Source of the DNA: Candidatus Woesearchaeota archaeon
GTDB taxonomy: Archaea; Nanobdellota; Nanobdellia; Pacearchaeales; GW2011-AR1
Direction of reading: 5' to 3'
DNA: 64,000 nucleotides
Assembly: GCA_964617015.1 (NCBI GenBank)
Contig: CAZTVG010000002.1
Span: 13,077-77,076 of the forward strand
Under the pieces are notes generated by a model, which searched no databases, was not told the DNA's origin, and saw only the letters and a list, made by a program, of their open reading frames with translations. Positions within the stretch are counted from its first letter, which is position 1; each line of letters begins with the position of its first letter. Below, one piece after another: positions 1-64,000 of the stretch. The position numbers and the translations under genes were made by a program.

Positions 1-2
1 AG

Positions 3-250
3 CTTTCAGAGAAAAACAAGGGTTCAGGAAAAGCAGTTTTCCTGGATTCTTCCCTTCAGGAAATAAAAAAAGTCTCTTCCAAAGGTCTCGCCAGTGCTTT
101 AAGAAATATAAGAGAAAAACCTTCTGTAATCATAATTGACGGAGTTGCTGCTGTTTCAGCAATAAAAGCTGCAGAAGAACATGGCGTGAAAGTCATTGTG
201 GCAAAAAATTTCACGACAACAGATACTAATCTGGAACTTTTAAGTTTTTG
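3..250 (+). CDS. C-terminal fragment of an archaeal DnaG-type (Toprim) primase-like protein, truncated by the window edge
   Basis: Frame 3 is open from the window edge to TGA at 248-250. It reads ...KPSVIIIDGVAAVSAIKAAEEHGVKVIVAKNFTTTDTNLELLSF. This resembles, from memory, the conserved C-terminal segment of archaeal DnaG (..FDGI..QRL.D.A.E.GVK.LV..). The listed antisense ORF 56-301 looks spurious. Confidence 0.4.
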
Positions 251-284
251 ATCTATTCTTTCCATAAGTTTTATAAACCCCAAA

Positions 285-737
285 ATGAAGTTATTAGTCA
301 TGTCAAGTTTAATTGATAGATTGCTAAAACGAAAACCAGTTGCTGATGAAAAAATAAGATATATAGAACAGCGGTTTGATTACGATTGTGGTCAAACGTG
401 TTTAGATATGTTGGGTTATGATGGACACAAAATGTTTCCAGGCAGGGCATTGACAAGGGAAGAGTTGAGGTCTATTGAAGGTGTTAAAGAAGATTATGAA
501 ATTGTATTATCTGAAACAACCCATTTTGAAGAACCCTATATTTTTGATGTTCCTGGCGTTAGAGACCCCAGTCAATATCATTTCATTTTAGTTCATGGAA
601 ATAGAGTGTATTGCCCCTCTTTAGGTGTTTTTAAAATTAAAAAATATCTAAGAAACATATGGAGTCCTCGATCCGCATTTCAAGTTCCTTTTGCTGAAGA
701 CATGAAGCATACAGAACAAGTTTCACTTAATAAGTAA
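285..737 (+). CDS. Papain-like cysteine peptidase, C39-like domain protein (hypothetical)
   Basis: 150-aa ORF. The motif DYDCGQTCLDMLGY matches the C39-type catalytic Cys context (Q..DCG..CL.M). A downstream His lies in HFILVHGNRVY. Confidence 0.4.
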   Translation: MKLLVMSSLIDRLLKRKPVADEKIRYIEQRFDYDCGQTCLDMLGYDGHKMFPGRALTREELRSIEGVKEDYEIVLSETTHFEEPYIFDVPGVRDPSQYHFILVHGNRVYCPSLGVFKIKKYLRNIWSPRSAFQVPFAEDMKHTEQVSLNK

Positions 738-874
738 CAATAATGTATAAAGAACCTTGAAAGAGCTTGATTTAAAAGATGCTAATTTTATAATCATTCG
801 CCAGTTTGTAACTTAATTTTATTCACTTATTTGTTAAGAGTAATCTATAAAAAGATTAAACAATCTACAGAATC

Positions 875-1651
875 ATGTCACTGAAATTCGGACCAGGTGG
901 TTTGGGAAGTGTGAAGGATGCTCTCTCTAAATTGGAAAAATACAACAAACTTGGTTTAAAGGCCTGCGAGATTGAGTTCACTTATCAGGTCTACATAAAA
1001 AGAGAAGAAGATGCCCTGAAAATCGGAAAAGCCGCAAAAAAACTCGGAATCAAGTTAAGCATCCACGCTCCTTACTGGATTAATCTTAATTCTGATGACA
1101 AAGAAAAAATCAGGCAGAGCAAGGAGAGAATTCTGAATTGCTGTGAAGTGGGTGACTGGCTTGGAGCCTACAGGATTGTCTTTCATCCAGGATATTACGG
1201 AAAAACCAGAGAAAATGCATATGAAAATATAAAAAACCAGATTTTAGATCTTCAGGAGGAAATTAAAAAAAGAAAATATAAGGTGAAGCTTGCTCCCGAG
1301 ACAATGGGTCGTGTCAATGTTTTCGGATCTGTTGAAGAAATCCACAAACTTGTTGAAGAAACAGATTGTGATTTTTGCATAGATTTTGCGCACATCTTGG
1401 CCCGCTATAAGAGCTACAACTTCAAAGAGGTTTTAAACAAATTCAAGAGACACAAAACCCTGCACCTGCATTTTTCAGGAATAGAATATGGCGAAAAAGG
1501 AGAAAAACACCATAAAAAAACACCAGGAAAGGAATGGAAAAAACTCCTTGAGAATTTGCCTAAAAATAAAGAAATTATAATTATAAATGAAAGTCCTCTG
1601 CCTGTTGAAGATTCTCTTCTTGGATTGAAGATTTACTCCAACAAAATTTAA
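875..1651 (+). CDS. AP endonuclease family 2 / endonuclease IV-like TIM-barrel protein
   Basis: Motifs SIHAPYWINLNS, IVFHPGYYG, LAPETMG, CIDFAHILA and HLHFSGIEYG..HH follow the order of the Nfo-type metal-binding motifs (HxPY..NL, HPG, E, D..H, H..D/E..H). Confidence 0.6.
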   Translation: MSLKFGPGGLGSVKDALSKLEKYNKLGLKACEIEFTYQVYIKREEDALKIGKAAKKLGIKLSIHAPYWINLNSDDKEKIRQSKERILNCCEVGDWLGAYRIVFHPGYYGKTRENAYENIKNQILDLQEEIKKRKYKVKLAPETMGRVNVFGSVEEIHKLVEETDCDFCIDFAHILARYKSYNFKEVLNKFKRHKTLHLHFSGIEYGEKGEKHHKKTPGKEWKKLLENLPKNKEIIIINESPLPVEDSLLGLKIYSNKI

Positions 1652-1817
1652 TTTTGACAAACCTGAAAATAGCACTTGATGTTACTTACAGTTAGTACTA
1701 TGTAATTAACATTTTCTGTTATCACCATAAAGTTTATAAATCACTTCAAGGTCTGTAGAAATATAGAAAACTTGGGGAACCTTGTTCCCTAGAAATAAAT
1801 AAACAAATAAATATAAG

Positions 1818-3041
1818 ATGGATATGAATAAGAAACTTTTGGTTTCTTTTTTGGCGTTTGTGAGCGTCTTATTTCTAGCTGTTACTGTAAGCGCTGTTTC
1901 AGAACTTGCAACTATTCTGGATGTTGAAGTTGACGGAATCAATGTTAATGACAATCCAGCAATCATTGTTGGAGATACAGTAAGTATCAGAGTTGAGTTT
2001 GAGTCAATGGTTAATGCCTCTGATATTACAGTGGAAGTGGAAATTGAAGGCGACAGGAAAGACGTTGAAGCACAGACAAGGCTTTTCGATGTTGAAGATG
2101 GAAATAGCTACGTTAAAACCCTAAGACTTGAAGTTCCTTTCGACCTTAAGGATGATCTTAGTGACTTTGTTACTCTTAACATTGATATAAGCGGAAGCGG
2201 TTTCAAGACAGAAACAAGTTTTGATTTGAGAGTTCAGAGAGAATCTTTTGATGCTGATATCAAGTCTATAGGTGTCCCTCAGACAGTTAAGGCCGGAGAA
2301 ACTTTCCCGGTTGATGTTGTCCTGAAGAACCTAGGTTACAATGACTTGGATGATTTGTTTGTGACTGCAAGAATATCTGCTCTGGACATTGAAAGAACAG
2401 CCTTCTTTGGAGACCTTGTTGCTCTTGAGTGCGATGACCATGATACACCCGTAGAGAACTATGGTGTTGACATTGACAGGAAGTGTAATGAAGATGATGA
2501 TGACACTGTGTTTGGAAGACTTTTCCTTACTGTTCCATATGGTGCTGAATCAGGTGTCTATGCTCTTGAAGTAGAGGTTGAAAACGAAGACACAACTTCA
2601 AGCGAAGTTGTTCAGATCGTTATAGACAATGCCTTTTCTGCAGGAAACTTCATCGTTTCAGGTAATCAGCTGCTCATTGTGAATCCAACAAATGACGTGG
2701 TTGTTTACAGACTTGTGCCTGAATCTACAAGCACTGTTTCAGTGAGTTTAAGCAAAAGTCTTGTTGCTGTTTCTGCTGGTTCAAGTGAGACAGTAACTGT
2801 GGAAGCAACATCAACTGTCGCAGGAACACAGACTTATTCTGTGAATATTTTTTCTGCAGACGGAACACTTGTTGACACGGTAAGCTTCAGTACAGTTACA
2901 GAAGGAAGAAAAGTTACAAGCCCAATAGTTGTTTTGACAATCATTCTGGCAATAATATTTATTGTATTGCTAGTTGTATTGGTTGTCCTGATTGGAAAGA
3001 AACCTGAAAAAGCTGAAGAATTCGGAGAAAGCTATTACTAA
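1818..3041 (+). CDS. Secreted, C-terminally membrane-anchored surface protein (S-layer or CARDB-like candidate)
   Basis: N-terminal signal peptide MNKKLLVSFLAFVSVLFLAVTVSA. Acidic beta-rich body. C-terminal TM helix IVVLTIILAIIFIVLLVVLVVLIG followed by KKPEK. Confidence 0.6.
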   Translation: MDMNKKLLVSFLAFVSVLFLAVTVSAVSELATILDVEVDGINVNDNPAIIVGDTVSIRVEFESMVNASDITVEVEIEGDRKDVEAQTRLFDVEDGNSYVKTLRLEVPFDLKDDLSDFVTLNIDISGSGFKTETSFDLRVQRESFDADIKSIGVPQTVKAGETFPVDVVLKNLGYNDLDDLFVTARISALDIERTAFFGDLVALECDDHDTPVENYGVDIDRKCNEDDDDTVFGRLFLTVPYGAESGVYALEVEVENEDTTSSEVVQIVIDNAFSAGNFIVSGNQLLIVNPTNDVVVYRLVPESTSTVSVSLSKSLVAVSAGSSETVTVEATSTVAGTQTYSVNIFSADGTLVDTVSFSTVTEGRKVTSPIVVLTIILAIIFIVLLVVLVVLIGKKPEKAEEFGESYY

Positions 3042-3152
3042 TTTTTTATTTTTAGCTTTCTTATTTTTCTTTTTATTTTTATTATTTTTTAGACTTAATA
3101 GTACAACGTCCTTTCTGGGTGTTTTAGTTATAAAAAATTATATAAGTAATAG

Positions 3153-3911
3153 TTGGTCCTAGGTTGTATGTCCGTAAAATCACTACTGAAAAAAGTTGCA
3201 AAGGAATTTGATTTAAAATTTGATCAAAAAAATAAATTTAAATATCTTATCTTAACAAAAAAAGAAATTATTATTCGTAATTTTCTCGGAGATTGTCCTG
3301 ACCCCATTTATATAAAACACGGGAACCATGATAAAAATAAAATTGGTGTTAATTTAGTTAAATATCTTAAAACAAAAGATTATAAAAAAGATTTTTCTAC
3401 GCCACAGGGCTGCGTAATTACACAAGGAAATTTAAAGAGAGAATTAAAACTTATTCCTAAAATTCCTGATGAGAAATTGAAAAAAGAAATAAAGAATTTT
3501 TATAATAAAATAAAGAAAAAAATTGGCAATTCAAAAAGATTAACGCTTATTTGGAAACCAATAAAAAAAGAAGAAAAAAGCGAACAACGTAAGGAAATTC
3601 TTTTACATGAATTTATTCATGAATTGGCGGAATATAATAAGATTAGAATAAGAGATTGGAGGTGGAATGAAGGACTCATTACATATATTACGTATTTTGT
3701 TATAGGAAAACTTTATAGGGTTAAAGAGAAACCCAAATTAAAACAGAATAAAATGTGGCTTATATATGCTGAATATACTCGTAGATGGATTGAGCTTCTC
3801 GAGAACGTTGAAAATCCAAAAGAACGAAAGAAAATTATTCTTAAAAAAGTTAAAGAACTTAAAGAAATAAGAAGAGAATATCTTAGAAAAACTAACTCAA
3901 CGCCCGAATAG
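3153..3911 (+). CDS. Hypothetical Lys-rich protein with an HExxH motif (putative zinc metallopeptidase)
   Basis: 252-aa ORF containing LLHEFIHELAEY (HExxH). No other recognisable domain. The start codon is uncertain. Confidence 0.35.
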   Translation: MVLGCMSVKSLLKKVAKEFDLKFDQKNKFKYLILTKKEIIIRNFLGDCPDPIYIKHGNHDKNKIGVNLVKYLKTKDYKKDFSTPQGCVITQGNLKRELKLIPKIPDEKLKKEIKNFYNKIKKKIGNSKRLTLIWKPIKKEEKSEQRKEILLHEFIHELAEYNKIRIRDWRWNEGLITYITYFVIGKLYRVKEKPKLKQNKMWLIYAEYTRRWIELLENVENPKERKKIILKKVKELKEIRREYLRKTNSTPE

Positions 3912-3914
3912 GGC

Positions 3915-4544
3915 TTATTCAACAAAAGGAACAAATATGAATCCTGGAATTTTCTTTTTTATCTCAAAGACATTTCCCTTTCTCTTGAGAACTATAAGAG
4001 ATTGTTCAAATCTTGGACCTTTTGGAAGAACAAGTATGCCTCCTTCCTTTAGCTGGCCTAGAAGTGCCTCTGGCAGTTCGCGACAGGCAGCACTTACGAG
4101 AATCCTGTCAAAAGGTGCCTGCTCTGGAAGACCGTGAAATCCGCTTTTATTGTATATCTTAATATTATTGTAATTCTCAAGATTTTCCTTTGAGCTTTTA
4201 GCCAGTTCACTGAGTATCTCAACACCAAACACCTTTCCTTCATTGCCAACAATCTCTGAGATAAGGGCGAGAACATACCCACAGCCAGAACCAAGCTCAA
4301 GCACTTTCTGTCCTTTTTTTAAATCTAATTCAGAAAGCATTACTGCAATAGTGTATGGCTGGGAAATTGTCTGTCCAGAGCCAATTGGCAAAGGCGTATC
4401 TTCATAAGCATTGTCTTTTAATTCAGATGGAACAAAATCCTCGCGTTTAACGCTTGAAAAAGCATCCAGAATTTTCTTTGAAAAACCCATTTCCTTCAAA
4501 CTTCTCAGGAGTTGTTGTTTGTTCATTTTAAAACAATTCCTCAA
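3915..4544 (-). CDS. pcm: Protein-L-isoaspartate O-methyltransferase
   Basis: GQTISQPYTIAVMLSELDLKKGQKVLELGSGCGY is the canonical PIMT pre-motif plus SAM motif I. The 209-aa length is typical. Confidence 0.9.
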   Translation of the reverse strand: MRNCFKMNKQQLLRSLKEMGFSKKILDAFSSVKREDFVPSELKDNAYEDTPLPIGSGQTISQPYTIAVMLSELDLKKGQKVLELGSGCGYVLALISEIVGNEGKVFGVEILSELAKSSKENLENYNNIKIYNKSGFHGLPEQAPFDRILVSAACRELPEALLGQLKEGGILVLPKGPRFEQSLIVLKRKGNVFEIKKKIPGFIFVPFVE

Positions 4545-4761
4545 ATTCTTTTCTTGATAATTGAATATCTTCTTTAATTATCTTTAATAGTAAACCAGGT
4601 CCTATTTTGTCTCCAGGATGATAAGGGATAACAGTTGACCTGCCATTAGGATGTTTGAAGAACATATGGCTTCCTCTTTGCCTAATAAATTTAAAACCTA
4701 ATTTCTTAAGAATTTTTGATAATTGTATCGCATCAAGACGTGGCAGTTTTGCCATCTTCAA
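4528..4761 (-). CDS. hicA: HicA-family mRNA interferase toxin
   Basis: 77 aa. KILKKLGFKFIRQRGSHMFFKHPNGRSTVIPYH matches the HicA/YcfA signature (G..xxRxxGSHxxxxH). It lies directly downstream of a HicB-like gene, and its 3' end overlaps the pcm start by 17 nt. Confidence 0.85.
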   Translation of the reverse strand: MKMAKLPRLDAIQLSKILKKLGFKFIRQRGSHMFFKHPNGRSTVIPYHPGDKIGPGLLLKIIKEDIQLSRKEFEELF

Positions 4762-4797
4762 ACTCCATTTTTTAAGAGTTTGAACGCTTTCATTGTC

Positions 4798-5016
4798 TTA
4801 AACCTCTACTTTTTGTATACCAATAAATTCACTTCTTACTTCAATACTTGGTTTTTCGCATTCTAAGTAGAGAGCAATTGCTTCCTTTGTCCTTTCAATA
4901 AGTTCATCTATGCTTTTTGCTTGTGTGTGGCATCCTGGCAATCCGACTACCTCTGATACAAAATAACCTTCCCCATCCTTTTCGATTATTACATTAAAAT
5001 TAGTCATAATAATCAT
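4798..5016 (-). CDS. hicB: HicB-like antitoxin (UPF0150 fold)
   Basis: 72 aa. FNVIIEKDGEGYFVSEVVGLPGCHTQAKSIDELIERTKEAIALYLE is the typical HicB N-terminal domain. It is paired with hicA. Confidence 0.8.
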   Translation of the reverse strand: MIIMTNFNVIIEKDGEGYFVSEVVGLPGCHTQAKSIDELIERTKEAIALYLECEKPSIEVRSEFIGIQKVEV

Positions 5017-5189
5017 AACTTAAAAGGGTATATAAAATTTTCTGACGTCTCATAATTATTATTAAATTAATTATATTAAAAATTGAGATTTTTTGTTCAT
5101 GAATAAAAAAGAAGAGAATATTCATCTTAAACCCTTAAACTAATTATCCGTCATGCATACGACGTGAATTTTAATTCACGGAGTCATGG

Positions 5190-8063
5190 CTATACTCTAA
5201 GACTAATGATTTTAGATATACCGTCATGCATGCTTACCCCGTAGAGATTTATTGCTCTTGTGATGACTTCATCATTGTGCGTGATTATTATGTACTGGCC
5301 CTTCTGCATGTATTTGTTAAGAAGACCGGCAAGTCTTTCAGAATTTTTTTTGTCGAGTGCTGCGTCAACCTCATCAAGAATATAAAAATAATAAGGCCTG
5401 TATTCCTGAATTGCAAAAATCAAAGAAAGAGCCACAAGGGTTTGTTCCCCTCCTGACAGGGATTTTACATCAAAATATTTTCCATGGCCTGTTTTAACCA
5501 AAACACTAACTCCGCCATCAAAGGGATCTTTCCTGTTCTCCATTTCCAGAGAGACATGACCTTTTGTGCTTAACTGGGAAAAATTCCTGGAGAAAAATTC
5601 ATTTAATTGATTTAGTGTCTGAACAAAAACTTTTTTCTTTTTTATGTCTATTTCATGAATTATCTTTAAAACTCCCTCTTTTTCTCTGGAAATTATTTCT
5701 GCTTTTTCCCTTATTGCATTATACTCTTTCTTTATAGAATCATAAACTTCCAGTGACCTGAGATTCACAGAACCAAGTCTTGAAAGAATCTCCTTGGTTT
5801 TGATAAGTCTCTGAACCAATGAATCTTTGCTTGCCTTGATTACCTCTATATTTTCAAACTCAAGCATTTCTGTTTCCAGATTTTCCGCCTCTGCATCAAC
5901 TCTTGCTTTTTCAATCTTTAAATCATTCATTTCCTGCTCTACGGCATGAAGTGAGTGCTGTTTTGAGAGAATCCCTGATTCCTTTTCCCTTGATTTTCTC
6001 TGAAATCCTTCTCTTTCTGAAATGAGTTCCTGGAATCTTTTGCTTAATATTTCCTCCTGCTTCTTTTTCCTTGAGAGAATTTTTTCTTTTTCTCCCAGAT
6101 TGTCTTTAAGATCCCTAAAGTCTTCCTTTAAATCTTCCTCTTCTCTAAAAATTTGTTTTAGGGAAATTCTTGAACGCTCAAGCTCTCTTTCCTTGAATAT
6201 GACTTCTGATTTCACGTTTTCCCTTGTTCTGAGCGGAATTTCTTGGATTTCAATCCTTAGTATTTCATATTTTTGCTCTATGTGGGAGCTGGCTTCATAA
6301 CTTTTTTCAAGAGTTTTTCTTTTTTTAATTAATTCCAAGAGCTCTTCTCTGACTTTTTCTGATTTTTCATGAATTGTTTTAATCTGCAGTTTTTTCTCAT
6401 TTATATTTGAAATTCTGTTCAGGTCTGATTCGGTCTTTGAGATTTCATGCGTCATTCCATCAACATCCCGGATTATTATTTCCTTTTTCTGGTAAATTAA
6501 CTCCAGTTCCTTATCCGCGTTTTCTATTTCTTTCTTCAGGGATTCTGTTTTGGGAAGAATTTCTTTCTTTATCTCCTCCATATGCTCAGGAGTTATCCTG
6601 CTTTTGCATATGGGGCATATGTCAAGTTTGGAGATTTTCTCCAGAATTTTATTCTGGTTTTCTATTTCTGATTCATTAGCAGAAGTAATTTTTTCGAACT
6701 CAACTTCCTTTTTCAGCAAGCTGCTGAGAACAACTTTTTTTTCTGCAAGCCCGAGTTTAAGCTTGTCAAGTTTTTTTGAATCAGCCCTCGGGTCAAAAAG
6801 TTCTATCGAAAAATTTTCAGCCTGTTTTAACAGAAAATCAGATTCATCCACATAATTTTTATAAAGAGTGTTTTTGTCCTGAATTCTTTCCCTGATTGAC
6901 TTCAATTCAGATTTAATCATGTAAAATCTCTTTCTTTGATTTTCAAGTCTTTCAAGTTCTCTCTTTTTTTCCTCAATCTCTTTTGTTTTCTTTTCTGCTG
7001 TAGGGGATTCTTTCCTGAGTTCTTTCACGGAAATTTCTGTTTCTTTTATGAACAAATGAAGCTCATGCTTTTCCCTTGAAAGTTCGGAAAGTTTATTCAC
7101 CTGGTTTTCAAGCCTTACACCCATTCCCGCAAGTTCTGCCCTCAGATTCGCAATTTCATGGTTAAGCTTTTCCTGTTCAAGCCCTGCAGATTTCTGTATT
7201 TTTAGGTTGATTTCATTAATTTTCAACTCAAAGTTTTTTATTTCTGCTTCAATTCCTGTTATTAGCTTTTTCAGATTTTCTGTTTCTTTGTTCTTTTTTC
7301 CCATATCTGAAACTATTTTTTCAAGCTCTCTCTTTTTTCTGGAAAGGTCATGATAAATTATGCTTGCTCTTAATCTTTTTGTGTCTTTTTCAAGTTTTTT
7401 ATATTTCAGTGCCTGCTGCCTCTCTTTTTCAAGATTATTAAGGTAAGATGCTCTCTCTCTCAGAATCGAGTTGATTTCCATGAGTTTTTCATCTGTCTTT
7501 TCAAGCTCTCTTAGAGATTTCGCTTTTCTTGATTCATAAACAGAAATCCCGGAAACCTCTTCAATTACTTTTCTTCTTTCCTCTGGCTGCATTATGACAA
7601 AATTCTGGATTTCACCCTGGAGCACGATGTTAAACCCCTGGGGGTCTATTCCTGCCTGAGCCAACAAAGACAAAATTTCCTGTCTTGTTTTTGTCTCATT
7701 GTTAATTTTATATACGCTTTGCCCGTTTCTTCTTACTGTTCTCTTTATTACCACCTCATTTTTTTCTATGGAAAAAATTCTTTCTGAGTTATCAAACACG
7801 ACCTCAACAGAAGCTTCTTTTGCAGGAGATGCTGCTTTTGTCCCGAGAAAAATTAAATTTCTTGCTTTGGCAGCCCTCATAGACTTTATGCTAAGCCTTC
7901 CTAAAACAAAACACAATGCATCAGAAATATTTGATTTTCCAGAGCCATTAGGACCAAGAATAACATTTATCCCCCGCGTGAACAGAATTTCTGTTCTTCT
8001 AGGAAAACTCTTAAATCCATGAATAACTAATTTTTTTATATATGACATGGTCCCAACTTCCAT
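5190..8063 (-). CDS. SMC-family chromosome-organisation ATPase with SMC-type heads, no recognisable hinge and a central CxxC zinc-hook-like motif
   Basis: N-terminal head: GFKSF...ILGPNGSGKSNISDALCFVLG. C-terminal head: LSGGEQTLVALSLIFAIQEYRPYYFYILDEVDAALD. About 300-aa heptad-like Lys/Glu-rich arms flank LDICPICKSRITPEH at the midpoint (CPIC = nt 6606-6617). The protein is 957 aa, against about 1150-1200 aa for canonical SMC. The true start may be the ATG at 8048 (MSYIKK). Confidence 0.85.
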   Translation of the reverse strand: MEVGTMSYIKKLVIHGFKSFPRRTEILFTRGINVILGPNGSGKSNISDALCFVLGRLSIKSMRAAKARNLIFLGTKAASPAKEASVEVVFDNSERIFSIEKNEVVIKRTVRRNGQSVYKINNETKTRQEILSLLAQAGIDPQGFNIVLQGEIQNFVIMQPEERRKVIEEVSGISVYESRKAKSLRELEKTDEKLMEINSILRERASYLNNLEKERQQALKYKKLEKDTKRLRASIIYHDLSRKKRELEKIVSDMGKKNKETENLKKLITGIEAEIKNFELKINEINLKIQKSAGLEQEKLNHEIANLRAELAGMGVRLENQVNKLSELSREKHELHLFIKETEISVKELRKESPTAEKKTKEIEEKKRELERLENQRKRFYMIKSELKSIRERIQDKNTLYKNYVDESDFLLKQAENFSIELFDPRADSKKLDKLKLGLAEKKVVLSSLLKKEVEFEKITSANESEIENQNKILEKISKLDICPICKSRITPEHMEEIKKEILPKTESLKKEIENADKELELIYQKKEIIIRDVDGMTHEISKTESDLNRISNINEKKLQIKTIHEKSEKVREELLELIKKRKTLEKSYEASSHIEQKYEILRIEIQEIPLRTRENVKSEVIFKERELERSRISLKQIFREEEDLKEDFRDLKDNLGEKEKILSRKKKQEEILSKRFQELISEREGFQRKSREKESGILSKQHSLHAVEQEMNDLKIEKARVDAEAENLETEMLEFENIEVIKASKDSLVQRLIKTKEILSRLGSVNLRSLEVYDSIKKEYNAIREKAEIISREKEGVLKIIHEIDIKKKKVFVQTLNQLNEFFSRNFSQLSTKGHVSLEMENRKDPFDGGVSVLVKTGHGKYFDVKSLSGGEQTLVALSLIFAIQEYRPYYFYILDEVDAALDKKNSERLAGLLNKYMQKGQYIIITHNDEVITRAINLYGVSMHDGISKIISLRV

Positions 8064-8116
8064 TTATTTAAGCTCATGATAAAAAACAGTCGGAGAAGTT
8101 TTTAAAGATTAGGATA

Positions 8117-8782
8117 TTAAAACAGTTTTTTTTGCTTCAGGTTTGAGTTTGCTTTTTTCCAGGTTGACCATGTTTTTCTGAAAATTTCTTTATGTTTTCT
8201 TGCGTTTTTTGCAATGAATTTCTGTGTTAAGGGATCTGAGCTGTAACCAGAACCTATTTTATCACCGTACTTTTCTTTTAACTTAGATATTTCCAGTTCT
8301 CTTTCGCTTTTTGCAAGAATTGAAGCGGCAGAAACAGCAATATAATTTCTATCTGCCTTATGCTCGCAGACTATTTCGAGGTTTGAAAGATTATTTATAT
8401 GGGTTTTCAGGAAATCTGACCATTTTCTTATAGAAGTAGATGGACAGTCAAGAATAACTTTTATTTTTTGCCTGCCTTTGTTTATCTTGTTGATTATTTT
8501 TGCCGCAGCTATTGCCTCGAGTTCATTGAGTTTTATTCCTTCTGCATTTTTCCTGTCTATTTCATCAGGATATAAAAGAACTAATTCAAAATCTTTTGCC
8601 TTTTCTTTTATTATTTTCTCGAGGAACTCCCTTCTTCTCCGGGTGAGTTGCTTGCTGTCTCTTACCCCAAGTTTCCTGAACTCAACTCCGGTTTTTTCAT
8701 CAATAAGGCAGCCGGCGAGAATCATCGGGCCAATAACTGGTCCGCGGCCTGCATCATCAATTCCAAGAACAAGAGTGCTCAT
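8117..8782 (-). CDS. rnhB: Ribonuclease HII
   Basis: LGIDDAGRGPVIGPMILAG (the DEDD first motif) and later SAASILAK..R. The 221-aa length is typical. Confidence 0.9.
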   Translation of the reverse strand: MSTLVLGIDDAGRGPVIGPMILAGCLIDEKTGVEFRKLGVRDSKQLTRRRREFLEKIIKEKAKDFELVLLYPDEIDRKNAEGIKLNELEAIAAAKIINKINKGRQKIKVILDCPSTSIRKWSDFLKTHINNLSNLEIVCEHKADRNYIAVSAASILAKSERELEISKLKEKYGDKIGSGYSSDPLTQKFIAKNARKHKEIFRKTWSTWKKANSNLKQKKLF

Positions 8783-8839
8783 AGAAGAAAAAACAAAGTT
8801 TTCTTTTTAAGGATTTCTAACTCCGCGCAGATAGTTAGA

Positions 8840-8847
8840 TTTATAAG
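8840..8847 (+). promoter_or_regulatory. Candidate TATA box for the initiator tRNA gene
   Basis: TTTATAAG lies about 24-31 nt upstream of tRNA position 1 at 8871, the spacing expected for archaeal promoters. Confidence 0.35.
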
Positions 8848-8870
8848 TTATTCATCAATTTTATTTTTAT

Positions 8871-8945
8871 AGCGGGATGGAGCAGTCTGGAGTGCTCGTC
8901 GGGCCCATAACCCGGAGGTCGGAGGTTCAAATCCTTCTCCCGCTA
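8871..8945 (+). tRNA. Initiator tRNA-Met (anticodon CAT)
   Basis: Manual cloverleaf: acceptor AGCGGGA/TCCCGCT, D arm GAGC-AGTCTGGAGT-GCTC, anticodon arm TCGGG-CCCATAA-CCCGG, T arm GGAGG-TTCAAAT-CCTTC, discriminator A. The A1:U72 pair and three consecutive G:C pairs closing the anticodon stem are archaeal initiator features. No CCA is encoded. Confidence 0.9.
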
Positions 8946-8993
8946 TTTCCTAATAAAAACCTTTAAAACCCCAAGATTAATTCTATAAAATAA

Positions 8994-9007
8994 GCCGACA
9001 TCGCATA
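8994..9007 (+). repeat. 14-nt exact direct repeat of the tRNA-Ser 5' end (second copy at 9063-9076)
   Basis: GCCGACATCGCATA occurs at 8994-9007 and again as positions 1-14 of the tRNA-Ser gene at 9063-9076. The copies are separated by 55 nt. Confidence 0.9.
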
Positions 9008-9062
9008 TGAGGGGCACCAAGGTTCCCCTTACACTAACCCCTCCTTTTGAGGATAGTAACAT

Positions 9063-9143
9063 GCCGACATCGCATAGTGGTATTGCACGAGATTGCTAAT
9101 CTCGGTCCTTCGGGACTCCCAGGTTCGATTCCTGGTGTCGGCG
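9063..9143 (+). tRNA. tRNA-Ser (anticodon GCT)
   Basis: Manual cloverleaf: acceptor GCCGACA/TGTCGGC, anticodon arm CGAGA-TTGCTAA-TCTCG, long variable arm GTCCTTCGGGACTC, T arm CCAGG-TTCGATT-CCTGG, discriminator G. No CCA is encoded. Confidence 0.9.
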
Positions 9144-9153
9144 TTTCTAAGAA

Positions 9154-9744
9154 TCATTCCAAAGCAACAAACCTGTCACGACCTACATGTTTTGCCTTGT
9201 AAAGTGCCTTATCTGCCCTTTCCTTGAATCTTTTTTTAGAATCTCTTTTTCTGAACTGAGTTAATCCCCCGCTTACAGTAATCTTGTATTTTTTCAAAAC
9301 CTTATCTGATTTTATTGCTCCTCTAAGCCTTGAAGTTATCTTCTTTGCTTTCTCAAGGCTTGTTTCAGGAAGAAGAACAAAAAATTCCTCTCCGCCAAAT
9401 CTTGCGGCAATATCTGATTTCCTGAGTTGTTTTTTTAGAACATTTGCGAGCCTTACAAGAACCTCATCCCCCTTCAGATGTCCGTAAGTATCATTTACTT
9501 TTTTAAAAAAATCTATGTCAATTATAAACAAAGAAAGCTTTTGATTTCCCCTCTGGGCTTTTTCAATTTCCATGTCAAGAATATTCTCAAAGAATTTATT
9601 GTTATAGAGTCTGGTTTTTTCATCATGCGTTGCTGCGTCGTAAAGCACTGAAATGGACTCACTCATTGCACTGAGAAGTTCCTCAATTCTTTCTCTGAAC
9701 TTTGGATCAAGGGCAGAGATTTTTTTGCTTAATTTTTTATCCAT
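9154..9744 (-). CDS. GGDEF-domain protein (putative diguanylate cyclase)
   Basis: DIDFFKKVNDTYGHLKGDEVL...AARFGGEEFFVLLPET...ADKALYKAKHVGRDRF. The active-site GGEEF is at nt 9382-9396. A short N-terminal helical region precedes it, with no obvious sensor domain. Confidence 0.85.
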   Translation of the reverse strand: MDKKLSKKISALDPKFRERIEELLSAMSESISVLYDAATHDEKTRLYNNKFFENILDMEIEKAQRGNQKLSLFIIDIDFFKKVNDTYGHLKGDEVLVRLANVLKKQLRKSDIAARFGGEEFFVLLPETSLEKAKKITSRLRGAIKSDKVLKKYKITVSGGLTQFRKRDSKKRFKERADKALYKAKHVGRDRFVALE

Positions 9745-9784
9745 TAAAACTTTAAAGAAGAATAGTTAATAAAGTTTTTTAAGA

Positions 9785-10582
9785 TTAATATTCCTTGTTG
9801 ACCTCACTTGTCCTTCTGTGTCTTATATATAATTTATCAAGAATTTTCAGGATTTCCTGTCTTTGTTCTGATTTCCCAAGGCCTTTCCAGTCTAGGAGTG
9901 CAAGGTCCACTTCCTCTTCTGTTTTTTCTATTGCCTCCTTAATCATCTCTTCTGTCAAGGGAAAAGCGTACTGGGAAATAACATGGGAAATAGCTACATT
10001 GGATTTTAATTGTATTTTATTGAAATTAGGGCAATAGTGCGGGCCACCTATCGCAATTGCAACTTCATTGTAGGGATTTTCCCTAAATTCCTTCACAGCC
10101 TCAAAAGTTGTTTTTGCAATTATAAATGCCGCTCTCCTGTCTGTCCACTCGTTTTCTGTAGAACCTATTTCTATGAAAATGCATGGTTTATCAATCAAGG
10201 GACCGTGATGCGTGGCTTCCATAGTTACTTTATAATTTTTAAGATTGTATTTTTCCTTGTTTTCATTAAGTTTTTCAAAAATTTGCTTTAAGAAGAGAGC
10301 AGAAGTTTTACAAACTTTTCCCGCTTTTCCCCCGAAATCTGCACTTCTCCAATTTCCAGGAGCATGCACAGAAAGTGTCTTTTCACGCTTTTCTGATTTG
10401 TGCTTCGAAGCGAAAATAATGAAGTCATACTGGTTTATTTTTTCAAGGTCAAGATTTTCTGTATGAATTATTTCCTTGTTAACCAGGTAAAATTTGAAGT
10501 CTCCGAACTGCGAGAGCTGAGTAGTTATGTTTGTTCCTGCCTTGTCAAGCTTGCTGGCCACTATAAGGAATTTTGAGTACAT
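9785..10582 (-). CDS. dtdA: D-aminoacyl-tRNA deacylase, archaeal DTD2 type
   Basis: FASKHKSEKREKTLSVHAPGNW, MEATHHGP, FIEIGSTENEW, IGGPHYCP and DWKG are colinear with DtdA of Pyrococcus as recalled. The start is set at the ATG at 10582 (MYSKFLIV). The ORF track begins at an upstream TTG (10600). Confidence 0.8.
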   Translation of the reverse strand: MYSKFLIVASKLDKAGTNITTQLSQFGDFKFYLVNKEIIHTENLDLEKINQYDFIIFASKHKSEKREKTLSVHAPGNWRSADFGGKAGKVCKTSALFLKQIFEKLNENKEKYNLKNYKVTMEATHHGPLIDKPCIFIEIGSTENEWTDRRAAFIIAKTTFEAVKEFRENPYNEVAIAIGGPHYCPNFNKIQLKSNVAISHVISQYAFPLTEEMIKEAIEKTEEEVDLALLDWKGLGKSEQRQEILKILDKLYIRHRRTSEVNKEY

Positions 10583-10618
10583 GATTAAATATAAAAACAA
10601 TATTTCTTAAATATTGTT

Positions 10619-10855
10619 ATGGCTGACATTATTAACATAATTATCGGGATCATTGTCTTATTTTTAGGAATTCCTATTGGAAACTATCTTGCTAAGTTTA
10701 CCAGAGATGAATTGAAGTCAGGCCAAAGATGGTTTAAACTGATAATAATTTTTAGTTTAATCATAGCTTTTATCGGGCTTTTTATTGGAGATGATATTTT
10801 ATTTTTTAGTTTCTTGTTTATTGCTATTGTTACAGGCAGGAGTTTAAGAAAATAA
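10619..10855 (+). CDS. Small integral membrane protein (hypothetical)
   Basis: 78 aa with two or three hydrophobic helices. No recognisable motif. Confidence 0.45.
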   Translation: MADIINIIIGIIVLFLGIPIGNYLAKFTRDELKSGQRWFKLIIIFSLIIAFIGLFIGDDILFFSFLFIAIVTGRSLRK

Positions 10856-10914
10856 TTTCAACATATACTTTAAATCAAATAAAATATTAAAAAGATGTGT
10901 TTTTATAACCAAAA

Positions 10915-11580
10915 ATGACTTTAACGATGGAAGAATTAGGAACTATCGGAACAAAAAAAGTTTCTCAAGAATTATTTCGAGAAGCTGTAGAAACCATACC
11001 GAGCCATATAGAATATGCTGGGTTGGAATTTACATATGCGGGAATACCTAGATTTGGATATGAAGATGATGAAAAGAAATATGTTTCTGAATGTGTACAA
11101 CAAGGCGTAATGCCCTTTTCACAGTTAAAATTAAACTACAAATCTGATTTTAAATGTTTTATTCTTGAAACTTCGTTCAATGAGAATTTTTTAGGTATTG
11201 ATAGAAATTCCACTGAAGAAATAAAAAATGCATCCTTTAATGGTATGCTAAAAGGAGGAAAGATTCATTCAATGGAAACATTAGTTGGTGATGGGCATAA
11301 TTTGCTCAAATTTGAAGATTTTAAAGAAGAATTTCTAAAAAAATTTTTGGAAGCTGGGTATCATTTAAGCGGAGGGGATTTTTGGCTAAGTTCATATCAT
11401 CTAACAGGATATAATCAGGGAAATTATAGAGAGAGTGGTATGTTATTAGAACATAGAAAAGGGATTGAATTACAATTAGAAAAATATCCTAATGCAGATG
11501 GAAAACAAAGGTTGGTAGAATGGTTTACCCAACTTACAGAGAAACATGACGCAAAAGTTTATGCAACAAAATTAGAATAA
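10915..11580 (+). CDS. Hypothetical protein
   Basis: 221-aa ORF with ordinary coding composition. No motif recognised. Confidence 0.5.
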   Translation: MTLTMEELGTIGTKKVSQELFREAVETIPSHIEYAGLEFTYAGIPRFGYEDDEKKYVSECVQQGVMPFSQLKLNYKSDFKCFILETSFNENFLGIDRNSTEEIKNASFNGMLKGGKIHSMETLVGDGHNLLKFEDFKEEFLKKFLEAGYHLSGGDFWLSSYHLTGYNQGNYRESGMLLEHRKGIELQLEKYPNADGKQRLVEWFTQLTEKHDAKVYATKLE

Positions 11581-11610
11581 ACTTAAAAACCAGGTTTTTT
11601 TCTTGAATTT

Positions 11611-12321
11611 ATGCTTTACTTAATAGGTCTTGGGCTAAATGAAAAAGGAATTTCACTGGAAGGTCTAGAGGCAGTTAAAAAATGCGAGAAAGTTTATCTG
11701 GAATCTTACACAGTGGATTTTCTTTATCCCAAAGAAAATCTTGAAAAAATAATTGGTAAAAAAATATCCATTTCTGACAGAGAATTCGTTGAAAATTTAA
11801 AAATACTTAATGAGGCTAAAAATGTGGATGTTGCATTATTGGTTTATGGTAGCCCTTTAATGGCAACAACACACATAACAATTAATGAGGAAGCTGAAAA
11901 AAGAAAAATAATGGTTAAGGTGATTCAAGCTGCATCTGTTTTTGATGCTGTTGCTGAAACAGGTTTGCAGTTATATAAATTCGGAAAAATTGTTTCCATT
12001 CCAAAATGGCAGGAAAACTATAATCCCGAAAGCTTTGTGAATATAATCAAAGAAAATAAAAAAATTAACGCTCACAGTTTAATTCTTGTTGATATTGGTC
12101 TTGAACTTAAAGATGCACTTGAGCAGATGGAAATTTCGACCAGAAATAAAAAAATGAAAATTGGTAAGATAATAGTTTGCTCAAGGCTTGGAACAAAAGA
12201 TAGCAAAATTATCTATGATAAAATTGAAAATCTAAAAAATGAAAATATCAAAAAACCTTTTTGCATAATTATTCCAGGAAGGCTACAATTTTATGAAAAG
12301 AGTGTTTTAAGGGATTTTTAA
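11611..12321 (+). CDS. dphB: Diphthine synthase
   Basis: MLYLIGLGLNEKGISLEGLEAVKKCEKVYLESYT is the tetrapyrrole-methylase-fold N-terminus typical of Dph5/DphB. GSPLMATTH follows. Confidence 0.85.
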   Translation: MLYLIGLGLNEKGISLEGLEAVKKCEKVYLESYTVDFLYPKENLEKIIGKKISISDREFVENLKILNEAKNVDVALLVYGSPLMATTHITINEEAEKRKIMVKVIQAASVFDAVAETGLQLYKFGKIVSIPKWQENYNPESFVNIIKENKKINAHSLILVDIGLELKDALEQMEISTRNKKMKIGKIIVCSRLGTKDSKIIYDKIENLKNENIKKPFCIIIPGRLQFYEKSVLRDF

Positions 12322-12329
12322 TAAAAATT

Positions 12330-12443
12330 GATTATGGGATTCCAGAAGAGCTTAAAAATAAAAATATCAAAAAACCTTTCTGCATGATTATTCCAAGCGA
12401 GTTTCACTTTGTTGAGAGGAATATGCTTGAGGAATTTGAATAA
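12330..12443 (+). pseudogene. Orphan duplicated 3'-terminal fragment of diphthine synthase
   Basis: The frame from 12330 to TAA at 12441-12443 reads DYGIPEELKNKNIKKPFCMIIPSEFHFVERNMLEEFE. This parallels the dphB C-terminus ENLKNENIKKPFCIIIPGRLQFYEKSVLRDF. The nucleotide core aaaatatcaaaaaaccttt(t/c)tgcat(a/g)attattcca is nearly identical in both copies. The fragment has no start codon. Confidence 0.7.
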
Positions 12444-12627
12444 GGCCTCTTTGTCCTAATTCATCATAAACTATTCCTTTGATTTCTTCCATATGTCTTT
12501 CTGGATAAACATAAGGTATTCTTTGTGTCCGCATCCAGATAAAATCAGTTAGACCGGCCATTAGTGCTTCATCAAATAATTCTCTTTCCTGCTCGGACAA
12601 TAATGCTATTTTAGCTTCTATATCCAT
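12388..12627 (-). CDS. Hypothetical small protein
   Basis: ORF on the minus strand. Start chosen at MDIEAK (12627), because the ATG at 12696 would leave only 18 nt before the divergent ileS. The C-terminus overlaps the dphB relic on the opposite strand. Confidence 0.35.
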   Translation of the reverse strand: MDIEAKIALLSEQERELFDEALMAGLTDFIWMRTQRIPYVYPERHMEEIKGIVYDELGQRGLIQIPQAYSSQQSETRLE

Positions 12628-12714
12628 GATTAACCTGTAAAATGGAGTGTTTAAAAATCTTTCTTTGTAGGTTGTTAAGGAATTATTTAAAAACATTAAA
12701 CCCCAATAAATAAA

Positions 12715-15561
12715 ATGTATGATTTCAAGAAATCAGAAGAAGAAATTCTAAGATTTTGGAATAAAAACAAAATCTTCGATAAACTTAGAGAAAAGAATAA
12801 AGGAAAGAAGAAATGGAGATTCATTGATGGACCAATAACTGCAAATAATCCTATGGGGGTTCATCACGCATGGGGTAGAACATATAAGGATTTATTTCAC
12901 AGATTTAAAGCAATGCAGGGTCATGAGATGAGATATCAAAATGGGTTCGACTGCCAGGGTTTGTGGGTAGAAAGAGAGGAAGAAAAAGATTTAGGATTAA
13001 AGAATAAAGCAGATATAGAAAAATTTGGTATTCTTAATTTTGTCAATGCCTGCAGAAAAAGGGTTGAAAAATTTTCTAAAATTCAAACAGAGCAGTCTAT
13101 AAGGCTTGGGCAGTGGATGGACTGGGATAATTCTTACTACACAATGAGTGATAATAATCAGCTACACAACTGGCATCTTTTGAAACATTATCATAAAAAA
13201 GGGTGGCTTTACAAGGGAAAAGACGCTGTTCCTTGGTGTTGGAGATGTGGAACCGCAAGTTCAAAACATGATATTGTTACAGAAGGATATAAGGAAGTTA
13301 CTCACAAAGCTTTATTTATGAAATTTCCATTAAAGAACAAACCAAATGAATATTTCTTAATATTCACTACAACACCTTGGACAGTTCCTGCAAATGTTGC
13401 AATAGCAGTAAATAAAGATTTGGATTATGTAAGAGTAAAACAAGGTGAAGATTTTTTATGGTTAGCAGAAGCCACACTTAAAGAATTAAAAGGAAATTAC
13501 AATATTATAGAAAAAAAGAAAGGTTCTAGACTGGAGAATATAGAATATGTAATGCCTTATGGAAATTTAAATGTTCATGCAAGATCACCCCATAAAGTTG
13601 TTCTATGGGATTTAGCTTCTGGAGAAGAAGGAACAGGAATAGTCCACATCGCACCAGGATGTGGTGCAGAAGATTTCGAACTTTCTAAGAAAGAAAAACT
13701 TCCGGCAGTTTCTCCGCTAGATGAGGCAGGAGTTTACAAAGAAGGTTATTATAAATTAAGTTTTAAAAAATATTCTGAAGTAAATGAAGAAGTTCTTAAG
13801 GATTTAGGAGAAAGAGGTTTTGTCTATAAAATAGATTCTATAAAACACAGGTATCCACATTGTTGGAGATGTGGTAACGAACTCGTGTTTAGACTTGTAG
13901 ATGAATGGTATATTAAACATAAAGAAATAAAACCAAAGTTAATTGCAGCCAACAAAAAAATCAAATGGTATCCTAAATATGGTCAAAAAAGGCAAGAAGA
14001 TTGGTTTAACAATATGGGAGACTGGTTAATTTCTCAAAAAAGATATTGGGGATTGCCTCTTCCCATCTGGGAATGTCAAGAATGTAACAAATTTGAAGTT
14101 ATAGGAAGTTTGAAGGAGCTTAAAGAAAAAGCTGTGGATAAAAAAAAGGTTGATAAATTGCCAGAAATACATCGTCCTTGGATAGATGAAATTAAAATTA
14201 AATGTAGTAAATGTGAAGGAGAAGCTTCAAGAATCCCTGATCTCGGGATGGCTTGGCTAGATGCTGGTATAGTAATGTTTTCTACGCTTAATTATCTCCA
14301 AGATAAAAAATATTGGAAGAAATGGTATCCTGCTGATTTTATCACAGAAAACTTACCTGGACAGTATAGGGGTTGGTTCAATGCAATTATGTGGGCAGGT
14401 GTTGCTTTGGCAGGAAAAGCTCCTTTCAAAAGTTTGTTTGGATATGAAACCCTCAAAGATGAAAAAGGGGAAGAGATGCACAAAAGCAAAGGAAATGCTA
14501 TATGGTTTGATGATGCTGTTGAAAAAATTGGTGCGGATATTATAAGACTTCTTTATTGTTTGCAAGACCCTTCTCAAGAGTTGAGATTTGGGTTTAATGT
14601 TGTTAGAGAACCAAGAAATCAAATAAATATTTTTTATAACTTATCTAAACTAGTTGAAAAATCTCCTCCAAAAAGTGTTTCAGAAGTAGAAGATGTATGG
14701 ATTTTAAGTAAATTAAATTCTTTAATAAAAAAAGTTACAGAAGAATTAGAAGATTTACACCCTCATCTGGCAACAAGAGCATTGAGAGATTTCTGGGTTT
14801 ATGATTTTAGCAGAGGTTATATCCAGATAGTTAGAGACAGACTTGCAAAAGGAGAATTGGAAACGAAACAAACTCTAAAAGAAGTTTATTTAACAATTTT
14901 AAAATTGCTTGCACCAGTAATTCCATTTGTTACAGAGAATATTTGGCAGGATTTAAGAAAAAAGAGAATTGTAAAAGAAGAATCAATTCATTTAACTTCT
15001 TGGCCTAAAGTAGACAAGAAAAAAATAGATAAGAAACTTGAGAAACATATGTCAATCACAATTATGGATGTTATTTCTGTCGGTTTAATGATTAGAGATA
15101 AAGAAAAAATTAATATAAGATGGCCTCTCCAAAAAGTCACAATTTCAACTGGAAATCCAGAAATAGCTAAATCATTAAATTATATGAAGAATGTAATAAA
15201 ATCCCAACTTAATGTTAAAGACGTTGAGATAAAAGTTAAAGGAACTAATATTATAGTTAACCTGGACACAAAACAAACCCCTGAACTTGAGGCAGAAGGC
15301 TATGCTCGTGAGATTTCAAGACAGGTTCAGGCTTTCAGGAAAAAACTTGGACTTGAAAAAAAAGACAAAATTGAACTGAATATAATCACTGATGACAATT
15401 TCAAGAATATTCTGGAAAAACAAAAATCCCTTATACAAAACAGAACAAATTCAAAAAAACTTAAGATTGCCACAACTGATAAGGAAAGGTTTAAAAATAA
15501 AATAGATTTCACAATAAAAGACAAAAGAGGTAAGCTTGCAGTTATCATCACCAGTAGGTAA
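12715..15561 (+). CDS. ileS: Class I aminoacyl-tRNA synthetase, most likely isoleucyl-tRNA synthetase
   Basis: HIGH-type motif PMGVHHAWGRT, KMSKS-type motif EMHKSKGN, editing-domain TTTPWTVPANVAIAV, and zinc-knuckle-like PWCWRCGT and PHCWRCGNEL. TTTPWT and PxCWRC are IleRS-like rather than ValRS- or LeuRS-like. Confidence 0.75.
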   Translation: MYDFKKSEEEILRFWNKNKIFDKLREKNKGKKKWRFIDGPITANNPMGVHHAWGRTYKDLFHRFKAMQGHEMRYQNGFDCQGLWVEREEEKDLGLKNKADIEKFGILNFVNACRKRVEKFSKIQTEQSIRLGQWMDWDNSYYTMSDNNQLHNWHLLKHYHKKGWLYKGKDAVPWCWRCGTASSKHDIVTEGYKEVTHKALFMKFPLKNKPNEYFLIFTTTPWTVPANVAIAVNKDLDYVRVKQGEDFLWLAEATLKELKGNYNIIEKKKGSRLENIEYVMPYGNLNVHARSPHKVVLWDLASGEEGTGIVHIAPGCGAEDFELSKKEKLPAVSPLDEAGVYKEGYYKLSFKKYSEVNEEVLKDLGERGFVYKIDSIKHRYPHCWRCGNELVFRLVDEWYIKHKEIKPKLIAANKKIKWYPKYGQKRQEDWFNNMGDWLISQKRYWGLPLPIWECQECNKFEVIGSLKELKEKAVDKKKVDKLPEIHRPWIDEIKIKCSKCEGEASRIPDLGMAWLDAGIVMFSTLNYLQDKKYWKKWYPADFITENLPGQYRGWFNAIMWAGVALAGKAPFKSLFGYETLKDEKGEEMHKSKGNAIWFDDAVEKIGADIIRLLYCLQDPSQELRFGFNVVREPRNQINIFYNLSKLVEKSPPKSVSEVEDVWILSKLNSLIKKVTEELEDLHPHLATRALRDFWVYDFSRGYIQIVRDRLAKGELETKQTLKEVYLTILKLLAPVIPFVTENIWQDLRKKRIVKEESIHLTSWPKVDKKKIDKKLEKHMSITIMDVISVGLMIRDKEKINIRWPLQKVTISTGNPEIAKSLNYMKNVIKSQLNVKDVEIKVKGTNIIVNLDTKQTPELEAEGYAREISRQVQAFRKKLGLEKKDKIELNIITDDNFKNILEKQKSLIQNRTNSKKLKIATTDKERFKNKIDFTIKDKRGKLAVIITSR

Positions 15562-15627
15562 TCCTAACAGGTTACTCTTTTATCATAACAATCTTTAAAA
15601 ATATAACTTACCAAATAAAAAAATAAA

Positions 15628-16434
15628 ATGATAGTAAAAGAAGAATTTTTGAGTAGACTAAGAAAAATTTTTGATCTTAACCTGTATGAGGTCAAGGTAT
15701 GGACAGCCCTTCTTTCCCGCGGAACAAGCACTGCAGGAGAATTAAGCAATATTTCTGATGTTCCAAGGTCAAGAACTTATGATATCCTTGAAAGTCTGGA
15801 GAAAAAGGGATTTATAATTATGAGACTTGGAAAACCAATTAAGTTTGTTGCATTAAAACCCGAGGAAGTTGTTGAAAGAGTAAAGAAAAATCTCATGAGA
15901 GATGCAAAAGAAAGATCAAAAAGACTGGAGGTTTTAAAGGGTGATGATGTTCTTGAGGAATTAAGTACTTTATTTACCAAAGGCGTGAAATTCGTTGAAC
16001 CTTCTGATTTGTCCGGAAGTCTGAAAGGAAGACAGAATCTTTACAACCACATGGATATGATGGTCAGGGAGGCAGAAAAAACAATAACAATTATGACTAC
16101 AGCAGAAGGGCTTAGCAGAAAATTTGAGGCGCTGATGCCAAGTCTTGAAAAGTGCAAGAGAAGAGGAGTAAGAATAAGAATCGCTGCTCCAATAAACAAT
16201 AATAACGTAAAAGTTGCAAGAGATTTTAAGAAAGTTGCAGAGGTCAAAAGCATAGATAAATTCAAAGCAAGACTTGTAATAATTGATTCAGATCAGGTGA
16301 TGTTTATGCTGCTAGACGACGAAAAGTTCCATCCAAACTATGATATTGGAGTCTGGATAAACACGGAATTCTTCGCCCAGGCTTTAGAACAGTTGTTTGA
16401 CCTTGCCTGGAAAGATATGAAAACTGTCAGGTGA
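15628..16434 (+). CDS. TrmB-family transcriptional regulator
   Basis: LYEVKVWTALLSRGTSTAGELSNISDVPRSRTYDILESLEKKGFI is the TrmB wHTH. It is a paralogue of the gene at 56863-57645. Confidence 0.85.
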   Translation: MIVKEEFLSRLRKIFDLNLYEVKVWTALLSRGTSTAGELSNISDVPRSRTYDILESLEKKGFIIMRLGKPIKFVALKPEEVVERVKKNLMRDAKERSKRLEVLKGDDVLEELSTLFTKGVKFVEPSDLSGSLKGRQNLYNHMDMMVREAEKTITIMTTAEGLSRKFEALMPSLEKCKRRGVRIRIAAPINNNNVKVARDFKKVAEVKSIDKFKARLVIIDSDQVMFMLLDDEKFHPNYDIGVWINTEFFAQALEQLFDLAWKDMKTVR

Positions 16435-16589
16435 TTTTTTGAAAAAGTCGTGTTCTGTGGCTTTGAACAGAATAAAGACCTAATTCTTATTTCTGGGAAT
16501 AACAACCTAAAAAAGGGCGTTGAATCCTACCCTTGCAATAGCTCGGTCAGGGCGTATTCTTTAATAAACTATAAATTCTTTAACATTTT

Positions 16590-17402
16590 ATGATAACAAA
16601 ACGACAGATGCGTTCTGCAAAAAGATTGAATAATATTAAGAAGCAGGGTGGCAAGTATCCTTTATTATTGGAGCGAGTAATTGAAATTTCAGATATTGTT
16701 TTAGAAATTCTTGATGCACGGTTTCCAAAAGAGATGCAAAATAAAGATATTGAAAAGTTAGTTAGGGAAAAAGGAAAGAAGATAATTTATGTTTTAAATA
16801 AATCCGATCTTACATTAAAAAGGGATCAAAGGTTAAACCCAAGAGTTTTTGTTTCGTGTAAAAACAAGAAAGGTATTTCTGAATTGAGAAATAAAATTAA
16901 GATAGAAGCAGCGAAGATTAAGAAGACAGAAGATTATGACCGTGTTCAAATAGGTGTTATTGGGTATCCTAATACCGGAAAGAGTTCTTTAATTAATCTT
17001 TTAATTGGAAAAGCTTCTGCGAAGATCGGATCAGAAGCTGGTTTTACAAAAGGAATTCAAAAACTTAGATTGACTAAAGACATACTTTTGTTAGATTCTC
17101 CAGGGGTTATTTCTGCTGAAGAATATTCTATGACAAATGAGGAAAAAATAGCGCGGCATGTGAAAGTTGGGGGTAGATCACACAATCAAATTAAAGATCC
17201 AGAATTTGCTCTTAATGAAATTATGAAGAGCAACCAAAAAGAGTTGGAAACATTTTATAAAATTAACTTCAAAAATGCAGAGGATTTAATTGAAAAGATA
17301 GGTAAGAGAAAAGGTTTTTTGAAGAAAGGTGGAGAGGTTAATTCTGATAGAACTGCAAGGGCAGTTTTGAAAGACTGGCAGTTAGGGAACGTTAAAGTAT
17401 AA
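16590..17402 (+). CDS. Circularly permuted GTPase (YlqF/RbgA-YawG family, ribosome-biogenesis type)
   Basis: G4 (LNKSDL) precedes G1 (GYPNTGKSSLIN) and G3 (LLDSPG), the permuted motif order of this family. Confidence 0.75.
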   Translation: MITKRQMRSAKRLNNIKKQGGKYPLLLERVIEISDIVLEILDARFPKEMQNKDIEKLVREKGKKIIYVLNKSDLTLKRDQRLNPRVFVSCKNKKGISELRNKIKIEAAKIKKTEDYDRVQIGVIGYPNTGKSSLINLLIGKASAKIGSEAGFTKGIQKLRLTKDILLLDSPGVISAEEYSMTNEEKIARHVKVGGRSHNQIKDPEFALNEIMKSNQKELETFYKINFKNAEDLIEKIGKRKGFLKKGGEVNSDRTARAVLKDWQLGNVKV

Positions 17403-17546
17403 TGAAAAAACAAAGGTATGTATACCTTCTTGAATGTTATGGTGGATCAAAAAACACCCGGAAAGAGCGTTTCACATTTCCTCTTACAAATAAAAAGATA
17501 TTGAAAAATATCTAAAATAAAAAATAAATAAAAAATAAATAAAAAT

Positions 17547-17750
17547 TTATTGATTTAATATTGCCAATACGCCACTAATGAATGTTGTTATAACAACCAC
17601 CCAGCCAGCTATTAATGCTAAAACATCACCGCCAAGCCAAAATGGTAGCGTTAGTGTCCCCCCAATCATAGCAAATCCTACAGCCAAAGAGACAATCACA
17701 CCAGTCAACCAAGCTATAAAGTTCAAAACCCTTGAACTTTGTCTCGCCAT
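17547..17750 (-). CDS. Small membrane protein (hypothetical)
   Basis: 67 aa with two hydrophobic helices rich in Gly, Ala and Trp. The overlapping + strand ORF 17578-17772 is considered less likely. Confidence 0.45.
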   Translation of the reverse strand: MARQSSRVLNFIAWLTGVIVSLAVGFAMIGGTLTLPFWLGGDVLALIAGWVVVITTFISGVLAILNQ

Positions 17751-17838
17751 CTTAAACCTCCTTTTAATTTAATTATTCTTAATATCTAAGAGAAAAACAG
17801 TTTAAATAAGTTTTGATTTTAAAAATTAAAAAATAAAG

Positions 17839-18237
17839 TTATCTCTTTCTTTTTTTCCTTGCTGTTTTTCTCCTTTTTCCCTTTCTTTTTGCCTTCCCGC
17901 TTTCTCCTCCCACAATTCCTGAGAGAGTTGCCCTGTATCTTACCGGAGCCTGTGCTGAAATAAGACTCATAGATTTATCACCAGCTTTTCTTGCATTTGA
18001 CATATTTGTCCTGATTTCTCCATCAAGCCTTGAAAGCTCATTGTTTGTCTTTTTAACAGAAGATATCAGTGCTCTTTCAGATATTTTTCCAAAGAAAAAT
18101 CTTTTGCTTTCCTGATTAAACTCGTCCAAAAGTCCTTGTTTTTCATCCTGTCTTGCTCTTATAAGCTCTCCTGCCACATTAAGCTCTTTTAAAAGCTTGG
18201 CAAAGAAAGACTCATTCATCTTTTTTGTCTGAACCAT
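17839..18237 (-). CDS. Hypothetical protein with a highly basic C-terminal tail
   Basis: 132 aa. The C-terminus is GKAKRKGKRRKTARKKRKR. No other motif. Confidence 0.45.
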   Translation of the reverse strand: MVQTKKMNESFFAKLLKELNVAGELIRARQDEKQGLLDEFNQESKRFFFGKISERALISSVKKTNNELSRLDGEIRTNMSNARKAGDKSMSLISAQAPVRYRATLSGIVGGESGKAKRKGKRRKTARKKRKR

Positions 18238-18403
18238 TTTTTCACCTCCTTTGATAATTTATCAAAGAAAATATTATTTAAATAAGTTTTGATTGCATCA
18301 AAACTCATGGGTTTTTTAATTGTGGTCTTAAAATAGGGAATCTTATGGAGGGTTATACTTAAATTGAAATTTTATTAATAGTTAATCAATAAAGGGTGGT
18401 GGA

Positions 18404-20092
18404 CTACATTTCTTCCATGACATCTATTCCAAGCAGCCTTAAGGAATTTTTCAGAACCTGCCTGAATGCCTGCACAAGAGTTAATCTGAAAGCTTCCTGT
18501 TCTGAACCAATGACTCTGCAATTATGGTAAAACTCATTAAAGATCTGTGCAAGCTGGTAAGAATAATTTGCGATTACCGAAGGGTTTAAACCATTCAAAG
18601 CGCTTGAAACAACGTCCGGGAACTGTGAAAGTTTTTTTACAAGTTCAACTTCCTTGTCCTCGATATCATAAACTTTGAATTTTTTCTGGCTAGCTGCCTT
18701 TTTCAGGATAGAGCTGGCCCTGGCATAACTGTAGAGAATGTAGGGCCCTGTGTCTCCTTCAAAGGAAACGAATTTTTTGATATTAAAAACAATGTTGTTT
18801 GACCTGCTATTTTTCAGGTCTCCGTAAAAAATTGCTGCAATCGCTATTTTAAGCGCTCTTTTTTCAAGCTCCTTCTTAAAGATTTTTTTGGTTCTTTTTT
18901 TTATTTCCCTCTTTGCAAAAGAGATTGTTTCATTCAGGATGTCTTCCATGAAAACTGTTTTTCCTTTCCGTGCTGCAAATTTTTTTCCGCTTTTGTCAAG
19001 ATAAAGCCCGTGGTCAACATGTATGCAGTTTTTTGCCCACTTATAACCCATCAGTTCCAGAATCTTAAACAACTGCCTGAAATAAAGTTTCTGCTCCTGG
19101 CCAACTTCATAAATCATTTTTTCAAATTTGTATTTTTTATACCTGTCAATTGCAGTAGCAATATCCCTTGTCATGTAAAGTGTTGTCCCATCGCTTTTTT
19201 CTATCAAAGCGTCTCCTAATTTGTAGTTGTTTAAGTCAATTATGTAGGCTCCCTTACTTTTCTTCATGAATTTTTTTTGTTTTAATTCTTCCAAAACTTT
19301 TTTCGCTTTTTTGTTATAATCTGATTCTCCCTCATAAACGTCAAATTTTATTCCGAGCGTTTTGTAAGTTTTTTTAAATTCTTCAATGCTGAAACCTCTA
19401 AAAAGTTTCCATAACATAAGGGCTTTTCTGTTTCTTTCCTCAAGCTTTTTGAACCACTCTCTCCCATTTTTCTCATATTTTTTTTTATTTGCTTTTACGT
19501 AAACTTTCAGGAGATGCTTCACAGGATTTTTTTCCAGTTGATTTTCATTCCCGAATTTTTCATAGCCAAAAAGAAGCTTTCCAAATTGGGTTCCCCAGTC
19601 CCCAAGATAATTGAATTTTATTACTTTAAATCCCTGGAACTCGAAAATGTTTGCAAGAGAATTCCCTATTATTGTTGATCTAAGCTGACCTATTCCGAAA
19701 GGTTTTGCGATGTTTGGCGAGGAAAATTCCACAATAATTTTTTTTCTCCTGCCAAAGTCTGTTTTTCCAAAATCCTTTTTTTTAGTTAATATATCCCAGA
19801 CTGTCTGCCTTGCAAGGCTTTTCCTGTTCAGGAAGAAATTAATGTAAGGACCGCGGGTTTGAACATCTTCAAATTCCATCACTGGGGGATTTCCAATTTT
19901 TTCCCTTAATTCAATGGCAATCTCACGAGGTTCGTCTTTAAGTTTTTCTGAAAGAGAAAAACAAGGGAAGGCGTAATCGCCCATTCCGGGATAAGGAGGT
20001 ATCTCAATAAGTTTTTCTATCTCTGCATATTTGAATTTAAGTCCTTTTTCTTCAAGAGCTTTCTTTAATAATCTTATCACCGCTTTTTTCAT
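18404..20092 (-). CDS. argS: Arginyl-tRNA synthetase
   Basis: FSSPNIAKPFGIGQLRSTIIGNSLANIF is the ArgRS HIGH-region variant. A DALR-type anticodon-binding C-terminus ends in ...GIDVMEEM. 562 aa. Confidence 0.9.
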   Translation of the reverse strand: MKKAVIRLLKKALEEKGLKFKYAEIEKLIEIPPYPGMGDYAFPCFSLSEKLKDEPREIAIELREKIGNPPVMEFEDVQTRGPYINFFLNRKSLARQTVWDILTKKKDFGKTDFGRRKKIIVEFSSPNIAKPFGIGQLRSTIIGNSLANIFEFQGFKVIKFNYLGDWGTQFGKLLFGYEKFGNENQLEKNPVKHLLKVYVKANKKKYEKNGREWFKKLEERNRKALMLWKLFRGFSIEEFKKTYKTLGIKFDVYEGESDYNKKAKKVLEELKQKKFMKKSKGAYIIDLNNYKLGDALIEKSDGTTLYMTRDIATAIDRYKKYKFEKMIYEVGQEQKLYFRQLFKILELMGYKWAKNCIHVDHGLYLDKSGKKFAARKGKTVFMEDILNETISFAKREIKKRTKKIFKKELEKRALKIAIAAIFYGDLKNSRSNNIVFNIKKFVSFEGDTGPYILYSYARASSILKKAASQKKFKVYDIEDKEVELVKKLSQFPDVVSSALNGLNPSVIANYSYQLAQIFNEFYHNCRVIGSEQEAFRLTLVQAFRQVLKNSLRLLGIDVMEEM

Positions 20093-20260
20093 GATTGATA
20101 AAATAAACTTTAATTAATAAAGGTTGCTCTAAAATTAATTTTATGATTTTTCTGCTATCTTATTATTAACAATTCATTGAGGGCGGCGGTCGGGGTCAGG
20201 GTGGATGTGGGATAAAATAAAACAGAAGTTTTTTAAGTGAAACCCGCTCTTTTTTTGTAG

Positions 20261-20344
20261 GCGGGGGTTCCGGAGCGGTCAAACGGGCAACCCTTAAGAG
20301 GTTGTGGCTTAGTGCCTGCGCAGGTTCGAATCCTGTCCTCCGCA
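20261..20344 (+). tRNA. tRNA-Leu (anticodon TAA)
   Basis: Acceptor GCGGGGG/CCTCCGC (one G:U pair), anticodon arm CAACC-CTTAAGA-GGTTG, long variable arm, T loop TTCGAAT, discriminator A. No CCA is encoded. Confidence 0.88.
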
Positions 20345-20386
20345 TATGAGGGGCATTAAGATTTCCCTTTCATCGTTCAAATAGAA

Positions 20387-21124
20387 TTAAGGTTTAGCAA
20401 CTTTATCCCATAAGTACTTGTGATATTCCTTGTAATTTTCTGCAATTTCCTTGTTTTCAATAACAAAAGCAAAGAACTCCTTCGCAAAAGAAAAATTTAC
20501 TACTTTGTTTCCATATATACAAATAACTATAGGATTCACGCTAAACTCTTTAGGTAAAAATTTTATGAGTTCAAGTTTAAAGGGGTGGACTTTTTCCCTC
20601 AATTCATATCTTATAAGATTAAACATTTTAATTTTTAATTTTACCCTCTTTCTATTCCAATTAGGAAAAAAATATGGAAATTTTTTTGGAACATATCTAC
20701 CAGAACCAATCCACAAAATTTCATTGTAATTGAGCATATCTTCCCATACTGCTTTTATCCCTTCCACACTGTTATAAGTTTCGGTATTTATGTTTTGTCT
20801 GACTAGATTATATTTTTTAAGAATTTCCGGCATTTCTTTTTCTGCTTCTTTTTTTGTCTTATCTAACTTAATTTTTTTCTCTTCCAAATAGCCAATAATC
20901 TTTTTTGGGTGGCTAACTTGAAATGACTTTCTTTTGTTGTCTATAGAATAGGCGATTAATCCCTTACCAATAAGCTTATTTAAAATATCATATATATTTC
21001 TCCTATCAATTCCTATTTTTTCATGGATTTTATTTACTGGAGACTTCCCTAAATCTAATAGTTTAGTATAAACTAAAATTTCTCCTTTTGAGAGTCCCAT
21101 ATTCTTAAGCATATTTGCAATCAT
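20387..21124 (-). CDS. TrmB-like wHTH transcriptional regulator
   Basis: N-terminal LSKGEILVYTKLLDLGKSPVNKIHEKIGIDRRNIYDILNKLIGKGLIAY is a TrmB-type wHTH. The C-terminal domain is uncharacterised. Confidence 0.7.
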   Translation of the reverse strand: MIANMLKNMGLSKGEILVYTKLLDLGKSPVNKIHEKIGIDRRNIYDILNKLIGKGLIAYSIDNKRKSFQVSHPKKIIGYLEEKKIKLDKTKKEAEKEMPEILKKYNLVRQNINTETYNSVEGIKAVWEDMLNYNEILWIGSGRYVPKKFPYFFPNWNRKRVKLKIKMFNLIRYELREKVHPFKLELIKFLPKEFSVNPIVICIYGNKVVNFSFAKEFFAFVIENKEIAENYKEYHKYLWDKVAKP

Positions 21125-21213
21125 ATAGGTAAAAATCTTTTATTGCTTTATAAGTTTAGTGGTGTTATAATACCACCACATGGATTTAAAAGTTGGTATA
21201 TGTCTCGCAAGTA

Positions 21214-21963
21214 ATGAAATATTTAAAGAACAAAATAGTTTTATTATGCGCAGCCGCATCTTTATTATTTGTCAATCCAAGTTATGCAGATGATATATTC
21301 AAAGGCGTGAAGGGACCCACAAATTGGCAAATTGATGAAAGAGTTGGTTATTCCAAGAATGAAAGAGCTAGAACTTTAACCAATAGAGTTATTTTAAAAT
21401 ATTGGGACGGTGATGGTTTCGGAAAGTGGGGTTTTGTTAGTGTTCCTTACAAATCCACTAGTTCGCAAAACGTTTCCAGAAAAGGATTAGGAGATATTAT
21501 TTTGGGTGGAGGACCAAGAGGAAGAACTAATAATCTAAATTGGTTTTTGTATGGAGCTCTATCGCTCCCAACAGGAGATTCTGAAGGTAAAATTTCACTA
21601 GGCAAAGGACGTAACGACAAAAAAGTTGGAGGACTTGTAACATACTTGACTTCTGATAAAAAGTTTGAGATTGATGGTTCTTTGGAATATAATTTTACAG
21701 GAAAAGATAGGGAAGGTCATAATCCTCCAGATGAATTATCGGCAGGTATTGTGGCAGGAGGGAGAACTACAAAAAAAACAAGGTTTGTGACAGGGTTAAG
21801 GAATATATCTAGAGATGGAGATTATTTATTAACCTCAATATCTGTATTTAGATATACTTTTTCTCCAGCGATCCACACAGAGTTTGTTGTAGACATTGGT
21901 CTTAAATCCAAAAATATACCTAAAAAAAATTCATTAAGTGTATATTTAAGATATAATTTTTAA
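21214..21963 (+). CDS. Secreted protein resembling bacterial outer-membrane beta-barrel transporters (MetA-pathway/phenol-degradation-like family)
   Basis: Signal peptide MKYLKNKIVLLCAAASLLFVNPSYA. Alternating amphipathic strands. GLGDIILGG and SLPTGDSEGKISLGKG motifs. The C-terminus ...LSVYLRYNF ends in Phe, as in OMP sorting signals. The start is set at the ATG at 21214. Confidence 0.5.
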   Translation: MKYLKNKIVLLCAAASLLFVNPSYADDIFKGVKGPTNWQIDERVGYSKNERARTLTNRVILKYWDGDGFGKWGFVSVPYKSTSSQNVSRKGLGDIILGGGPRGRTNNLNWFLYGALSLPTGDSEGKISLGKGRNDKKVGGLVTYLTSDKKFEIDGSLEYNFTGKDREGHNPPDELSAGIVAGGRTTKKTRFVTGLRNISRDGDYLLTSISVFRYTFSPAIHTEFVVDIGLKSKNIPKKNSLSVYLRYNF

Positions 21964-22003
21964 ATGCAGTTAATATAATAAATCTCTTTGCATTGAAATA
22001 TTG

Positions 22004-22789
22004 ATGGATCCCAAGAAAAAAAACATCATTATTCTTGTTTCCTTGATAATAGCATTACTTGCCATAAATTATCCTTTTCTTGATAAAGCGCTTCAGAAGT
22101 TCCTGACTAATTATGAATCTGTTGAAGTAGAAAGGGTTATTGATGGAGATACTATAAAATCTCAGAATCAAAGCATAAGGCTTTTGGGAATTAATTCTCC
22201 TGAAAAAGGAGAGCTCTATTATACTGAGGCAAAAGAATTTTTGGAAAATGAAATTCTTAATAAAACTGTTAATTTAGAATATGGTAAGGAACGTTATGAT
22301 AAGTATCAAAGAGTATTAGCCTATATTTTTTTGGATAACACTAATATAAATCTCAAGCTTGTAGAAAAAGGATTTGCTAATTTTTACTTTCCTTCTGGGA
22401 AAGATAATTATTATAATAAATTTAAGGATGCCTGGGAAGAATGTATTAATAATAACCTAAACCTGTGCGAGAATTCTGTTAATAATTGTTCCCAATGTAT
22501 AGAATTAAGAGAGTTAAGTGTTAATAATCAACGAGTCATCTTATATAATAATTGCAGTTTCTCCTGCGATTTGACAAACTGGGAAATCAAGGATGAAGGC
22601 AGGAAAAAGTTTGTTTTTGAGGATTTTGTGTTAAATTCTGGTGATGAAATCGAGATTGTCATTGGAGAAGGAATTAACAGTAATAATAGATTGTATTGGC
22701 CTGGCGAGGAATATGTCTGGACAGGAACAGGAGATGCTTTGTTCCTGAGGGATGAAGATGGAAAATTGGTTTTATGGGAGAGTTATTAG
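22004..22789 (+). CDS. Membrane-anchored or secreted thermonuclease (SNase-like) with a C-terminal lamin-tail-like domain
   Basis: N-terminal TM IIILVSLIIALLAINYPF. The SNase core is VIDGDTIKS..IRLLGINSPEKGE...RYDKYQRVLAYIF. The C-terminal LTNWEIKDEGRKKFVFEDFVLNSGDEIEIV is LTD-like. Confidence 0.75.
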   Translation: MDPKKKNIIILVSLIIALLAINYPFLDKALQKFLTNYESVEVERVIDGDTIKSQNQSIRLLGINSPEKGELYYTEAKEFLENEILNKTVNLEYGKERYDKYQRVLAYIFLDNTNINLKLVEKGFANFYFPSGKDNYYNKFKDAWEECINNNLNLCENSVNNCSQCIELRELSVNNQRVILYNNCSFSCDLTNWEIKDEGRKKFVFEDFVLNSGDEIEIVIGEGINSNNRLYWPGEEYVWTGTGDALFLRDEDGKLVLWESY

Positions 22790-22793
22790 CAAT

Positions 22794-23021
22794 TTATTTC
22801 TTTATTATGACTGTTGCTCTTTTTCCTGAATATTCTTTGGGAAGTATTATATGGGAGGCATTTCCAAATGGTTTTACCCCGACATCTTTTATTGCTTCAG
22901 GAATCAGTTTTTTCATGGTATCGTAGGCATTTTTTACGTCTTCCTGTAGTTTTCCCAGATTAACCCTCAGTTCCTTGGAGTTTAGTACAACTCTCTTAAC
23001 TTTTTTCTTTGGTTTAGCCAT
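22794..23021 (-). CDS. DUF2080-like small protein (AbrB/SpoVT-like C-terminal motif)
   Basis: 75 aa. VKPFGNASHIILPKEYSGKRATVIIKK resembles the K-P-x-G-N-S...P..W.GK.V.V pattern of the so-called putative transposon-encoded protein family (from memory). Confidence 0.35.
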   Translation of the reverse strand: MAKPKKKVKRVVLNSKELRVNLGKLQEDVKNAYDTMKKLIPEAIKDVGVKPFGNASHIILPKEYSGKRATVIIKK

Positions 23022-23076
23022 ATATACAAAAGTATATACGCTTTTTTAAATGTTTCGTGCATAAAAATTTGGGGAG

Positions 23077-23289
23077 TTATTGAATCTTCTCTTCAATAAT
23101 CTGGGAGATTGGTTTGCCTGTTTTTTCCTTTAGTTTCCTGAGTTTGTTGATAGTTTCAACTGATAGGGTTACATCTATCCTTTTTCTTTGAAAAGGAAGT
23201 TCTCTTGTTTTATCATAATTTTCGAGCATTTCAAAGGTCTTCCTGTGTTTCTTCAAAATTCTGTCTATTGTTTTTTTTGTAAGTTTCAT
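23077..23289 (-). CDS. Ribbon-helix-helix (CopG-like) DNA-binding protein
   Basis: 70 aa. RKRIDVTLSVETINKLRKLKEKTGKPISQIIEEKI fits the RHH strand-helix-helix pattern. Confidence 0.55.
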   Translation of the reverse strand: MKLTKKTIDRILKKHRKTFEMLENYDKTRELPFQRKRIDVTLSVETINKLRKLKEKTGKPISQIIEEKIQ

Positions 23290-23296
23290 TTTGTTT

Positions 23297-23530
23297 TCAG
23301 ATTTTTTTCCTCAATTTATCATATTCTTCCTTACTTAAATTAATTTGTTTTAATATGTGTCTTAATAGTCCTTTTCCTAAATCTTCGTTTCCATGGACGG
23401 GAACAACCGTTCTTCTTCCGTCTTTATGTTTAAACCTCATGTGGCTTCCCTTGCCATAAATTTTTTCAAATCCTAATTTCTCAAGAATTTTGCAGAGCTT
23501 TTTTCCTGAAATAGGAACAAGCTTAACCAT
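23297..23530 (-). CDS. hicA: HicA-family toxin (second copy)
   Basis: KILEKLGFEKIYGKGSHMRFKHKDGRRTVVPVHG. It is paired with an upstream HicB gene across a 1-nt gap. Confidence 0.85.
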   Translation of the reverse strand: MVKLVPISGKKLCKILEKLGFEKIYGKGSHMRFKHKDGRRTVVPVHGNEDLGKGLLRHILKQINLSKEEYDKLRKKI

Positions 23531-23531
23531 T

Positions 23532-23789
23532 TTAAATTACAGTTGGTTTTTTAACGCTAACTTTTTGGATTCCTATAAAAGTCATTGGTTTAATATCTTC
23601 TTTGTCCTCTTCAAGACAAACCTCAATAGCTTCCTTAATTCTTTCTAAAACTTCCTGTTGGTTTTTTCCCTGAGTATAACATCCTTCAAGCTCTGGAACG
23701 TTCGCTACATAAATTCCATCTTCGTCCTGTTCAATAACCACAGTAAAATCAAGAACATGTTTCTCCATAAAAATCATAGGCCTTTTCAC
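23532..23789 (-). CDS. hicB: HicB-like antitoxin (second copy)
   Basis: FTVVIEQDEDGIYVANVPELEGCYTQGKNQQEVLERIKEAIEVCLEE. Confidence 0.8.
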   Translation of the reverse strand: MKRPMIFMEKHVLDFTVVIEQDEDGIYVANVPELEGCYTQGKNQQEVLERIKEAIEVCLEEDKEDIKPMTFIGIQKVSVKKPTVI

Positions 23790-23934
23790 TTTAAAAAATT
23801 ATCGTATACAATTTCTCACCAATTTCTATACACATAAATAATGGTTGGATGTGCTTAAATGTTTCGCTGAATTAAGCTAAGTTATTAGATATTTAATAAA
23901 ATATATTTTTGAGATTGACAATTCTTAAATAAGC

Positions 23935-24405
23935 TTGACCATGTTATTTTTTATGATAGTAATATATTTTGCAGGATCTATCTCAGGGGGACGGGATAAT
24001 GTCGAGCTTTATGGACAGATAATTGAGCATCTGAAAAAATACGGAAAAGTTCTTACAGAGCATATTGGAGACAAAAAACTTTCAGCATTAGGCGAAACAA
24101 ATCTGAGTGATTCTGAAATTTATGAGAGAGATACTGACTGGCTATACATGGCAAACGTTGTTGTTGCAGAAGTTACAACACCCAGTCTTGGCGTTGGTTT
24201 TGAAATAGGAAGAGCTCATGAAAGGAATAAATGGTTGGCAAAAACCTTCGGAGCTTATGGGAAAAAAATTCTCTGTTTGTATAGACCTTCTGATGGAAAA
24301 AGACTTTCTGCAATGATAGCAGGCTGTGAAGACTTAACTTTAAGAGAATACGCTAAGATAGAAGAAGCCAGAAAACACATAGATGATTTTTTTATTAAAA
24401 GATAA
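23935..24405 (+). CDS. 2'-deoxynucleoside 5'-phosphate N-hydrolase (DNPH1/Rcl-like, nucleoside 2-deoxyribosyltransferase superfamily)
   Basis: IYFAGSISGGRDNVELYGQIIEHLKKYGKVLTEHIG...IYERDTDWLYMANVVVAEVTTPSLGVGFEIGRA is colinear with Rcl/DNPH1 (YFCGSIRGGR...VLTEHV...DL.WL..ADVVVAEVT.PSLGVGYELGRA). The true start is probably an internal ATG (23941 or 23956). Confidence 0.75.
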   Translation: MTMLFFMIVIYFAGSISGGRDNVELYGQIIEHLKKYGKVLTEHIGDKKLSALGETNLSDSEIYERDTDWLYMANVVVAEVTTPSLGVGFEIGRAHERNKWLAKTFGAYGKKILCLYRPSDGKRLSAMIAGCEDLTLREYAKIEEARKHIDDFFIKR

Positions 24406-24543
24406 TTTAAAGAAAAATTTAAATTTAAAAAAAAGATTCCTATTTCTAATTGAAGTTATTAAATTCATTGATTTTAAGTAATAACAGAAAATATCCCTTA
24501 GAGAGTAATAATCTTTAAATAGCTGGATTTTTTCAATACTTTA

Positions 24544-27330
24544 ATGGAAAATAATCACACTAATTCTTCCAAGTATATATTAGGTGCATTTTTTGTATTA
24601 TCTGTTTTCTTGTTTTCTGTTGTGGGTGCTGTTACTGTTCTCCCAATGGAAGGATTGGCAAAAGATGATAATACAAATTTTGGCTCAAGTACTAATGAAG
24701 CATTAGGTATTGATGTAAATTTAAATTTAGATGAATTATTTGCAGGAGATGGACTTCAATATGAATACACTGTTTTAGATGGAGGTTCATTTAATGGAGC
24801 GGCATCAGCAATTGCAGTAATAGACCTATTTGATGGAAGACATATTGTATTATTCCCAGGCTGGGGTGATAGAACAGGAACACACACTTTAGAATTTAGT
24901 GATACTTTAAGTGTAGCAACATCTGATAGTGGAGATAAGGTAGTAGATTTTGTTATTTATGATAGTAGTTGGATTTCTTCCTGGAGTAGCAATAATGAGT
25001 ATGGTAATTGGAATTTCCTTAAAGCATCTGGTAGTAGTACTGGAGGAGTTCTTCCTTTAATAGGAGATGAGGTTGTTACAAGAGTAGCAATCCAACATCA
25101 GGCTGCAAATACAGGACAAGAAGACCAAATAGAATCTATGTTGGTTAATGGAGAAACTTATTTACCAGATGTAGAAGGACCAACATTAAGCAATACCTTT
25201 TTAGAACCCCTTTATCCTACAACATCTGACCTAGTTACAATAAAAGCTAGTTTTAATGATAAAAGTGGTGTTGATAAAGCGGAAGTCAAATGGAGCTTTT
25301 TTACTGTAGGAGATAATCTTGAATATCATACTCCTGGATATATTGAAATGATAGAATCTGAAGGGATTTTTAGTTCCCCTGCCCCCATTCCTTCTCCTAT
25401 AACAGAAGGAGGTTTTGGAGAAGGTTATGTTGAATACAGTTTAAGACCTTATGATCTTTTTGGAAATCATGAAAGTACTGGTGTGACTGAAAATCCCTTT
25501 TATTTTACATATGATGACACAGCGCCCCAAACTTCAATAAATATTTTAGAAAATGAATTCATAACTTCTGAAACAGAAATCATTTTAACTGCACTTGACC
25601 CAGATTTAGATGGCGCTGGAAATTATGTTCCTTCAGAGGTTAATTTTACTACATATCAAGTAGATAGTAATCCTGCTGTAAATTATACTGTTCCTTTCTT
25701 TATTATAGGAGATGATGGAACTCACATAGTAAAATTCTTCTCAGTAGATAATGCTGGAAATGTTGAATCAGAAAAAACCATAACTGTTAATTTAGATAAT
25801 ACTGCTCCTATTACAACCGACGATTACCAATTTGATAATGTTTGGGTAAAAACCGACCAAACAATTACCCTAACTCCAAGTGACGATGGTTCTGACTTAG
25901 CTTGGACAAGATTCTGCTTAATATTAGGGTGTGATCCTGAAGGTGGGACAGATTACTTAGAGCCTGTGACAATTTCAACAGAAGGGATAATACACTTTAG
26001 ATATGCTTCAGCAGATAATGTTGGAAATGTGGAAACAACGCATGAGAAAATTGTCAAAATAGATAAAACAAATCCTGTTACAACAATTAATTCGCCTGCT
26101 TCAGGCTCCTGGCAAAATACTGATTTCCAATTTGATGTAACTGATACTGACACAGGAGGGTCTGAGTTATCTTTATGTGAATATCAAGTTAAAGTAGGTT
26201 CAAACCTTATTATAAGTAAAGATTGGACAGTAAGAAATTGTTCAATGCCAATTACAATAACTGTAGGACTTTCCGGAGATTGTAATCTTGAAGGTGAAGA
26301 TATGTGTCAAATTAATGTTAGAGCTCATGATGATGCTGGAAATAGGGGATTTACAAAATTTAGAAAATTCAGTATTGATTTTACAAACCCAACAATAATA
26401 GATGATTATGCTCATGATGGTGTTTGGGTTAATTCACCACAAATAGTTACTTTAACTCCACTTGATACAGATGGTTCTGGAATTGCTTCTGTATTTACTT
26501 GTGAAGAAGCTGAATGTGTTCCTGATACAATATTGGTAACCTCTTTTGCATTATCATTCATTGAATCCCAAGATACAATTGTAAGATATCAGGCATTTGA
26601 TGTCGCAGGAAATCCTTCAGTAATTGGAGAATTTAATGTTAAAATTGATTTAGAAAACCCTTCAGTAAACATAACCTCACCAAATTCAACAGACAGAATG
26701 GACTTCTTTATTGTAAAGGCAGATGTAAGTGATACAGGAGGAAGTGAATTAGAAAATGTTACATTGACACTAAAAGATTCATCAGGAAATATAATTGTAG
26801 GATTAGATAATGTTCAAATGGTTCAAATTTCAGGAACAGATAAATTTGAATTTTTAGTTAGAATGTGGGAGCTTGAAGCTGGAACTTATACTTTTGAAGT
26901 AACTGCAACAGATAACACAGGAAACGTTAATTTAACTACACAAGAATTCACTATAATTGAAAATGTAGCGCCTTCAAGAATCACTTCAACAAATAATCAA
27001 GTATCTACAGAAACAGGTGGAACAGTAAGTTTTGATTTTGATGTGGTGGTTAGGAATGGTGGAAGCATTAAGTTTGGCATGGATGATGTTATAAGAATTG
27101 GTGATACTACAGGTTTTACACCTTTATCATTAAATGCAACAGTATCTAACGGAACAGTTAATGCAACTGTTGGAAGTGGAATTGAGTTTGTTGGAGCAGA
27201 AATTTTAGAACTTGAAGATTTAGACACAGAAACACCAAATGTTCAGGGAACTTTCACATTATATTTAGATTTCCCTCCAAATGTGGTTCCTGGAAATTAT
27301 CCAATAAATTACTTCATTGATGTTGCATAA
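24544..27330 (+). CDS. Large extracellular protein with repeated Ig-like modules (adhesin-like)
   Basis: N-terminal signal/anchor YILGAFFVLSVFLFSVVGAVTVLP. At least five modules begin with D-x-T-x-P-x-T/S (YDDTAPQTS, LDNTAPITT, IDKTNPVTT, IDFTNPTII, IDLENPSVN), each followed by W..xx..VTLTP/D.SG-type strands. 928 aa. Confidence 0.7.
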   Translation: MENNHTNSSKYILGAFFVLSVFLFSVVGAVTVLPMEGLAKDDNTNFGSSTNEALGIDVNLNLDELFAGDGLQYEYTVLDGGSFNGAASAIAVIDLFDGRHIVLFPGWGDRTGTHTLEFSDTLSVATSDSGDKVVDFVIYDSSWISSWSSNNEYGNWNFLKASGSSTGGVLPLIGDEVVTRVAIQHQAANTGQEDQIESMLVNGETYLPDVEGPTLSNTFLEPLYPTTSDLVTIKASFNDKSGVDKAEVKWSFFTVGDNLEYHTPGYIEMIESEGIFSSPAPIPSPITEGGFGEGYVEYSLRPYDLFGNHESTGVTENPFYFTYDDTAPQTSINILENEFITSETEIILTALDPDLDGAGNYVPSEVNFTTYQVDSNPAVNYTVPFFIIGDDGTHIVKFFSVDNAGNVESEKTITVNLDNTAPITTDDYQFDNVWVKTDQTITLTPSDDGSDLAWTRFCLILGCDPEGGTDYLEPVTISTEGIIHFRYASADNVGNVETTHEKIVKIDKTNPVTTINSPASGSWQNTDFQFDVTDTDTGGSELSLCEYQVKVGSNLIISKDWTVRNCSMPITITVGLSGDCNLEGEDMCQINVRAHDDAGNRGFTKFRKFSIDFTNPTIIDDYAHDGVWVNSPQIVTLTPLDTDGSGIASVFTCEEAECVPDTILVTSFALSFIESQDTIVRYQAFDVAGNPSVIGEFNVKIDLENPSVNITSPNSTDRMDFFIVKADVSDTGGSELENVTLTLKDSSGNIIVGLDNVQMVQISGTDKFEFLVRMWELEAGTYTFEVTATDNTGNVNLTTQEFTIIENVAPSRITSTNNQVSTETGGTVSFDFDVVVRNGGSIKFGMDDVIRIGDTTGFTPLSLNATVSNGTVNATVGSGIEFVGAEILELEDLDTETPNVQGTFTLYLDFPPNVVPGNYPINYFIDVA

Positions 27331-27331
27331 A

Positions 27332-27757
27332 ATGAAAAATTACTTTTTGTTTGCATTAATTTTAATAATATCTATTTACAGTGTAAATGCTCTTTATCAA
27401 GGAACTTTAGATGTAGGTGTTGGAGAATCTCCTAGTGTTGAAGTCGGTGAACCTCCTGCTGTTATAGTTACAGATGGTGGCGGAGGTAACGGTGGAGGAG
27501 GTGGCTCTGGTGGTAGAGGCACATCTGAACCATTTGTAGAAATTTTTAATCAAACATTAGGAATCAATGAAGAAGGTGAAATAGTGGAAAGCCAAACAAG
27601 TACTAACATAGAACAAGAACAAACAAGCCAGGGGATATTTTCTCCCATCACAGGAGCTATAATCGGCTTTGCAAAAAAACCAATGACATTATTTTCAATG
27701 ATTTTTTTAGTTTTAATAATTGTTCTGGCATTAATAATTCTAAAAAGAAATAAATAG
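27332..27757 (+). CDS. Secreted Gly-rich protein with a C-terminal TM anchor (hypothetical)
   Basis: Signal MKNYFLFALILIISIYSVNA, the tract GGGGNGGGGGSGGRG, and a C-terminal TM LFSMIFLVLIIVLALIIL plus KRNK. The start is set just after the stop of the upstream gene. Confidence 0.55.
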   Translation: MKNYFLFALILIISIYSVNALYQGTLDVGVGESPSVEVGEPPAVIVTDGGGGNGGGGGSGGRGTSEPFVEIFNQTLGINEEGEIVESQTSTNIEQEQTSQGIFSPITGAIIGFAKKPMTLFSMIFLVLIIVLALIILKRNK

Positions 27758-27837
27758 TTGAAAACTCTGTTTAAAAAGTTAAAATCTCTATTTTTGGGTA
27801 TAGATAGATTTTTAAATCTCTAATTTACTTATTAATT

Positions 27838-28221
27838 ATGAAAAAAGCAGTTTTGATTGTAGCGTTTATATTTATTCTTCTTAGTATTAGTCTGGTAAGT
27901 GCTGTTCTTACATACAATTCCGCACAATCAAATGTCTGTAATAGAGAATATGGAGATGGGTTTGATGATGATGTTATTGATAATTTATTTAAAGGGTTAA
28001 AGAAATTAGAATCTAAAGAAGTGTCAAGTGGTGTTATTCAATTTAGGGAAACATCAGAGGGTGTTTTTCAAATTAGGGAAGTATCAGATAGTGCTATTCA
28101 ATTGAAAGGAAACTGGGATAAAGTAAAGAGTTTACCTTGTGATTTGAGGGAAGAACTAGGATTAGAAGTATGTGAAGAGGCAGTACCTATATGTGATGGT
28201 ACATCACGGGAAAGTTGTTAA
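27838..28221 (+). CDS. Small secreted Cys-containing protein (hypothetical)
   Basis: Signal MKKAVLIVAFIFILLSISLVSA. An internal triplet of ~10-aa repeats: SGVIQFRE / SEGVFQIRE / SDSAIQLKG. Confidence 0.5.
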   Translation: MKKAVLIVAFIFILLSISLVSAVLTYNSAQSNVCNREYGDGFDDDVIDNLFKGLKKLESKEVSSGVIQFRETSEGVFQIREVSDSAIQLKGNWDKVKSLPCDLREELGLEVCEEAVPICDGTSRESC

Positions 28222-28356
28222 GCTTTCGAAATTAATTTTATGAGTAGATAAATTTATTGAGAATTCTGTTTAAAAAGTAAGATGATTTAAGGATTTATTA
28301 AACAAAACCCTTAAAAACTCCTTATTCCCCTTTGGCACAGAAAACTATAAAATTGT

Positions 28357-29100
28357 ATGATTCTTAGGGGGTTTATGACACTCAAGATTTTTGTAAGTTC
28401 TCATCATAAAGATTATAGTCTCGCTAATGAAATAAAATCTTTCTTAGAAGTTTTTGGGTTGGAAGTATTTGTAGCACATAAAGATATAGAAGCCTCTAAG
28501 GATTGGATAGAAGTCATCCATCAGAAAATTAAGGATTGTGATATTTTTATGCCTCTTTTAACAAAAAATTTTTATAAATCTCAATGGACAGATCAAGAAT
28601 CTGGAATTGCATATACCCACCATAGAAGAATCCTTTCTATTAAAATAGACGAAACTCCAAGAGGTTTCATAGGTAAATACCAAGCGCTTTATTTTGATAA
28701 TTCAACAGAAGAAAATCAAAGGAAAAGAGAGTTAATGAAGATTTTTGATAGGATAAAAACAGATTTTTCGCAAGAAATCAAGAACTCTTTAATTAATTCG
28801 TTGGAGAGACCTTATACCTCCACCTATAAAATAGCTTCTAGTAAAATTAGATTGCTCGATAGAATGCAACCTTTTAGTGCAGCAGAAATTAATCTTATAA
28901 TGAATAAAAGTTTAGAAAATGATCAGATTTATGATAATGGACTTCTGAGATCTATCCTAAAAAATTGGCTTACAAAATATGATAAAGAGATCTTACCAGA
29001 AATAAAAGAAAAGATTGCGATTACGATAAGGGTTCCTAGTGAAGCAGAAATTGAACAACTTATTGATAAAGAAGCAGTAAAGGATCCAACAATTCTATAA
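28357..29100 (+). CDS. TIR-domain protein with a helical C-terminal extension
   Basis: KIFVSSHHKDYSLANEIKSFLEVFGLEVFVAHKDIEASKDWIEVIHQKIKDCDIFMPLLTKNFYKSQWTDQESGIAY fits the bacterial TIR_2 pattern (FISY..D...A..L...L...G..V..D..I..G..W...I...I......LLS..Y..S.W...E). The putative catalytic Glu is E81 (nt 28597-28599). The start may be M7 (28375). Confidence 0.7.
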   Translation: MILRGFMTLKIFVSSHHKDYSLANEIKSFLEVFGLEVFVAHKDIEASKDWIEVIHQKIKDCDIFMPLLTKNFYKSQWTDQESGIAYTHHRRILSIKIDETPRGFIGKYQALYFDNSTEENQRKRELMKIFDRIKTDFSQEIKNSLINSLERPYTSTYKIASSKIRLLDRMQPFSAAEINLIMNKSLENDQIYDNGLLRSILKNWLTKYDKEILPEIKEKIAITIRVPSEAEIEQLIDKEAVKDPTIL

Positions 29101-29205
29101 GAAAGAATGTAAGGGACAAAATAACACCAGCAGAAAAGTGTGGAATTGGTGTAGATAGAAATAGATGGAATACTCTTTTAATGGAAAGTTTAAATAATAA
29201 AGATA

Positions 29206-29958
29206 ATGCATAAAAATATGACCTACATAATTACTCTTGCTGGAAAAGATTCAATTTATATGGCTTCAGATTCTCGTCTTGAATATTTTAATGAAAAAGA
29301 AATTAACGGAGAAAAATATAAAGAAATAGTTGCATTTGCAGATTGTATCAAAAAAACATTTTTTATTGAAAATTTAAAAATAGGAATACAATTTAGTGGA
29401 ATTGGATTTTTACCAGATAAAGAAGAAAAATACCCCCTTTCATATTTTATTAAAAAATTAGAAGATAAAAATAGTAGTTCAGTGGATGAAAGTTTTGAAC
29501 TGGTGTTTAATTTTTTTAAGGATTTAAGTATTGAAGGAGATACTGGACAATATGTTAAAGGAATAATGTCTGCAATAGATAAAGGAGATAAAAAAGTTTG
29601 TCTATTTAATACATTTGATAATGATTTTAGAGTAGAGAAGTTAGAACCAGCTCAATATGTTGAAAACGAAAAGATTGGGGGGAGTTTTAGTTTGAGTAAA
29701 GATAAAATAATCCAAGAAATTAAAAAAAGAATCGCACAAAAATCAAGAGAAAAATGGTGGACTATTGGGGGAAAAATTACACTATTAGAAATAAACCAAG
29801 AATCACACTCTTTTTTATTAGAATCTGACGATTTTTCACAAAGCCAAAAAGAATTAATTAGATGTTTTAGGGGGGATTTAAATAAAATTAATGGAAGAAT
29901 ACTAACATATTCAAAATTAGTAAAGTATGAACTCCCGACATTTGACAAGCGAGGATGA
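29206..29958 (+). CDS. Divergent proteasome-beta/HslV-like Ntn-hydrolase-fold protein (hypothetical)
   Basis: From the second ATG (29218) the protein begins M-TYIITLAGKDSIYMASDSR. KKTFFIENLKIGIQFSGIG follows, paralleling TTTVGI..KD.V..A.D.R ... KK.F.I......I.AG in proteasome beta, including the psmB in this window (GTTILGIVCRDGVVMAADRQ). The C-terminal ~90 aa are unassigned. Confidence 0.45.
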   Translation: MHKNMTYIITLAGKDSIYMASDSRLEYFNEKEINGEKYKEIVAFADCIKKTFFIENLKIGIQFSGIGFLPDKEEKYPLSYFIKKLEDKNSSSVDESFELVFNFFKDLSIEGDTGQYVKGIMSAIDKGDKKVCLFNTFDNDFRVEKLEPAQYVENEKIGGSFSLSKDKIIQEIKKRIAQKSREKWWTIGGKITLLEINQESHSFLLESDDFSQSQKELIRCFRGDLNKINGRILTYSKLVKYELPTFDKRG

Positions 29959-30004
29959 TTTAATTAAAACTCCCTAAGATTTGACAATCCCACCCCTCAA
30001 AAAC

Positions 30005-30012
30005 TTTATAAA
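30005..30012 (+). promoter_or_regulatory. Candidate TATA box for the downstream structured RNA
   Basis: TTTATAAA lies about 22-29 nt upstream of the proposed RNA 5' end near 30034. Confidence 0.4.
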
Positions 30013-30033
30013 TGGTTATGAACCTAGTCTACC

Positions 30034-30293
30034 GTAGACTAGGTTGGCGGGTTAGCCCACCGCTGCTTGCAAATGGGCTTTATGGCAGACTGCAAGGAAG
30101 GGCGTGATTGGCATCGTTGAAAAGTCCTTGTTTGGACGTTGACGCTTTGTCCGCTTCGATCTTGCAGATGCAAAACGGGTCAGACCTTGATCGGAGCAGC
30201 CCTAAACATTTGTTAAGATGCTTGGCGGGTCGCAGAGCCGAGGAAGAATAAGGGTAGCTTTTTGGCAATCCTTAAGCAAACTTCCGGGTCTAC
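30034..30293 (+). ncRNA. Structured ncRNA, most likely signal recognition particle (7S/SRP) RNA
   Basis: A G+C-rich, non-coding ~260-nt island in an AT-rich genome, with a TATA box upstream and an oligo-T run (30295-30300) downstream. The 5' GTAGAC (30034-30039) is complementary to the 3' GTCTAC (30288-30293). The internal GGGTCAGACCTTGATCGGAGCAGCCC resembles the SRP helix-8 core (GGUCAGGUCCGGAAGGAAGCAGCC in 4.5S RNA). The ends are approximate. Confidence 0.6.
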
Positions 30294-30342
30294 ATTTTTT
30301 CTATAGAAAGATTTATATAATAATTATACATAAAGGTTATAC

Positions 30343-30570
30343 ATGGCAGTAGAGGTTAAAACTAAGAAATGGGGAAATTCCATAGGAATCATAATACCTA
30401 GTGAGACTGTTGAAAGACTTGATATAAAACCAGAAGAAAGAATAGTTGTTGAAATAAGCAAAGAATCTAATGTCCTTAAAGAAATGTTTGGGACAATGAA
30501 ATCTGAGAAGACGGCCAAACAGATTGTTGATGAAGCGCATAAAGAATTGGAAAGCAAATGGATGAAATAA
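30343..30570 (+). CDS. vapB: AbrB/SpoVT-family antitoxin (VapB-like)
   Basis: VKTKKWGNSIGIIIPSETVERLDIKPEERIVVE is the swapped-hairpin AbrB motif. It overlaps the downstream PIN gene by 13 nt. Confidence 0.8.
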   Translation: MAVEVKTKKWGNSIGIIIPSETVERLDIKPEERIVVEISKESNVLKEMFGTMKSEKTAKQIVDEAHKELESKWMK

Positions 30571-30932
30571 AGAGGTGTCTTGATACTTACGTATTGGTTG
30601 AAATAAAACTAGGAAATCCTAAATTTTCAGATTATTTTAAATCCAGGTTTGTTATCGTAGATTTAATATTAGCAGAATTTTATAGTGTTCTTCTTCGGGA
30701 GGAAAGTGAAGAAGTGGCCGAATATTGGTTTAAAAAACTTGAAGGTTATTCAGTTTCAGTGAGCAAAAAAATTCTTATTGAGGCAGTAAAATTTAGATAT
30801 AAACACAAGAGATCAAGAATTTCATTTTTTGATGCTGTTGGATATATCTTTTCGCTAAAAAATGGTTATAAATTTGTCACAGGAGATAAAGAATTTAAAA
30901 AACTAGACAATGTGGAGTTTAGGAAGAAATGA
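30558..30932 (+). CDS. vapC: PIN-domain toxin (VapC-like)
   Basis: Acidic residues fall in PIN positions: CLDTYVLVE, FFDAVGY, FVTGDKEF. 124 aa. Confidence 0.7.
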   Translation: MDEIKRCLDTYVLVEIKLGNPKFSDYFKSRFVIVDLILAEFYSVLLREESEEVAEYWFKKLEGYSVSVSKKILIEAVKFRYKHKRSRISFFDAVGYIFSLKNGYKFVTGDKEFKKLDNVEFRKK

Positions 30933-31264
30933 AAAGGAACAGGTCCCTTCTTTTGGAAAATTTTGGAGATACTCCTCAGTTGAGAGTTTTGGATTTTTTG
31001 ATAGATAATCACTTCTTTGATTTTCCTATGACAGAAATAGCTAGAGAAAGCAATGTTAGCTATAATTCTATTAAATCTTTCTTTCAAAAATTCGTTGAAT
31101 CTGGAATCTTGGTTAAAACTAGAAAAGTGGGAAAATCAGATTATTATAAGATGAACCTTGAAAATTCTTTTGTTAAAAATCTCATTAGGCTTGACTGGAA
31201 TTTGGTAAAATCTAATTTAGGAATAGAAGAAAAAACAGCTGCACCCGCCAAGGTTAAACACTAA
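30929..31264 (+). CDS. Winged-helix DNA-binding protein
   Basis: LRVLDFLIDNHFFDFPMTEIARESNVSYNSIKSFFQKFVESGILVKTRKVGKSDYYKMN is wHTH-like. There is a 4-nt overlap with vapC. Confidence 0.6.
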   Translation: MKRNRSLLLENFGDTPQLRVLDFLIDNHFFDFPMTEIARESNVSYNSIKSFFQKFVESGILVKTRKVGKSDYYKMNLENSFVKNLIRLDWNLVKSNLGIEEKTAAPAKVKH

Positions 31265-31294
31265 ATTAATAAACTATTTTTTCCTTTGGGAAAT

Positions 31295-31831
31295 ATGAAA
31301 AGAGGCAGGGGTGGAATGGGTAAAACTGGACAGTTTTATCTTATTGCTGCAATTATTCTTGCTTCAATAATCATCGGAATTGTTACTGTCTCAAATTATT
31401 CTAAAAGAGATTCAATCACAAGATTTCAGGATTTAAAAGAGGAACTTCAGATAGAAAGCGAAAATGTCCTAGATTACGGAATATACAACAAATTTAATGA
31501 AGCACAAATGTACGGGCTTTTAAATGATTTTACACAAGAGTATATAGATTCAGAATCAGGAGACAAGGATTTATATTTTGTGTTCGGAAATGAGAATAAC
31601 ATAACTGTAAAAGGATATCAGAAATCAGATAAAATAATTTCTGTTAGTTCTGGAGCTTCATTAACAATAACCCAAGAAGCCGGCGAATTTATAGGAAGCA
31701 TTGACCCCAGTGAAAATGATATAATCCTCTATATAGGAGATAATTCATATACCTTTAAACTAAACAAAGGGGAGAACTTCTATTTTGTTATTTCCCAGCA
31801 GGGTGAAGGAGGTTACATAGTCAGCGGATAA
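31295..31831 (+). CDS. Archaeal type IV pilin-like protein (class III signal peptide)
   Basis: MKRGRGGMGKTG/QFYLIAAIILASIIIGIVTV has a basic N-terminus, Gly at -1 and a hydrophobic helix. The start is ambiguous (31295 or 31316). Confidence 0.6.
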   Translation: MKRGRGGMGKTGQFYLIAAIILASIIIGIVTVSNYSKRDSITRFQDLKEELQIESENVLDYGIYNKFNEAQMYGLLNDFTQEYIDSESGDKDLYFVFGNENNITVKGYQKSDKIISVSSGASLTITQEAGEFIGSIDPSENDIILYIGDNSYTFKLNKGENFYFVISQQGEGGYIVSG

Positions 31832-31965
31832 AATGAATGAAAGAAGCAAAATGATGTTAAATAAATATGAAACTGAAAGCAGTGGTAAAGTGTTTAGATA
31901 TAAGTTAATGGATTTTGAGATTAACAATCAAAACCAATCCTGCGAAGCAGACAATTTTACATAAA

Positions 31966-33087
31966 ATGGTCAATAAAAAGGCGGTAAGCATAATGGTGGG
32001 TTATGTCTTACTCGTTGTTTTTTCCGTAATAATCGGAACAGTGGTTTATCAGTGGCTGAGCACATATGTTCCCACAGAACCCTTGGGTTGTCCTGAAGGT
32101 TCTTCTCTTTTTGTAAAAGACGCAATTTTTGATTCCTCAGATTCAACGTTAAACTTAACTCTGAAAAATAACGGAAGATTCAATATTGCAGGATACTTTA
32201 TCCATGCAAAAAACAGCTCAAGCCAAGAATTAGCAATCATTGATCTATCAATTTATTTGAACGAAAGCAGCGGAGGAAATAAATTCGGAAATTCTGTTTT
32301 GTTTACCTTTTCAGGAGAAAACTCTCTAAAACCAGGCAATCAAAAAACCAATATTTTTGATATTCCTCCCGAAATAGGAGAACCTTATTCCATAAGGATA
32401 ATCCCTACAAGATTCCAGGAAGAAGATAACCGGGAAAGGTTTGTGAGCTGCGGGAATGCAAGAGTGGAGCAGATTGTCGGTGCGCCTCCAGTGGTATGTG
32501 TACCTGACACCTGTTCTGATTTAAGTTATGTATGTGGAAGTTGGAGTGATGGTTGTGGTGGAATAATAGACTGTAACCAACCTGGCTGTGATAGTAATAC
32601 TGAGTTTTGTGATGCTAGCGGTCAATGTATATCTACAAGTTGTATTCCTGCCGCAGACCCAACTCTTATAGGAATCTGCGGAACACAAGACTGCGACGTT
32701 AGTACTGCAACTAACGGAACCTGTGGAACTGTGGATTGTGGAACATGCCCTGTAAAATTTGAATGCGATGCAGGGCAGTGTGTTGCTTTATGCGGAGACG
32801 GCATCATTGACTCTGGCGAGGAATGTGATGACGGAAACACTGTAGACGGAGATGGCTGCTCAAGCACATGCACTATTGAAACGAGTTGGGAGTGTAGTGG
32901 AGAGCCAAGCGTGTGCACGTCTATTGCAAGTTGCCCAGAATATTGCGTGTTGTCTTTAGGATATTCTACTGGTTTCTGTACCAACAGTCCAGGTAACTGT
33001 CAGAGCAGCGGAGGAGTATATGAAGCAGGAGGAGATCAGTGGTGTACTGGGGGCTCTCAGGCAGATACTTGTTGTTGCCAGCCATAA
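31966..33087 (+). CDS. Archaeal pilin-like protein with a C-terminal Cys-rich repeat domain (candidate pilus adhesin)
   Basis: The N-terminus MVNKKAVSIMVGYVLLVVFSVIIGTVVYQW is of the DUF1628/archaeal pilin type. The C-terminal ~200 aa carry more than 30 Cys, including CGDGIIDSGEECDDGNTVDGDGCSSTC (Myxococcus-type Cys-rich repeat). Confidence 0.65.
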   Translation: MVNKKAVSIMVGYVLLVVFSVIIGTVVYQWLSTYVPTEPLGCPEGSSLFVKDAIFDSSDSTLNLTLKNNGRFNIAGYFIHAKNSSSQELAIIDLSIYLNESSGGNKFGNSVLFTFSGENSLKPGNQKTNIFDIPPEIGEPYSIRIIPTRFQEEDNRERFVSCGNARVEQIVGAPPVVCVPDTCSDLSYVCGSWSDGCGGIIDCNQPGCDSNTEFCDASGQCISTSCIPAADPTLIGICGTQDCDVSTATNGTCGTVDCGTCPVKFECDAGQCVALCGDGIIDSGEECDDGNTVDGDGCSSTCTIETSWECSGEPSVCTSIASCPEYCVLSLGYSTGFCTNSPGNCQSSGGVYEAGGDQWCTGGSQADTCCCQP

Positions 33088-33245
33088 TCAACAACTAATA
33101 AATATTTATAAACTTTAAATAGTAAAAGAGATTATGTTAAGAAAAAATGAGAAGATGTTTAAATACCTCTATGATTTAATAGCATTAAATTGTAATTATT
33201 TCAGTAAATTAAATTTTAAAAAGAAGAATTCCTCATTATAATAAA

Positions 33246-33731
33246 ATGAAACATTTTTTTTCTCTAAAGAGGAAGAAAGGAATTTCTCCTGTAATTGCAA
33301 CTGTTCTGCTGGTTGCAATGGTATTGGTTGTAGGCCTTATAATATTTCTCTGGTTCAGGGGAATCACACAAGAAGCTGTGACCAAATTCGGGGGGACAAA
33401 CATAGAGCTTGTTTGCAATGATGTGGGATTTTCATCAAGCTATTCTTCGGGAATTCTTTCCCTTTCAAATATAGGAAATGTCCCTATTTTTGGGATGAAA
33501 CTGAAAGTAACTTCCCAGGGAAGCTACCAAACCTATGACCTGAAAGACCTACCTGGAAACTGGCCAAGCATAGGATTGAGACAGGGGGGAACTTTTTCTT
33601 CAGGAGATTTGAGTACTACAATTTCCGGTGCAAGTGAAGTCCTGGTGATTCCTGTGCTTATAGGAAGTTCTGAAAGAGGAGAGCAGAGCCATGTTTGTGA
33701 TGAACAGTATGGACAGGAATTAGCATTGTAA
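33246..33731 (+). CDS. Archaeal type IV pilin (class III signal peptide)
   Basis: KRKKGISPVIATVLLVAMVLVVGLIIFLWF is the canonical archaeal pilin/flagellin-type N-terminus. Confidence 0.8.
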   Translation: MKHFFSLKRKKGISPVIATVLLVAMVLVVGLIIFLWFRGITQEAVTKFGGTNIELVCNDVGFSSSYSSGILSLSNIGNVPIFGMKLKVTSQGSYQTYDLKDLPGNWPSIGLRQGGTFSSGDLSTTISGASEVLVIPVLIGSSERGEQSHVCDEQYGQELAL

Positions 33732-33879
33732 TGTGTTGATGAAAAATTAAGATAATAATATAATTTAAGGCATCTTGTTTTTAAGTGGTTATTAAAACCA
33801 AATTAACTAAGAGTATTATGATAAGATATTAAAAGATATAAAAACTAAGTATTTACATTAAGAAGATCAGAAATAAAAC

Positions 33880-34395
33880 ATGAAAAACAGAAGAGGTATT
33901 TCCGGCGTTATCACAGTAGTTATCCTTATAGCGCTGGTAATGACAATTGCTGGAATTGTGTGGGCTGTTGTCAATAATCTTGTAAAAGAGGAGCTAGAGG
34001 GTGCCGGGTCCTGCTTTGGTATTTTCGGAAAGGTAAATCTGAACAGCAGATACACCTGTTATAACAGCAGCCAGGAACTTCTGTTCTCAATAAGTATCGG
34101 AGATGTTGACGTTGATGAAGCCCTCATAGGAATCTCCGGACAAGGCACAGGCGTAAGCTTTAAATTAAGCAGCCAAGCAGGCCCGATAGATAATGTCTTC
34201 ACATATCCTGACAGATCAGCAGATGTAAGCCTGCCTTCAAAAAACAGCGGACTTACATATATCTTTGATCTGGCTGGCGCAGGTTTTTCAGGAACTCCTG
34301 ATTCAGTAAGCATAGCTCCCATAATCAAAGGTAATCAGTGCGGGGTTTCGGATACTCTCGGGGAAATTGCCAATTGCGCTTCCCTGAATCTGTAA
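33880..34395 (+). CDS. Archaeal type IV pilin (class III signal peptide)
   Basis: MKNRRGISGVITVVILIALVMTIAGIVWAVV. Confidence 0.8.
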   Translation: MKNRRGISGVITVVILIALVMTIAGIVWAVVNNLVKEELEGAGSCFGIFGKVNLNSRYTCYNSSQELLFSISIGDVDVDEALIGISGQGTGVSFKLSSQAGPIDNVFTYPDRSADVSLPSKNSGLTYIFDLAGAGFSGTPDSVSIAPIIKGNQCGVSDTLGEIANCASLNL

Positions 34396-34561
34396 AAGCA
34401 GTTTAGATTAGAAATGACAGGCTTTTATTTTTTTCAGGATTAAATTCCATGAATTTAAATCAGCAGCATGTAATTATAATGTTATTAAAAACCAGGAATA
34501 GAATATTATTAAACAAATGGGTAAAAGAAAAATATTAAAACCAATTCTGGCTTAGAGTCAT

Positions 34562-35146
34562 ATGGGAAAAAAGAGGGGAACTTCGTCCGGGCTTGGCCAG
34601 AGCAGGAGACAATTTTTCAAGAAAAATCGTGAGGGGCAGATTTGGGTAGAAACAGTTGTATACACCCTGATTGCTTTTGCATTAATCGGACTGGTTTTGA
34701 CCTTCGTGAAACCCAAGATAGAAGAAATTCGGGACAAGGGAATCATAGACCAGTCAATCACTGTTTTAAATGACATTGATCTTATTATAAAAACACTCGG
34801 GGGTCCTGGAAATCAAAGAGTAATTGAACTAGGAATAAACAAGGGAACACTTAACATCGATGGAGAAAACGATAAAATTTACTTTGAAATTGAAAGCAAA
34901 TACACATACAGCCAGCCAGGAGAGGATGTAAATGTGGGAAATATAATTGCCCATACTGAAGAAAAAGGAAATATTAATGAATTAACCTTAACAATAGATT
35001 ATGCAGGGAAGTATGACATAACTTTCCGGAACCTGGATGAATTAAAAAAAATAAGCAGAGCCTCAACCCCTTACAAAATCATTATCAAGAACATGGGGGA
35101 AGATGCTTTTAAAAAAACGATTATCAACATAGAGGTGATTGATTAA
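34562..35146 (+). CDS. Pilin-like protein (class III signal-like N-terminus)
   Basis: A basic leader, then REG/QIWVETVVYTLIAFALIGLVLTFV. Confidence 0.55.
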   Translation: MGKKRGTSSGLGQSRRQFFKKNREGQIWVETVVYTLIAFALIGLVLTFVKPKIEEIRDKGIIDQSITVLNDIDLIIKTLGGPGNQRVIELGINKGTLNIDGENDKIYFEIESKYTYSQPGEDVNVGNIIAHTEEKGNINELTLTIDYAGKYDITFRNLDELKKISRASTPYKIIIKNMGEDAFKKTIINIEVID

Positions 35147-35277
35147 AATAAGATTGATGAAATGTTAGATAAAGAAAAAATTGAGATGAGAATAAAATTA
35201 AGATATCATACAGAAATTGTGCTTTTATTAACAATCTTAAAAAATACGAGTGAAGCGAGGCAATTTAAATATTAAAA

Positions 35278-36822
35278 ATGGAGCAAATACAAAATTATCC
35301 AAGAGTTGCAATAAATTTTTCTCCTGTGACTCCTGCTTTGAAAAAGATAAAAGACAAAACAAAAATTGATGTAAGGTATAGTGTAATTGCTCCTTTTGCC
35401 TTCGTGCATATTTACTGGAGCCCCAAAATTTACGAAGTTGTTTATGAGGTGGAAGAGCCAAGGCTTGATGAAATAGAGGTAAGATACAGGGAACAGATTC
35501 TTACTGCGATAAGAGACATGATCAATTTTGACACAATTGTTGAAAAAAATGTTGAAAAGCTTTTAGAGTATATAGACAAGAGATTTAAGATTATTGCTTT
35601 TGAACTTGGATTAAATATATCCTATGAATCTTATAAAAAAATATATTATTATCTTATCAGAGATTTTGTGGGTTTTAATGAAATCGATCCCTTACTCAAG
35701 GATTATTTTGTGGAAGACATAGAGTGTAATGGCAATGACAGCCCTATTTACGTAGTCCACAGAGTTTTCAGGAATATTAAAACAAATGTTATTTTTAAAG
35801 ACCCTAACAAGCTTGAAAGTTTTGTTGAAAAACTCGCCCAGAGGTCTGGAAAACATATTTCATATGCTTCTCCTATCCTGGATGGAAGCCTTCCTGACGG
35901 AAGCAGGGTAAATGCAACTTATACAAAAGACATCACCTCGAAAGGGCCGACATTTACAATCAGAAAGTTCACAAAAACTCCATGGACACCCACACAACTG
36001 CTTTCCTTCAGGACTCTAAGTCCTGAAATGCTTGCTTATCTCTGGATTCTTGTGCAGTACAAGATGAATATTTTGATTACAGGAGGAACTTCTTCCGGAA
36101 AAACCACCCTCCTTAACGCTATCACTTTTTTTATTCCTCCTGAAGCAAGAGTTGTAAGTATTGAAGACACGAGGGAATTAAATATTCCAAGAGAAAACTG
36201 GCTTCCCAGTGTTGTAAGAAGTGCTACAGGGGTAGGAAATGTAGGGGAAATAGACCTTTTTACACTGCTTAAGAGCTCTTTCAGACAAAATCCCGATTAT
36301 GTGATTGTCGGGGAAGTAAGAGGCAAAGAAGCTTATGTGTTGTTTCAGGGAATGGCTTCAGGACACGCTTCAATCAGCACCATGCACGCAGATTCTGTGG
36401 ATACCGTAATAAAAAGACTGGAAACCCCTCCGATAGAACTTTCCCCCACACTCTTAAATGTTCTTGACTGCGTATGCATCATGACACATGCCATCTCAAA
36501 AAAACAAGAAACCAGAAAGCTCAAGGAAATAGTTGAGATAATCAATATAACTTCTGAGGGAATTGCCATGACAAACACGCCTTTTGTCTGGAATCCTACC
36601 GATGACCAGTTCTATTTCAAGAAAAACAGCAAGATATTTGAAAAAATTTCAAAAAGATATGGGTTAGAGATACAGGAATTACAGGCTGAATTCAGAAAAA
36701 GAGTCAATCTTCTCTACAGGATGCATGAAAGCAAATTTTTTGATTTCCAAAAGTTTCAGGATGCAATTACACATTATTATAAGAAGCCCCTTGAGGTCTT
36801 AAAGAAGTTCGGGGTTGAGTGA
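35278..36822 (+). CDS. Type IV pilus/archaellum-family secretion ATPase (FlaI/PilB/VirB11 superfamily)
   Basis: Walker A ITGGTSSGKTTLLNA, Asp/His boxes IEDTRELN and VGEVRGKEAY, and MASGHASISTMHA. 514 aa. Confidence 0.9.
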   Translation: MEQIQNYPRVAINFSPVTPALKKIKDKTKIDVRYSVIAPFAFVHIYWSPKIYEVVYEVEEPRLDEIEVRYREQILTAIRDMINFDTIVEKNVEKLLEYIDKRFKIIAFELGLNISYESYKKIYYYLIRDFVGFNEIDPLLKDYFVEDIECNGNDSPIYVVHRVFRNIKTNVIFKDPNKLESFVEKLAQRSGKHISYASPILDGSLPDGSRVNATYTKDITSKGPTFTIRKFTKTPWTPTQLLSFRTLSPEMLAYLWILVQYKMNILITGGTSSGKTTLLNAITFFIPPEARVVSIEDTRELNIPRENWLPSVVRSATGVGNVGEIDLFTLLKSSFRQNPDYVIVGEVRGKEAYVLFQGMASGHASISTMHADSVDTVIKRLETPPIELSPTLLNVLDCVCIMTHAISKKQETRKLKEIVEIINITSEGIAMTNTPFVWNPTDDQFYFKKNSKIFEKISKRYGLEIQELQAEFRKRVNLLYRMHESKFFDFQKFQDAITHYYKKPLEVLKKFGVE

Positions 36823-36861
36823 AAAGAAAATATTTAATAACATAAATTCCTTTTCTTAGGC

Positions 36862-37029
36862 ATGATAAAAGAGAGTGATATTTCGTTTCTTAATCAGCTT
36901 GTCAAAACCCTTGAAGACTCTTTTAACAAGCTTGAAAAGGCATACAACAAAAAAGATTCTGAAAATTTTAACAAATTAAAAAAAATTGTCGTCCAGACAC
37001 AAGGAAAAATTTTAGAGGTAATACAATGA
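36862..37029 (+). CDS. Small hypothetical protein in the pilus operon (not in the ORF track)
   Basis: 55-aa ORF MIKESDISFLNQLVKTLEDSFNKLEKAYNKKDSENFNKLKKIVVQTQGKILEVIQ. Its TGA overlaps the ATG of the downstream platform gene (ATGA at 37026-37029). Predicted helical. Confidence 0.35.
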   Translation: MIKESDISFLNQLVKTLEDSFNKLEKAYNKKDSENFNKLKKIVVQTQGKILEVIQ

Positions 37030-38357
37030 TAGAAGGAGATATCGCAATTGAAAAACTCGGGAAAAGCATATTGCAGGAGAGAAAAACAGTCAAGGAAATT
37101 AACTCCTTATTTAATTATTTCAGCAATGCAGATACACAGGAAGAGAAAAGGATGATTTCTTCTCAAATTGAAGCACTAACAGGTTCACTCAGAAAAACAG
37201 GGCAGGAGGTAATCGGTTCTATGGAAAAGATTTCTTTGTTTAAGCCTCTTCATCAGGATTCAGAAAAAAAAGCCTTTATTCCGGAAACAGAGAAAATCCA
37301 GCAGAGAACTTTCCAAAAAATACCCTCCATTAATGTTGTTGAAACAAAGTCTTCCAAAACAAAGCTCAAATTATCGCGTCTTGAAAAAATTACTCTCAAG
37401 AGAATGAAGAAGACAAAGAAAAAAATTGTTGAAAAGAAAGAAAGAAAGCCAAGCACGTATGCCATGATTTCAAGCAGTCTTTTTTATAAATTTTCAATGT
37501 CTCTTATTGACAAAGGATTGTTTAAACAATTAAAGAGAGATCTGGTGAGGGCAAATATGGAATTTGTGCCTGCAAATTATATTTCTTTTATTTTTTTCAC
37601 AACTGTCTTGTCTGCAATTGCCGCTGTTTTTGTTACCCTGTTCTTCTTGTTTTTTAACATTACTGCGCTTCCTCCTTTCATAGTCGGTATTGAAGAATCT
37701 TTGGGCTTAAGGTTTCTGAAAGTTTTCTGGATTTTGCTTGCCATACCTGCCATAACTTTCCTTTTTGCCTATTTTTATCCCTCTCTTGAAAAAAAATCTT
37801 TAGAAAGCAAAATTAACTTTGAACTTCCTTTTGCAGCCATACACATGTCATCCATCTCGAGTTCAATGATAGAACCAAGCAAAATTTTCAGCATAATCAT
37901 CTCCACAAAAGAATACCCTTATCTTGAAAAGGAATTTATAAAACTTCAGAATGAGATAAACATATACGGGTATGATTTGGTAACTGCACTGAAAAACAGG
38001 GCATTTAACAGTCCCAGCAGAAAGCTTTCAGATCTTTTTAATGGCTTGGCAACATCAATAACCTCAGGGGGAAATATTCCTGATTTCTTTGAAAAAAGAT
38101 CCCAGAGTCTTCTTTTTGAACACAGGCTGGACAAAGAAAAGCAGTCAAAGGCTTCTGAAACGTTTATGGACATTTACATAAGCGTTGTTATTGCCGCGCC
38201 GATGATTTTAATGCTGTTGCTGATGATGATGAGGATAAGCGGCCTGGGAATTTCATTAAGCCCTTCCATGATTACTCTTATAATGGTTCTTGGAGTTACT
38301 CTCATAAATATTTTTTTCCTGACTTTCCTGCACATAAAACAGCCTGAGGGGACGTAA
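37026..38357 (+). CDS. FlaJ/TadC-like pilus platform membrane protein (T2SS-F domain), first half
   Basis: A cytoplasmic N-terminal region, then multiple TM helices and a T2SSF-like segment YDLVTALKNRAFNSPSRKLSDLFNGLATSITSGGNIPDFFEKRS. Confidence 0.75.
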   Translation: MIEGDIAIEKLGKSILQERKTVKEINSLFNYFSNADTQEEKRMISSQIEALTGSLRKTGQEVIGSMEKISLFKPLHQDSEKKAFIPETEKIQQRTFQKIPSINVVETKSSKTKLKLSRLEKITLKRMKKTKKKIVEKKERKPSTYAMISSSLFYKFSMSLIDKGLFKQLKRDLVRANMEFVPANYISFIFFTTVLSAIAAVFVTLFFLFFNITALPPFIVGIEESLGLRFLKVFWILLAIPAITFLFAYFYPSLEKKSLESKINFELPFAAIHMSSISSSMIEPSKIFSIIISTKEYPYLEKEFIKLQNEINIYGYDLVTALKNRAFNSPSRKLSDLFNGLATSITSGGNIPDFFEKRSQSLLFEHRLDKEKQSKASETFMDIYISVVIAAPMILMLLLMMMRISGLGISLSPSMITLIMVLGVTLINIFFLTFLHIKQPEGT

Positions 38358-38362
38358 TTAAA

Positions 38363-39211
38363 ATGGAATTTAGAAAAATACATTGGTTTGGAATTGGCCT
38401 TGCTATGGCTATCATTGCACTATCTTTCTTCTTTCTTGGGACAAGATTTTTCTTCTTTATTTTCGGAATCGGTTTTTTGACTGGTGCCTCTCCTTTTGTT
38501 TTCTCCATAATCAATGAAACAAGAGTTGCCTCTGAAAAAGAAGAGATGTTTCTGGAATTTGCAAGGAGCCTTGTTGAAAGTGTAAAAACAGGAACACCAA
38601 TAAACAAAAGCATAATTAATGTCAAAGACAAGTTTTACGGGGTTTTAAGCGAGAATATAAAAAAACTGGCTAATCAGATTTCTCTGGGTATTCCATTGAG
38701 CAAAGCTCTCCAGACTTTTTCAGATGATGTCAATAACAAAACAATTTCAAGAACCCTGACACTGATAGGACAGGCGGAAAAGAGCGGAGGAGAAATAGGT
38801 GGTATTCTGGAATCTGTCACAGAAGCTGTAAGCATGGCAGACAAACTGAAAAAAGAAAGAAAAGCCTCAATATCTGCTCTCGTGGTCCAGGGATACATAA
38901 TCTTCTTTGTATTCATAATCATAATTCTTGTTCTTCAGTTCCAGATACTCCCTTTGCTTACAGGATTTGCCACGACAGGGGAAGGGGCTGCTGGAATTGG
39001 CGGTTTTATAGGGGGAGGTGGAAGCCCTATAAGCCAGGAAGAATTATCCAACTCATTCCTGTATCTCTTGTTAGTCCAGGGGTTTTTCAGCGGACTTACA
39101 ATAGGCAAATTATCAGAAGGAAACGTAAAGACAGGAATTAGGCACTCTTTTACACTGATGCTGTTTGCATTTTTAATTTCAGCAGGAGCAAATGTATTTT
39201 TCGGAGGATAA
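38363..39211 (+). CDS. TadB/TadC-like platform membrane protein (T2SS-F domain), second half
   Basis: LVESVKTGTPINKSI...LANQISLGIPLSKALQTFSDDVNNKTISRTLTLIGQAEKSGGEIGGILESV is a typical T2SSF repeat flanked by TM helices. Confidence 0.8.
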   Translation: MEFRKIHWFGIGLAMAIIALSFFFLGTRFFFFIFGIGFLTGASPFVFSIINETRVASEKEEMFLEFARSLVESVKTGTPINKSIINVKDKFYGVLSENIKKLANQISLGIPLSKALQTFSDDVNNKTISRTLTLIGQAEKSGGEIGGILESVTEAVSMADKLKKERKASISALVVQGYIIFFVFIIIILVLQFQILPLLTGFATTGEGAAGIGGFIGGGGSPISQEELSNSFLYLLLVQGFFSGLTIGKLSEGNVKTGIRHSFTLMLFAFLISAGANVFFGG

Positions 39212-39212
39212 G

Positions 39213-39923
39213 ATGGAAAAAACAGGTTCCCACGTCGGTGTTGTTCTTTCGTTTGTGATATTCATAACATTTATTATTTTTCTTTATGTAATAATCCAGC
39301 CAACAATAAAACAGGGTGGCAAGCAAAATTTCATTGAGCACATTAAGGGAGAAATAATAGAAAGGATTTCAACAGATTTAACAAGTATTTCTGTAACAAT
39401 GAATGCAGGTCCTCAAACCTGTGTTGAATTGCGTGATTTTTTCACCATAACAGAAATAAGTGACAGAGTTATTGCAATAAATGATGCAGGAAGCGTCCTT
39501 AATGCTTTAAAAAACGGAAATAGCTTGTTTGTACCCAAAAATTCAAATGATTTCTTTCTCAAGATTCATGAATCAGATGAATTTAGTGTTGCGCAAACAG
39601 GAACAATGAGTTCGTGTAAGCAGTTAAGTGAGGGGAAGAACGGATATACTATTGGATTTGTAAAAACAAACAAACAAATCTTTGAAACAAAAATAATCAA
39701 GTTAATAAGTGATTATAAGAATGACTATGAAACTTTAAAGGGGATGCTTGGGGTTGCTCCGGGAGGCGAGTTTGGATTCAGTTTTACATACAGTGATGGA
39801 AATATAATCAAAACAGAGGAAAAAAATATAAGCGTGAGCGTCTATGTCAGTGAAATCCCAATACAGTATATAAGTAAAAATGCTGCAAGAGAGCAAGGCT
39901 CCCTGAACATAAAAGCATGGTGA
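39213..39923 (+). CDS. Pilin-like protein (class III signal-like N-terminus)
   Basis: An ATG at 39213 follows GGAGGA and gives MEKTG/SHVGVVLSFVIFITFIIFLYVII. The ORF-track start at 39192 lies inside the upstream gene. Confidence 0.55.
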   Translation: MEKTGSHVGVVLSFVIFITFIIFLYVIIQPTIKQGGKQNFIEHIKGEIIERISTDLTSISVTMNAGPQTCVELRDFFTITEISDRVIAINDAGSVLNALKNGNSLFVPKNSNDFFLKIHESDEFSVAQTGTMSSCKQLSEGKNGYTIGFVKTNKQIFETKIIKLISDYKNDYETLKGMLGVAPGGEFGFSFTYSDGNIIKTEEKNISVSVYVSEIPIQYISKNAAREQGSLNIKAW

Positions 39924-40048
39924 TTGGACAAGAAATGTTAATATATAATAAGTTAAGAGGAGTGAAAATGTATTGCTATATTGATTTTAGCAATTTATTT
40001 AATAAATTTGAATAGAAAAATCACTCACTTAAAAAATATCATGACGGA

Positions 40049-40480
40049 ATGATAAATAAAAAAGGGTGGATAAGAATTATTGAGGCTTTTGTCGCAATTT
40101 TGTTAGTGACTGGTGTGGTGCTTGTCGTAATAGGCAGGGGAAATTTTCAGAGAGAAGATATTTCCCAGATAGTTCATGATGCTGAGTTCTCCATCTTGAG
40201 AGAAATACAATTAAATGATACGTTAAGAGAGGAAATTCTCGGAACAAACGGCACAATAGAATGGAAAGATTTTCCTTCTCAGGCGCCTAAAACCAGAGAC
40301 AAAATAGAAAGCAGGATACCCAGCTACCTTGAATGCTCTGCAAACATATGCAGGACTTCAGACCCTTGCTTTTTGGCAGAAGAGCAGGAAAGAGATGTCT
40401 ACGCAGAGTCGGTTATAATAACCTCCAATTTGCAGACATTTAATCCAAGACTGCTAAAGTTATTCTGCTGGGAAAAATGA
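40049..40480 (+). CDS. Pilin-like protein (class III signal peptide)
   Basis: MINKKG/WIRIIEAFVAILLVTGVVLVVIG. Confidence 0.65.
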   Translation: MINKKGWIRIIEAFVAILLVTGVVLVVIGRGNFQREDISQIVHDAEFSILREIQLNDTLREEILGTNGTIEWKDFPSQAPKTRDKIESRIPSYLECSANICRTSDPCFLAEEQERDVYAESVIITSNLQTFNPRLLKLFCWEK

Positions 40481-40518
40481 TTCTTAAAATTAATAAACTA
40501 TCCTTTCCTTAACTGGAT

Positions 40519-40926
40519 ATGAAAAAGTTTGAATTTTTAGAGCATACCGCAGACATAAAATTCAGGGCTTTTGGAAAAAACATGGAGGAAGTTTTTGAAA
40601 ATTCTGCTTTGGCAATTTCTGAGATAATATCAAGAGGACAAAAAATAAAATCAGAAAAGAAAAAACAAATAGAGGTTGAAGGGCATGACAAAGAATCTTT
40701 ATTGTATAATTTTATTGAAGAACTTTTATATTTGACAGAAGCAGAAAGTTTTTTGGTTTCAAAAGCAAATATAACAGTGTCAGGCAACAAATTAAAGGCA
40801 AAGCTCTCAGGAGACTCAACCTTGAATTATTCAAATTTTGACCATATTAAGTCTCCAACCTATCACGAGATGTATTTCAAAGAAACAGGAAACGGCTGGG
40901 AGGCGCAAGTTGTCGTGGATGTTTGA
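40519..40926 (+). CDS. Archease (RtcB activator)
   Basis: FEFLEHTADIKFRAFGKNMEEVFENSALA is the archease N-terminal signature. 135 aa, in an operon context with rtcB. Confidence 0.9.
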   Translation: MKKFEFLEHTADIKFRAFGKNMEEVFENSALAISEIISRGQKIKSEKKKQIEVEGHDKESLLYNFIEELLYLTEAESFLVSKANITVSGNKLKAKLSGDSTLNYSNFDHIKSPTYHEMYFKETGNGWEAQVVVDV

Positions 40927-40974
40927 ATACCCGATAAACATAAGGTATTTAAACTTTAAATTCTTAATTTAGTC

Positions 40975-41856
40975 ATGAAATTTAACGAGAATCTCACGGC
41001 AATTCATTCTTATCTATCTGCGGACGGTTGTGTTATTAAAAATCCTTCAACACAGAAACTGAAATATTACAGAATAGATTTTAGAAACACTAACAACACT
41101 TTACTTAAAGACTTTCAAGAAAAGTTTTATAATTATTTTTATATCAAGCCTAATTTATATCTTAACACAAGATGTTCTATAGGATCAAAAGAGATCTATT
41201 GGAAATTAATAAATCAATTTGGAAGTTTTTACTCAAAAGAATGGAAAATGCCTATGTTAAATGGAAAATTAACCAAAATATGGCTAAGAGCCTTCTTTGA
41301 CTGTGAGGGTTGGGTATTTTGTAAATCACATCAAAATAGGCATATTGGAATTGATTCTGTTAATGAAAAGGGATTGGACCAAATAAAGGAAGCATTAGAA
41401 AACCTTGGGATAAAATCAATTAAAAAAACAATAAAGAATGGGAGAATATATAGGTTGTTTATATATGGAAAAGAAAATCTAATAAAATTTCAAAAAGAAA
41501 TCGGATTTTTACATCCTTCAAAAAAAGAATTGTTGGAAAAGACAATATTAGATTTTGTTGATTATGACTGGCACCTAAAACAAGACAAGAGTTTGATTAA
41601 GGATATTATGCTAAAAAGAGTAAAAATAAAAAAACCATATATTGTTAGAGTAATTTCAAAGAAGAAAGATAATTTAGATAAGTTATCAAAATACTTAAAC
41701 ATGTTATTTTCAATAGAATTTATTAAAATTAATGAAAGGGTAAATGGTATTGGAACAAAATATTTTGAACTTAATGTTAATAAAAAAGATGAGGTTAAAA
41801 AACTAATAATGGAAGGACTTATTAATGAAGAACAATCAAATAAAGTGGGAACTTAA
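40975..41856 (+). CDS. Free-standing double-motif LAGLIDADG homing-endonuclease-like protein
   Basis: Two LAGLIDADG-type motifs, IHSYLSADGCV and WLRAFFDCEGWV, about 100 aa apart. A Lys-rich C-terminal extension follows. Confidence 0.75.
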   Translation: MKFNENLTAIHSYLSADGCVIKNPSTQKLKYYRIDFRNTNNTLLKDFQEKFYNYFYIKPNLYLNTRCSIGSKEIYWKLINQFGSFYSKEWKMPMLNGKLTKIWLRAFFDCEGWVFCKSHQNRHIGIDSVNEKGLDQIKEALENLGIKSIKKTIKNGRIYRLFIYGKENLIKFQKEIGFLHPSKKELLEKTILDFVDYDWHLKQDKSLIKDIMLKRVKIKKPYIVRVISKKKDNLDKLSKYLNMLFSIEFIKINERVNGIGTKYFELNVNKKDEVKKLIMEGLINEEQSNKVGT

Positions 41857-41862
41857 TTTAAA

Positions 41863-43287
41863 ATGCTAAAAGAAAAAATGAAGAAAATTGCAGAGAATGT
41901 CTATGAATTTCCTAAAGAAGGGAAAATGCTGGTTCCAGGAATAGTTTTTGCTTCTGATAAATTATTCAAAGATATAGAAGAAGAATGTGTCCAACAACTT
42001 TTCAATATCTGCCAGCTAACTGGAATTATTAAATATGGTATCGTCATGAGCGATGTGCATGTCGGCTATGGCTTTCCTATTGGCGGAGTTGCGGCTTTTG
42101 ACTTGAAAAAAGGAATAATTTCTCCAGGGGGTGTTGGCTATGATATCAATTGCGGAGTCAGACTTCTCGCAGCTAACTTAACAAAATCCGAGTTTTTAAA
42201 AAAAAGAAAAGACGTCACCCATGAGATAGCAAGAAACGTTCCTGTTGGTTTGGGTAGGGGAACAAAACAAAAACTTTCTGATGCAGAACTGAATGAAATA
42301 ATGAAAAAAGGAGTAAAATGGGCTGTTGAAAAAGGATTCGGAACAAAAGAAGATATAGAAAGGGTTGAAGATAATGGCTGCATTAAAGGTGCAGACCCAA
42401 GCAAAGTTTCTCAAAGAGCTAAAGCCCGTGGAAGAAATCAGTTAGGAACTCTCGGAGCAGGAAATCATTTTATTGACATACAAGAGATAAATAAAATTTA
42501 TGATGAAAAAATAGCAAAAATATTTGGATTAGAAAAGAAGGGCCAGATCGTTGTGATGATCCATACAGGCTCCCGGGGTTTGGGACATCAGACCGCTTCC
42601 GATTACATCAAAGAAATTGAAAAAGAATATGGAACAGGCCATCTCCCGGACAGAGAATTGGCATCTGCCCCAATCAATTCCAAATTAGGCAGGGATTACA
42701 TGGCAGCGATGGCGGCTGCGGCAAATTTTGCATTTACGAATAGACACATGATTATGCATAAGGTAAGGGAGGCTTTCAAAAGATTTTTCCCAAAGGTTAA
42801 ACTGGATTTAATTTATGACATAGCGCACAACATAGCAAAATTTGAGTTTCACAACGTAAACAACAAAAGCGTGGAAGTTTGTGTTCACAGGAAAGGCGCA
42901 ACGAGAAGTTTTGGGCCTGGAAGAAAGGAGATTCCCTCTGTTTACAGAAAAATTGGTTGTCCAATTTTCATTCCCGGAAGCATGGGAACTTCTTCTTACA
43001 TCTTAATCGGAACAAAAAAAGCAGAAGAAATATCTTTCGGTTCTACAGCCCACGGTTCCGGAAGAGTAATGTCAAGAACCCAAGCCAAGAAACAATTTTC
43101 TCCCGAAGAAGTCAGATCAATGTTAAAACAAAAAGACGTTTATGTAGAGGCCCAGAGTGTGAAGGGATTATTAGAAGAAAATCCAAATGTTTATAAAAAT
43201 TCTGATGAAGTTGTAAAAGTCAGCCACGAATTGGGCATAGGAAACTTAGTCGCAGAACTTAAACCAGTTTCAGTCCTAATAGGATAA
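41863..43287 (+). CDS. rtcB: RNA-splicing ligase RtcB
   Basis: GGVGYDINCGVR, GAGNHFIDIQ, HTGSRGLGHQ and HGSGRVMSR. 474 aa with no intein. Confidence 0.95.
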   Translation: MLKEKMKKIAENVYEFPKEGKMLVPGIVFASDKLFKDIEEECVQQLFNICQLTGIIKYGIVMSDVHVGYGFPIGGVAAFDLKKGIISPGGVGYDINCGVRLLAANLTKSEFLKKRKDVTHEIARNVPVGLGRGTKQKLSDAELNEIMKKGVKWAVEKGFGTKEDIERVEDNGCIKGADPSKVSQRAKARGRNQLGTLGAGNHFIDIQEINKIYDEKIAKIFGLEKKGQIVVMIHTGSRGLGHQTASDYIKEIEKEYGTGHLPDRELASAPINSKLGRDYMAAMAAAANFAFTNRHMIMHKVREAFKRFFPKVKLDLIYDIAHNIAKFEFHNVNNKSVEVCVHRKGATRSFGPGRKEIPSVYRKIGCPIFIPGSMGTSSYILIGTKKAEEISFGSTAHGSGRVMSRTQAKKQFSPEEVRSMLKQKDVYVEAQSVKGLLEENPNVYKNSDEVVKVSHELGIGNLVAELKPVSVLIG

Positions 43288-43458
43288 GAAAAATTATTCC
43301 TGAAGAAATTTAACAAATTTTATTGTGAAAACAACAGGCAGAATAAAAATTAATCCTGCTATCATGAAAAATGATTTAGTGTATTCGGATATATCTCCAA
43401 TTCCCATATAAAGATGTTGTTTTAATAATATTTAAAGATAATATACAAAAAAGAATAT

Positions 43459-44493
43459 TCATTTTTCTTCTGAATAAGAATCTTTAGAGAAATTTCTCCA
43501 TTCAATTCCAAGATCTAAAAAATCAATTTCTGCAAATCTGTTTAAATTAAGTTTTCCTTTCCCAGTAAGATACTTAAAGATTTCCATAACCTGAATATTC
43601 GCAACAGCCCCTGCAATTGGACCCAGATTTCCTGTTTGTTGAATATCTTTTATAACTTTTAAATTACTTAGAGAATCATTTCTTCTTTGATGCTCTATAA
43701 AATCATCAAAAGAAGCAGTTTTACCAGGGATTATTATTGGTCCAATCATTCCAAGATGCATATTATATCCTCCGGCAATACAGTAAGGAATATTATACTT
43801 TTGAGCATATTCATCAATTATTCTTGTCGTTTCTTGCACTGACGGTGAATCAGCACAATTCACTAAAAAATCCGCATCAATGACAATCTCTTCTAGATTT
43901 TCCTCTTCAGAAACCATTTTTGTAAATGTTCTTATATTTGAATCAGGTATCTTTTCCTTGATTACATCAACTTTCAATCTCCCAATATCTCTTTCATTAA
44001 AAAACAATTGTCTGTTAAGATTACTCTTTTGAACTACATCTGGATCAGTTATCCTTATCTCTCCAATTCCTAACTGATACAAACCATTAACAATCCATGT
44101 TCCTATTCCCCCTATGCCAAATACAGAAATAGTTGAATCTTCAAGCTTTTTTTGTAAACTAATTGTCTCTTCATGGGAATTTGTGAGTTCACCAATAAAT
44201 AACATTTGTCTTGAGTATCTTTCCTCAGTTTCATAGTCATCTTCTCTTATAATTCCTTCATATTTTAATGATTTTAAACAAGTCATTACCTTTCCACTTT
44301 CATAATCACTGGAAAGTTTATCGACAAGTAAATCCACATCTTGGCCAATTTTCAATTCACTAATAATTCTTTTTACTAATCCATCTACTTCAAACGTTTT
44401 TACTCTTCTTGTCCCTGTAAATATAACTTTGTAGATATCGCTTGATTCTTCTAATATGTAAATAGATTCTCTTAATTTTATTTTTTTACTCAT
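43459..44493 (-). CDS. ThiF/MoeB/E1-like adenylating enzyme with an N-terminal RRE-like (PqqD-like) domain
   Basis: RYSRQMLF, VFGIGGIGTWIV (GxGxxG) and ITDPDVVQKSNLNRQ form the E1-like core. The first ~90 aa (IYILEESSDIYKVIFTGTRRVKTFEVDGLVKRIISELKIGQDVDLLVDKL) look like a RiPP recognition element. There is a 4-nt ATGA overlap with the upstream gene. Confidence 0.75.
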   Translation of the reverse strand: MSKKIKLRESIYILEESSDIYKVIFTGTRRVKTFEVDGLVKRIISELKIGQDVDLLVDKLSSDYESGKVMTCLKSLKYEGIIREDDYETEERYSRQMLFIGELTNSHEETISLQKKLEDSTISVFGIGGIGTWIVNGLYQLGIGEIRITDPDVVQKSNLNRQLFFNERDIGRLKVDVIKEKIPDSNIRTFTKMVSEEENLEEIVIDADFLVNCADSPSVQETTRIIDEYAQKYNIPYCIAGGYNMHLGMIGPIIIPGKTASFDDFIEHQRRNDSLSNLKVIKDIQQTGNLGPIAGAVANIQVMEIFKYLTGKGKLNLNRFAEIDFLDLGIEWRNFSKDSYSEEK

Positions 44494-45065
44494 TTTACCC
44501 TCTCACAATAGAATACTTTACCTTTCCCTGGTGGCCCTGTAAGAAGATTTCCCTTATCATCACATGGAAAAATGACTTTATAATTCTTGAAAGCATTCAT
44601 TAATTTTGAATTCTCATTTAAATGCCATGAACCAATTATGACTAAAATAGGCTTTTCTGTTTTTATTGTATATTTTTTAATCATCTGTATATGTTTTATT
44701 TCTCGCTTTTTTAATATTTTATCTAATTGTCTTTCCTCATTTTTTAAATGAATCTGCTTCTTTACTTTCTCCTGTAAATTTTTATTAAGCCCAAAATTCT
44801 TAAAATCAATTCCTATTAACTTTATTTTTTTCTTACGACAAAATCTTATGAGTTTTTCAACTTCGTCAAAAGAAGTCATATTTGAGATTTTTCTAGTTCT
44901 TAGAATTTTTTCATAATCTTCTTTTGTTTTTAAGGAATGATTTTCCAATCTTTCACATAAAACAAAATCAGGTTTAATTTTTTCTATAATCTTTTTTTGT
45001 TTCCTAAAATCATCGATAAAACCATGAGTATCCCCTAAGAAAAAAAATAAAAAAGAAAAAGTCAT
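44490..45065 (-). CDS. TraB/PrgY/TIKI/ChaN-superfamily-like protein (putative metalloprotease)
   Basis: FFFLGDTHGFIDDFRKQKKIIEKIKPDFVLCERLE (compare GTxH...PDxVxxE) and the C-terminal LVIIGSWHLNE (compare GxxH) fit the two His-containing motifs of the TraB/TIKI superfamily as recalled. 191 aa. Confidence 0.45.
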   Translation of the reverse strand: MTFSFLFFFLGDTHGFIDDFRKQKKIIEKIKPDFVLCERLENHSLKTKEDYEKILRTRKISNMTSFDEVEKLIRFCRKKKIKLIGIDFKNFGLNKNLQEKVKKQIHLKNEERQLDKILKKREIKHIQMIKKYTIKTEKPILVIIGSWHLNENSKLMNAFKNYKVIFPCDDKGNLLTGPPGKGKVFYCERVK

Positions 45066-45067
45066 TT

Positions 45068-45205
45068 TTACATCCAGTATTTTACACTGGTGTAGCCCAT
45101 ATATGCTTTGTCTTCAACCAACCTAAGTCCTTCATAGGAATTTCCCTCTCCTAATCCAGACTCTTCTTCTGAAGAATCTCTTAAAGTTTCTTCTAGTCTT
45201 TCCAT
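45068..45205 (-). CDS. Unannotated 45-aa acidic peptide, candidate precursor peptide
   Basis: MERLEETLRDSSEEESGLGEGNSYEGLRLVEDKAYMGYTSVKYWM. GGAG sits 7 nt upstream of the ATG. The stop is 2 nt before the ATG of the next gene. It is below the 60-aa cut-off of the ORF track. Confidence 0.5.
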   Translation of the reverse strand: MERLEETLRDSSEEESGLGEGNSYEGLRLVEDKAYMGYTSVKYWM

Positions 45206-45362
45206 ATTAGTCTCCAGATTCCACAATATTTAAGTTTTTCGATAATAAACAGACATATGCATTAACCAATAAAGTCACAGTTATTGCACAATCTAAATTA
45301 TTAATATACTCAAGAAAAGAACAATATTTATAAAATATATTTATAACTGCATTATAAGATAA

Positions 45363-47108
45363 ATGGAAAGAATAGAAATACCTCTTGGCTATGTAAGTGA
45401 AATGTCAGCAGGTAGCTTTACCGAGCCTTATTCGTTCTTACAGGCTGCAGAACGCGCCCAAGACATAGGCTCAAGGCTGATGTCAAACACAGAATATCAA
45501 AGCGCAATCAATTATTTTGAAAAGCGTCTTCCTGACGAATCAGCGCTGGAGGCGCTTTCCAGCCTTTACGGAAACAATTTCGGAAGTCCTGGATACGCAG
45601 GTGCAAGGACAATGACTGGGACAATCATTGAAAAAAACGGAACAGTTACAGATGTAGATGGTGTATTTGGGAAATATCTCTACGGTTCAAAACAATACTA
45701 TGGTAAGCAACTTGCAGATTTGCTCAGTCTCGCAAGGCAGATGCAGGAAAGAGGGAGAATTTCTTACATAAAAGAATTTGATGAAAGCACAGGTCTGCCT
45801 GTCGCTATAAGCAGCGAGCCTAATCTTAAATACCACAACGCAGTTTTCTATGTCTCGCCTTCTGTGAAAGAAACAGGCGTTGTCGTGCGTGGAATACATC
45901 ATTCTGTGGGAGAGCCATGTGTGAAATACAACGTCGCAATTCTTCCTCTTGATTACAGGGACATCATGCTAGGTCACAGGACAGTTAGCGATACAAACAG
46001 GGCAAAGCTTGGAATGATAACAGGTGTAGCAGGTGCTCTGATTTACGAGCTTGCAGACAAAACAATTCGTGGCAGGATTTCTACAAAGCAAGCTGTGAAA
46101 AGGATTACTTCTTACGTTTCTGACAAGAAAATGAACAGGCGTACATTCAACTCTGCGCTTGCTTTATTCTCTCTTTATTTAGCAGGTTGCGGCGGAGGCA
46201 CAAATCCATCTCCATCACCCTCTCCTTCACCACCTCCGCCTTCACCACCTCCGCCACAAACATTTACGTATTCTGGCAGCATTTTGAAAAGAATCGCCAA
46301 TGACAATTCAAAAATAGGGCAGGGTGTTGTAAGGTTAGAAGGCATTCCTGGAACATTCACAGGAAATATAGATTCCGCAGGCAACTTCAGCATAAATGGT
46401 GTAAAGTCAGGAACATACAAAAGAACAACAAGTGACGGAGCAGGTGATTCTGTCTATGTTCCTCAGGTAGAATCTGTTGTCCAGATAAACGGCAATATTA
46501 CAGGACAGGATTATTCTGTCATAGAGAGGGGGGCGAACAGATTTGGTCAAGAATTTAATCAGTTGTTCCAAGAGTTCTATTCAAAAATAGGGTTGGGTTT
46601 AACTGGATCTGCTGGGCTATTCAAATGGGGTAATTTAGTAGGGCAAACGCCTTTGAAAATAAGGAGTGCGGCTTCGACAATTCCTGATAATATAGAAAGT
46701 CGATTCATGAACGATGTTAATTTTGTAAATAATAGAGACACCCCTACATTTTCTGGTGGAAGAATTGTGTCTTTGCCTGTTGAATTCGGAGAAACAGCAT
46801 CAGACTATGAGATAGAAATGTCAATGCACGATGAACCAGGAAGCTTTAGAGTAAATTTCCCCTTAACAGACGGCACAAGAATAATAAGAGCAAGAGCACT
46901 ATTCGATTTTTCCGCCGGTTCTCCAGACATATGGATTATTTCACACGAATATGGTCATTGCTACGGTGCTGCAGATTTCAAAGATGACAATTTTATAAGC
47001 ATAATGAATAGCATAACGGTTCCTACTATTAACGACGTGTTGGCTTTCTATCTTTTTAATCATCCAGACGTTAAACCAGGCAACAAAGCTCCAGATATCA
47101 ATCCGTGA
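45363..47108 (+). CDS. Membrane- or lipid-anchored zinc metalloprotease with a CarboxypepD_reg-like domain and an unusual 256-aa N-terminal domain
   Basis: Internal MNRRTFNSALALFSLYLAGC (from nt 46131; Cys at 46188-46190), then a Pro/Ser linker PSPSPSPSPPPPSPPPP, then a beta-sandwich-like segment (GVVRLEGIPGTFTGNIDSAGNFSINGVKSGTY) and HEYGH (46944-46958). Confidence 0.65.
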   Translation: MERIEIPLGYVSEMSAGSFTEPYSFLQAAERAQDIGSRLMSNTEYQSAINYFEKRLPDESALEALSSLYGNNFGSPGYAGARTMTGTIIEKNGTVTDVDGVFGKYLYGSKQYYGKQLADLLSLARQMQERGRISYIKEFDESTGLPVAISSEPNLKYHNAVFYVSPSVKETGVVVRGIHHSVGEPCVKYNVAILPLDYRDIMLGHRTVSDTNRAKLGMITGVAGALIYELADKTIRGRISTKQAVKRITSYVSDKKMNRRTFNSALALFSLYLAGCGGGTNPSPSPSPSPPPPSPPPPQTFTYSGSILKRIANDNSKIGQGVVRLEGIPGTFTGNIDSAGNFSINGVKSGTYKRTTSDGAGDSVYVPQVESVVQINGNITGQDYSVIERGANRFGQEFNQLFQEFYSKIGLGLTGSAGLFKWGNLVGQTPLKIRSAASTIPDNIESRFMNDVNFVNNRDTPTFSGGRIVSLPVEFGETASDYEIEMSMHDEPGSFRVNFPLTDGTRIIRARALFDFSAGSPDIWIISHEYGHCYGAADFKDDNFISIMNSITVPTINDVLAFYLFNHPDVKPGNKAPDINP

Positions 47109-47194
47109 TTTCTTTTTATACAAGATGCACAATTAATTCTTATACTAAAAAAGAAGAATATTTATAAGATGTATTTGATTATGGAATATATAAA

Positions 47195-49807
47195 ATGGGG
47201 TCAAAACAGTCAGCAGTATTTTCGGGTTTAATAATTTTCTTGGCAGTTATTCTATCGTTAACTTTCATTGGATTTTTCTCTGGCGAGTCTTCGGCAGCCA
47301 TTTTAAACGGAAACGGCGAGTGCATAGGTCGCGAATGCCCAATAGAATGCGGGCCAGGAGAATTTGTGTGCCAGGGAGGTATTCTTGACAGCGGAGTGTG
47401 CTGCATAGCTGACGAGGAAATTTGCACATTTGATGATCTTAACGGCAATTTATTTGGACGGTGTGATGACAATTTACCTAATGGAAATTTTATTGATGTG
47501 ACACATACTGCATCTTGTTCCATCTTTGTACCTAGTGGTGGTTGGTGCGGCGGCTCATGCAAGGAAACTATTGAGATACTGCCGGATGCGTGCACAAAAA
47601 AAATCACCCTGACCAGCGTCACTCTCGATGACGACGGTGAGACAGCTGCCAATGGAAATGTTCTTGTGAGTGACTACTCTTGTACTTGCAGGTCTGGTTC
47701 CATACCATTGGGTTCATGTGCTTTATTCCCAAACAGCCCTGACGGTACATGCTCAGGAGGAACAACATGTGGGTCAAAGACTGGTAGTGGGTGTGCAAGC
47801 ACTGGGAGTTACAACACAAATGTGCCTTTCACCCGCGGCACACAGCTATCTGCATATGTTTATGCACTAGACAACTGAAAGTCGCGAAGTTCAGGCAATT
47901 GGGGTGGAGGCAATACAGTCTATACAGAGAGGCGTGCGCAATGCGATTCTGGTTACAAGTGTGATGCATCTACAGGAAGTCCGCAATGCATACTTGCGAC
48001 CTGCGGCAACGGCGTCTGCGATGCTGGGGAAGATACTGCATGCCCTGGAGACTGCCAAATAATATGTGGTAATGGTGCAATTGAAGGAACCGAAAAATGT
48101 GACGGCACGAATCTTGGCGGAGAGACATGTCAGTCATTGGGCTTTACAAGTGGAACACTTGGATGTTTTTCTCCAGGAAGTGCAAATGAATGTACATTTG
48201 ATACAACTGGATGCTCTGCAGTCTTAAATAATCCTAAGGGCAATCACGATACATCAGACTGTACATCAAGTGTGGGGTGGACATGCGACGCTGATGATTA
48301 CACCCAGGCATTAAATGTAGAGCTTTACGCAGACGGCTTAAAAGGAAGTGGTGGTGTTTTAATAGCTTCTGTGCTTGCTGACATAACAAGGGAGCAGGCA
48401 GTTGCTAACCAATGCGGCGGCAATCCAAGCCATGGTTTCTTGTTTAATAGTACTCCTGACAATCTTAAAGATGGGTTAGATCATTCAATTTATGCTTATG
48501 GGATTAACACAGGCTTAGGTGATGATACTTTGCTTTCAAATTCGCCACAAACAATTAATTGTGCACCTCCATTAAAACCCCCAACCTGTACTTTTAATAG
48601 TGCTTCGTGGAGCACTTCTCAAACAGATAGTGGAAATAATGTTGTCTTGACAATTCAGGGAACAGACTGTGATTCAGAATCTGTGGATTTTTTCATTGCA
48701 GAAGTTGACTGTGTTGGTATTTGTAATTTCGGAGACATTGATTCACAAGATACAGCAAAGTTAAACATTAGCTGGATAAGAGGCAGTTTTTCAGGAAATC
48801 AGTCTTCTGTTTCATGGGTTGCTGAATGGATAAAAGATGAAAATAATTGTATTCTTGGTGTTTGCGGCGATGATGATCCTGAATATGTCTTCGAAGCAGA
48901 ATTAGTAAACAACCAGAGTGTAAACATAGATCAAAGCGGAGAACTGAAAGTTAATTTTGTTTCTCCGCCAGAATGCAGCGTGATAACTATATGCAATGAA
49001 TATACAAGTCAGAATTCATGTAATCTTGATGATTGCAATGTGGCTGAAGCCAGTATTCCAGGTGATATAGATTGCAATGATCCTAATATTGATTGTAGTG
49101 GTTGTTTCTGGAATTCTACAGGTAATAAATGTGATGCCAACTGGAATGCAACTAGTACTGGTTTTTGTGGTGATGGCATAATAGATCCGGGGGAGCAGTG
49201 TGATGGTAGTAACTGGGGAGATACTATAACTAGCTGTAGTGATTTCGGCCTTACTGACGGAAGCTTAAGCTGTAATTCCAATTGCCAGTTTGATACATCC
49301 CAGTGTATTGGAACTGCTGGTGAGTGTGGTGACAACACAATAAACCCTGGCGAGACTTGTGATGGTGATGACCCTGGACAAGGTGGTGATGGTGACTGGG
49401 GACTTATATCAAGCTGTAGTGACTTTACGCTTATTGATGGAAGCTTAAATTGCAATGCTGCCGGAACTACAGATGAATGTCAGTTTGATACCTTGCAATG
49501 TACAGGCGGACAAGGAATTTCTAAAATAGGCCAGTGTAAATACACTGCACAGACAAGCGATACCTGTGAAGACGACGGTTTCTTGACTTTCTCATGGACA
49601 GCTAGCTGGACATGGGATCCTGAATGTGATGCCACATGCCAAGCCCAAGCAGCAAACCAGGATAAGGCAGCACAATGTAGAGACGGGCAAAAGACTGTTG
49701 AGTGTCCTGCACAAATTCTCCTTCCTTTTTTCGGATTTTACAATATAATTGTTGTTTTGATAATGGTTTCACTGATTTATATGATTATGTCTACGAGAAA
49801 GAAATAA
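47195..49807 (+). pseudogene. Cys-rich secreted, C-terminally anchored surface protein. The single 870-codon frame is interrupted by one in-frame TGA (47876-47878)
   Basis: ORFs 47195-47878 and 48137-49807 share a frame. I translated 47879-48136 and found no stop (KSRSSGNWGGGNTVYTERRAQCDSGYKCD...CGNGVCDAGEDTACPGDCQIICGNGAIEGTEKCDG...). The N-terminus has a signal peptide (VFSGLIIFLAVILSLTFIGFFSGESSA). The C-terminus has a TM anchor plus RKK. The downstream part has no in-frame ATG until its last 20 codons. Confidence 0.6.
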
Positions 49808-50171
49808 ACTTAATAAGAAATGACATTTTTAGCTGTTAATTTAACAATTATGTTTAAGAGTTTTATTAATCAAACCAGAATTATCACAGGCTGTCTAATA
49901 ATCAATTAATTTCATTAATTTACTGGATTTTGTCTGTGAAAAAAATAGACTAGTATTGGAGTGATATTTTGGAAGTTACTATTAATTTGAAAGAAGACTG
50001 AAATATTTTATTATATTATGATTAATTATTTTCGGATTTTAGGTTTTATTTGATTATCTAACTATATGAAATTTAACAGATTTCACCAGAGCCAAAAAGA
50101 TGACTTTTTAAGGGTTCAGTATGAATAGAAGAATATTTATAAATATCTTTTAACTTTTTAAGAAGTAAAAG

Positions 50172-52805
50172 ATGGTGGAAAACATAAGATATTTTGCAAT
50201 ATTTTTGACAGTAGTTTTGTTCGCAAGCATGGCTTCTTCAATTTTTTCAGCAGGAAATCCGGACCATTTTATAGAAAATGTGTATGGTCCTTCTGAAAGT
50301 ATCAGGGGATGGATAAATATAAGCCTTACCGATGAATCAACAAACTCGCTTTTTGAAGATTCAAGGGGGAATTCGATAAAATTAATTGAGCTTTTAAAGA
50401 AAGACAGCAGTTATAATCCCTCCTGTAACCCTGTTGATTGTTTAACAGATTATACCGCCAGCAGCGGAGAAAACTCAAAAACATTTAGTTTAAATCTTGG
50501 TAGTTCAAAAGTATTTGGGTTAAGATTTACAGGAAATCTTGTTGCAGTAAATTCCGCAAGTTTCAGCCTTCAAAGTGATGCTCCTGTAACATGTGTAAGC
50601 CAGATAGAAATAGACATCCTTGATGACGGGAATATTGATTTTATAAACAACAAAATTGCCGCAGGAGGTGGTTGTTCTAATCTGAAAAATGATGGATGTT
50701 ATAATGCTCTGGAAGATAAAGAAGAGTATATCATGACAAGTCTTCCTTACTGCCAGAAGATGAATCTTTCAGAATCTCCTGGATTTTACCTTGGCGCATG
50801 GGTAAAAAATGTCACAGGTTCTTTAAATCTTGAAATGCGGCTTTATGATGATAAAGGTAATGAAATTCAGAATGCAAACTGTGCTTTACCTAATCCAACA
50901 AATTCAGGAGGAGAAGTTTCATGCCGTGTTAATTATCCTGTTTTAGAATCCAGAGAGCATTATGTTTGTATTTCTTCCACCGGAGGAACAGGAGAATATA
51001 GAATCAGGGGAAATTCAAATCCTTCTGAAGGGTGTGGTTTTTTTGGTTTTCCTCCTCCATCAAACACCCCTGCAGCCTATGAGATTTTTGCAGAAGGCAT
51101 GAAATTTGATAGTGTGGGAACTATACAAATTCCAAATACTTTTCCTAATGGAAATACATTCGGAGCTCTTGTTCAGGATTATATCTTGGAGAGATATGGC
51201 AGCCTTGACTGCTCAGCAGGATGTGTTGTTCCGATAAGATTTATTTCAGGAATAAACCAGCAAATAACAATAAACAATCTAGCTTTAAACTATGAAAAAA
51301 CTACAGGTATTGTGACAGATGATAAATTTTATGATTTAGCAGAAATTCCTGCAAAGGTAAACTCTGATTTTCAAAAAATTTATCTGGATGAGGGTGGATT
51401 TTCTGTGCCTGATGACTTTGGTACATATGAGTTTTCCTTAAGCCTGGACGGAACAGAAATTTTTTCAGAGGAAGTAAATGTTAAAGACATTCCCAAGATT
51501 TTGTCTTTGATCCCTATATCAACAGCCTCTGCATTCCCCACAGAATTTAAGGTTGGGGTAAGTTCTCCTGCAAGAATAAAAAAATATTTCTGGGATTTCG
51601 GAGATGGGGATGTTGATGTAACAACAACAAATGAAGTAACTCACACCTACTCTTCTGTAGGACAGTATGAACTGGCAGTGACTGTGACAGACTTAAGAGA
51701 ATTAACCTCCTCAAAAACTTTCAGTGTTAGTGTAAGCTCCCCAAAAAACCTGATAAATATAACTCTGGATAAAATGAAGAATAACATTGATAACATAAAA
51801 ATTTATATTATTGATCTGGATTTGTTTGCTCAGGAAAGCCTGAACTCTATTCTTAATATTGATTTTACTGAAGAAGAACTGAAAAGACTTGAAGCGGCAT
51901 ACAATAATGCGACAGGCGATGCAGAATATAACCAAATTATAACAGACCTGCTGAAATTAAATGTTCCTGCATCACTTACAGAAAGCACTAGTGCGGAGTC
52001 TGTTTCTTTCTTCCCTGACAGAGAAAACATAAATCTGGATATTCTCCAAATTATTGGTGGTGGAAGCTATGACTCAAGCAGAACAGAAGATTATGTTAAT
52101 GGGGTAATGCTGTGGAATCATGAAAATATTGAAACTAAAATGGATTTTAGTGAATTTTCAGGGGTGTATGAGACTTCTGTGGATTCGATTTTGAAAGTTT
52201 TTAAAATAACCATAAATGAGAAAAAAGATATTGGGGAGAGTTATTTTTTGATTTTACCCAAACTTGAAAACCTTGAATTTGAATCTTCAGTGATTAGTGT
52301 TGAAGAGGGAAATTATGTTTATGTGGACCTGGGAAGAAGTCAAAAAGTTTCATTCTTTACAACAGAAGATATTGATTTTACAAATCTTCCGGCATTTATA
52401 TCCCCTGGATTAAGCGGACTATCACTAATTGATATAGTTCCTCCAGAAGATACAGGAAAATCAAACCTGACAATATTTATTTTAGCCATCTCTTTACTGA
52501 TTATTGTCGCATTTATTTCCTACGTGGTTCTTCAGGAATGGTACAAAAAGAAATATGAAAATTACTTATTCAAAAATAAAAATGACCTTTACAATATGGT
52601 TAATTATGTCAATAATTCAAAAAAAAGAGGGCTTAAAAATAAAGAAATTGCGGATAATCTTAAAAAAGCCAAGTGGAGTTCTGAGCAGGTCAAGTATGTT
52701 ATGAAAAAATATGCGGGAAAGCGGACAGGAATGTTTGAACTTCCCTTAACAAAGTTGATGAATAAGGTAAAAAAGAGAAGCGATTTTTATAAAACAAGAT
52801 ACTGA
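50172..52805 (+). CDS. Large surface protein with a PKD domain, a C-terminal TM helix and a basic cytoplasmic tail
   Basis: Signal/anchor YFAIFLTVVLFASMASSIFSAG. PKD signature YFWDFGDGD...THTYSSVGQYELAVTVTD. TM LTIFILAISLLIIVAFISYVVL, followed by an ~85-aa Lys-rich tail. Confidence 0.7.
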   Translation: MVENIRYFAIFLTVVLFASMASSIFSAGNPDHFIENVYGPSESIRGWINISLTDESTNSLFEDSRGNSIKLIELLKKDSSYNPSCNPVDCLTDYTASSGENSKTFSLNLGSSKVFGLRFTGNLVAVNSASFSLQSDAPVTCVSQIEIDILDDGNIDFINNKIAAGGGCSNLKNDGCYNALEDKEEYIMTSLPYCQKMNLSESPGFYLGAWVKNVTGSLNLEMRLYDDKGNEIQNANCALPNPTNSGGEVSCRVNYPVLESREHYVCISSTGGTGEYRIRGNSNPSEGCGFFGFPPPSNTPAAYEIFAEGMKFDSVGTIQIPNTFPNGNTFGALVQDYILERYGSLDCSAGCVVPIRFISGINQQITINNLALNYEKTTGIVTDDKFYDLAEIPAKVNSDFQKIYLDEGGFSVPDDFGTYEFSLSLDGTEIFSEEVNVKDIPKILSLIPISTASAFPTEFKVGVSSPARIKKYFWDFGDGDVDVTTTNEVTHTYSSVGQYELAVTVTDLRELTSSKTFSVSVSSPKNLINITLDKMKNNIDNIKIYIIDLDLFAQESLNSILNIDFTEEELKRLEAAYNNATGDAEYNQIITDLLKLNVPASLTESTSAESVSFFPDRENINLDILQIIGGGSYDSSRTEDYVNGVMLWNHENIETKMDFSEFSGVYETSVDSILKVFKITINEKKDIGESYFLILPKLENLEFESSVISVEEGNYVYVDLGRSQKVSFFTTEDIDFTNLPAFISPGLSGLSLIDIVPPEDTGKSNLTIFILAISLLIIVAFISYVVLQEWYKKKYENYLFKNKNDLYNMVNYVNNSKKRGLKNKEIADNLKKAKWSSEQVKYVMKKYAGKRTGMFELPLTKLMNKVKKRSDFYKTRY

Positions 52806-52862
52806 GATTTTATTGTAAATAATCACACAAAAATTTAATAAGACCCATTAATAAGAATTAAC

Positions 52863-53504
52863 ATGGTGGCAAAGGCTCTTAAAAATTTTTTCAAGAAGAT
52901 TTTTTTAAATATATTCAGGCAAAAGAGGGAGTTGAAACTTGGTTTTTACGGACCTCCGAACGCTGGAAAGACAAGCCTGGCAAACAGAATATGCAAGGAT
53001 TTTACCGGTGAAGAGATTGGAAAAGTCAGCAAGATCCCTCATGAAACAAGGAATGTCCAGTTTAAAGAGAGAGTGAAGATAAGTTACAAGGGAAAAAATA
53101 TGACTTTTAAAGTAATAGATACTCCTGGAATTACCACAAAAATAGATTATGAGGATTTCTTAAAGTTTAAATTAAAGAAGAAAGATGCCAAAACAAGAGC
53201 AAAAGAGGCCACGCAGGGTGTTATCGAAAGCATAAAATGGCTGGATGATATGGATGTGGTCGTAATTGTGCTTGATGCCACACAAAACCCCTACAGCCAG
53301 GTTAACATCACAATCATAGGAAATCTTGTTGCAAGAAAAATTCCTGTTTTGATAGTTGCAAATAAAATTGACCTGAAAAAAGCTAACCTAAAAAAGGTGG
53401 AATCAGCATTTCCTGAATATGAGGTTATTGGAATAAGTGCCAGATATGGAAAAAATCTTGAAGAATTTTATGAGTCAATATTCAAGCTCGCGAAAAAAGT
53501 TTAA
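52863..53504 (+). CDS. Small GTP-binding protein
   Basis: G1 GPPNAGKTSLANRI, G3 DTPG and G4 ANKIDL in canonical order. 213 aa. Confidence 0.75.
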   Translation: MVAKALKNFFKKIFLNIFRQKRELKLGFYGPPNAGKTSLANRICKDFTGEEIGKVSKIPHETRNVQFKERVKISYKGKNMTFKVIDTPGITTKIDYEDFLKFKLKKKDAKTRAKEATQGVIESIKWLDDMDVVVIVLDATQNPYSQVNITIIGNLVARKIPVLIVANKIDLKKANLKKVESAFPEYEVIGISARYGKNLEEFYESIFKLAKKV

Positions 53505-53592
53505 GTAAAAATTAAAAAGTATATTTTCCAATATATATTATAATCTTTTCAAAAAAGATTAGACAAAACCTGAAAGAAAAAAGAGAAAAACG

Positions 53593-54003
53593 ATGGTGAA
53601 AAAAAAAGGTCTTGGCAAAGTCAAAGGGTTTTCCATACAGTTTTTACCTTATTCAGAAATAAAAGACCTAGACAGCACCAAAAGAATCAGGAAAATACTG
53701 AATATAATTCTTGGAAACAATATTCTTATACTTCAGGGAAGGCTTGAACCTGAAGAGGAAACAAGACTTATTGAAGATACTATGGCCATGATTGACCACG
53801 TGAAGAACTTCAAGGGAATAGAACTTGCCGTAATATCCGGAAACGGGAACAAAAAAGAGGGATTCTTTGGAAGATTCAGAAAGAATCTTGTAAATACCCT
53901 TGCAGGAGGAGATGTGGGAGCTGTGACAATTATAGGTCCTGCAACAATAGTCAAGGAAATAAAAAGAAATCCAAAAAAGATAGAATTGTTTTTGAACGGT
54001 TAA
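53593..54003 (+). CDS. Conserved archaeal protein of unknown function (DUF2073-like)
   Basis: 136 aa. ILILQGRLEPEEETRLIEDTMAMID matches my recollection of the DUF2073 family, which accompanies a small GTPase in archaea. Confidence 0.45.
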   Translation: MVKKKGLGKVKGFSIQFLPYSEIKDLDSTKRIRKILNIILGNNILILQGRLEPEEETRLIEDTMAMIDHVKNFKGIELAVISGNGNKKEGFFGRFRKNLVNTLAGGDVGAVTIIGPATIVKEIKRNPKKIELFLNG

Positions 54004-54162
54004 ATTTATTGATTATTTTAGATTAATAAAAAAATAATTTTATGACCAGCCTTAGAACGCCTTCCAATAATTAAATATCTATTTTTTATTTTATAAATAT
54101 TTACAAGCTATTAGTTAAAATTTATTAATAGAAACATTTATAACGTATACTTGTGTATACAG

Positions 54163-54375
54163 ATGTATATGGAAACTACAGTAAGGTTGTCTAATAATAT
54201 AAAGAAACAGCTTGACAGAATGAAATTGTTTGAAAGAGAGAGTTACAATGACGTTATTGGGGCTTTAATAGAAGACCATCTGGAGGTAAATGAGAGAACA
54301 AAGAAAGAATTAAGAATTGCTAGAAAGGAAAAGAGTTTTTCCCATAAGGAAGTTGAGAGAAGGCTGAAATTATAA
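54163..54375 (+). CDS. Ribbon-helix-helix antitoxin (RelB/CopG-like)
   Basis: METTVRLSNNIKKQLDRMKLFERESYNDVIGALIEDH is an RHH pattern. The stop overlaps the start of a RelE-like gene (ATAATG at 54372-54377). Confidence 0.65.
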   Translation: MYMETTVRLSNNIKKQLDRMKLFERESYNDVIGALIEDHLEVNERTKKELRIARKEKSFSHKEVERRLKL

Positions 54376-54623
54376 TGTTTACAATTGAATGGAAAGAGGG
54401 AGCCATTAGACAGCTAGAGAAATTACAACCTCTGCTTTCCAAAAGAATTCTGAAAAAAGTTCTGGAGCTAAAGGAAAATCCTTTTTCAAAAGATATCAAA
54501 AGATTAAAGGGAGAAAAGGCCTTCAGATTAAGAGTTGGGGATTATAGGATACTTTTTGATATAGATTTAAACAAAAAATCCATAACAATCTTAAGGATGG
54601 GACACAGGAAAAACATTTATTAA
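54375..54623 (+). CDS. relE: RelE/ParE-family toxin
   Basis: IRQLEKL...ILKKVLELKENPFSKDIKRLKGEKAFRLRVGDYRILFDIDLNKKSITILRMGHRKNIY is the classic RelE/ParE C-terminal pattern (RLRVGDYR..Y......I.IL...HR...Y). Confidence 0.85.
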   Translation: MFTIEWKEGAIRQLEKLQPLLSKRILKKVLELKENPFSKDIKRLKGEKAFRLRVGDYRILFDIDLNKKSITILRMGHRKNIY

Positions 54624-54771
54624 ACTTCCACAAAATTTATAATTCATAGTTTCTTTCAAATAAAATGATTGCAAAAATCTGCGAATTCTGTGGTAATAAA
54701 CCAGAAGCAAAATCAAAAATTAAAAGGTATATTAAATCATTAGGAGGTAACGAAAAATCCCTCATCAGTGC

Positions 54772-55182
54772 GTGAAGTGCTCAAGAATTATCTCTCCGGG
54801 AAGCAGGGAGCTGTTAGAAGGCTGTGGAGAATGCGGCGGTCATTTTTTCTTTTATATCAGGGATGAACAGATAAACAACATTAAAGAAAAACTAATTGAA
54901 ATTCCAACAGAAGAAAAGAAACAGATTGAAAAAGATATAAGGGAAATGGTGGGAATAACTGACGAGCAGGCACCGGTCATTCTTGATATAGAATCAATAA
55001 GAATTACAGGGGAGGGAAAATTCGAGCTGGACATTGTAAAGCTTTTCAGAAAAGACAGGCCTCTGATTTACAAATTAGAAGAAGGTAAATATATCATTGA
55101 CCTTGCATCCACGCTAAGCGCAAATATAAAAGACATAAAAGGAATAAAAAATCCTGATGACAAGAAAAATAAGGAACGTTAA
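54772..55182 (+). CDS. Zn-ribbon-containing archaeal protein (DUF2072-like)
   Basis: KCSRIISPGSRELLEGCGECGGHFFFY is a zinc-ribbon-like N-terminus with only one complete CxxC pair. The start (GTG) is uncertain. Confidence 0.45.
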   Translation: MKCSRIISPGSRELLEGCGECGGHFFFYIRDEQINNIKEKLIEIPTEEKKQIEKDIREMVGITDEQAPVILDIESIRITGEGKFELDIVKLFRKDRPLIYKLEEGKYIIDLASTLSANIKDIKGIKNPDDKKNKER

Positions 55183-56494
55183 TTCTGTCTTAAAAGAGGT
55201 TTTACAGAGAGTAGAGCCATCTGAAGAAGAGCTAAAAATAATTGAAGATTCGCTCCATGAATTTCTGGACCAGCTTAACAAAAGACTCAAAGCTTCAAAA
55301 ATAAATGCAGAGATTTTTCTTGGGGGAAGCTTTGCAAAAGGAACAATAATAAAAAAGGACCTGTATGATATTGATATTTTTGTAAGGTTTGACAAGGAGC
55401 ATAAGGAAAATGAACTTTCAAGGCTGACAGGAAGAATTCTCAGGGGGATAAAAAATGTCTCTTTAATTCATGGCTCAAGAGATTACTTCAGAGTAAATGC
55501 TTCCAAAAATTTGGTTTTTGAGATCATCCCTGTAAAAAAAATAAAAAATCCAAAAGAAGCAGAAAACATAACAGACCTTTCTTATGCTCATGTTAATTAC
55601 ATAAAAAGAAAACTAAAAAACAAAAAGCTTCCTGATGAAATAAGACTTGCAAAGGCTTTTTGCCACGCAAACAACTGTTATGGAGCTGAATCATACATAA
55701 GAGGATTTTCAGGATATGCCCTTGAGCTTTTGGTTTATCATTACAACAGTTTTCTCAAATTTATCCATGCCATGTCAAAAATTAAAGAGAGACAAAAGGC
55801 TAAGCCTTTAGCTACTTCGTCTACAAGCAGCCAGAGTAAAGAAATAATAGATATAGAAAAACATTATAAAAACAAAAATCAGGTTTTAATGGACATTAAC
55901 GCCTCAAAGCTCTATTCTCCGGTAATTCTCATAGATCCCACATACAAGCAAAGGAATGTCTTGGCTGCGCTTTCTGAGGAAACCTTCAGGAAATTCAGAA
56001 AAGCCTGTCAGGATTTCTTGAAAAATCCTCATCCTGAAATGTTTGAATCAAAAAAAATAAATCTTGAAAAAATAAGGAAAAATGCAAAAAAAAGGGGATA
56101 TGGGTATGTCCTGCTGAAAGCAAAAACCAGTAAGCAGGAAGGGGATATTGCGGGAAGCAAGTTACTGAAATTCTACAAGCATCTTGTACATGAAACTGAA
56201 AGGTTTTTTGAAATCAAGGGCAGGGGTTTTGAATATCAGGGCAAAAAATCTGCAAGGTATCTTTTTGTTGTTAAAAAGAAAAAGGAAATTTTAATTTCAG
56301 GACCTGATATTAATGATAAAAAGAATGTCATAAGATTTAAAAAAAAGCATAAAAAAGTATTTGTTAAGAATAAAAAATTTTATTCAAAAGAGAAAACCAA
56401 GGTAACATTGACGGCATTTATTCAGAATTGGAAGAAAAAACACAGGAAAAGAATCAAAGATATGTATATTACCAGGCTGGAATTTATTTTTTAA
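55157..56494 (+). CDS. cca: CCA-adding enzyme (archaeal class I tRNA nucleotidyltransferase)
   Basis: VLKEVLQRVEPSEEE...AEIFLGGSFAKGTIIKKDLYDIDIFVRF matches the archaeal GS.A+GT......D.D.FV motif. The 445-aa length is typical. The function is consistent with tRNA genes that lack an encoded CCA. Confidence 0.8.
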   Translation: MTRKIRNVNSVLKEVLQRVEPSEEELKIIEDSLHEFLDQLNKRLKASKINAEIFLGGSFAKGTIIKKDLYDIDIFVRFDKEHKENELSRLTGRILRGIKNVSLIHGSRDYFRVNASKNLVFEIIPVKKIKNPKEAENITDLSYAHVNYIKRKLKNKKLPDEIRLAKAFCHANNCYGAESYIRGFSGYALELLVYHYNSFLKFIHAMSKIKERQKAKPLATSSTSSQSKEIIDIEKHYKNKNQVLMDINASKLYSPVILIDPTYKQRNVLAALSEETFRKFRKACQDFLKNPHPEMFESKKINLEKIRKNAKKRGYGYVLLKAKTSKQEGDIAGSKLLKFYKHLVHETERFFEIKGRGFEYQGKKSARYLFVVKKKKEILISGPDINDKKNVIRFKKKHKKVFVKNKKFYSKEKTKVTLTAFIQNWKKKHRKRIKDMYITRLEFIF

Positions 56495-56500
56495 TTCCCT

Positions 56501-56866
56501 CTAGATTACTTCATGAAATGTTACTGGCCCGTATTCATGTTTTCCAAAATATAAAGAGGCTCCATTTTCAAGAGGTGTTATTTCAGTTAAAGGATTGTCA
56601 TTTATTTTTGTCCCATTTTTTGAATGATCTTGAATGTAAAATCTTCTTTCATCTTCATTGTAAATTATTGTCGCATGTTCTTTTGAAATTGACTTTCGTA
56701 TAAATCCTGGAACATCCCCTTCTACTAAAAAAATATTTGCTGCGCTTTTTCTTTCATGCCCCTCTTCTTTTCTTCCAATAACTAATTCACTTCCATACTT
56801 TTTTACTAAATCTGTTAAATTAAAAGTCTTTCCTGTCCAATTTTCTTCCAGTGTTGCATTTTTCAT
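56501..56866 (-). CDS. FHA-domain protein
   Basis: LVIGRKEE....ISKEHATIIYNEDERRFYIQDHSKNGTKINDNPL....LENGASLYFG carries the FHA signature (G-R ... S..H ... S.NGT.). Confidence 0.75.
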   Translation of the reverse strand: MKNATLEENWTGKTFNLTDLVKKYGSELVIGRKEEGHERKSAANIFLVEGDVPGFIRKSISKEHATIIYNEDERRFYIQDHSKNGTKINDNPLTEITPLENGASLYFGKHEYGPVTFHEVI

Positions 56867-57645
56867 TTTTCGCCTCCGATAGCTTTCTCGAAAAGGGTTG
56901 CAAAAGCCTTGGCAAAGAATTCAGAATTAAGCCAGATTGCAACATCTTCATTGGTGTTATCTCTGGACAGGTAAAATATTATCTCTTTTCTGTCTATTAT
57001 AAAGAATTTTGCGTCTATGTTTATCTTCCTTATTTTAATTTTAAGACTGTCTTTTATTTTTGCGATAAGCCTCTCATCTCCTGAGAGTGCAACCTTTAAT
57101 TTTATATCTGATTTTTTAAGGGTTTCAAGCGTTTGCTGGAAAAGTTTTATTTTTGAATTCACATCTTCGGCATTCGTGCAGATTATAACTTCTTTTTTTG
57201 CGTTCTGGAGAATTTCCCTTAAGTAATTTGCTATGTTTGCTCTTCCTTTCAGTGATGCAGATAAATCCTCGCGTTTCACAGGATTTAATCCTTCTTTGTA
57301 AAGCTCTTCAAGTTTTGTGAATTCGTTTGTGCTTTTTATGTTTGAGAGACTTACTATTCTCTCTTCAGCATTATTTCTGACATTATTTTTTAGTTTCTCA
57401 AGAATTATGTATGGTTTGACTCCAAGGTACTTCACAGGTTTTCCAAGCTTTACGATTGCGAAACCTTTTTTTTCAAGGCTTTCAAGTACATCATAAGTTC
57501 TTGACCTAGGAACACTGGAAATCTCTGCTATTTCTCCTGCAGAAGCCACGCCTTTTCCAAGCAAAGCCAGCCAGACTTTTGTCTCATATACATTCAAGTC
57601 AAAATAATCCTTGATTTTGCTTACTAATTCTTGTTTTACGAGCAT
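56863..57645 (-). CDS. TrmB-family transcriptional regulator
   Basis: VYETKVWLALLGKGVASAGEIAEISSVPRSRTYDVLESLEKKGFAIV. It is a paralogue of the gene at 15628-16434. Confidence 0.85.
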   Translation of the reverse strand: MLVKQELVSKIKDYFDLNVYETKVWLALLGKGVASAGEIAEISSVPRSRTYDVLESLEKKGFAIVKLGKPVKYLGVKPYIILEKLKNNVRNNAEERIVSLSNIKSTNEFTKLEELYKEGLNPVKREDLSASLKGRANIANYLREILQNAKKEVIICTNAEDVNSKIKLFQQTLETLKKSDIKLKVALSGDERLIAKIKDSLKIKIRKINIDAKFFIIDRKEIIFYLSRDNTNEDVAIWLNSEFFAKAFATLFEKAIGGEK

Positions 57646-57926
57646 TTTCTTTTGGTTAAAATTTTACCTAATCTCCCCACTAAGGCTAAGTCTGCAATTT
57701 GAGAGTTACCCTTTAAATCTTCTGACGCTTCCTCACATAGTCTTCCTATATCATCGCCATGAACTTGAACATTAACTCCTCTAAAAACAGCAACCTTTTT
57801 TTCCCTACTTCTTAATCTAGGTTCTGTACCCTTATCAAAATATCTGGGAAAATAGGCCTCAGGTCCGCCATCTTCAGGACTAAACCTCCCTATCAAAACA
57901 TTTCCATAATCTGATTGTATTGTCAT
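57636..57926 (-). CDS. Hypothetical protein (operon with TrmB and FHA genes)
   Basis: 96-aa ORF that overlaps the TrmB start by 10 nt. No motif recognised. Confidence 0.45.
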   Translation of the reverse strand: MTIQSDYGNVLIGRFSPEDGGPEAYFPRYFDKGTEPRLRSREKKVAVFRGVNVQVHGDDIGRLCEEASEDLKGNSQIADLALVGRLGKILTKRKCS

Positions 57927-57927
57927 T

Positions 57928-58176
57928 TTAGTTTTGTAATAGTAATCTAGACAAATTTAGTGAGTTAATAGATAGTAATTCTTCAAGGTCTGCCCATTCT
58001 TCTTCTCTTAATCTCCTATGTAAATTACTTGATGTAAGATTATATATTGTGTTTTGTATTTCATCAAGTTGTTTTCTATTTGTGTCTACTCTTGAAGGGT
58101 TTTGGTTGTAGTAACTTATTATTTCCTGATACCTTTCAAGGTTTGCTTTCAATATTTCTGAATAGTTTCTTTCCAT
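57928..58176 (-). CDS. Hypothetical helical protein (first gene of the TrmB/FHA operon)
   Basis: 82-aa ORF, 1 nt upstream of the next gene. Confidence 0.45.
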   Translation of the reverse strand: MERNYSEILKANLERYQEIISYYNQNPSRVDTNRKQLDEIQNTIYNLTSSNLHRRLREEEWADLEELLSINSLNLSRLLLQN

Positions 58177-58283
58177 AATAAAAATCCATAGAAATCCTTA
58201 CTTATAAAGCTTATGGTTTTGTTACTTTCCTAGAGTGAGAACACTTTGGAAAAGTTTAAAAGGTTGGGATTTATGGGTGAATT

Positions 58284-58622
58284 ATGACACAAAGAGAATT
58301 ATCTGGTGATGAAGCAAAAATTTATGGTGAGTACATAGGAAAATATGTAATTTTATTTCCTGCTCAAGGATCAAGTTATTCAGGAAAATTAGTGAATATT
58401 GAGAAAGGTCATGCTATTTTAAATCCTCATCAAGGAGCAGAGTTTAGTAAAACAAAGGGCCTTACAAGAAAACTAATTCCTAAAAATGCAAAGGTTAGAT
58501 TAGAATATATTATAACAATAGAGCCTACGACTAAAGAAGATTTGGAAGCTTATTGTGAATTTCAGAATGAACAAGATGTTTTAGAGTTAAAAAAGAGAAA
58601 ATCTAAACCAAAAGATAACTAA
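58284..58622 (+). CDS. Hypothetical protein
   Basis: 112-aa ORF. YVILFPAQGSSYSGKLVNIEKGHAILNP is weakly Sm/SH3-like. Not assignable. Confidence 0.45.
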   Translation: MTQRELSGDEAKIYGEYIGKYVILFPAQGSSYSGKLVNIEKGHAILNPHQGAEFSKTKGLTRKLIPKNAKVRLEYIITIEPTTKEDLEAYCEFQNEQDVLELKKRKSKPKDN

Positions 58623-58640
58623 TCAAGATTCCTCATAAAT

Positions 58641-59378
58641 ATGTCAAGAAAAATCTCTGATAAAACAAAGCAATTAATACAAAAATTGCATAATAAAGGT
58701 TTAAGTGTTAGAGAAATAGCTAGAAAAGTTAATGTTTCTTATCCAATAGTATGGGAATATACAAAGGCGAAGAAAAGAGGGTTTAAATCTTACAGTGAGT
58801 ATCGAGAGTATTTAGTTAAAAAAAGAGGGTTTGAATCATTAAGTGAGTATAATGAAGATTTAGCTAGAAAGAAAGGGTTTGGATCATATAATAAGTATCG
58901 GGAATATTTAGCTAGACAGAGAGGGTTTGAATCATTTTATGAATATCAGAATCATTTAGCTAGACAAAAAGGGTTTGGATCTTACAGTGAGTATCAAGAA
59001 TGTTTAGTTAATCAGAGAGGGTTTGGATCATATAATAAGTATCAAAAATATTTAGCTAGACAAAAAGGGTTTGAATCATTAAGTGAGTATCAAGAAAATT
59101 TAGTTAGACAGAGAGGGTTTGAGTCATTAAGTGAGTATCATGAGCATTTAGCTAAACAAAGACAAAAAAGACCTGAAAATCGAGAATTAAGCGACTTAAT
59201 AAAAAGAAGTTTGAAAAAGCTTGGAAAAAATCAATCCTGGCTAGCTAGTCAAATAAAGGTTTCAAGAGAATCTGTTTCTAAGTATGCACAAGGAAAAAGA
59301 ACACCAAATAGAGAAAAATTAAAAAGATTGTTTTCTGTACTTGATGTTCCATACAGAACTTTAGATGATTTATTGTAA
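58641..59378 (+). CDS. Dual-HTH protein with eight tandem 16-aa repeats
   Basis: N-terminal HTH (LHNKGLSVREIARKVNVSYPIVWEY) and C-terminal XRE-like HTH (QSWLASQIKVSRESVSKYAQGKRTPNREKL). They flank 8 x [R/K]GF[E/G/K]S[L/Y/F][S/N/Y][E/K]Y[x][E/N/K][x]L[A/V][R/K/N][Q/K]. Confidence 0.7.
   Translation: MSRKISDKTKQLIQKLHNKGLSVREIARKVNVSYPIVWEYTKAKKRGFKSYSEYREYLVKKRGFESLSEYNEDLARKKGFGSYNKYREYLARQRGFESFYEYQNHLARQKGFGSYSEYQECLVNQRGFGSYNKYQKYLARQKGFESLSEYQENLVRQRGFESLSEYHEHLAKQRQKRPENRELSDLIKRSLKKLGKNQSWLASQIKVSRESVSKYAQGKRTPNREKLKRLFSVLDVPYRTLDDLL
58776..59159 (+). repeat. Eight tandem 48-bp coding repeats
   Basis: Units of the form agagggtttgaatcattaagtgagtatcaagaaaatttagttagacag recur head-to-tail with point differences. 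They encode RGFESLSEYQENLVRQ-type 16-mers. Confidence 0.9.
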
Positions 59379-59386
59379 GATAATTA

Positions 59387-60286
59387 TTAAAAAATCAGAT
59401 AACTAACCAAGATTCCTGCGAAAATTCCTCCTGTGATGAAAGGCATTGCAGGATAAAACTTCCTTTTTTCTGCAAAGAAGAATAAATATGCCAGGCCGAG
59501 AGTTGCTCCCAGAGCAACAAGCAAGGCAGACACAATTCCCAGTGTCTTAAGCATAACACCTGCAGCGATTATCGGAAAGACTATGTCTCCTCCCCCAAGA
59601 ATTGCCACATTTATCTTAATTTTCTTTTTGTTAAGCTGTGACCTGCTTAAGGTCTTCTTTAATTTTGCTATTCTGATTTTGACGTTTTTTGAGAGATAAG
59701 GGACAAAAAATCCTGAAAAAATCTTTAATTGTTTGATTTGATATTTTGCCATTTTCTGCATAATTCCTGAGTGCCAGACAGCCCAGATATCATAGATGGA
59801 AATCAAGACCAAAAGCCCTACAATGGTGAGCACATTCAAGATTGGAACAAAAACAGCTGCAATCCCAGGATAAATCAGAAGTTCTGTAAAGTTATGGACA
59901 AGAAAATTTCTTCCATAAATCTTTATGAACGCAAGAGGAAGAGCTATGAGAAGGGAAAAAGTTAAAGCATAGTTGAGGGGAGAAAGAACACTAAAGAAAA
60001 ATATTGAAAGTGCAAGCAAAACAACAACAAAAAACCAGAGCCTTAAAACAAACTCAATTTTAAATCTTGTCAGAAAGAAGAACAAAAGAATCGCTATGAT
60101 GAATGCTGTTATTATTACTGGAAAAATGCTGTAGTAATCAGATTCTTTCTCTATTTTAGGGGGCTCTAATCCGAATGGAAGCACGTTGTCAGGGACAAGA
60201 TAATGATTAACAGTATAAATCCCTATCATCTGAGTCACAATAAACATTACCAGAAGAATAGCTGTAATTTTCAGATTATGTTTCAT
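59387..60286 (-). CDS. Presenilin/signal-peptide-peptidase-like intramembrane aspartyl protease (A22 family)
   Basis: A polytopic membrane protein with the YD motif (LISIYDIWAVW), the GxGD motif (AILGGGDIVFPI) and a PAL-like motif (YPAMPFITGG) in the canonical order. Confidence 0.8.
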   Translation of the reverse strand: MKHNLKITAILLVMFIVTQMIGIYTVNHYLVPDNVLPFGLEPPKIEKESDYYSIFPVIITAFIIAILLFFFLTRFKIEFVLRLWFFVVVLLALSIFFFSVLSPLNYALTFSLLIALPLAFIKIYGRNFLVHNFTELLIYPGIAAVFVPILNVLTIVGLLVLISIYDIWAVWHSGIMQKMAKYQIKQLKIFSGFFVPYLSKNVKIRIAKLKKTLSRSQLNKKKIKINVAILGGGDIVFPIIAAGVMLKTLGIVSALLVALGATLGLAYLFFFAEKRKFYPAMPFITGGIFAGILVSYLIF

Positions 60287-60504
60287 ATTAATTTAGCAAT
60301 AAGTTTTTTAGTTGAAAACAAAATAAAGATGCCAATCAGGACAGATATCCACAAGCTAAGTTCATGCCTGTTCGGAAACAAATAAATGTCCAAAAGCCCC
60401 CATGTACCTCTCCAGAAAGCAACAATAGCAAATCCTAAAAAGATTGCCTTAAAGACTTTCTTCAGTGTTCTCTCATTTTTCCCCTCTTTTTTACCTTTCA
60501 TCAT
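60283..60504 (-). CDS. Small membrane protein (hypothetical)
   Basis: 73 aa with two TM helices. There is a 4-nt overlap with the presenilin-like gene. Confidence 0.45.
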   Translation of the reverse strand: MMKGKKEGKNERTLKKVFKAIFLGFAIVAFWRGTWGLLDIYLFPNRHELSLWISVLIGIFILFSTKKLIAKLI

Positions 60505-60533
60505 ATCTCATACAAAAAAAGAACTTTTAAGTT

Positions 60534-62417
60534 TTATCTGAGCCTCACTGTTTCTAAAATTCTCGGAACATTTGTTTCCACGCGGTTAAGTTTGTAGAGC
60601 GCTGAGGCAATATCAAGGCACTTGGAAACTTCTCCATGGTTTATCATAATTCTTTTTGGTTTTGGCCTCATGTTGTTAAAAAAAGACATTATTTCATTTC
60701 TTCCGGCGTGAGCGCTTAAACCGTCAATAGTGTGAACCTCAAATTTCACGTCAACAGTTTCCTCGCGGCCATCAACACTCATTTTTGTTTCCTTTAATCC
60801 TTCCTGAACCTGTCTTCCCAAACTTCCTACTCCCTGATAGCATACAAAAATTAGTGAGTTCTTTTCATTTCCTGCAAACTCCCTGAAATATTCGACAGAA
60901 GCCCCTCCAACAAGCATGCCTGATGTTGCAAGAACAAGACATGGTTCCCCTTCTATAACTTTTTTTCTTTCCTGGGGTGAACCAACACGGGAAAAGATAT
61001 CTGAAACAAAAGGATTTTTTTCCTGAAAAATAGATGTGCGGACACTATTGCTCAAAAAGTCAGGATAAGCTGTATGAATTGCATTGATGTCCCAAATCAT
61101 TCCATCTATGTAAACAGGGATTTTTTTCATCTTTCCTGATTTTATTGCGTCTTCTATGATGAGTATTGTCTCCTGGGCACGGCCAAGTCCGAGTTCTGGA
61201 ATCAAAACCTTGCCGCCTCTTTCAATTGTTTTTTTTATTAAATCAAGCAGTTTTCCCTCTGATTCAATTCTCGGAGGCAGGATGTCATATTTTGCACCAT
61301 ATGTTGCTTCTGTAAGAACTGACTCTACTCTCGGGAAGCTGTTTATTGCAGGATCGAGAAGCCTTGTTTTTGCGTACTTGTAATCTGCTGTATAGATAAA
61401 ATTATGCAGGCCATTGCCGATGTTGAAGTGAACCATTGCGCTGCCAAGGGCGTGTCCTGAATTGTAGAAAGTCATCCTTATATCAGGCGTTATGTCCGTA
61501 ACTTCATTGAAGTTCAGACAGATGGTATGTTTTACCATTTCTTTTATGTCTTTTGAATTAAAGAGGGGTGTTGCTGCCTGCTTGTATGCAACTCCTATAA
61601 AGTCCAGAGACATGAGAGCTGCAAGATCCATTGTCGGATGGGTCATATAAGTTGGTCCTCTGTATCCCATCTTGTAAAGATAAGGAAGTAAACCAACATG
61701 GTCAAGATGTGCGTGGCTTAATACAATGGCATCCAGTTCACTTATATTAAATTCAGGAATATCAAAATAAGGAAATCTTTCTTTTCCCTGGCTTGCCACA
61801 TCTATCCCGCAGTCAATAAGGACCTTTGAATTTGGTGTCTGAAGAAGCAGACAGCTTCTGCCTACCTGCCTTGCCCCACCCAGGAAAGTCAATCTTATCC
61901 ATTCCTCGACCTTCTCGGGGTTCCATTCTTTGTAAATCTTTTTCCCGATGTTGTTCAAAAATCTTCTTCTGTAATTGTTGTTTGCATAAAGAACTTCCCT
62001 TATGCTCTCTGTTATCTGGCTTTTTATTGCAGGAGATCTCTGAATCTGCGGCGTCCATAGTGTGATTCTCTTTATTTCATTCAGTATAGAACCCTGTTTT
62101 CCTATGACCATTCCAGGCCTCTTCGCCTCTATTACAACAATGCTCCTGTGGAAGTCAAAAATAATATTTGTGATTTCGGCTTCTTCAGGAACAATTCTTT
62201 TTATCTCTGCCTGTGTTTTTTCCTGCTCAGGAAGAATTTTCTGGTCTGCCCTCAGCTCTATTCTTTTCTTCAGTTCATCAACTATTTCTTTTATTTTTCC
62301 TTCTCCTTCTCTGAAGAATTTTTCATTGTCTGTATAAAGAACAATATTGGCTCCCTCAAAATTAGCCTCTGTAATACTGCTCTGCAACTTGTTTGTTATA
62401 TGTTTCAGAATGTCCAT
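60534..62417 (-). CDS. aCPSF1 (KH-domain beta-CASP metallo-beta-lactamase ribonuclease)
   Basis: N-terminal KH-like region (VIGKQGSILNEIK), MBL motif LSHAHLDHVG, and beta-CASP region with ATSGMLVGG. The 627-aa length is typical of archaeal CPSF1. Confidence 0.9.
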   Translation of the reverse strand: MDILKHITNKLQSSITEANFEGANIVLYTDNEKFFREGEGKIKEIVDELKKRIELRADQKILPEQEKTQAEIKRIVPEEAEITNIIFDFHRSIVVIEAKRPGMVIGKQGSILNEIKRITLWTPQIQRSPAIKSQITESIREVLYANNNYRRRFLNNIGKKIYKEWNPEKVEEWIRLTFLGGARQVGRSCLLLQTPNSKVLIDCGIDVASQGKERFPYFDIPEFNISELDAIVLSHAHLDHVGLLPYLYKMGYRGPTYMTHPTMDLAALMSLDFIGVAYKQAATPLFNSKDIKEMVKHTICLNFNEVTDITPDIRMTFYNSGHALGSAMVHFNIGNGLHNFIYTADYKYAKTRLLDPAINSFPRVESVLTEATYGAKYDILPPRIESEGKLLDLIKKTIERGGKVLIPELGLGRAQETILIIEDAIKSGKMKKIPVYIDGMIWDINAIHTAYPDFLSNSVRTSIFQEKNPFVSDIFSRVGSPQERKKVIEGEPCLVLATSGMLVGGASVEYFREFAGNEKNSLIFVCYQGVGSLGRQVQEGLKETKMSVDGREETVDVKFEVHTIDGLSAHAGRNEIMSFFNNMRPKPKRIMINHGEVSKCLDIASALYKLNRVETNVPRILETVRLR

Positions 62418-62542
62418 CTTTTATTATTTTAAAAATCTAAAATTGTAAGTATTGTCAAGAGTATAAAGCGAATTGATTTGTAATTGGTATTTTTAATGAT
62501 ATTGTTATATTAATTATTCTGGTTTTAACAGATAGTTTATGA

Positions 62543-63229
62543 TTACTTCTTTCTCTCTCTGTATTCATGAACAATTTCATGCTCAACCGCTTTCTTGATT
62601 CCGTCTTTTGTTATAGTAAAAACATCAATTCCATATCCAGAACCAATGTCTCTCTGTGTTGAAGCCTTTACAGCTTCAATAGCAAGCTCCACACCTTCCT
62701 TGACAGACATATTTTCCTTATACTGTCTTTCCAGAAGTCCAAGAACATAAGGCATTCCAGAACCAAAATTTGCGTCATAATCTTCTACTTTAACAACACT
62801 GCCTGCAGGTTCTATTGTGTATAATTCTGTAGAGCCATCTTCATCAAATCCTCCAATCAGAGTTCCGACAATATTTGGAATCATAGAAGACTGTCTTATC
62901 TGAGAGTATGTTACTGTGGAAAAAAGATTTGCAGCTTGTTTTACAGTTGGTCTTGTCCTTGACCTGAGTTCCTTTAATTTAAGTTCTGCAGCAATTATTT
63001 TTACAAGTCTTTGTGAATCTGCTACTCCTCCTGTCCACGAACCAACAAGATAATCTGTTATTTGTCTTACTTTTTGCTTACTTTTATTCACAACCAAGTT
63101 TCCTGCAGTTGTTTGCCTGTCAGCAGCCATTACAACTCCGTCTCTGCAGACTATTCCCAAGATAGTTGTTCCTGTTTTTAAAATTGAATTTTTCAGTTCT
63201 GCATCCATTTTATTTAGTAGTATCCCCAC
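62543..63229 (-). CDS. psmB: Proteasome subunit beta
   Basis: Propeptide, then GTTILGIVCRDGVVMAADRQTTAGNLVVNKSKQKV... and GSGMPYVLG. Confidence 0.9.
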   Translation of the reverse strand: MGILLNKMDAELKNSILKTGTTILGIVCRDGVVMAADRQTTAGNLVVNKSKQKVRQITDYLVGSWTGGVADSQRLVKIIAAELKLKELRSRTRPTVKQAANLFSTVTYSQIRQSSMIPNIVGTLIGGFDEDGSTELYTIEPAGSVVKVEDYDANFGSGMPYVLGLLERQYKENMSVKEGVELAIEAVKASTQRDIGSGYGIDVFTITKDGIKKAVEHEIVHEYRERKK

Positions 63230-63311
63230 TTAATCTTATTTAGAAAAACCTATAAATTTTAGAGAGAATGCTATTTTATAAAGTTTTCGGAAGATAGGAA
63301 AATAACAATAG

Positions 63312-63914
63312 TTATTTTTTATAGATAATCACAATATCTTCATCAGTTCCAGCTGCTTTTCTGGCTTTATCAAAAACTGCTCTCTCAATAGGCATAAATT
63401 CTTGTGGATTATTTAATCCATGATTGTGCACATAAACATTTTGGCTATCATATCCAACTATAGGGGAAAAATGTCCTTGATAACCTTTTTCCATTCTAGA
63501 TGTCACAATATTCCAATCAATAAGAACAATTGGAATGCTATCCTTTGTTACAAACCCCAAAAGTTCTTCTAAAGATAATATTTTTTCCTGTATATTTACT
63601 CCCGCCATTTTTGCATCTTCTACTAATTTTTTTGAATTTTCTGCTATATCACCATATTTTGCATAAAAATCTAATTTTAAATTCTCTTCATTGGAAAGAA
63701 CATGTTTCGAATAAAAATCTGTTCTGTGCCCTAAAGATGTAGCGGCAGTTGCCATTTGAATCGTGTAAGTACCCTTACCTTTCTTAATTCCTGTTTTTTC
63801 CTCCAAAATTTCCATTCCCGGATCCTTTCCAAAATAAGCAAGAATCATCCTTAATGCAGAAGGTCCACAGTTTAAACGAGTTGTTTGTTTAAAAAAAGGT
63901 ATTTCTAATTTCAT
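63312..63914 (-). CDS. Peptidase C39-like domain protein
   Basis: PFFKQTTRLNCGPSALRMILAYFG (Q...CGP.AL.M) and later GHFSPIVGYD...VYVHN form the C39-like Cys/His arrangement. Confidence 0.65.
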   Translation of the reverse strand: MKLEIPFFKQTTRLNCGPSALRMILAYFGKDPGMEILEEKTGIKKGKGTYTIQMATAATSLGHRTDFYSKHVLSNEENLKLDFYAKYGDIAENSKKLVEDAKMAGVNIQEKILSLEELLGFVTKDSIPIVLIDWNIVTSRMEKGYQGHFSPIVGYDSQNVYVHNHGLNNPQEFMPIERAVFDKARKAAGTDEDIVIIYKK

Positions 63915-64000
63915 GATAAAAGATAAATATTTCTGATTATAAATTTATCTAAGTGATAAAATTCTCAGAAACAATCTTTGAAACACCGTGCTCTTTTTTG

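Follow-up and report, generated by a model that had tools for sequence, protein, structure and literature searches.

Proteasome-like proteins outside the proteasome itself were catalogued by Fuchs, Alva & Lupas (2021; PMC8665760), who described 22 new proteasome homologs (e.g. PMI-1..6, WPH, PHI, PPH), with propeptides only in proteasome beta and HslV and with no informative genomic context for the orphan homologues. Connectase (MJ0548; PDB 6ZVZ; PMC7980362) is a monomeric proteasome-like protein with a two-helix lid inserted between Asp17 and Lys33, close to the active site. Among TIR-domain systems, type IV Thoeris joins a TIR to a caspase-like protease (bioRxiv 10.1101/2024.10.24.620036), and SpbK of B. 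subtilis (PMC12847820; PDB 9phb) is a single-gene abortive-infection TIR. Insertion sequences of the IS6/IS240 and IS66 types can carry passenger genes, that is, non-transposition genes inside the element's ends. The locus that we compare with these systems lies in a window of 64,000 nt from a DPANN (Pacearchaeota-like) archaeal genome, and contains the following features.

28375..29100, plus strand: TIR gene (family-consensus start ATG 28375; longest ORF from 28357), from Pfam, PADLOC and homologue alignment.
29088..29198, plus strand: DDE transposase pseudogene fragment, last ~36 codons and stop, from tblastn.
29218..29958, plus strand: gene for a predicted proteasome-beta-like Ntn hydrolase (longest ORF from 29206), from AF2, Foldseek and a superfamily profile.
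29221-29223, 29269-29271 and 29275-29277, plus strand: codons for Thr1, Asp17 and Arg19 of the Ntn protein.
29353-29355 and 29398-29400, plus strand: codons for its Lys33- and Gly47-equivalents.
29930..29991, plus strand: right end of a transposable unit, from a motif common to related loci.
30032..30295, plus strand: archaeal SRP RNA gene, reduced form, from Rfam Archaea_SRP.
30343..30932, plus strand: MazE/AbrB-type antitoxin and PIN toxin pair, vapBC-like (Pfam MazE_antitoxin 2.2e-5, PIN 3.1e-8).
62546-63229: canonical psmB of the same genome.

The first-pass annotation had proposed that the TIR and Ntn genes form a two-gene defence module in which the TIR protein controls the peptidase. 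Our preferred reading, to which we give a probability of roughly 0.7, is that they are two unrelated accessory genes brought side by side through mobile-element activity and not a co-evolved system; they would be neighbors because the Ntn gene arrived on a transposon that is now truncated. The stretch between them, previously taken for a 105-nt intergenic spacer, is in fact a transposase pseudogene fragment: an intact 396-aa transposase from a related locus (L034) matches 29088-29198 at 75% identity over 36 aa (tblastn, E 1e-12), and the matching segment overlaps the TIR stop codon at 29098-29100. Equivalent remnants lie directly 5' of Ntn homologues in 4 other distinct loci (among them L001, L041/L042 and L038), and in L034 the intact transposase (Pfam DDE_Tnp_IS240 8.7e-11, IS66 3.8e-9, SWIM 5.5e-5) ends 2 nt before the Ntn ATG.

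The other side of the Ntn gene carries two direct copies of the motif AACTCCC-N5/6-TTGACA, one within the gene's own 3' end (29930-29947) and one beyond it (29968-29986); this right end terminates in TTGACAATCCC (29981-29991), where similarity to other loci stops. The same two-copy motif occurs 3' of the Ntn homologues in L001, L034/L035 and L041/L042. In L001 the whole unit is bracketed by two inverted upstream motif copies and a 9-bp direct repeat, TTGAAATGG, and has 12-nt identical termini with two motif copies per end. A search of L034 for inverted repeats around the transposase and Ntn gene returned nothing above shuffles and no recognisable left repeat, which leaves L001 as the one locus to show the complete element. 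The window itself holds the right end only, with no matching left end. Most copies of the unit are internally deleted, with the Ntn cargo kept. The conserved element downstream of the Ntn gene was also considered as a structured RNA or terminator and rejected (z -0.68).

These arrangements suggest that the Ntn gene travels as cargo directly 3' of an IS240/IS66-type DDE transposase, between inverted repeats, and that the window's unit would have been truncated on its left, with ~36 transposase codons surviving and a breakpoint at the TIR stop codon, while its intact right end would abut the SRP RNA promoter. As in IS6/IS240- and IS66-type elements with passengers, a DDE transposase accompanies a non-transposition gene inside the ends; the inverted repeats at the termini and the target-site duplication (8-9 bp) of such elements are seen here in L001 only. 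The unit differs from them in its cargo, a proteasome-like hydrolase; in the SWIM and zinc-ribbon domains at the N-terminus of its transposase; in the two sub-terminal repeat copies at each end; and in that most copies have lost internal sequence but not the cargo. The locus is a worked example of how genes may be neighbors in a small archaeal genome through a transposon scar and not as an operon.

The Ntn family is rare (62 representatives at E<=1e-3 among 1.84 billion), patchily distributed across domains of life and almost entirely metagenome-only. Close family members have no matches in IMG/VR; a distant branch occurs there at 28 loci, and at the 10 full-length loci examined its genes sit among lysis, integrase, repressor, PemK and AbiGii genes. 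Elsewhere, Ntn homologues neighbor a type II REase 15 nt upstream (L022, 6e-134), Shedu SduA (L020, 5.6e-65), a type I/IIG RM system (L007/L029), GmrSD+HNH plus a methylase (L034), WYL plus PDC-M30/M41 candidates (L006), and HsdR plus a Lit-like Peptidase_U49 (L071). These varied defence-gene neighbors, together with the prophage-borne distant branch, mark the Ntn hydrolase as a mobile, solitary accessory gene. A Pfam census of 45 neighbors of Ntn homologues found no AAA+ partner. Some homologues have signal-peptide-like N-termini and, judged from these, are probably exported.

The same observations feed the alternative that survives best, which we regard as possible though well short of even odds: that the Ntn family is a single-gene conflict determinant (defence, counter-defence or addiction) and the TIR gene merely one of its defence-island neighbors. 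It is favored by the independent loci with different defence genes listed above, by the family's place as transposon cargo in archaea, by the distant branch in prophage accessory regions and by the patchy distribution across domains. Against it stand the housekeeping contexts of some homologues (leuS in L002, S17e/Alba in L037), the putatively exported homologues, which would be odd for an intracellular immune effector, the absence of the close family from IMG/VR, and the fact that its defence neighbors are a set of single loci. A more specific form, in which this previously undescribed branch of the proteasome superfamily is a mobile Thr1 hydrolase acting alone by cleaving a particular host or invader protein, is more tentative still. 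Such a conflict reading covers DDE transposons in DPANN archaea, bacterial defence islands and prophage accessory regions alike. Should a role in host-parasite conflict be borne out, the family would tie the proteasome fold to immunity in prokaryotes or to the biology of mobile elements.

The Ntn gene belongs to what is probably a new, very sparsely sampled proteasome-like subfamily, whose role may be conflict-related. Like the families of PMC8665760, this one is divergent, sparse and prokaryotic, with a conserved triad, insertions at described sites, phage-borne relatives and no conserved context that points to a function. The 22 families were compared with it by accession, and no representative accession matches; only three identical Spirochaetes entries (deposited 2016) would predate the nr release used in that study. 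Relative to that work, the transposon-cargo arrangement and recurrent defence-gene neighbors are new, as is a branch with signal-peptide-like N-termini and Gly-Thr/Ser junctions. Transposon cargo, varied defence neighbors and prophage-borne or apparently exported relatives are the first contextual clues for orphan proteasome homologues.

The longest Ntn ORF begins 105 nt after the TIR stop on the same strand and encodes 250 aa from 29206, or 246 aa from the Met-Thr start at 29218. As the first-pass annotation had suspected, this second ATG is the probable start: it gives M-T-Y-I-I-T, the beginning of essentially every homologue. An M-T start is shared by all complete close homologues; the two sequences that lack it are truncated at the N-terminus, and for one of them, P0010, MTYIIT can be read ahead of the annotated start. 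In distant members the first residues are M-T or M-S, and where the N-terminus is extended there is mostly a G-T or G-S junction at this position. Thr1 would become the N-terminus once the initiator Met is cleaved off, so that propeptide processing should not be needed.

The colinearity with the Thr1/Asp17/Lys33 region of proteasome beta and HslV noted in that annotation is borne out by the superfamily profile. Counting from Thr as 1, Thr1, Asp17, Arg19, Lys45 (the Lys33-equivalent) and Gly60 (the Gly47-equivalent) are invariant or at least 90% conserved among homologues; counting from Met, D18, K46 and G61 are invariant in the close family and at least 90% conserved across the superfamily, and a profile-to-PDB alignment places them on D17, K33 and G47 of proteasome beta. 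The AF2 model (pLDDT 93.3, pTM 0.90) has the four-layer alpha-beta-beta-alpha Ntn fold, and in a Foldseek search of the PDB all 50 of its top 50 matches are 20S proteasome beta subunits (E ~1e-6, probability 1.0, TM 0.45-0.65); the best viral structural match is a phage 'proteasome beta' (TM 0.61/0.67).

Direct sequence routes failed to make this link, which needed structure and a wider profile. The Ntn protein itself has no Pfam, NCBIfam or PADLOC match and no PDB sequence match by phmmer, and the profile of its close family finds no proteasome in the PDB and does not reach PF00227. The superfamily profile matches PDB proteasome beta over its full length with motif-by-motif correspondence (E 1.4e-6), and 18 of 48 superfamily members touch PF00227 (best E 2e-7); with hhalign, the window's own psmB is matched at 82.5% probability by the superfamily and at 1.2% by the close family. 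We are therefore confident that the gene product has, as modelled, a divergent proteasome-beta/HslV-like Ntn fold with conserved Thr1/Asp/Lys, and it would by that token be a hydrolase. The catalytic triad would comprise Thr1, Asp17 and the Lys33-equivalent, with the Gly47-equivalent in the oxyanion hole.

Set against 20S beta and HslV (PF00227), the Ntn protein shares the fold, the Thr nucleophile, Asp17, Arg19 and the Lys33- and Gly47-equivalents, and the GG loop that precedes its strand S10 corresponds in the alignment to the SGG loop of the proteasome. It differs in the lack of a propeptide and in a C-terminal extension of ~40 aa from ~residue 205, modelled as a short helix and hairpin, both of which the initial reading had anticipated; in 12 extra residues between Asp17 and the Lys33-equivalent, modelled as a long beta-hairpin; in an extra hairpin before H1; in being linked to PF00227 by superfamily profile only; and in having no AAA+ partner among the 45 neighbors of the census, in a genome with a separate canonical psmB. 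Because of the inserted hairpin and the extension, a specific peptidase, amidase or transpeptidase would be likelier than a 20S-type barrel. The interest of the subfamily lies in the combination of a confident model, a conserved catalytic set and the lack of the proteasome-beta propeptide in proteins seen almost entirely in metagenomes.

In the profile alignment the superfamily does not keep the Asp166 and Ser169 found in canonical proteasome beta, so that catalytic competence is not certain. This feeds a second alternative, which we consider improbable: that the protein is not a hydrolase but a connectase-like sequence-specific ligase or a catalytically inert proteasome relative. Five of 48 superfamily members weakly match the connectase N-terminal Pfam model, connectase is among the PDB profile matches, and the extra residues before the Lys33-equivalent fall in the same region as the connectase S3/S4 insertion (PMC8665760). 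The connectase matches are weak, however (best 0.006), and the strict conservation of Thr/Ser1, Asp17, Arg19 and the Lys33- and Gly47-equivalents argues for catalysis. The two proteins are alike in being proteasome-like with an insertion between Asp17 and Lys33, but the Ntn insertion is modelled as a beta-hairpin where connectase has its lid, helices H1 and H2 are present, and the Ntn gene has no methanogen context.

The TIR protein (247 aa from 28357, 241 aa from ATG 28375) is largely as first described. Its well-formed TIR domain matches Pfam TIR_2 (E 1.2e-15, 58.5 bits, cut-off 28) and the ThsB-type TIR models of PADLOC. The W-x-x-x-E glutamate claimed for it is present in WTDQE as E81 (247-aa numbering), encoded at 28597-28599; W, Q and E of this motif, including the glutamate whose variation among orthologues would have weakened the claim, are invariant in 7 of 7 homologues, and the longer motif SQWTDQE is conserved. 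In the AF2 model (pLDDT 83) a TIR core of ~125 aa is followed by the expected helical tail, which is all-helical over ~residues 113-236, conserved and family-specific, with a conserved ENDQ(I/V)Y motif in homologues. The best Foldseek matches, over the TIR domain only, are SARM1 TIR, TIR-STING, SPARTA TIR-APAZ and SpbK; these best matches place the modelled fold with the enzymatic type and nearest to NAD-cleaving TIRs. The helical C-terminal domain has no structural match by Foldseek, and may serve as a sensor or oligomerisation module. One TIR homologue, P0089, has a C-terminus faintly similar to the tail of the transposase (E 0.04-0.8), but this was discounted because such a C-terminus is native to its TIR subclade.

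At the DNA level, the TIR gene resembles its closest homologue only over 28372-29015, a stretch that begins at the ATG and ends ~85 nt short of the stop codon; the flanking DNA is unrelated. In our preferred reading of two unrelated neighbors, the TIR gene would be a solitary cassette whose product most likely works alone as an NAD-cleaving, SpbK-like TIR. The likeness to SpbK lies in a predicted stand-alone NADase-type TIR, a structural match, and a solitary gene with variable neighbors; sequence relation is undetectable beyond the TIR domain, and the host here is archaeal.

Whether the two genes belong together was addressed by co-occurrence. Among ~34 loci (~25 distinct) with Ntn homologues, which include the closest archaeal ones (53-70% identity), no TIR gene was found, even at E<=10 with hmmsearch --max, and no Ntn homologue adjoins any of the 3 closest TIR homologues (78%, 62% and 46% identity). 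With the pairing seen at none of these loci, the module fails on the point set beforehand, co-occurrence of the two genes. Some points weigh against our preferred reading: the genes share a strand with only ~117 nt from TIR stop to ATG 29218, where read-through transcription may occur; a recent lineage-specific coupling would leave no comparative signal; and the sample of close relatives is small (~10 archaeal loci, several on contigs under 1.2 kb). That the Ntn protein has been newly wired to the neighboring TIR in this lineage is far less likely than that it acts alone in conflict.

As a full alternative, a lineage-specific module in which the TIR protein senses infection and activates the Ntn peptidase through a nucleotide signal or direct contact is very unlikely. 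In its favor, the genes are adjacent on the same strand; the TIR, with its catalytic-type Glu, is similar to TIRs that produce signals or act as NADases; a TIR does pair with a protease in type IV Thoeris; and Ntn homologues often lie among defence genes. Beyond the missing co-occurrence, however, the two genes are parted by a transposase pseudogene, and the Ntn gene forms part of a separately mobile unit. Both genes appear to be preceded, ~26 nt ahead of the ATG, by a TATA-like box of their own (tttaaata at 29189-29196 for the Ntn gene, its putative promoter), which would suggest separate promoters. The nucleotide-binding domain sought in the Ntn extension did not appear: Pfam, NCBIfam and PADLOC recognise no signal-binding domain (SLOG, Macro etc.) anywhere on the protein, although the extension may contain a novel pocket. 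A recent survey of 29 TIR-effector architectures, moreover, does not mention Ntn/proteasome-like effectors.

The likeness to type IV Thoeris amounts to a TIR with a catalytic-type Glu, matching ThsB models, beside a protease-fold gene; here, unlike there, the fold is Ntn and not caspase, the pairing is not conserved and no signal-binding domain is detected. Unlike the Thoeris family generally, the window has no ThsA-type, Macro, SLOG or other TIR effector among the PADLOC matches assigned to its genes. A TIR-to-threonine-peptidase pair, if true, would be a new effector class in TIR signalling; the comparative evidence does not support it. The intervening transposase pseudogene and the Ntn C-terminus (...ELPTFDKRG, read through the first repeat copy and different from relatives) might suggest that either ORF, or both, is a pseudogene in decay or open merely by chance in an AT-rich genome. 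This is hardly credible, as each spans the full length of its homologues, retains all the conserved residues and yields a confident model.

The surroundings agree with the original description. An Ig-like surface protein gene lies upstream, and the SRP RNA and MazE/PIN pair follow downstream. A PADLOC run gave the TIR gene its ThsB-type matches and the Ntn gene none; its other matches in the window (mad3 at 7e-49, LmuB, AriA, E1-E2 and cyclase) were rejected as defence genes, being housekeeping look-alikes that trace to an SMC/Rad50-like ATPase, a ThiF-like E1 and a putative CCA-adding-type nucleotidyltransferase. The SRP RNA matches the full-length Rfam Archaea_SRP model (E 1.4e-15) at 69.6 bits, below the gathering score of 96.5. 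Synteny of the SRP RNA with the Ntn gene was rejected, as it does not accompany Ntn homologues elsewhere. The SRP RNA has its own TATA-like box (tttataaa, ~30005-30012) and is the host sequence that borders the inserted unit on its right.

The first-pass annotation located both open reading frames exactly, on the plus strand of an AT-rich window (GC ~33%) and separated by 105 nt when the longest ORFs are taken. Principal features of the window are as follows.

23935-24402, plus: member of the nucleoside 2-deoxyribosyltransferase family (Pfam 1.1e-12), ~4 kb before gene 1
28357-29100, plus: gene 1, TIR-domain protein, longest ORF 247 aa
29088-29195, plus: transposase remnant, 36 codons, E 1e-12
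29206-29958, plus: gene 2, proteasome-beta-like protein, longest ORF 250 aa
29930-29991: right end of a transposable unit at the downstream end of gene 2, two direct copies of AACTCCC-N5/6-TTGACA terminating in TTGACAATCCC
30032-30295: archaeal SRP RNA, full-length model match, E 1.4e-15, 69.6 bits
62546-63229, minus: psmB, canonical proteasome beta gene; its top matches, from Pacearchaeota and Nanoarchaeota, mark the source as a DPANN archaeon

In the databases both proteins start at an internal ATG, which is position 28375 in gene 1 (MTLKIF..., 241 aa) and position 29218 in gene 2 (MTYIIT..., 246 aa); the upstream ATG of gene 2 is a lineage-specific substitution, relatives having ACT or CTC there. 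Because each conserved ATG has its own TATA-like box ~26 nt upstream, we infer that the two genes are probably separate leaderless transcripts.

Both protein identifications made from the sequence stand. Gene 1 matches Pfam TIR_2 (1.2e-15, over the gathering score) and ThsB-type PADLOC models, and its match to the Thoeris-III NCBIfam model falls far under the cut-off. Searches turned up only seven homologues, none of which departs from W, Q and E in WTDQE or from an ENDQ(I/V)Y motif within the C-terminal domain. Its AF2 model (pLDDT 83) shows eight helices after a TIR core, and the best structural matches, spanning ~140 residues, are NAD-cleaving TIRs (SARM1, TIR-STING, SPARTA TIR-APAZ, SpbK); the same search returned no match to the helical tail.

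Gene 2 encodes an Ntn hydrolase of proteasome-like type that goes unrecognised by curated libraries (Pfam, NCBIfam, PADLOC) and by PDB sequence searches. Its ~26 close homologues, all unnamed or just "hypothetical", come from Pacearchaeota and from MAGs of Spirochaetes, KSB1, Bacteroidales, Cytophagales and Sphingobacteriaceae, and an exhaustive search with the family profile returned only 62 representatives among 1.84 billion (E<=1e-3). One apparent member, P0043 (907 aa, highly repetitive, His/Thr/Cys-rich; E 1.6e-9 via 12 short stretches), is almost certainly a low-complexity artefact. The family alignment has an N-terminal Met-Thr and, counting Thr as 1, invariant Asp17, Arg19, Lys45 and Gly60. 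The AF2 model is confident (pLDDT 93.3, pTM 0.90); 20S beta subunits make up its top 50 of 50 PDB structural matches, and a phage 'proteasome beta' leads the viral matches. By sequence, a 48-member superfamily alignment reaches proteasome beta over its full length (E 1.4e-6), placing ASDSR on Asp17/Arg19, K-T-F on Lys33, C-G-N on Gly47 and GGPI on the SGG loop; 18 of the 48 members touch PF00227, and hhalign puts the match to the window's own psmB at 82.5% probability. Unlike canonical beta subunits, gene 2 has 12 extra residues between Asp17 and the Lys33 equivalent (a long beta-hairpin in the model), an additional hairpin ahead of H1 and a C-terminal extension of ~40 residues, and lacks Asp166/Ser169. 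Distant superfamily members with N-terminal extensions mostly carry Gly|Thr or Gly|Ser at the Thr1-equivalent position, a junction resembling the proteasome beta autoprocessing site.

The proposal that these genes form a two-gene TIR-Ntn defence module is not supported by comparison with other genomes, where the pair was not found. We collected ~34 loci (~25 distinct) with gene-2 homologues from genomes, metagenomes and assemblies; none contains a TIR (TIR-family HMM, E<=10, filters off), a Pfam census of 45 immediate neighbours contains none, and neighbour families do not repeat from one lineage to another. Nor does gene 2 accompany the three closest TIR homologues: one has a serine resolvase on one side and an Hjc-like nuclease on the other, a second has a convergent helicase downstream, and the third is followed by a gene whose translation reads as ribosomal protein uL3. 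DNA similarity between the TIR gene and its closest relative (85%) starts at the ATG and stops within the gene, with unrelated flanks. The closest homologue (L026:4109-6380, 78% identity) is the one flanked by the serine resolvase; on its other side is a protein of 221 aa whose Hjc/PD-(D/E)xK-like nuclease signature is weak. This setting suggests mobility of the TIR cassette in its own right, possibly with other partners. In the window the TIR gene is the only real defence-type PADLOC match, and PADLOC detects no ThsA-type effector. TIR and protease pairing does exist, since type IV Thoeris combines a TIR with a caspase-like protease effector; one survey covering 29 TIR-effector architectures makes no mention of Ntn or proteasome-like effectors.

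Transposon insertion followed by truncation best accounts for the adjacency. Positions 29091-29217, read at the first stage as a spacer, are 72-77% identical to DNA upstream of gene-2 homologues at four other distinct loci, and at one of these (L034) the counterpart forms the 3' end of a DDE transposase that is intact (396 aa, IS240/IS66-type, with SWIM and zinc-ribbon domains). Its stop lies only 2 nt upstream of the homologue's ATG (L034:3809-5690), which suggests that transposase and proteasome-like gene were ancestrally co-transcribed or translationally coupled; no left inverted repeat was found upstream of this copy. Remnants of 29-49 codons are kept in L001, L041/42 and L038, and the two-copy right end with TTGACAATCCC is conserved in L001, L034/35 and L041/42, with similarity ending at that sequence. 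L001 also has two inverted copies of the repeat upstream, giving two sub-terminal copies per end; its 1,263 bp unit (4118-5380) has identical, inverted 12-nt termini (GGGATTGTCAAA...) and is flanked by a 9-bp direct repeat, TTGAAATGG, a target-site duplication. L001:4109-5389 is a complete mini-transposon with a 49-codon transposase remnant and an intact proteasome-like gene, the transposase having decayed and the cargo been retained. No left end was found in the window, where the unit is truncated on the left, its breakpoint overlapping the TIR stop codon, and extends on the right as far as the SRP RNA promoter. A transposon carrying the Ntn gene would thus have inserted beside a solitary TIR gene and later been truncated.

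What keeps the locus of interest is not the TIR-Ntn pair but the Ntn family, a proteasome-like subfamily that is new and mobile. Defence genes adjoin its members in several independent loci, with a different partner each time.

L022 (207-2053): type II REase 15 nt upstream
L020 (5001-6952): Shedu SduA directly beside
L007/L029: type I/IIG restriction-modification system
L034: GmrSD+HNH and methylase
L006: WYL and PDC-M30/M41
L071 (648-5762): type I HsdR and Lit-like Peptidase_U49 directly beside

Some other loci have housekeeping surroundings, and a link to host-parasite conflict is suggestive but unproven. IMG/VR yielded no matches to the close family and 28 loci (L043-L070) of a distant Met-Ser branch; ten full-length loci examined place it among tail, lysis, integrase, repressor, PemK and AbiGii genes. 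This branch (MSFIITVY..GIVMASDSR ... KTVGGPIDIL) is common in prophages, frequently close to their ends.

By description, the family is the same kind of object as the 22 new proteasome-like families of Fuchs, Alva & Lupas (PMC8665760), for which no informative genomic context was found; no accessions match, and only three identical Spirochaetes entries would fall in the nr release searched there. That study reported propeptides in proteasome beta and HslV only. By contrast, one superfamily branch (P0067-P0073, P0078, P0087, L003:92-931) has hydrophobic, signal-peptide-like N-termini, some lipoprotein-like; in most of them a Gly|Thr or Gly|Ser junction separates this N-terminus from the conserved core. 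Such members are possibly exported and autoprocessed homologues of the proteasome.

The SRP RNA, at 69.6 bits, falls short of the gathering score (96.5) and was found only by E-value threshold; it is a reduced or divergent DPANN form that standard Rfam annotation would miss. Other features of the window are listed here.

5193-8063, minus: SMC/Rad50-like ATPase
43462-44493, minus: ThiF-like E1
55157-56491, plus: putative nucleotidyltransferase, read as CCA-adding-type
30343-30932: MazE/PIN pair
4531-5016, minus; 23300-23789, minus; 54151-54620, plus: further small toxin-antitoxin-like pairs

PADLOC matches to mad3 (7e-49), LmuB, AriA, E1-E2 and cyclase trace to the first three genes and, taken alone, are open to misreading as defence systems. 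Two of the three further toxin-antitoxin-like pairs are HicA/HicB-like (one HicA confirmed by Pfam), and the remaining one is presumably RelE/ParE-like.

Follow-up and report, generated by a model that had tools for sequence, protein, structure and literature searches.

ThiF-like enzymes of RiPP pathways, a small and rapidly expanding group, have so far been associated with phosphoramidate, indolizidinone, thiolactone, imide and indolylamide chemistry, and each new precursor family has brought a new chemistry with it. To our knowledge, all characterised cases are bacterial. Enzymes in which ThiF is fused to a RiPP recognition element (RRE) form an established and growing group (PMC12596934, PMC12150305). 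They activate a carboxylate of the peptide by adenylation, after which a nucleophile of the peptide captures it; many of the precursors carry aromatic or Trp-rich ends, such as NWYFI in IndA and WWIVI in EnfA (PMC12150305; PMC12596934; PMC11256085). The ind cluster additionally includes a dedicated leader peptidase (PMC12150305).

The Tiki superfamily, whose structures include ChaN, HopBA1 and PMT, contains proven endopeptidases (RRSP, Tiki) as well as macrolactone esterases (Ere) (PMC6254334). In graspetide loci, Tiki/TraB peptidases were earlier proposed as leader peptidases (PMC8939145).

A conserved three-gene cassette

The window, i.e. the whole 64,000-nt stretch of Candidatus Woesearchaeota DNA that was analysed, contains three adjacent genes on the minus strand. 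The first one (45068..45205) encodes 45 residues (MERLEETLRDSSEEESGLGEGNSYEGLRLVEDKAYMGYTSVKYWM) and ends in a TAA stop codon. A GGAG motif at 45212..45215 on the same strand, 6 nt from its ATG, is a putative Shine-Dalgarno-like element. Two nucleotides behind the stop codon lies the ATG of a 191-aa ORF (44490..45065), which in turn shares an ATGA overlap with a 344-aa ORF (43459..44493). The positions and the tight coupling of the three genes had been read correctly in the initial annotation. In every locus compared, at most 22 nt separate the stop codon of the peptide gene from the start of the next gene. The complete system comprises ~1.75 kb, which is small enough for direct testing in E. 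coli or in vitro. Peptide and enzyme genes are coupled at translation and lack an attenuator; secreted natural products are seldom encoded in this way, which counts against a RiPP pathway.

The 45-aa ORF is a real gene. Its homologues in the public protein collection form 268 clusters at 90% identity; 118 of the 120 sequences listed from these clusters end in YWM and the remaining two are two residues shorter. M1, Y24, G26, T39, Y43, W44 and M45 are invariant in the homologue alignment. Counted from the C-terminus, none of the 118 complete sequences among those listed departs from T(-6), Y(-2), W(-1) and M(0); S(-5) occurs in 114 of the 118 and K(-3) likewise in 114, with Arg or Met elsewhere. 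The distance from the YxGL block to the C-terminus is a constant 21 residues, and all insertions and deletions are located N-terminal of this block. T(-6) is encoded by ACA, ACT, ACC or ACG and G(-19) by all four Gly codons. Since synonymous codons are used at conserved residues, selection must act at the protein level. An alternative 52-aa form of the ORF would begin with a TTG at 45226; the ATG at 45205 is favoured by the ME.LE motif with which the homologues begin. Several public records already contain the peptide as a hypothetical protein, hence it is not universally unannotated, as the initial claim would suggest. Conservation of the entire C-terminal half, beyond the leader, would also fit a small functional protein and counts against a RiPP pathway.

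Even the divergent locus L053 retains the trio together with Y(-21), Y(-10), the G-P-T and K-Y-W-M of the peptide, the block being kept as YLGPTGTKYWM. In L056, another divergent member, the expected end of the peptide gene is masked by Ns. Covariation between variable peptide positions (-16 L/K, -7 G/P and others) and residues of the ThiF-like and Tiki-like proteins was calculated for 23 complete trios. The top pairs merely split two subclades, e.g. peptide K(-16) with S146C of the Tiki-like protein; phylogeny confounds this signal and makes it uninterpretable.

The cassette is common to hundreds of related DPANN archaea. The peptide gene is found directly upstream of a homologue of the 191-aa protein in 36 of 45 loci. 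Neighbourhoods were compared in 43 non-redundant loci (the window and 42 others), across which the genes of the trio alone recur together: a Tiki-like gene is present in 41 and a ThiF gene in 31 of them, whereas the next most frequent families reach only 5 and 4. In L043, the order is altered to peptide-ThiF-Tiki with the trio intact. The initial expectation that homologues of both enzymes travel with a short upstream ORF having a conserved aromatic C-terminus is borne out by these data. In two species (L010 and L031), a Tiki-like gene is accompanied by what is left of a peptide gene, either leaderless or broken, and an adjacent ThiF gene is missing; four further divergent Tiki-like genes are solitary. 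The hydrolase may hence act independently of ThiF, which counts against a RiPP pathway as well.

Other neighbours do not belong to the module. RtcB/archease was considered as a component and rejected, since RtcB is adjacent in just 4 of 43 loci. Membership in a defence system was rejected as well; PADLOC reports generic E1-E2 domain similarity for the ThiF-like protein and nothing for the other two. The 37-aa ORF with a single transmembrane segment (43294..43407, minus strand) has a homologue behind the ThiF gene only in the close relative L001, and nothing comparable is present in 24 other loci examined. It is probably a genuine small gene of a sub-lineage outside the conserved module, and its suggested role as export or immunity factor was rejected on account of this distribution. 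The divergently transcribed neighbour, initially described as an extracytoplasmic metalloprotease, gives no significant family match and is not conserved beside the module. The neighbours in the 43 loci include no linked gene for transport, immunity or additional tailoring, which also counts against a RiPP pathway.

Folds and conserved sites of the two enzymes

The 344-aa protein matches Pfam ThiF (PF00899) with an E-value of 4.5e-42 and 144 bits, compared to a cut-off of 28 bits. Among 32 sequences of the family, G126, G128, G129, G131, D150, D152, N158, R161, Q162, K174 and D215 are invariant, and the nucleotide- and Mg-binding residues align with the corresponding motifs of MccB. RYSRQ, GIGGIG and DPDVV..NLNRQ, on which the E1/ThiF core had originally been recognised, lie in invariant columns of the family alignment. 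Judged by its sequence, the protein is a ThiF/E1 adenylyltransferase with intact catalytic residues. The adenylation domain (residues ~89-344 and stop codon) corresponds to 43459..44229 on the minus strand.

Its closest solved relatives are MccB and PaaA, both by sequence and by full-length fold. The family profile scores MccB with 104.9 bits, ThiF with 61.6 and MoeB with 58.5, and PaaA ties with MccB as top match (phmmer E-value 1.6e-21, Foldseek TM-score 0.73). The predicted model superimposes on MccB and PaaA with TM-scores of 0.72-0.73 over 343-364 columns, N-terminal domain included, and on ThiF and MoeB with 0.56 over ~255 columns. In the model, the N-terminal ~88 residues (44230..44493, minus strand) adopt a β-β-β(-β)-α-α-α arrangement, with strands within residues 4-35 and helices within 38-78, and no extra domain is present. 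This domain resembles an RRE or the 'peptide clamp' of MccB. Pfam PqqD and RRE sequence models give no match to it, a result that counts against a RiPP pathway, so the RRE assignment is based on the model and its superposition with MccB and PaaA. The architecture suggested initially is thus reproduced at the level of the predicted full-length fold including the β3α3 domain, but not by the PqqD sequence model.

For the 191-aa protein a confident model was obtained (pLDDT 93.9). Its top four PDB matches in Foldseek are ChaN (2g5g), HopBA1 (5t09), a toxin (6a7h) and PMT (2ebf). The match with ChaN has a probability of 1.00 and an E-value of 4e-4, at a modest TM-score of 0.51. This modest fold match is a further observation that counts against a RiPP pathway. 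G11, E38, D87, R121, G145 and H148 are invariant in the family, while T13 and H14 are conserved in at least 90%. The motifs GDTHG, PDFVLCE and GSWH map to the conserved columns G11, T13, H14, E38, G145 and H148. Three of the four positions of the 2His/2Glu motif (H14, E38 and H148) are conserved; residue 12, the first acidic one of the motif, varies overall, being Asp in the window and Glu in L053, and this likewise counts against a RiPP pathway.

Weak Pfam matches occur to Cofac_haem_bdg in 15 and to TraB_PrgY_gumN in 10 of 30 members, the best E-value being ~0.001, and also to DUF5694, and the family remains below every gathering threshold of the curated families TraB_PrgY_gumN, Cofac_haem_bdg and DUF5694. 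The family profile retrieves only chance-level matches among PDB sequences. Consequently, the link to the Tiki superfamily requires fold comparison. The resemblance to TraB/PrgY/TIKI/ChaN proteins recorded in the initial annotation is substantiated by the confident model and its fold matches. Two other checks proposed there, on the nearest relatives of the 344-aa enzyme and on the co-occurring short ORF, also gave the expected result, and none of the refuting outcomes it listed was observed.

Proposed maturation pathway and alternative readings

In our opinion, the cassette is probably a minimal, self-contained cytoplasmic ThiF-like pathway for RiPP-type peptide maturation. The invariant C-terminus of the peptide, the fixed distance of the YxGL block and the confinement of length variation to the N-terminal part give it a precursor-like anatomy. 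We infer that the peptide is the substrate. It would consist of a variable acidic leader, a YxGLx(L/K)(V/I)E recognition block and a near-invariant ...Y-x-G-(G/P)-T-S-(I/V)-K-Y-W-M core. In the window, the conserved block for which we propose a binding role is Y24-E31 (45113..45136, minus strand), and the conserved C-terminal block Y35..G-x-T39-S-V-K-Y43-W44-M45 (45071..45103, minus strand) is where we would place the core and the site of modification.

Probably dimeric, as are MccB, PaaA and IndF, the 344-aa enzyme would dock the recognition block to its N-terminal β3α3 domain, and the C-terminus of the peptide, a fixed 21 residues away, would be threaded into the adenylation site. With ATP, the enzyme would convert Met45 to an acyl-adenylate. 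An intramolecular nucleophile may then attack this acyl-adenylate, resulting in a macrocycle with a mass change of -18 Da. The hydroxyl of Thr(-6) is the preferred candidate; the phenol of Tyr(-2), the indole nitrogen of Trp(-1) or a backbone amide could also be taken into account. The Tiki-fold His/Glu hydrolase would presumably cut off the leader, while reopening of the ring by this enzyme seems less likely.

The genomes of Pacearchaeota and Woesearchaeota are very small, and these archaea presumably depend on hosts. A three-gene unit with a near-constant product in hundreds of species is likely to be important to the DPANN lifestyle. The near-constancy of the core in hundreds of species and the lack of a linked exporter speak against an arms-race antibiotic and favour a physiological target that is itself conserved, for instance a cofactor, signal or host-interaction molecule. 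Only tentatively, we suggest a novel peptide-derived molecule common to a large clade of DPANN archaea, with a small ring onto the C-terminal Met of ...TSIKYWM, a Tiki-fold leader peptidase and a physiological role instead of an antibiotic one. If so, a ThiF-type reaction of a new kind would close the ring, and the enzyme that sets the product free would be the first leader peptidase with a Tiki fold.

Alternatively, the two enzymes could form a reversible switch or self-protection pair, in which a lactone or lactam ring formed at the C-terminus by the ThiF-like enzyme is opened again by an Ere-like Tiki esterase and the leader stays attached. Erythromycin esterases, which open macrolactones, belong to the Tiki superfamily (PMC6254334), graspetide loci contain an Ere-like gene whose role is unclear and may be resistance (PMC8939145), and some ThiF-RiPP clusters, e.g. 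that of enterofaecin, have no leader peptidase (PMC11256085). Conservation of ME.LE at the N-terminus of the peptide points in the same direction. However, it is difficult to see why a streamlined genome would encode a futile cycle in one coupled operon, and we regard such a pair as unlikely.

The peptide could also serve as a sulfur carrier or as a very small protein modifier, whose C-terminus is activated by the E1-like enzyme for conjugation or as thiocarboxylate and which is deconjugated by the Tiki hydrolase. The E1/ThiF chemistry would be identical, conservation of the peptide extends over its full C-terminal half, as in a small protein with a function of its own, no exporter is linked and the genes of peptide and enzyme are coupled roughly stoichiometrically. 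Nevertheless, the bulky YWM end differs from the flexible GG tail of ThiS, MoaD, SAMP and ubiquitin, and 45 residues are below the size of a β-grasp. The 344-aa enzyme has neither a rhodanese domain nor an E2-like or JAB partner; it stays far under the ThiF, MoeB and UbaA equivalog cut-offs of NCBIfam (77-102 bits versus 266-450), and MccB and PaaA score higher. The similarity found by PADLOC is generic for E1-E2 domains, and no ORF below 130 aa that ends in GG exists within the 64-kb window. This makes a modifier or carrier distinctly improbable.

That the ThiF-like protein is a mere peptide-docking scaffold, comparable to the E1-like partner of a YcaO cyclodehydratase, with the Tiki enzyme as the sole catalyst, is very unlikely. 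Catalytically silent ThiF-like scaffolds are known (PMC12596934), and YcaO and dehydrogenase genes are located near the related locus L010. The ATP- and Mg-binding residues are all invariant in the ThiF family, however, and YcaO is absent from the window, as already reported in the initial annotation, and from every ThiF-carrying locus; L010 itself lacks ThiF. A microcin-C-like peptidyl-nucleotide 'Trojan horse' with a nucleotide adduct at the C-terminus is hardly conceivable despite MccB being the closest solved relative, since the 118 complete peptide sequences listed all end in Met and never in Asn, for which reason the route via succinimide to a phosphoramidate is unavailable, a Met acyl-adenylate would be labile, the stretch VPGKTGCYEC of MccB reads PGKTATFDDF in the 344-aa protein and lacks the zinc-binding cysteines of MccB, and no mccC/D/E/F-like genes are linked in 43 loci.

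Comparison with known systems

Several class assignments were tried and rejected. A YcaO-associated E1-like docking protein is not compatible with the missing adjacent YcaO and an ATP site that is not degenerate. An E1 of sulfur carriers or ubiquitin-like proteins (ThiF, MoeB, UbaA) was discarded because of scores below the equivalog cut-offs, the lack of a GG-ending partner in the window and the lack of an extra domain. The features that define the precursor classes of microcin C, pantocin A and the IndF/EnfB type are absent from the DPANN peptide.

The nearest homologues of the 344-aa enzyme outside DPANN archaea are ThiF-like proteins of ~360 aa from metagenomes and Bacillaceae (Evansella, Siminovitchia and Paraliobacillus, among others), which match over the full length including the N-terminal domain with 220-137 bits. 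In their cassettes, the ThiF gene is followed by a gene for ~300-330 aa, an MFS transporter and sometimes an ACP-like gene; the ~300-330-aa product matches Lip_A_acyltrans in L050, L052 and L055. In contrast to the DPANN trio, these cassettes contain neither a Tiki-like gene nor a YWM peptide.

MccB, the microcin C7 synthetase of E. coli (PDB 3h5n, 6om4), shares with the 344-aa protein an N-terminal β3α3 domain, which binds the peptide in MccB, a ThiF adenylation domain and the motifs RYSR, GxGGxG, NLxRQ, ADxP and GPxxVPGKT. The group modified by MccB is the C-terminal carboxylate of a ribosomally made peptide, and we propose the same for the DPANN enzyme. However, the identity is just 21-23%, the source is enterobacterial instead of archaeal, and MccA has seven residues with Asn at the end, compared to 45 residues and a terminal Met in the DPANN precursor. 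Unlike microcin C, the DPANN cassette has no linked genes for export, immunity or tailoring. PaaA of the pantocin A pathway (PDB 5ff5) is an RRE-ThiF fusion. It modifies an internal Glu-Glu-Asn together with the oxidase PaaB, while the DPANN peptide has no conserved Asn and no oxidase is encoded nearby; E(-14)-D/E(-13) is common in the peptide, but not invariant.

Minimal clusters of a precursor and an RRE-ThiF enzyme, with or without a leader peptidase, are known from IndF/IndA/IndP (Streptococcus indolylamide) and EnfB/EnfA (enterofaecin), from which the DPANN enzyme is set apart here by their published descriptions. IndF and EnfB adenylate the C-terminal carboxylate, which is captured intramolecularly with a loss of 18 Da, and the C-terminus of their precursors is aromatic and contains Trp (PMC12150305, PMC11256085). 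These precursors follow the pattern XWXXX with Trp at -3 (PMC11256085), while the DPANN peptide carries Trp at -1 and Lys, Arg or Met at -3. The peptidase of the Ind/Enf systems is an M16 zinc protease and not a Tiki-fold protein. Furthermore, their clusters are all bacterial and encode transporters and regulators. With members of the Tiki superfamily (RRSP, Tiki1/2, EreB, ChaN, HopBA1 and the C2 domain of PMT), the 191-aa protein shares the α/β fold built on a parallel β-sheet, and its GxTH...E...R...GxWH pattern resembles their 2His/2Glu site; by comparison, it is a minimal (~190 aa), single-domain, cytoplasmic version.

No description of the cassette was found in literature outside subscription journals, and the literature found does not mention a Tiki-superfamily protein paired with an E1-like enzyme. 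The cassette looks like an undescribed pathway to a modified peptide. With the RRE-fused ThiF RiPP enzymes already established as a group (PMC12596934, PMC12150305), the cassette is probably a new branch of that group and not a wholly unknown combination. If the RiPP reading is true, it would add to the known systems the first archaeal ThiF-RiPP branch, a new family of precursors ending in Met and a new minimal hydrolase partner with Tiki fold.

Peptide gene and operon layout

The 45-codon peptide ORF lies on the minus strand at 45205-45068, ends with TAA and is preceded by a GGAG (45215-45212, same strand, read from the sequence). Two nucleotides past its stop begins a 191-codon ORF (45065-44490, minus), which shares an ATGA overlap with a 344-codon ORF (44493-43459, minus). 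These positions and spacings confirm the arrangement of three minus-strand ORFs within 45205-43459 described in the initial annotation; a single coupled message seems to serve both the peptide and the enzymes. An alternative TTG start would give a 52-codon version of the peptide ORF, but the ATG start is favoured because a conserved ME.LE opens the homologues. The window is AT-rich (GC about 33%). Between 46001 and 50000 GC reaches 0.40-0.42 versus about 0.33 elsewhere; this stretch covers genes of large Cys-rich/secreted proteins (47195-47878 and 48137-49807) that have no family matches.

The comparison used 42 loci from species-representative genomes in which the 191-aa protein has a homologue, together with loci reached through ThiF homologues. 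In 36 of 45 loci an ORF of 44-64 codons with a YWM end lies immediately upstream. A profile built on 29 distinct peptides found 268 clusters (90% identity) in a public protein collection, and 118 of the 120 clusters listed carry the YWM terminus. The two exceptions, P0287 and P0326, are two residues shorter and end in SIKY. With negative numbers counted back from the C-terminal Met45, M(0), the invariant or nearly invariant residues are M1, E5, Y(-21), G(-19), L/F(-18), Y/F/H(-10), G(-8), G/P(-7), T(-6), S(-5), I/V(-4), K(-3), Y(-2), W(-1) and M(0), with R or M as rare replacements of K(-3). The C-terminal 22 residues, starting at Y(-21), are free of indels throughout, and length varies only in the N-terminal part. 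Even the divergent locus L053 retains ...AYDHVVTESQSQYLGPTGTKYWM. At conserved residues the synonymous codons vary (T(-6) and G(-19) each use four, I(-4) uses three), hence selection acts on the peptide rather than on DNA or RNA. This pattern marks the 45-codon ORF as a genuine and strongly conserved gene. Some records already annotate it as a hypothetical protein; it was overlooked, not undetectable.

Fold assignment of the two larger proteins

None of the curated families searched with the 191-aa protein scored above threshold. Among 30 members of its family weak matches were obtained to Cofac_haem_bdg (15/30), which is the ChaN family of the Tiki superfamily, and to TraB_PrgY_gumN (10/30). 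The predicted structure is confident (pLDDT 93.9, pTM 0.90), and its top four fold matches in the PDB are ChaN (2g5g, E 4e-4, TM 0.51), HopBA1 (5t09), the toxin 6a7h and PMT (2ebf). ChaN, HopBA1 and PMT are counted among the Tiki-superfamily relatives in the RRSP structure paper, which also defines a 2His/2Glu catalytic site (PMC6254334). In the 191-aa family His14 is conserved in at least 90% of members and Glu38, Arg121 and His148 are invariant; the first acidic position of the motif is Asp in the window, Glu in L053 and variable elsewhere. The fold matches support the earlier TraB/TIKI/ChaN-like assignment, and the best call for the protein is a predicted hydrolase.

Residues 93-336 of the 344-aa protein match Pfam ThiF (E 4.5e-42). 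Its best sequence matches among solved structures are PaaA and MccB (E about 1e-21), with family-profile scores of 104.9 bits for MccB and 90.2 for PaaA versus 61.6 for ThiF and 58.5 for MoeB. The MccB alignment begins within the final helix of the N-terminal domain, and both proteins share RYSR, GxGGxG, NLxRQ, ADxP and GPxxVPGKT. Where MccB has VPGKTGCYEC the 344-aa protein reads PGKTATFDDF, so that the cysteines that bind zinc in MccB are missing. The AlphaFold2 model (pLDDT 87, pTM 0.83) consists of a β-β-β(-β)-α-α-α domain (residues 4-78) followed by a Rossmann-like domain. Foldseek aligned the whole chain with MccB and PaaA (343-364 columns, TM 0.72-0.73, E about 1e-20), whereas only about 255 columns aligned with ThiF and MoeB (TM 0.56). 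Closest sequence matches and modelled whole-chain alignment therefore support an MccB/PaaA-type architecture, as initially suggested. The putative RRE label of the N-terminal domain is based on topology and superposition; Pfam PqqD gave no match to this domain.

The Gly-rich loop, Asp150, Arg161, Gln162, Lys174 and Asp215 are invariant in 32 family members, and with this nucleotide site the enzyme is expected to bind ATP and Mg and to adenylate. A silent scaffold is consequently unlikely, and the identity of a YcaO docking protein was rejected for the same invariant ATP/Mg-site residues. A sulfur-carrier E1 was likewise rejected, since the protein scores far under every cut-off of the NCBIfam equivalogs ThiF, MoeB, UbaA and TcdA.

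Distribution and neighbourhood of the module

Clustering of all ORFs of at least 70 aa in 43 non-redundant loci gave solely the Tiki-like (41 loci) and ThiF (31 loci; several contigs are truncated) families as recurrent. A large secreted protein (5 loci) and RtcB (4 loci) come next in frequency, every other family occurring in at most 2. No transporter or tailoring enzyme is apparent among the neighbour families listed, and no exporter is linked to the module. The gap from the peptide stop to the next gene is at most 22 nt in every locus. In L043 (JBAQGX010000003.1, 1747-3522) ThiF precedes Tiki (peptide-ThiF-Tiki rather than peptide-Tiki-ThiF); the three genes hold together through rearrangement. 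Almost all homologues come from MAGs named Pacearchaeota, Woesearchaeota or Nanoarchaeota.

The downstream 37-codon ORF (43407-43294, minus) encodes a single-TM peptide with one clear homologue, MKIEEVMGIPSLLLAIGLFFILPFVFIAKSVRFLRE, found only in L001 (~6235-6345) after the syntenic ThiF gene. The ORF probably encodes a genuine small membrane protein of this sub-lineage. The divergent 581-aa neighbour (45363-47108) has a PSPSPSPSPPPPSPPPP linker and a C-terminal HEYGH motif but no significant Pfam or NCBIfam match, and it does not recur next to the module; its metalloprotease label is therefore putative. At 40519-43287 a free-standing, homing-endonuclease-like 293-aa LAGLIDADG ORF (40975-41856) is placed between the genes of a complete RNA ligase RtcB (41863-43287) and its cofactor archease (40519-40926); comparison locus L008 also has LAGLIDADG and archease homologues together. 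Two upstream T2SSF (PilC/FlaJ-like) membrane-platform genes (37026-39211), likewise found in syntenic L001, point to an assembly locus of the pilus or archaellum type beside the RtcB region.

Some loci are incomplete. At L010 (JACQLK010000032.1, Pacearchaeota, 2946-6501) a leaderless 17-codon ORF (MINKRSYSDGTSIMYWM) precedes the Tiki-like gene, which has no ThiF beside it. L031 has an intact Tiki-like gene and a peptide remnant with an in-frame stop before DHYAGETSIKYWM (2900-3573), again with no adjacent ThiF, and four further divergent Tiki-like genes are solitary. The joint loss of leader and RRE-ThiF is consistent with a docking model, and hints that the Tiki-like hydrolase can function without ThiF. 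About 1 kb downstream, L010 also carries a YcaO (Pfam E 1e-42), a nitroreductase-type dehydrogenase and a 72-aa ORF rich in Cys, Ser and Gly; this set of genes resembles an azol(in)e-type RiPP cluster, here in a DPANN archaeon. In L031 an intein carrying a LAGLIDADG domain splits a RadA gene (4016-6214).

In an exhaustive search with the ThiF-family profile, 236 representatives reached E <= 1e-30; the DPANN family scores at least 290 bits, and below it the scores fall sharply. Next come about 150 proteins of ~360 aa with full-length matches (220-137 bits), the named examples being Bacillaceae. Five such loci from Bacillaceae and metagenomes (L050, L051, L052, L054 and L055) show ThiF, a ~300-330-aa gene (matching Lip_A_acyltrans in L050, L052 and L055) and an MFS transporter. 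Some contain an ACP-like gene, in L051 a 93-aa one together with an S9 peptidase. A Tiki-like gene or YWM peptide is absent from all five loci fetched; hence the Tiki-fold pairing is DPANN-specific in this sample, and the ThiF/MFS cassette apparently represents a distinct, uncharacterised system.

Proposed chemistry and comparison with known systems

All characterised RRE-ThiF enzymes adenylate a peptide carboxylate that is then captured by a peptide nucleophile: the Asn amide (MccB), a backbone N attacking a Glu side chain (PaaA), a Cys thiol (GrcB), a backbone amide (EnfB) or, in IndF, the Trp indole N capturing the C-terminal Ile (PMC12596934). In an AlphaFold 3 model of IndF the peptide reaches across both protomers, its leader bound to one RRE and its C-terminus in the partner's active site (PMC12150305). 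In our peptide a constant spacing separates a putative recognition block from an invariant aromatic C-terminus with a free carboxylate. Since this anatomy fits the RRE-ThiF scheme, we propose that the ThiF-like enzyme would adenylate the Met45 carboxylate, followed by intramolecular ring closure. Lys(-3) is ruled out as nucleophile because Arg or Met replaces it in some species. Candidates by invariance are Thr(-6), Tyr(-2) and Trp(-1); Thr(-6), which would yield a seven-residue lactone, is favoured with low confidence.

The Tiki superfamily spans endopeptidases (Tiki, RRSP), macrolactone esterases (Ere) and non-enzymes (ChaN, PMT). The simplest role of the Tiki-fold enzyme would be leader removal, by analogy to IndP in the ind cluster; as the main alternative, it may open the ring in an Ere-like manner. 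The RiPP-like interpretation of the initial annotation is supported in its main lines; chemistry and biological role are inferred. Harder to accommodate are the lack of a linked exporter, the apparent single message for peptide and enzymes, and the constancy of the core. Antibiotic RiPPs typically have hypervariable cores, whereas the core of this peptide is nearly invariant while the enzymes diverge to about 60% identity. This suggests that the target of the product is conserved, or that its role resembles that of a cofactor or signal.

Two 2025 reviews of ThiF-like RiPP enzymes, the IndF paper, an archaeal RiPP survey and targeted searches of the searchable literature contain no mention of an archaeal ThiF-RiPP or a Tiki-fold partner. 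Genome mining in the IndF paper covered bacterial RefSeq only (PMC12150305). Tiki/TraB peptidases have been proposed for graspetide loci only. The module differs from microcin C in having neither a C-terminal Asn nor mcc accessory genes, from pantocin in having neither an EEN core nor an oxidase, and from the IndF/EnfB type in missing the XWXXX register. The 344-aa enzyme resembles the MccB/PaaA group most closely, and by analogy a like mode of action is proposed. Within the limits of the searchable literature the three-gene module is undescribed, and its ThiF-like enzyme would belong to the known group of RRE-ThiF RiPP enzymes.
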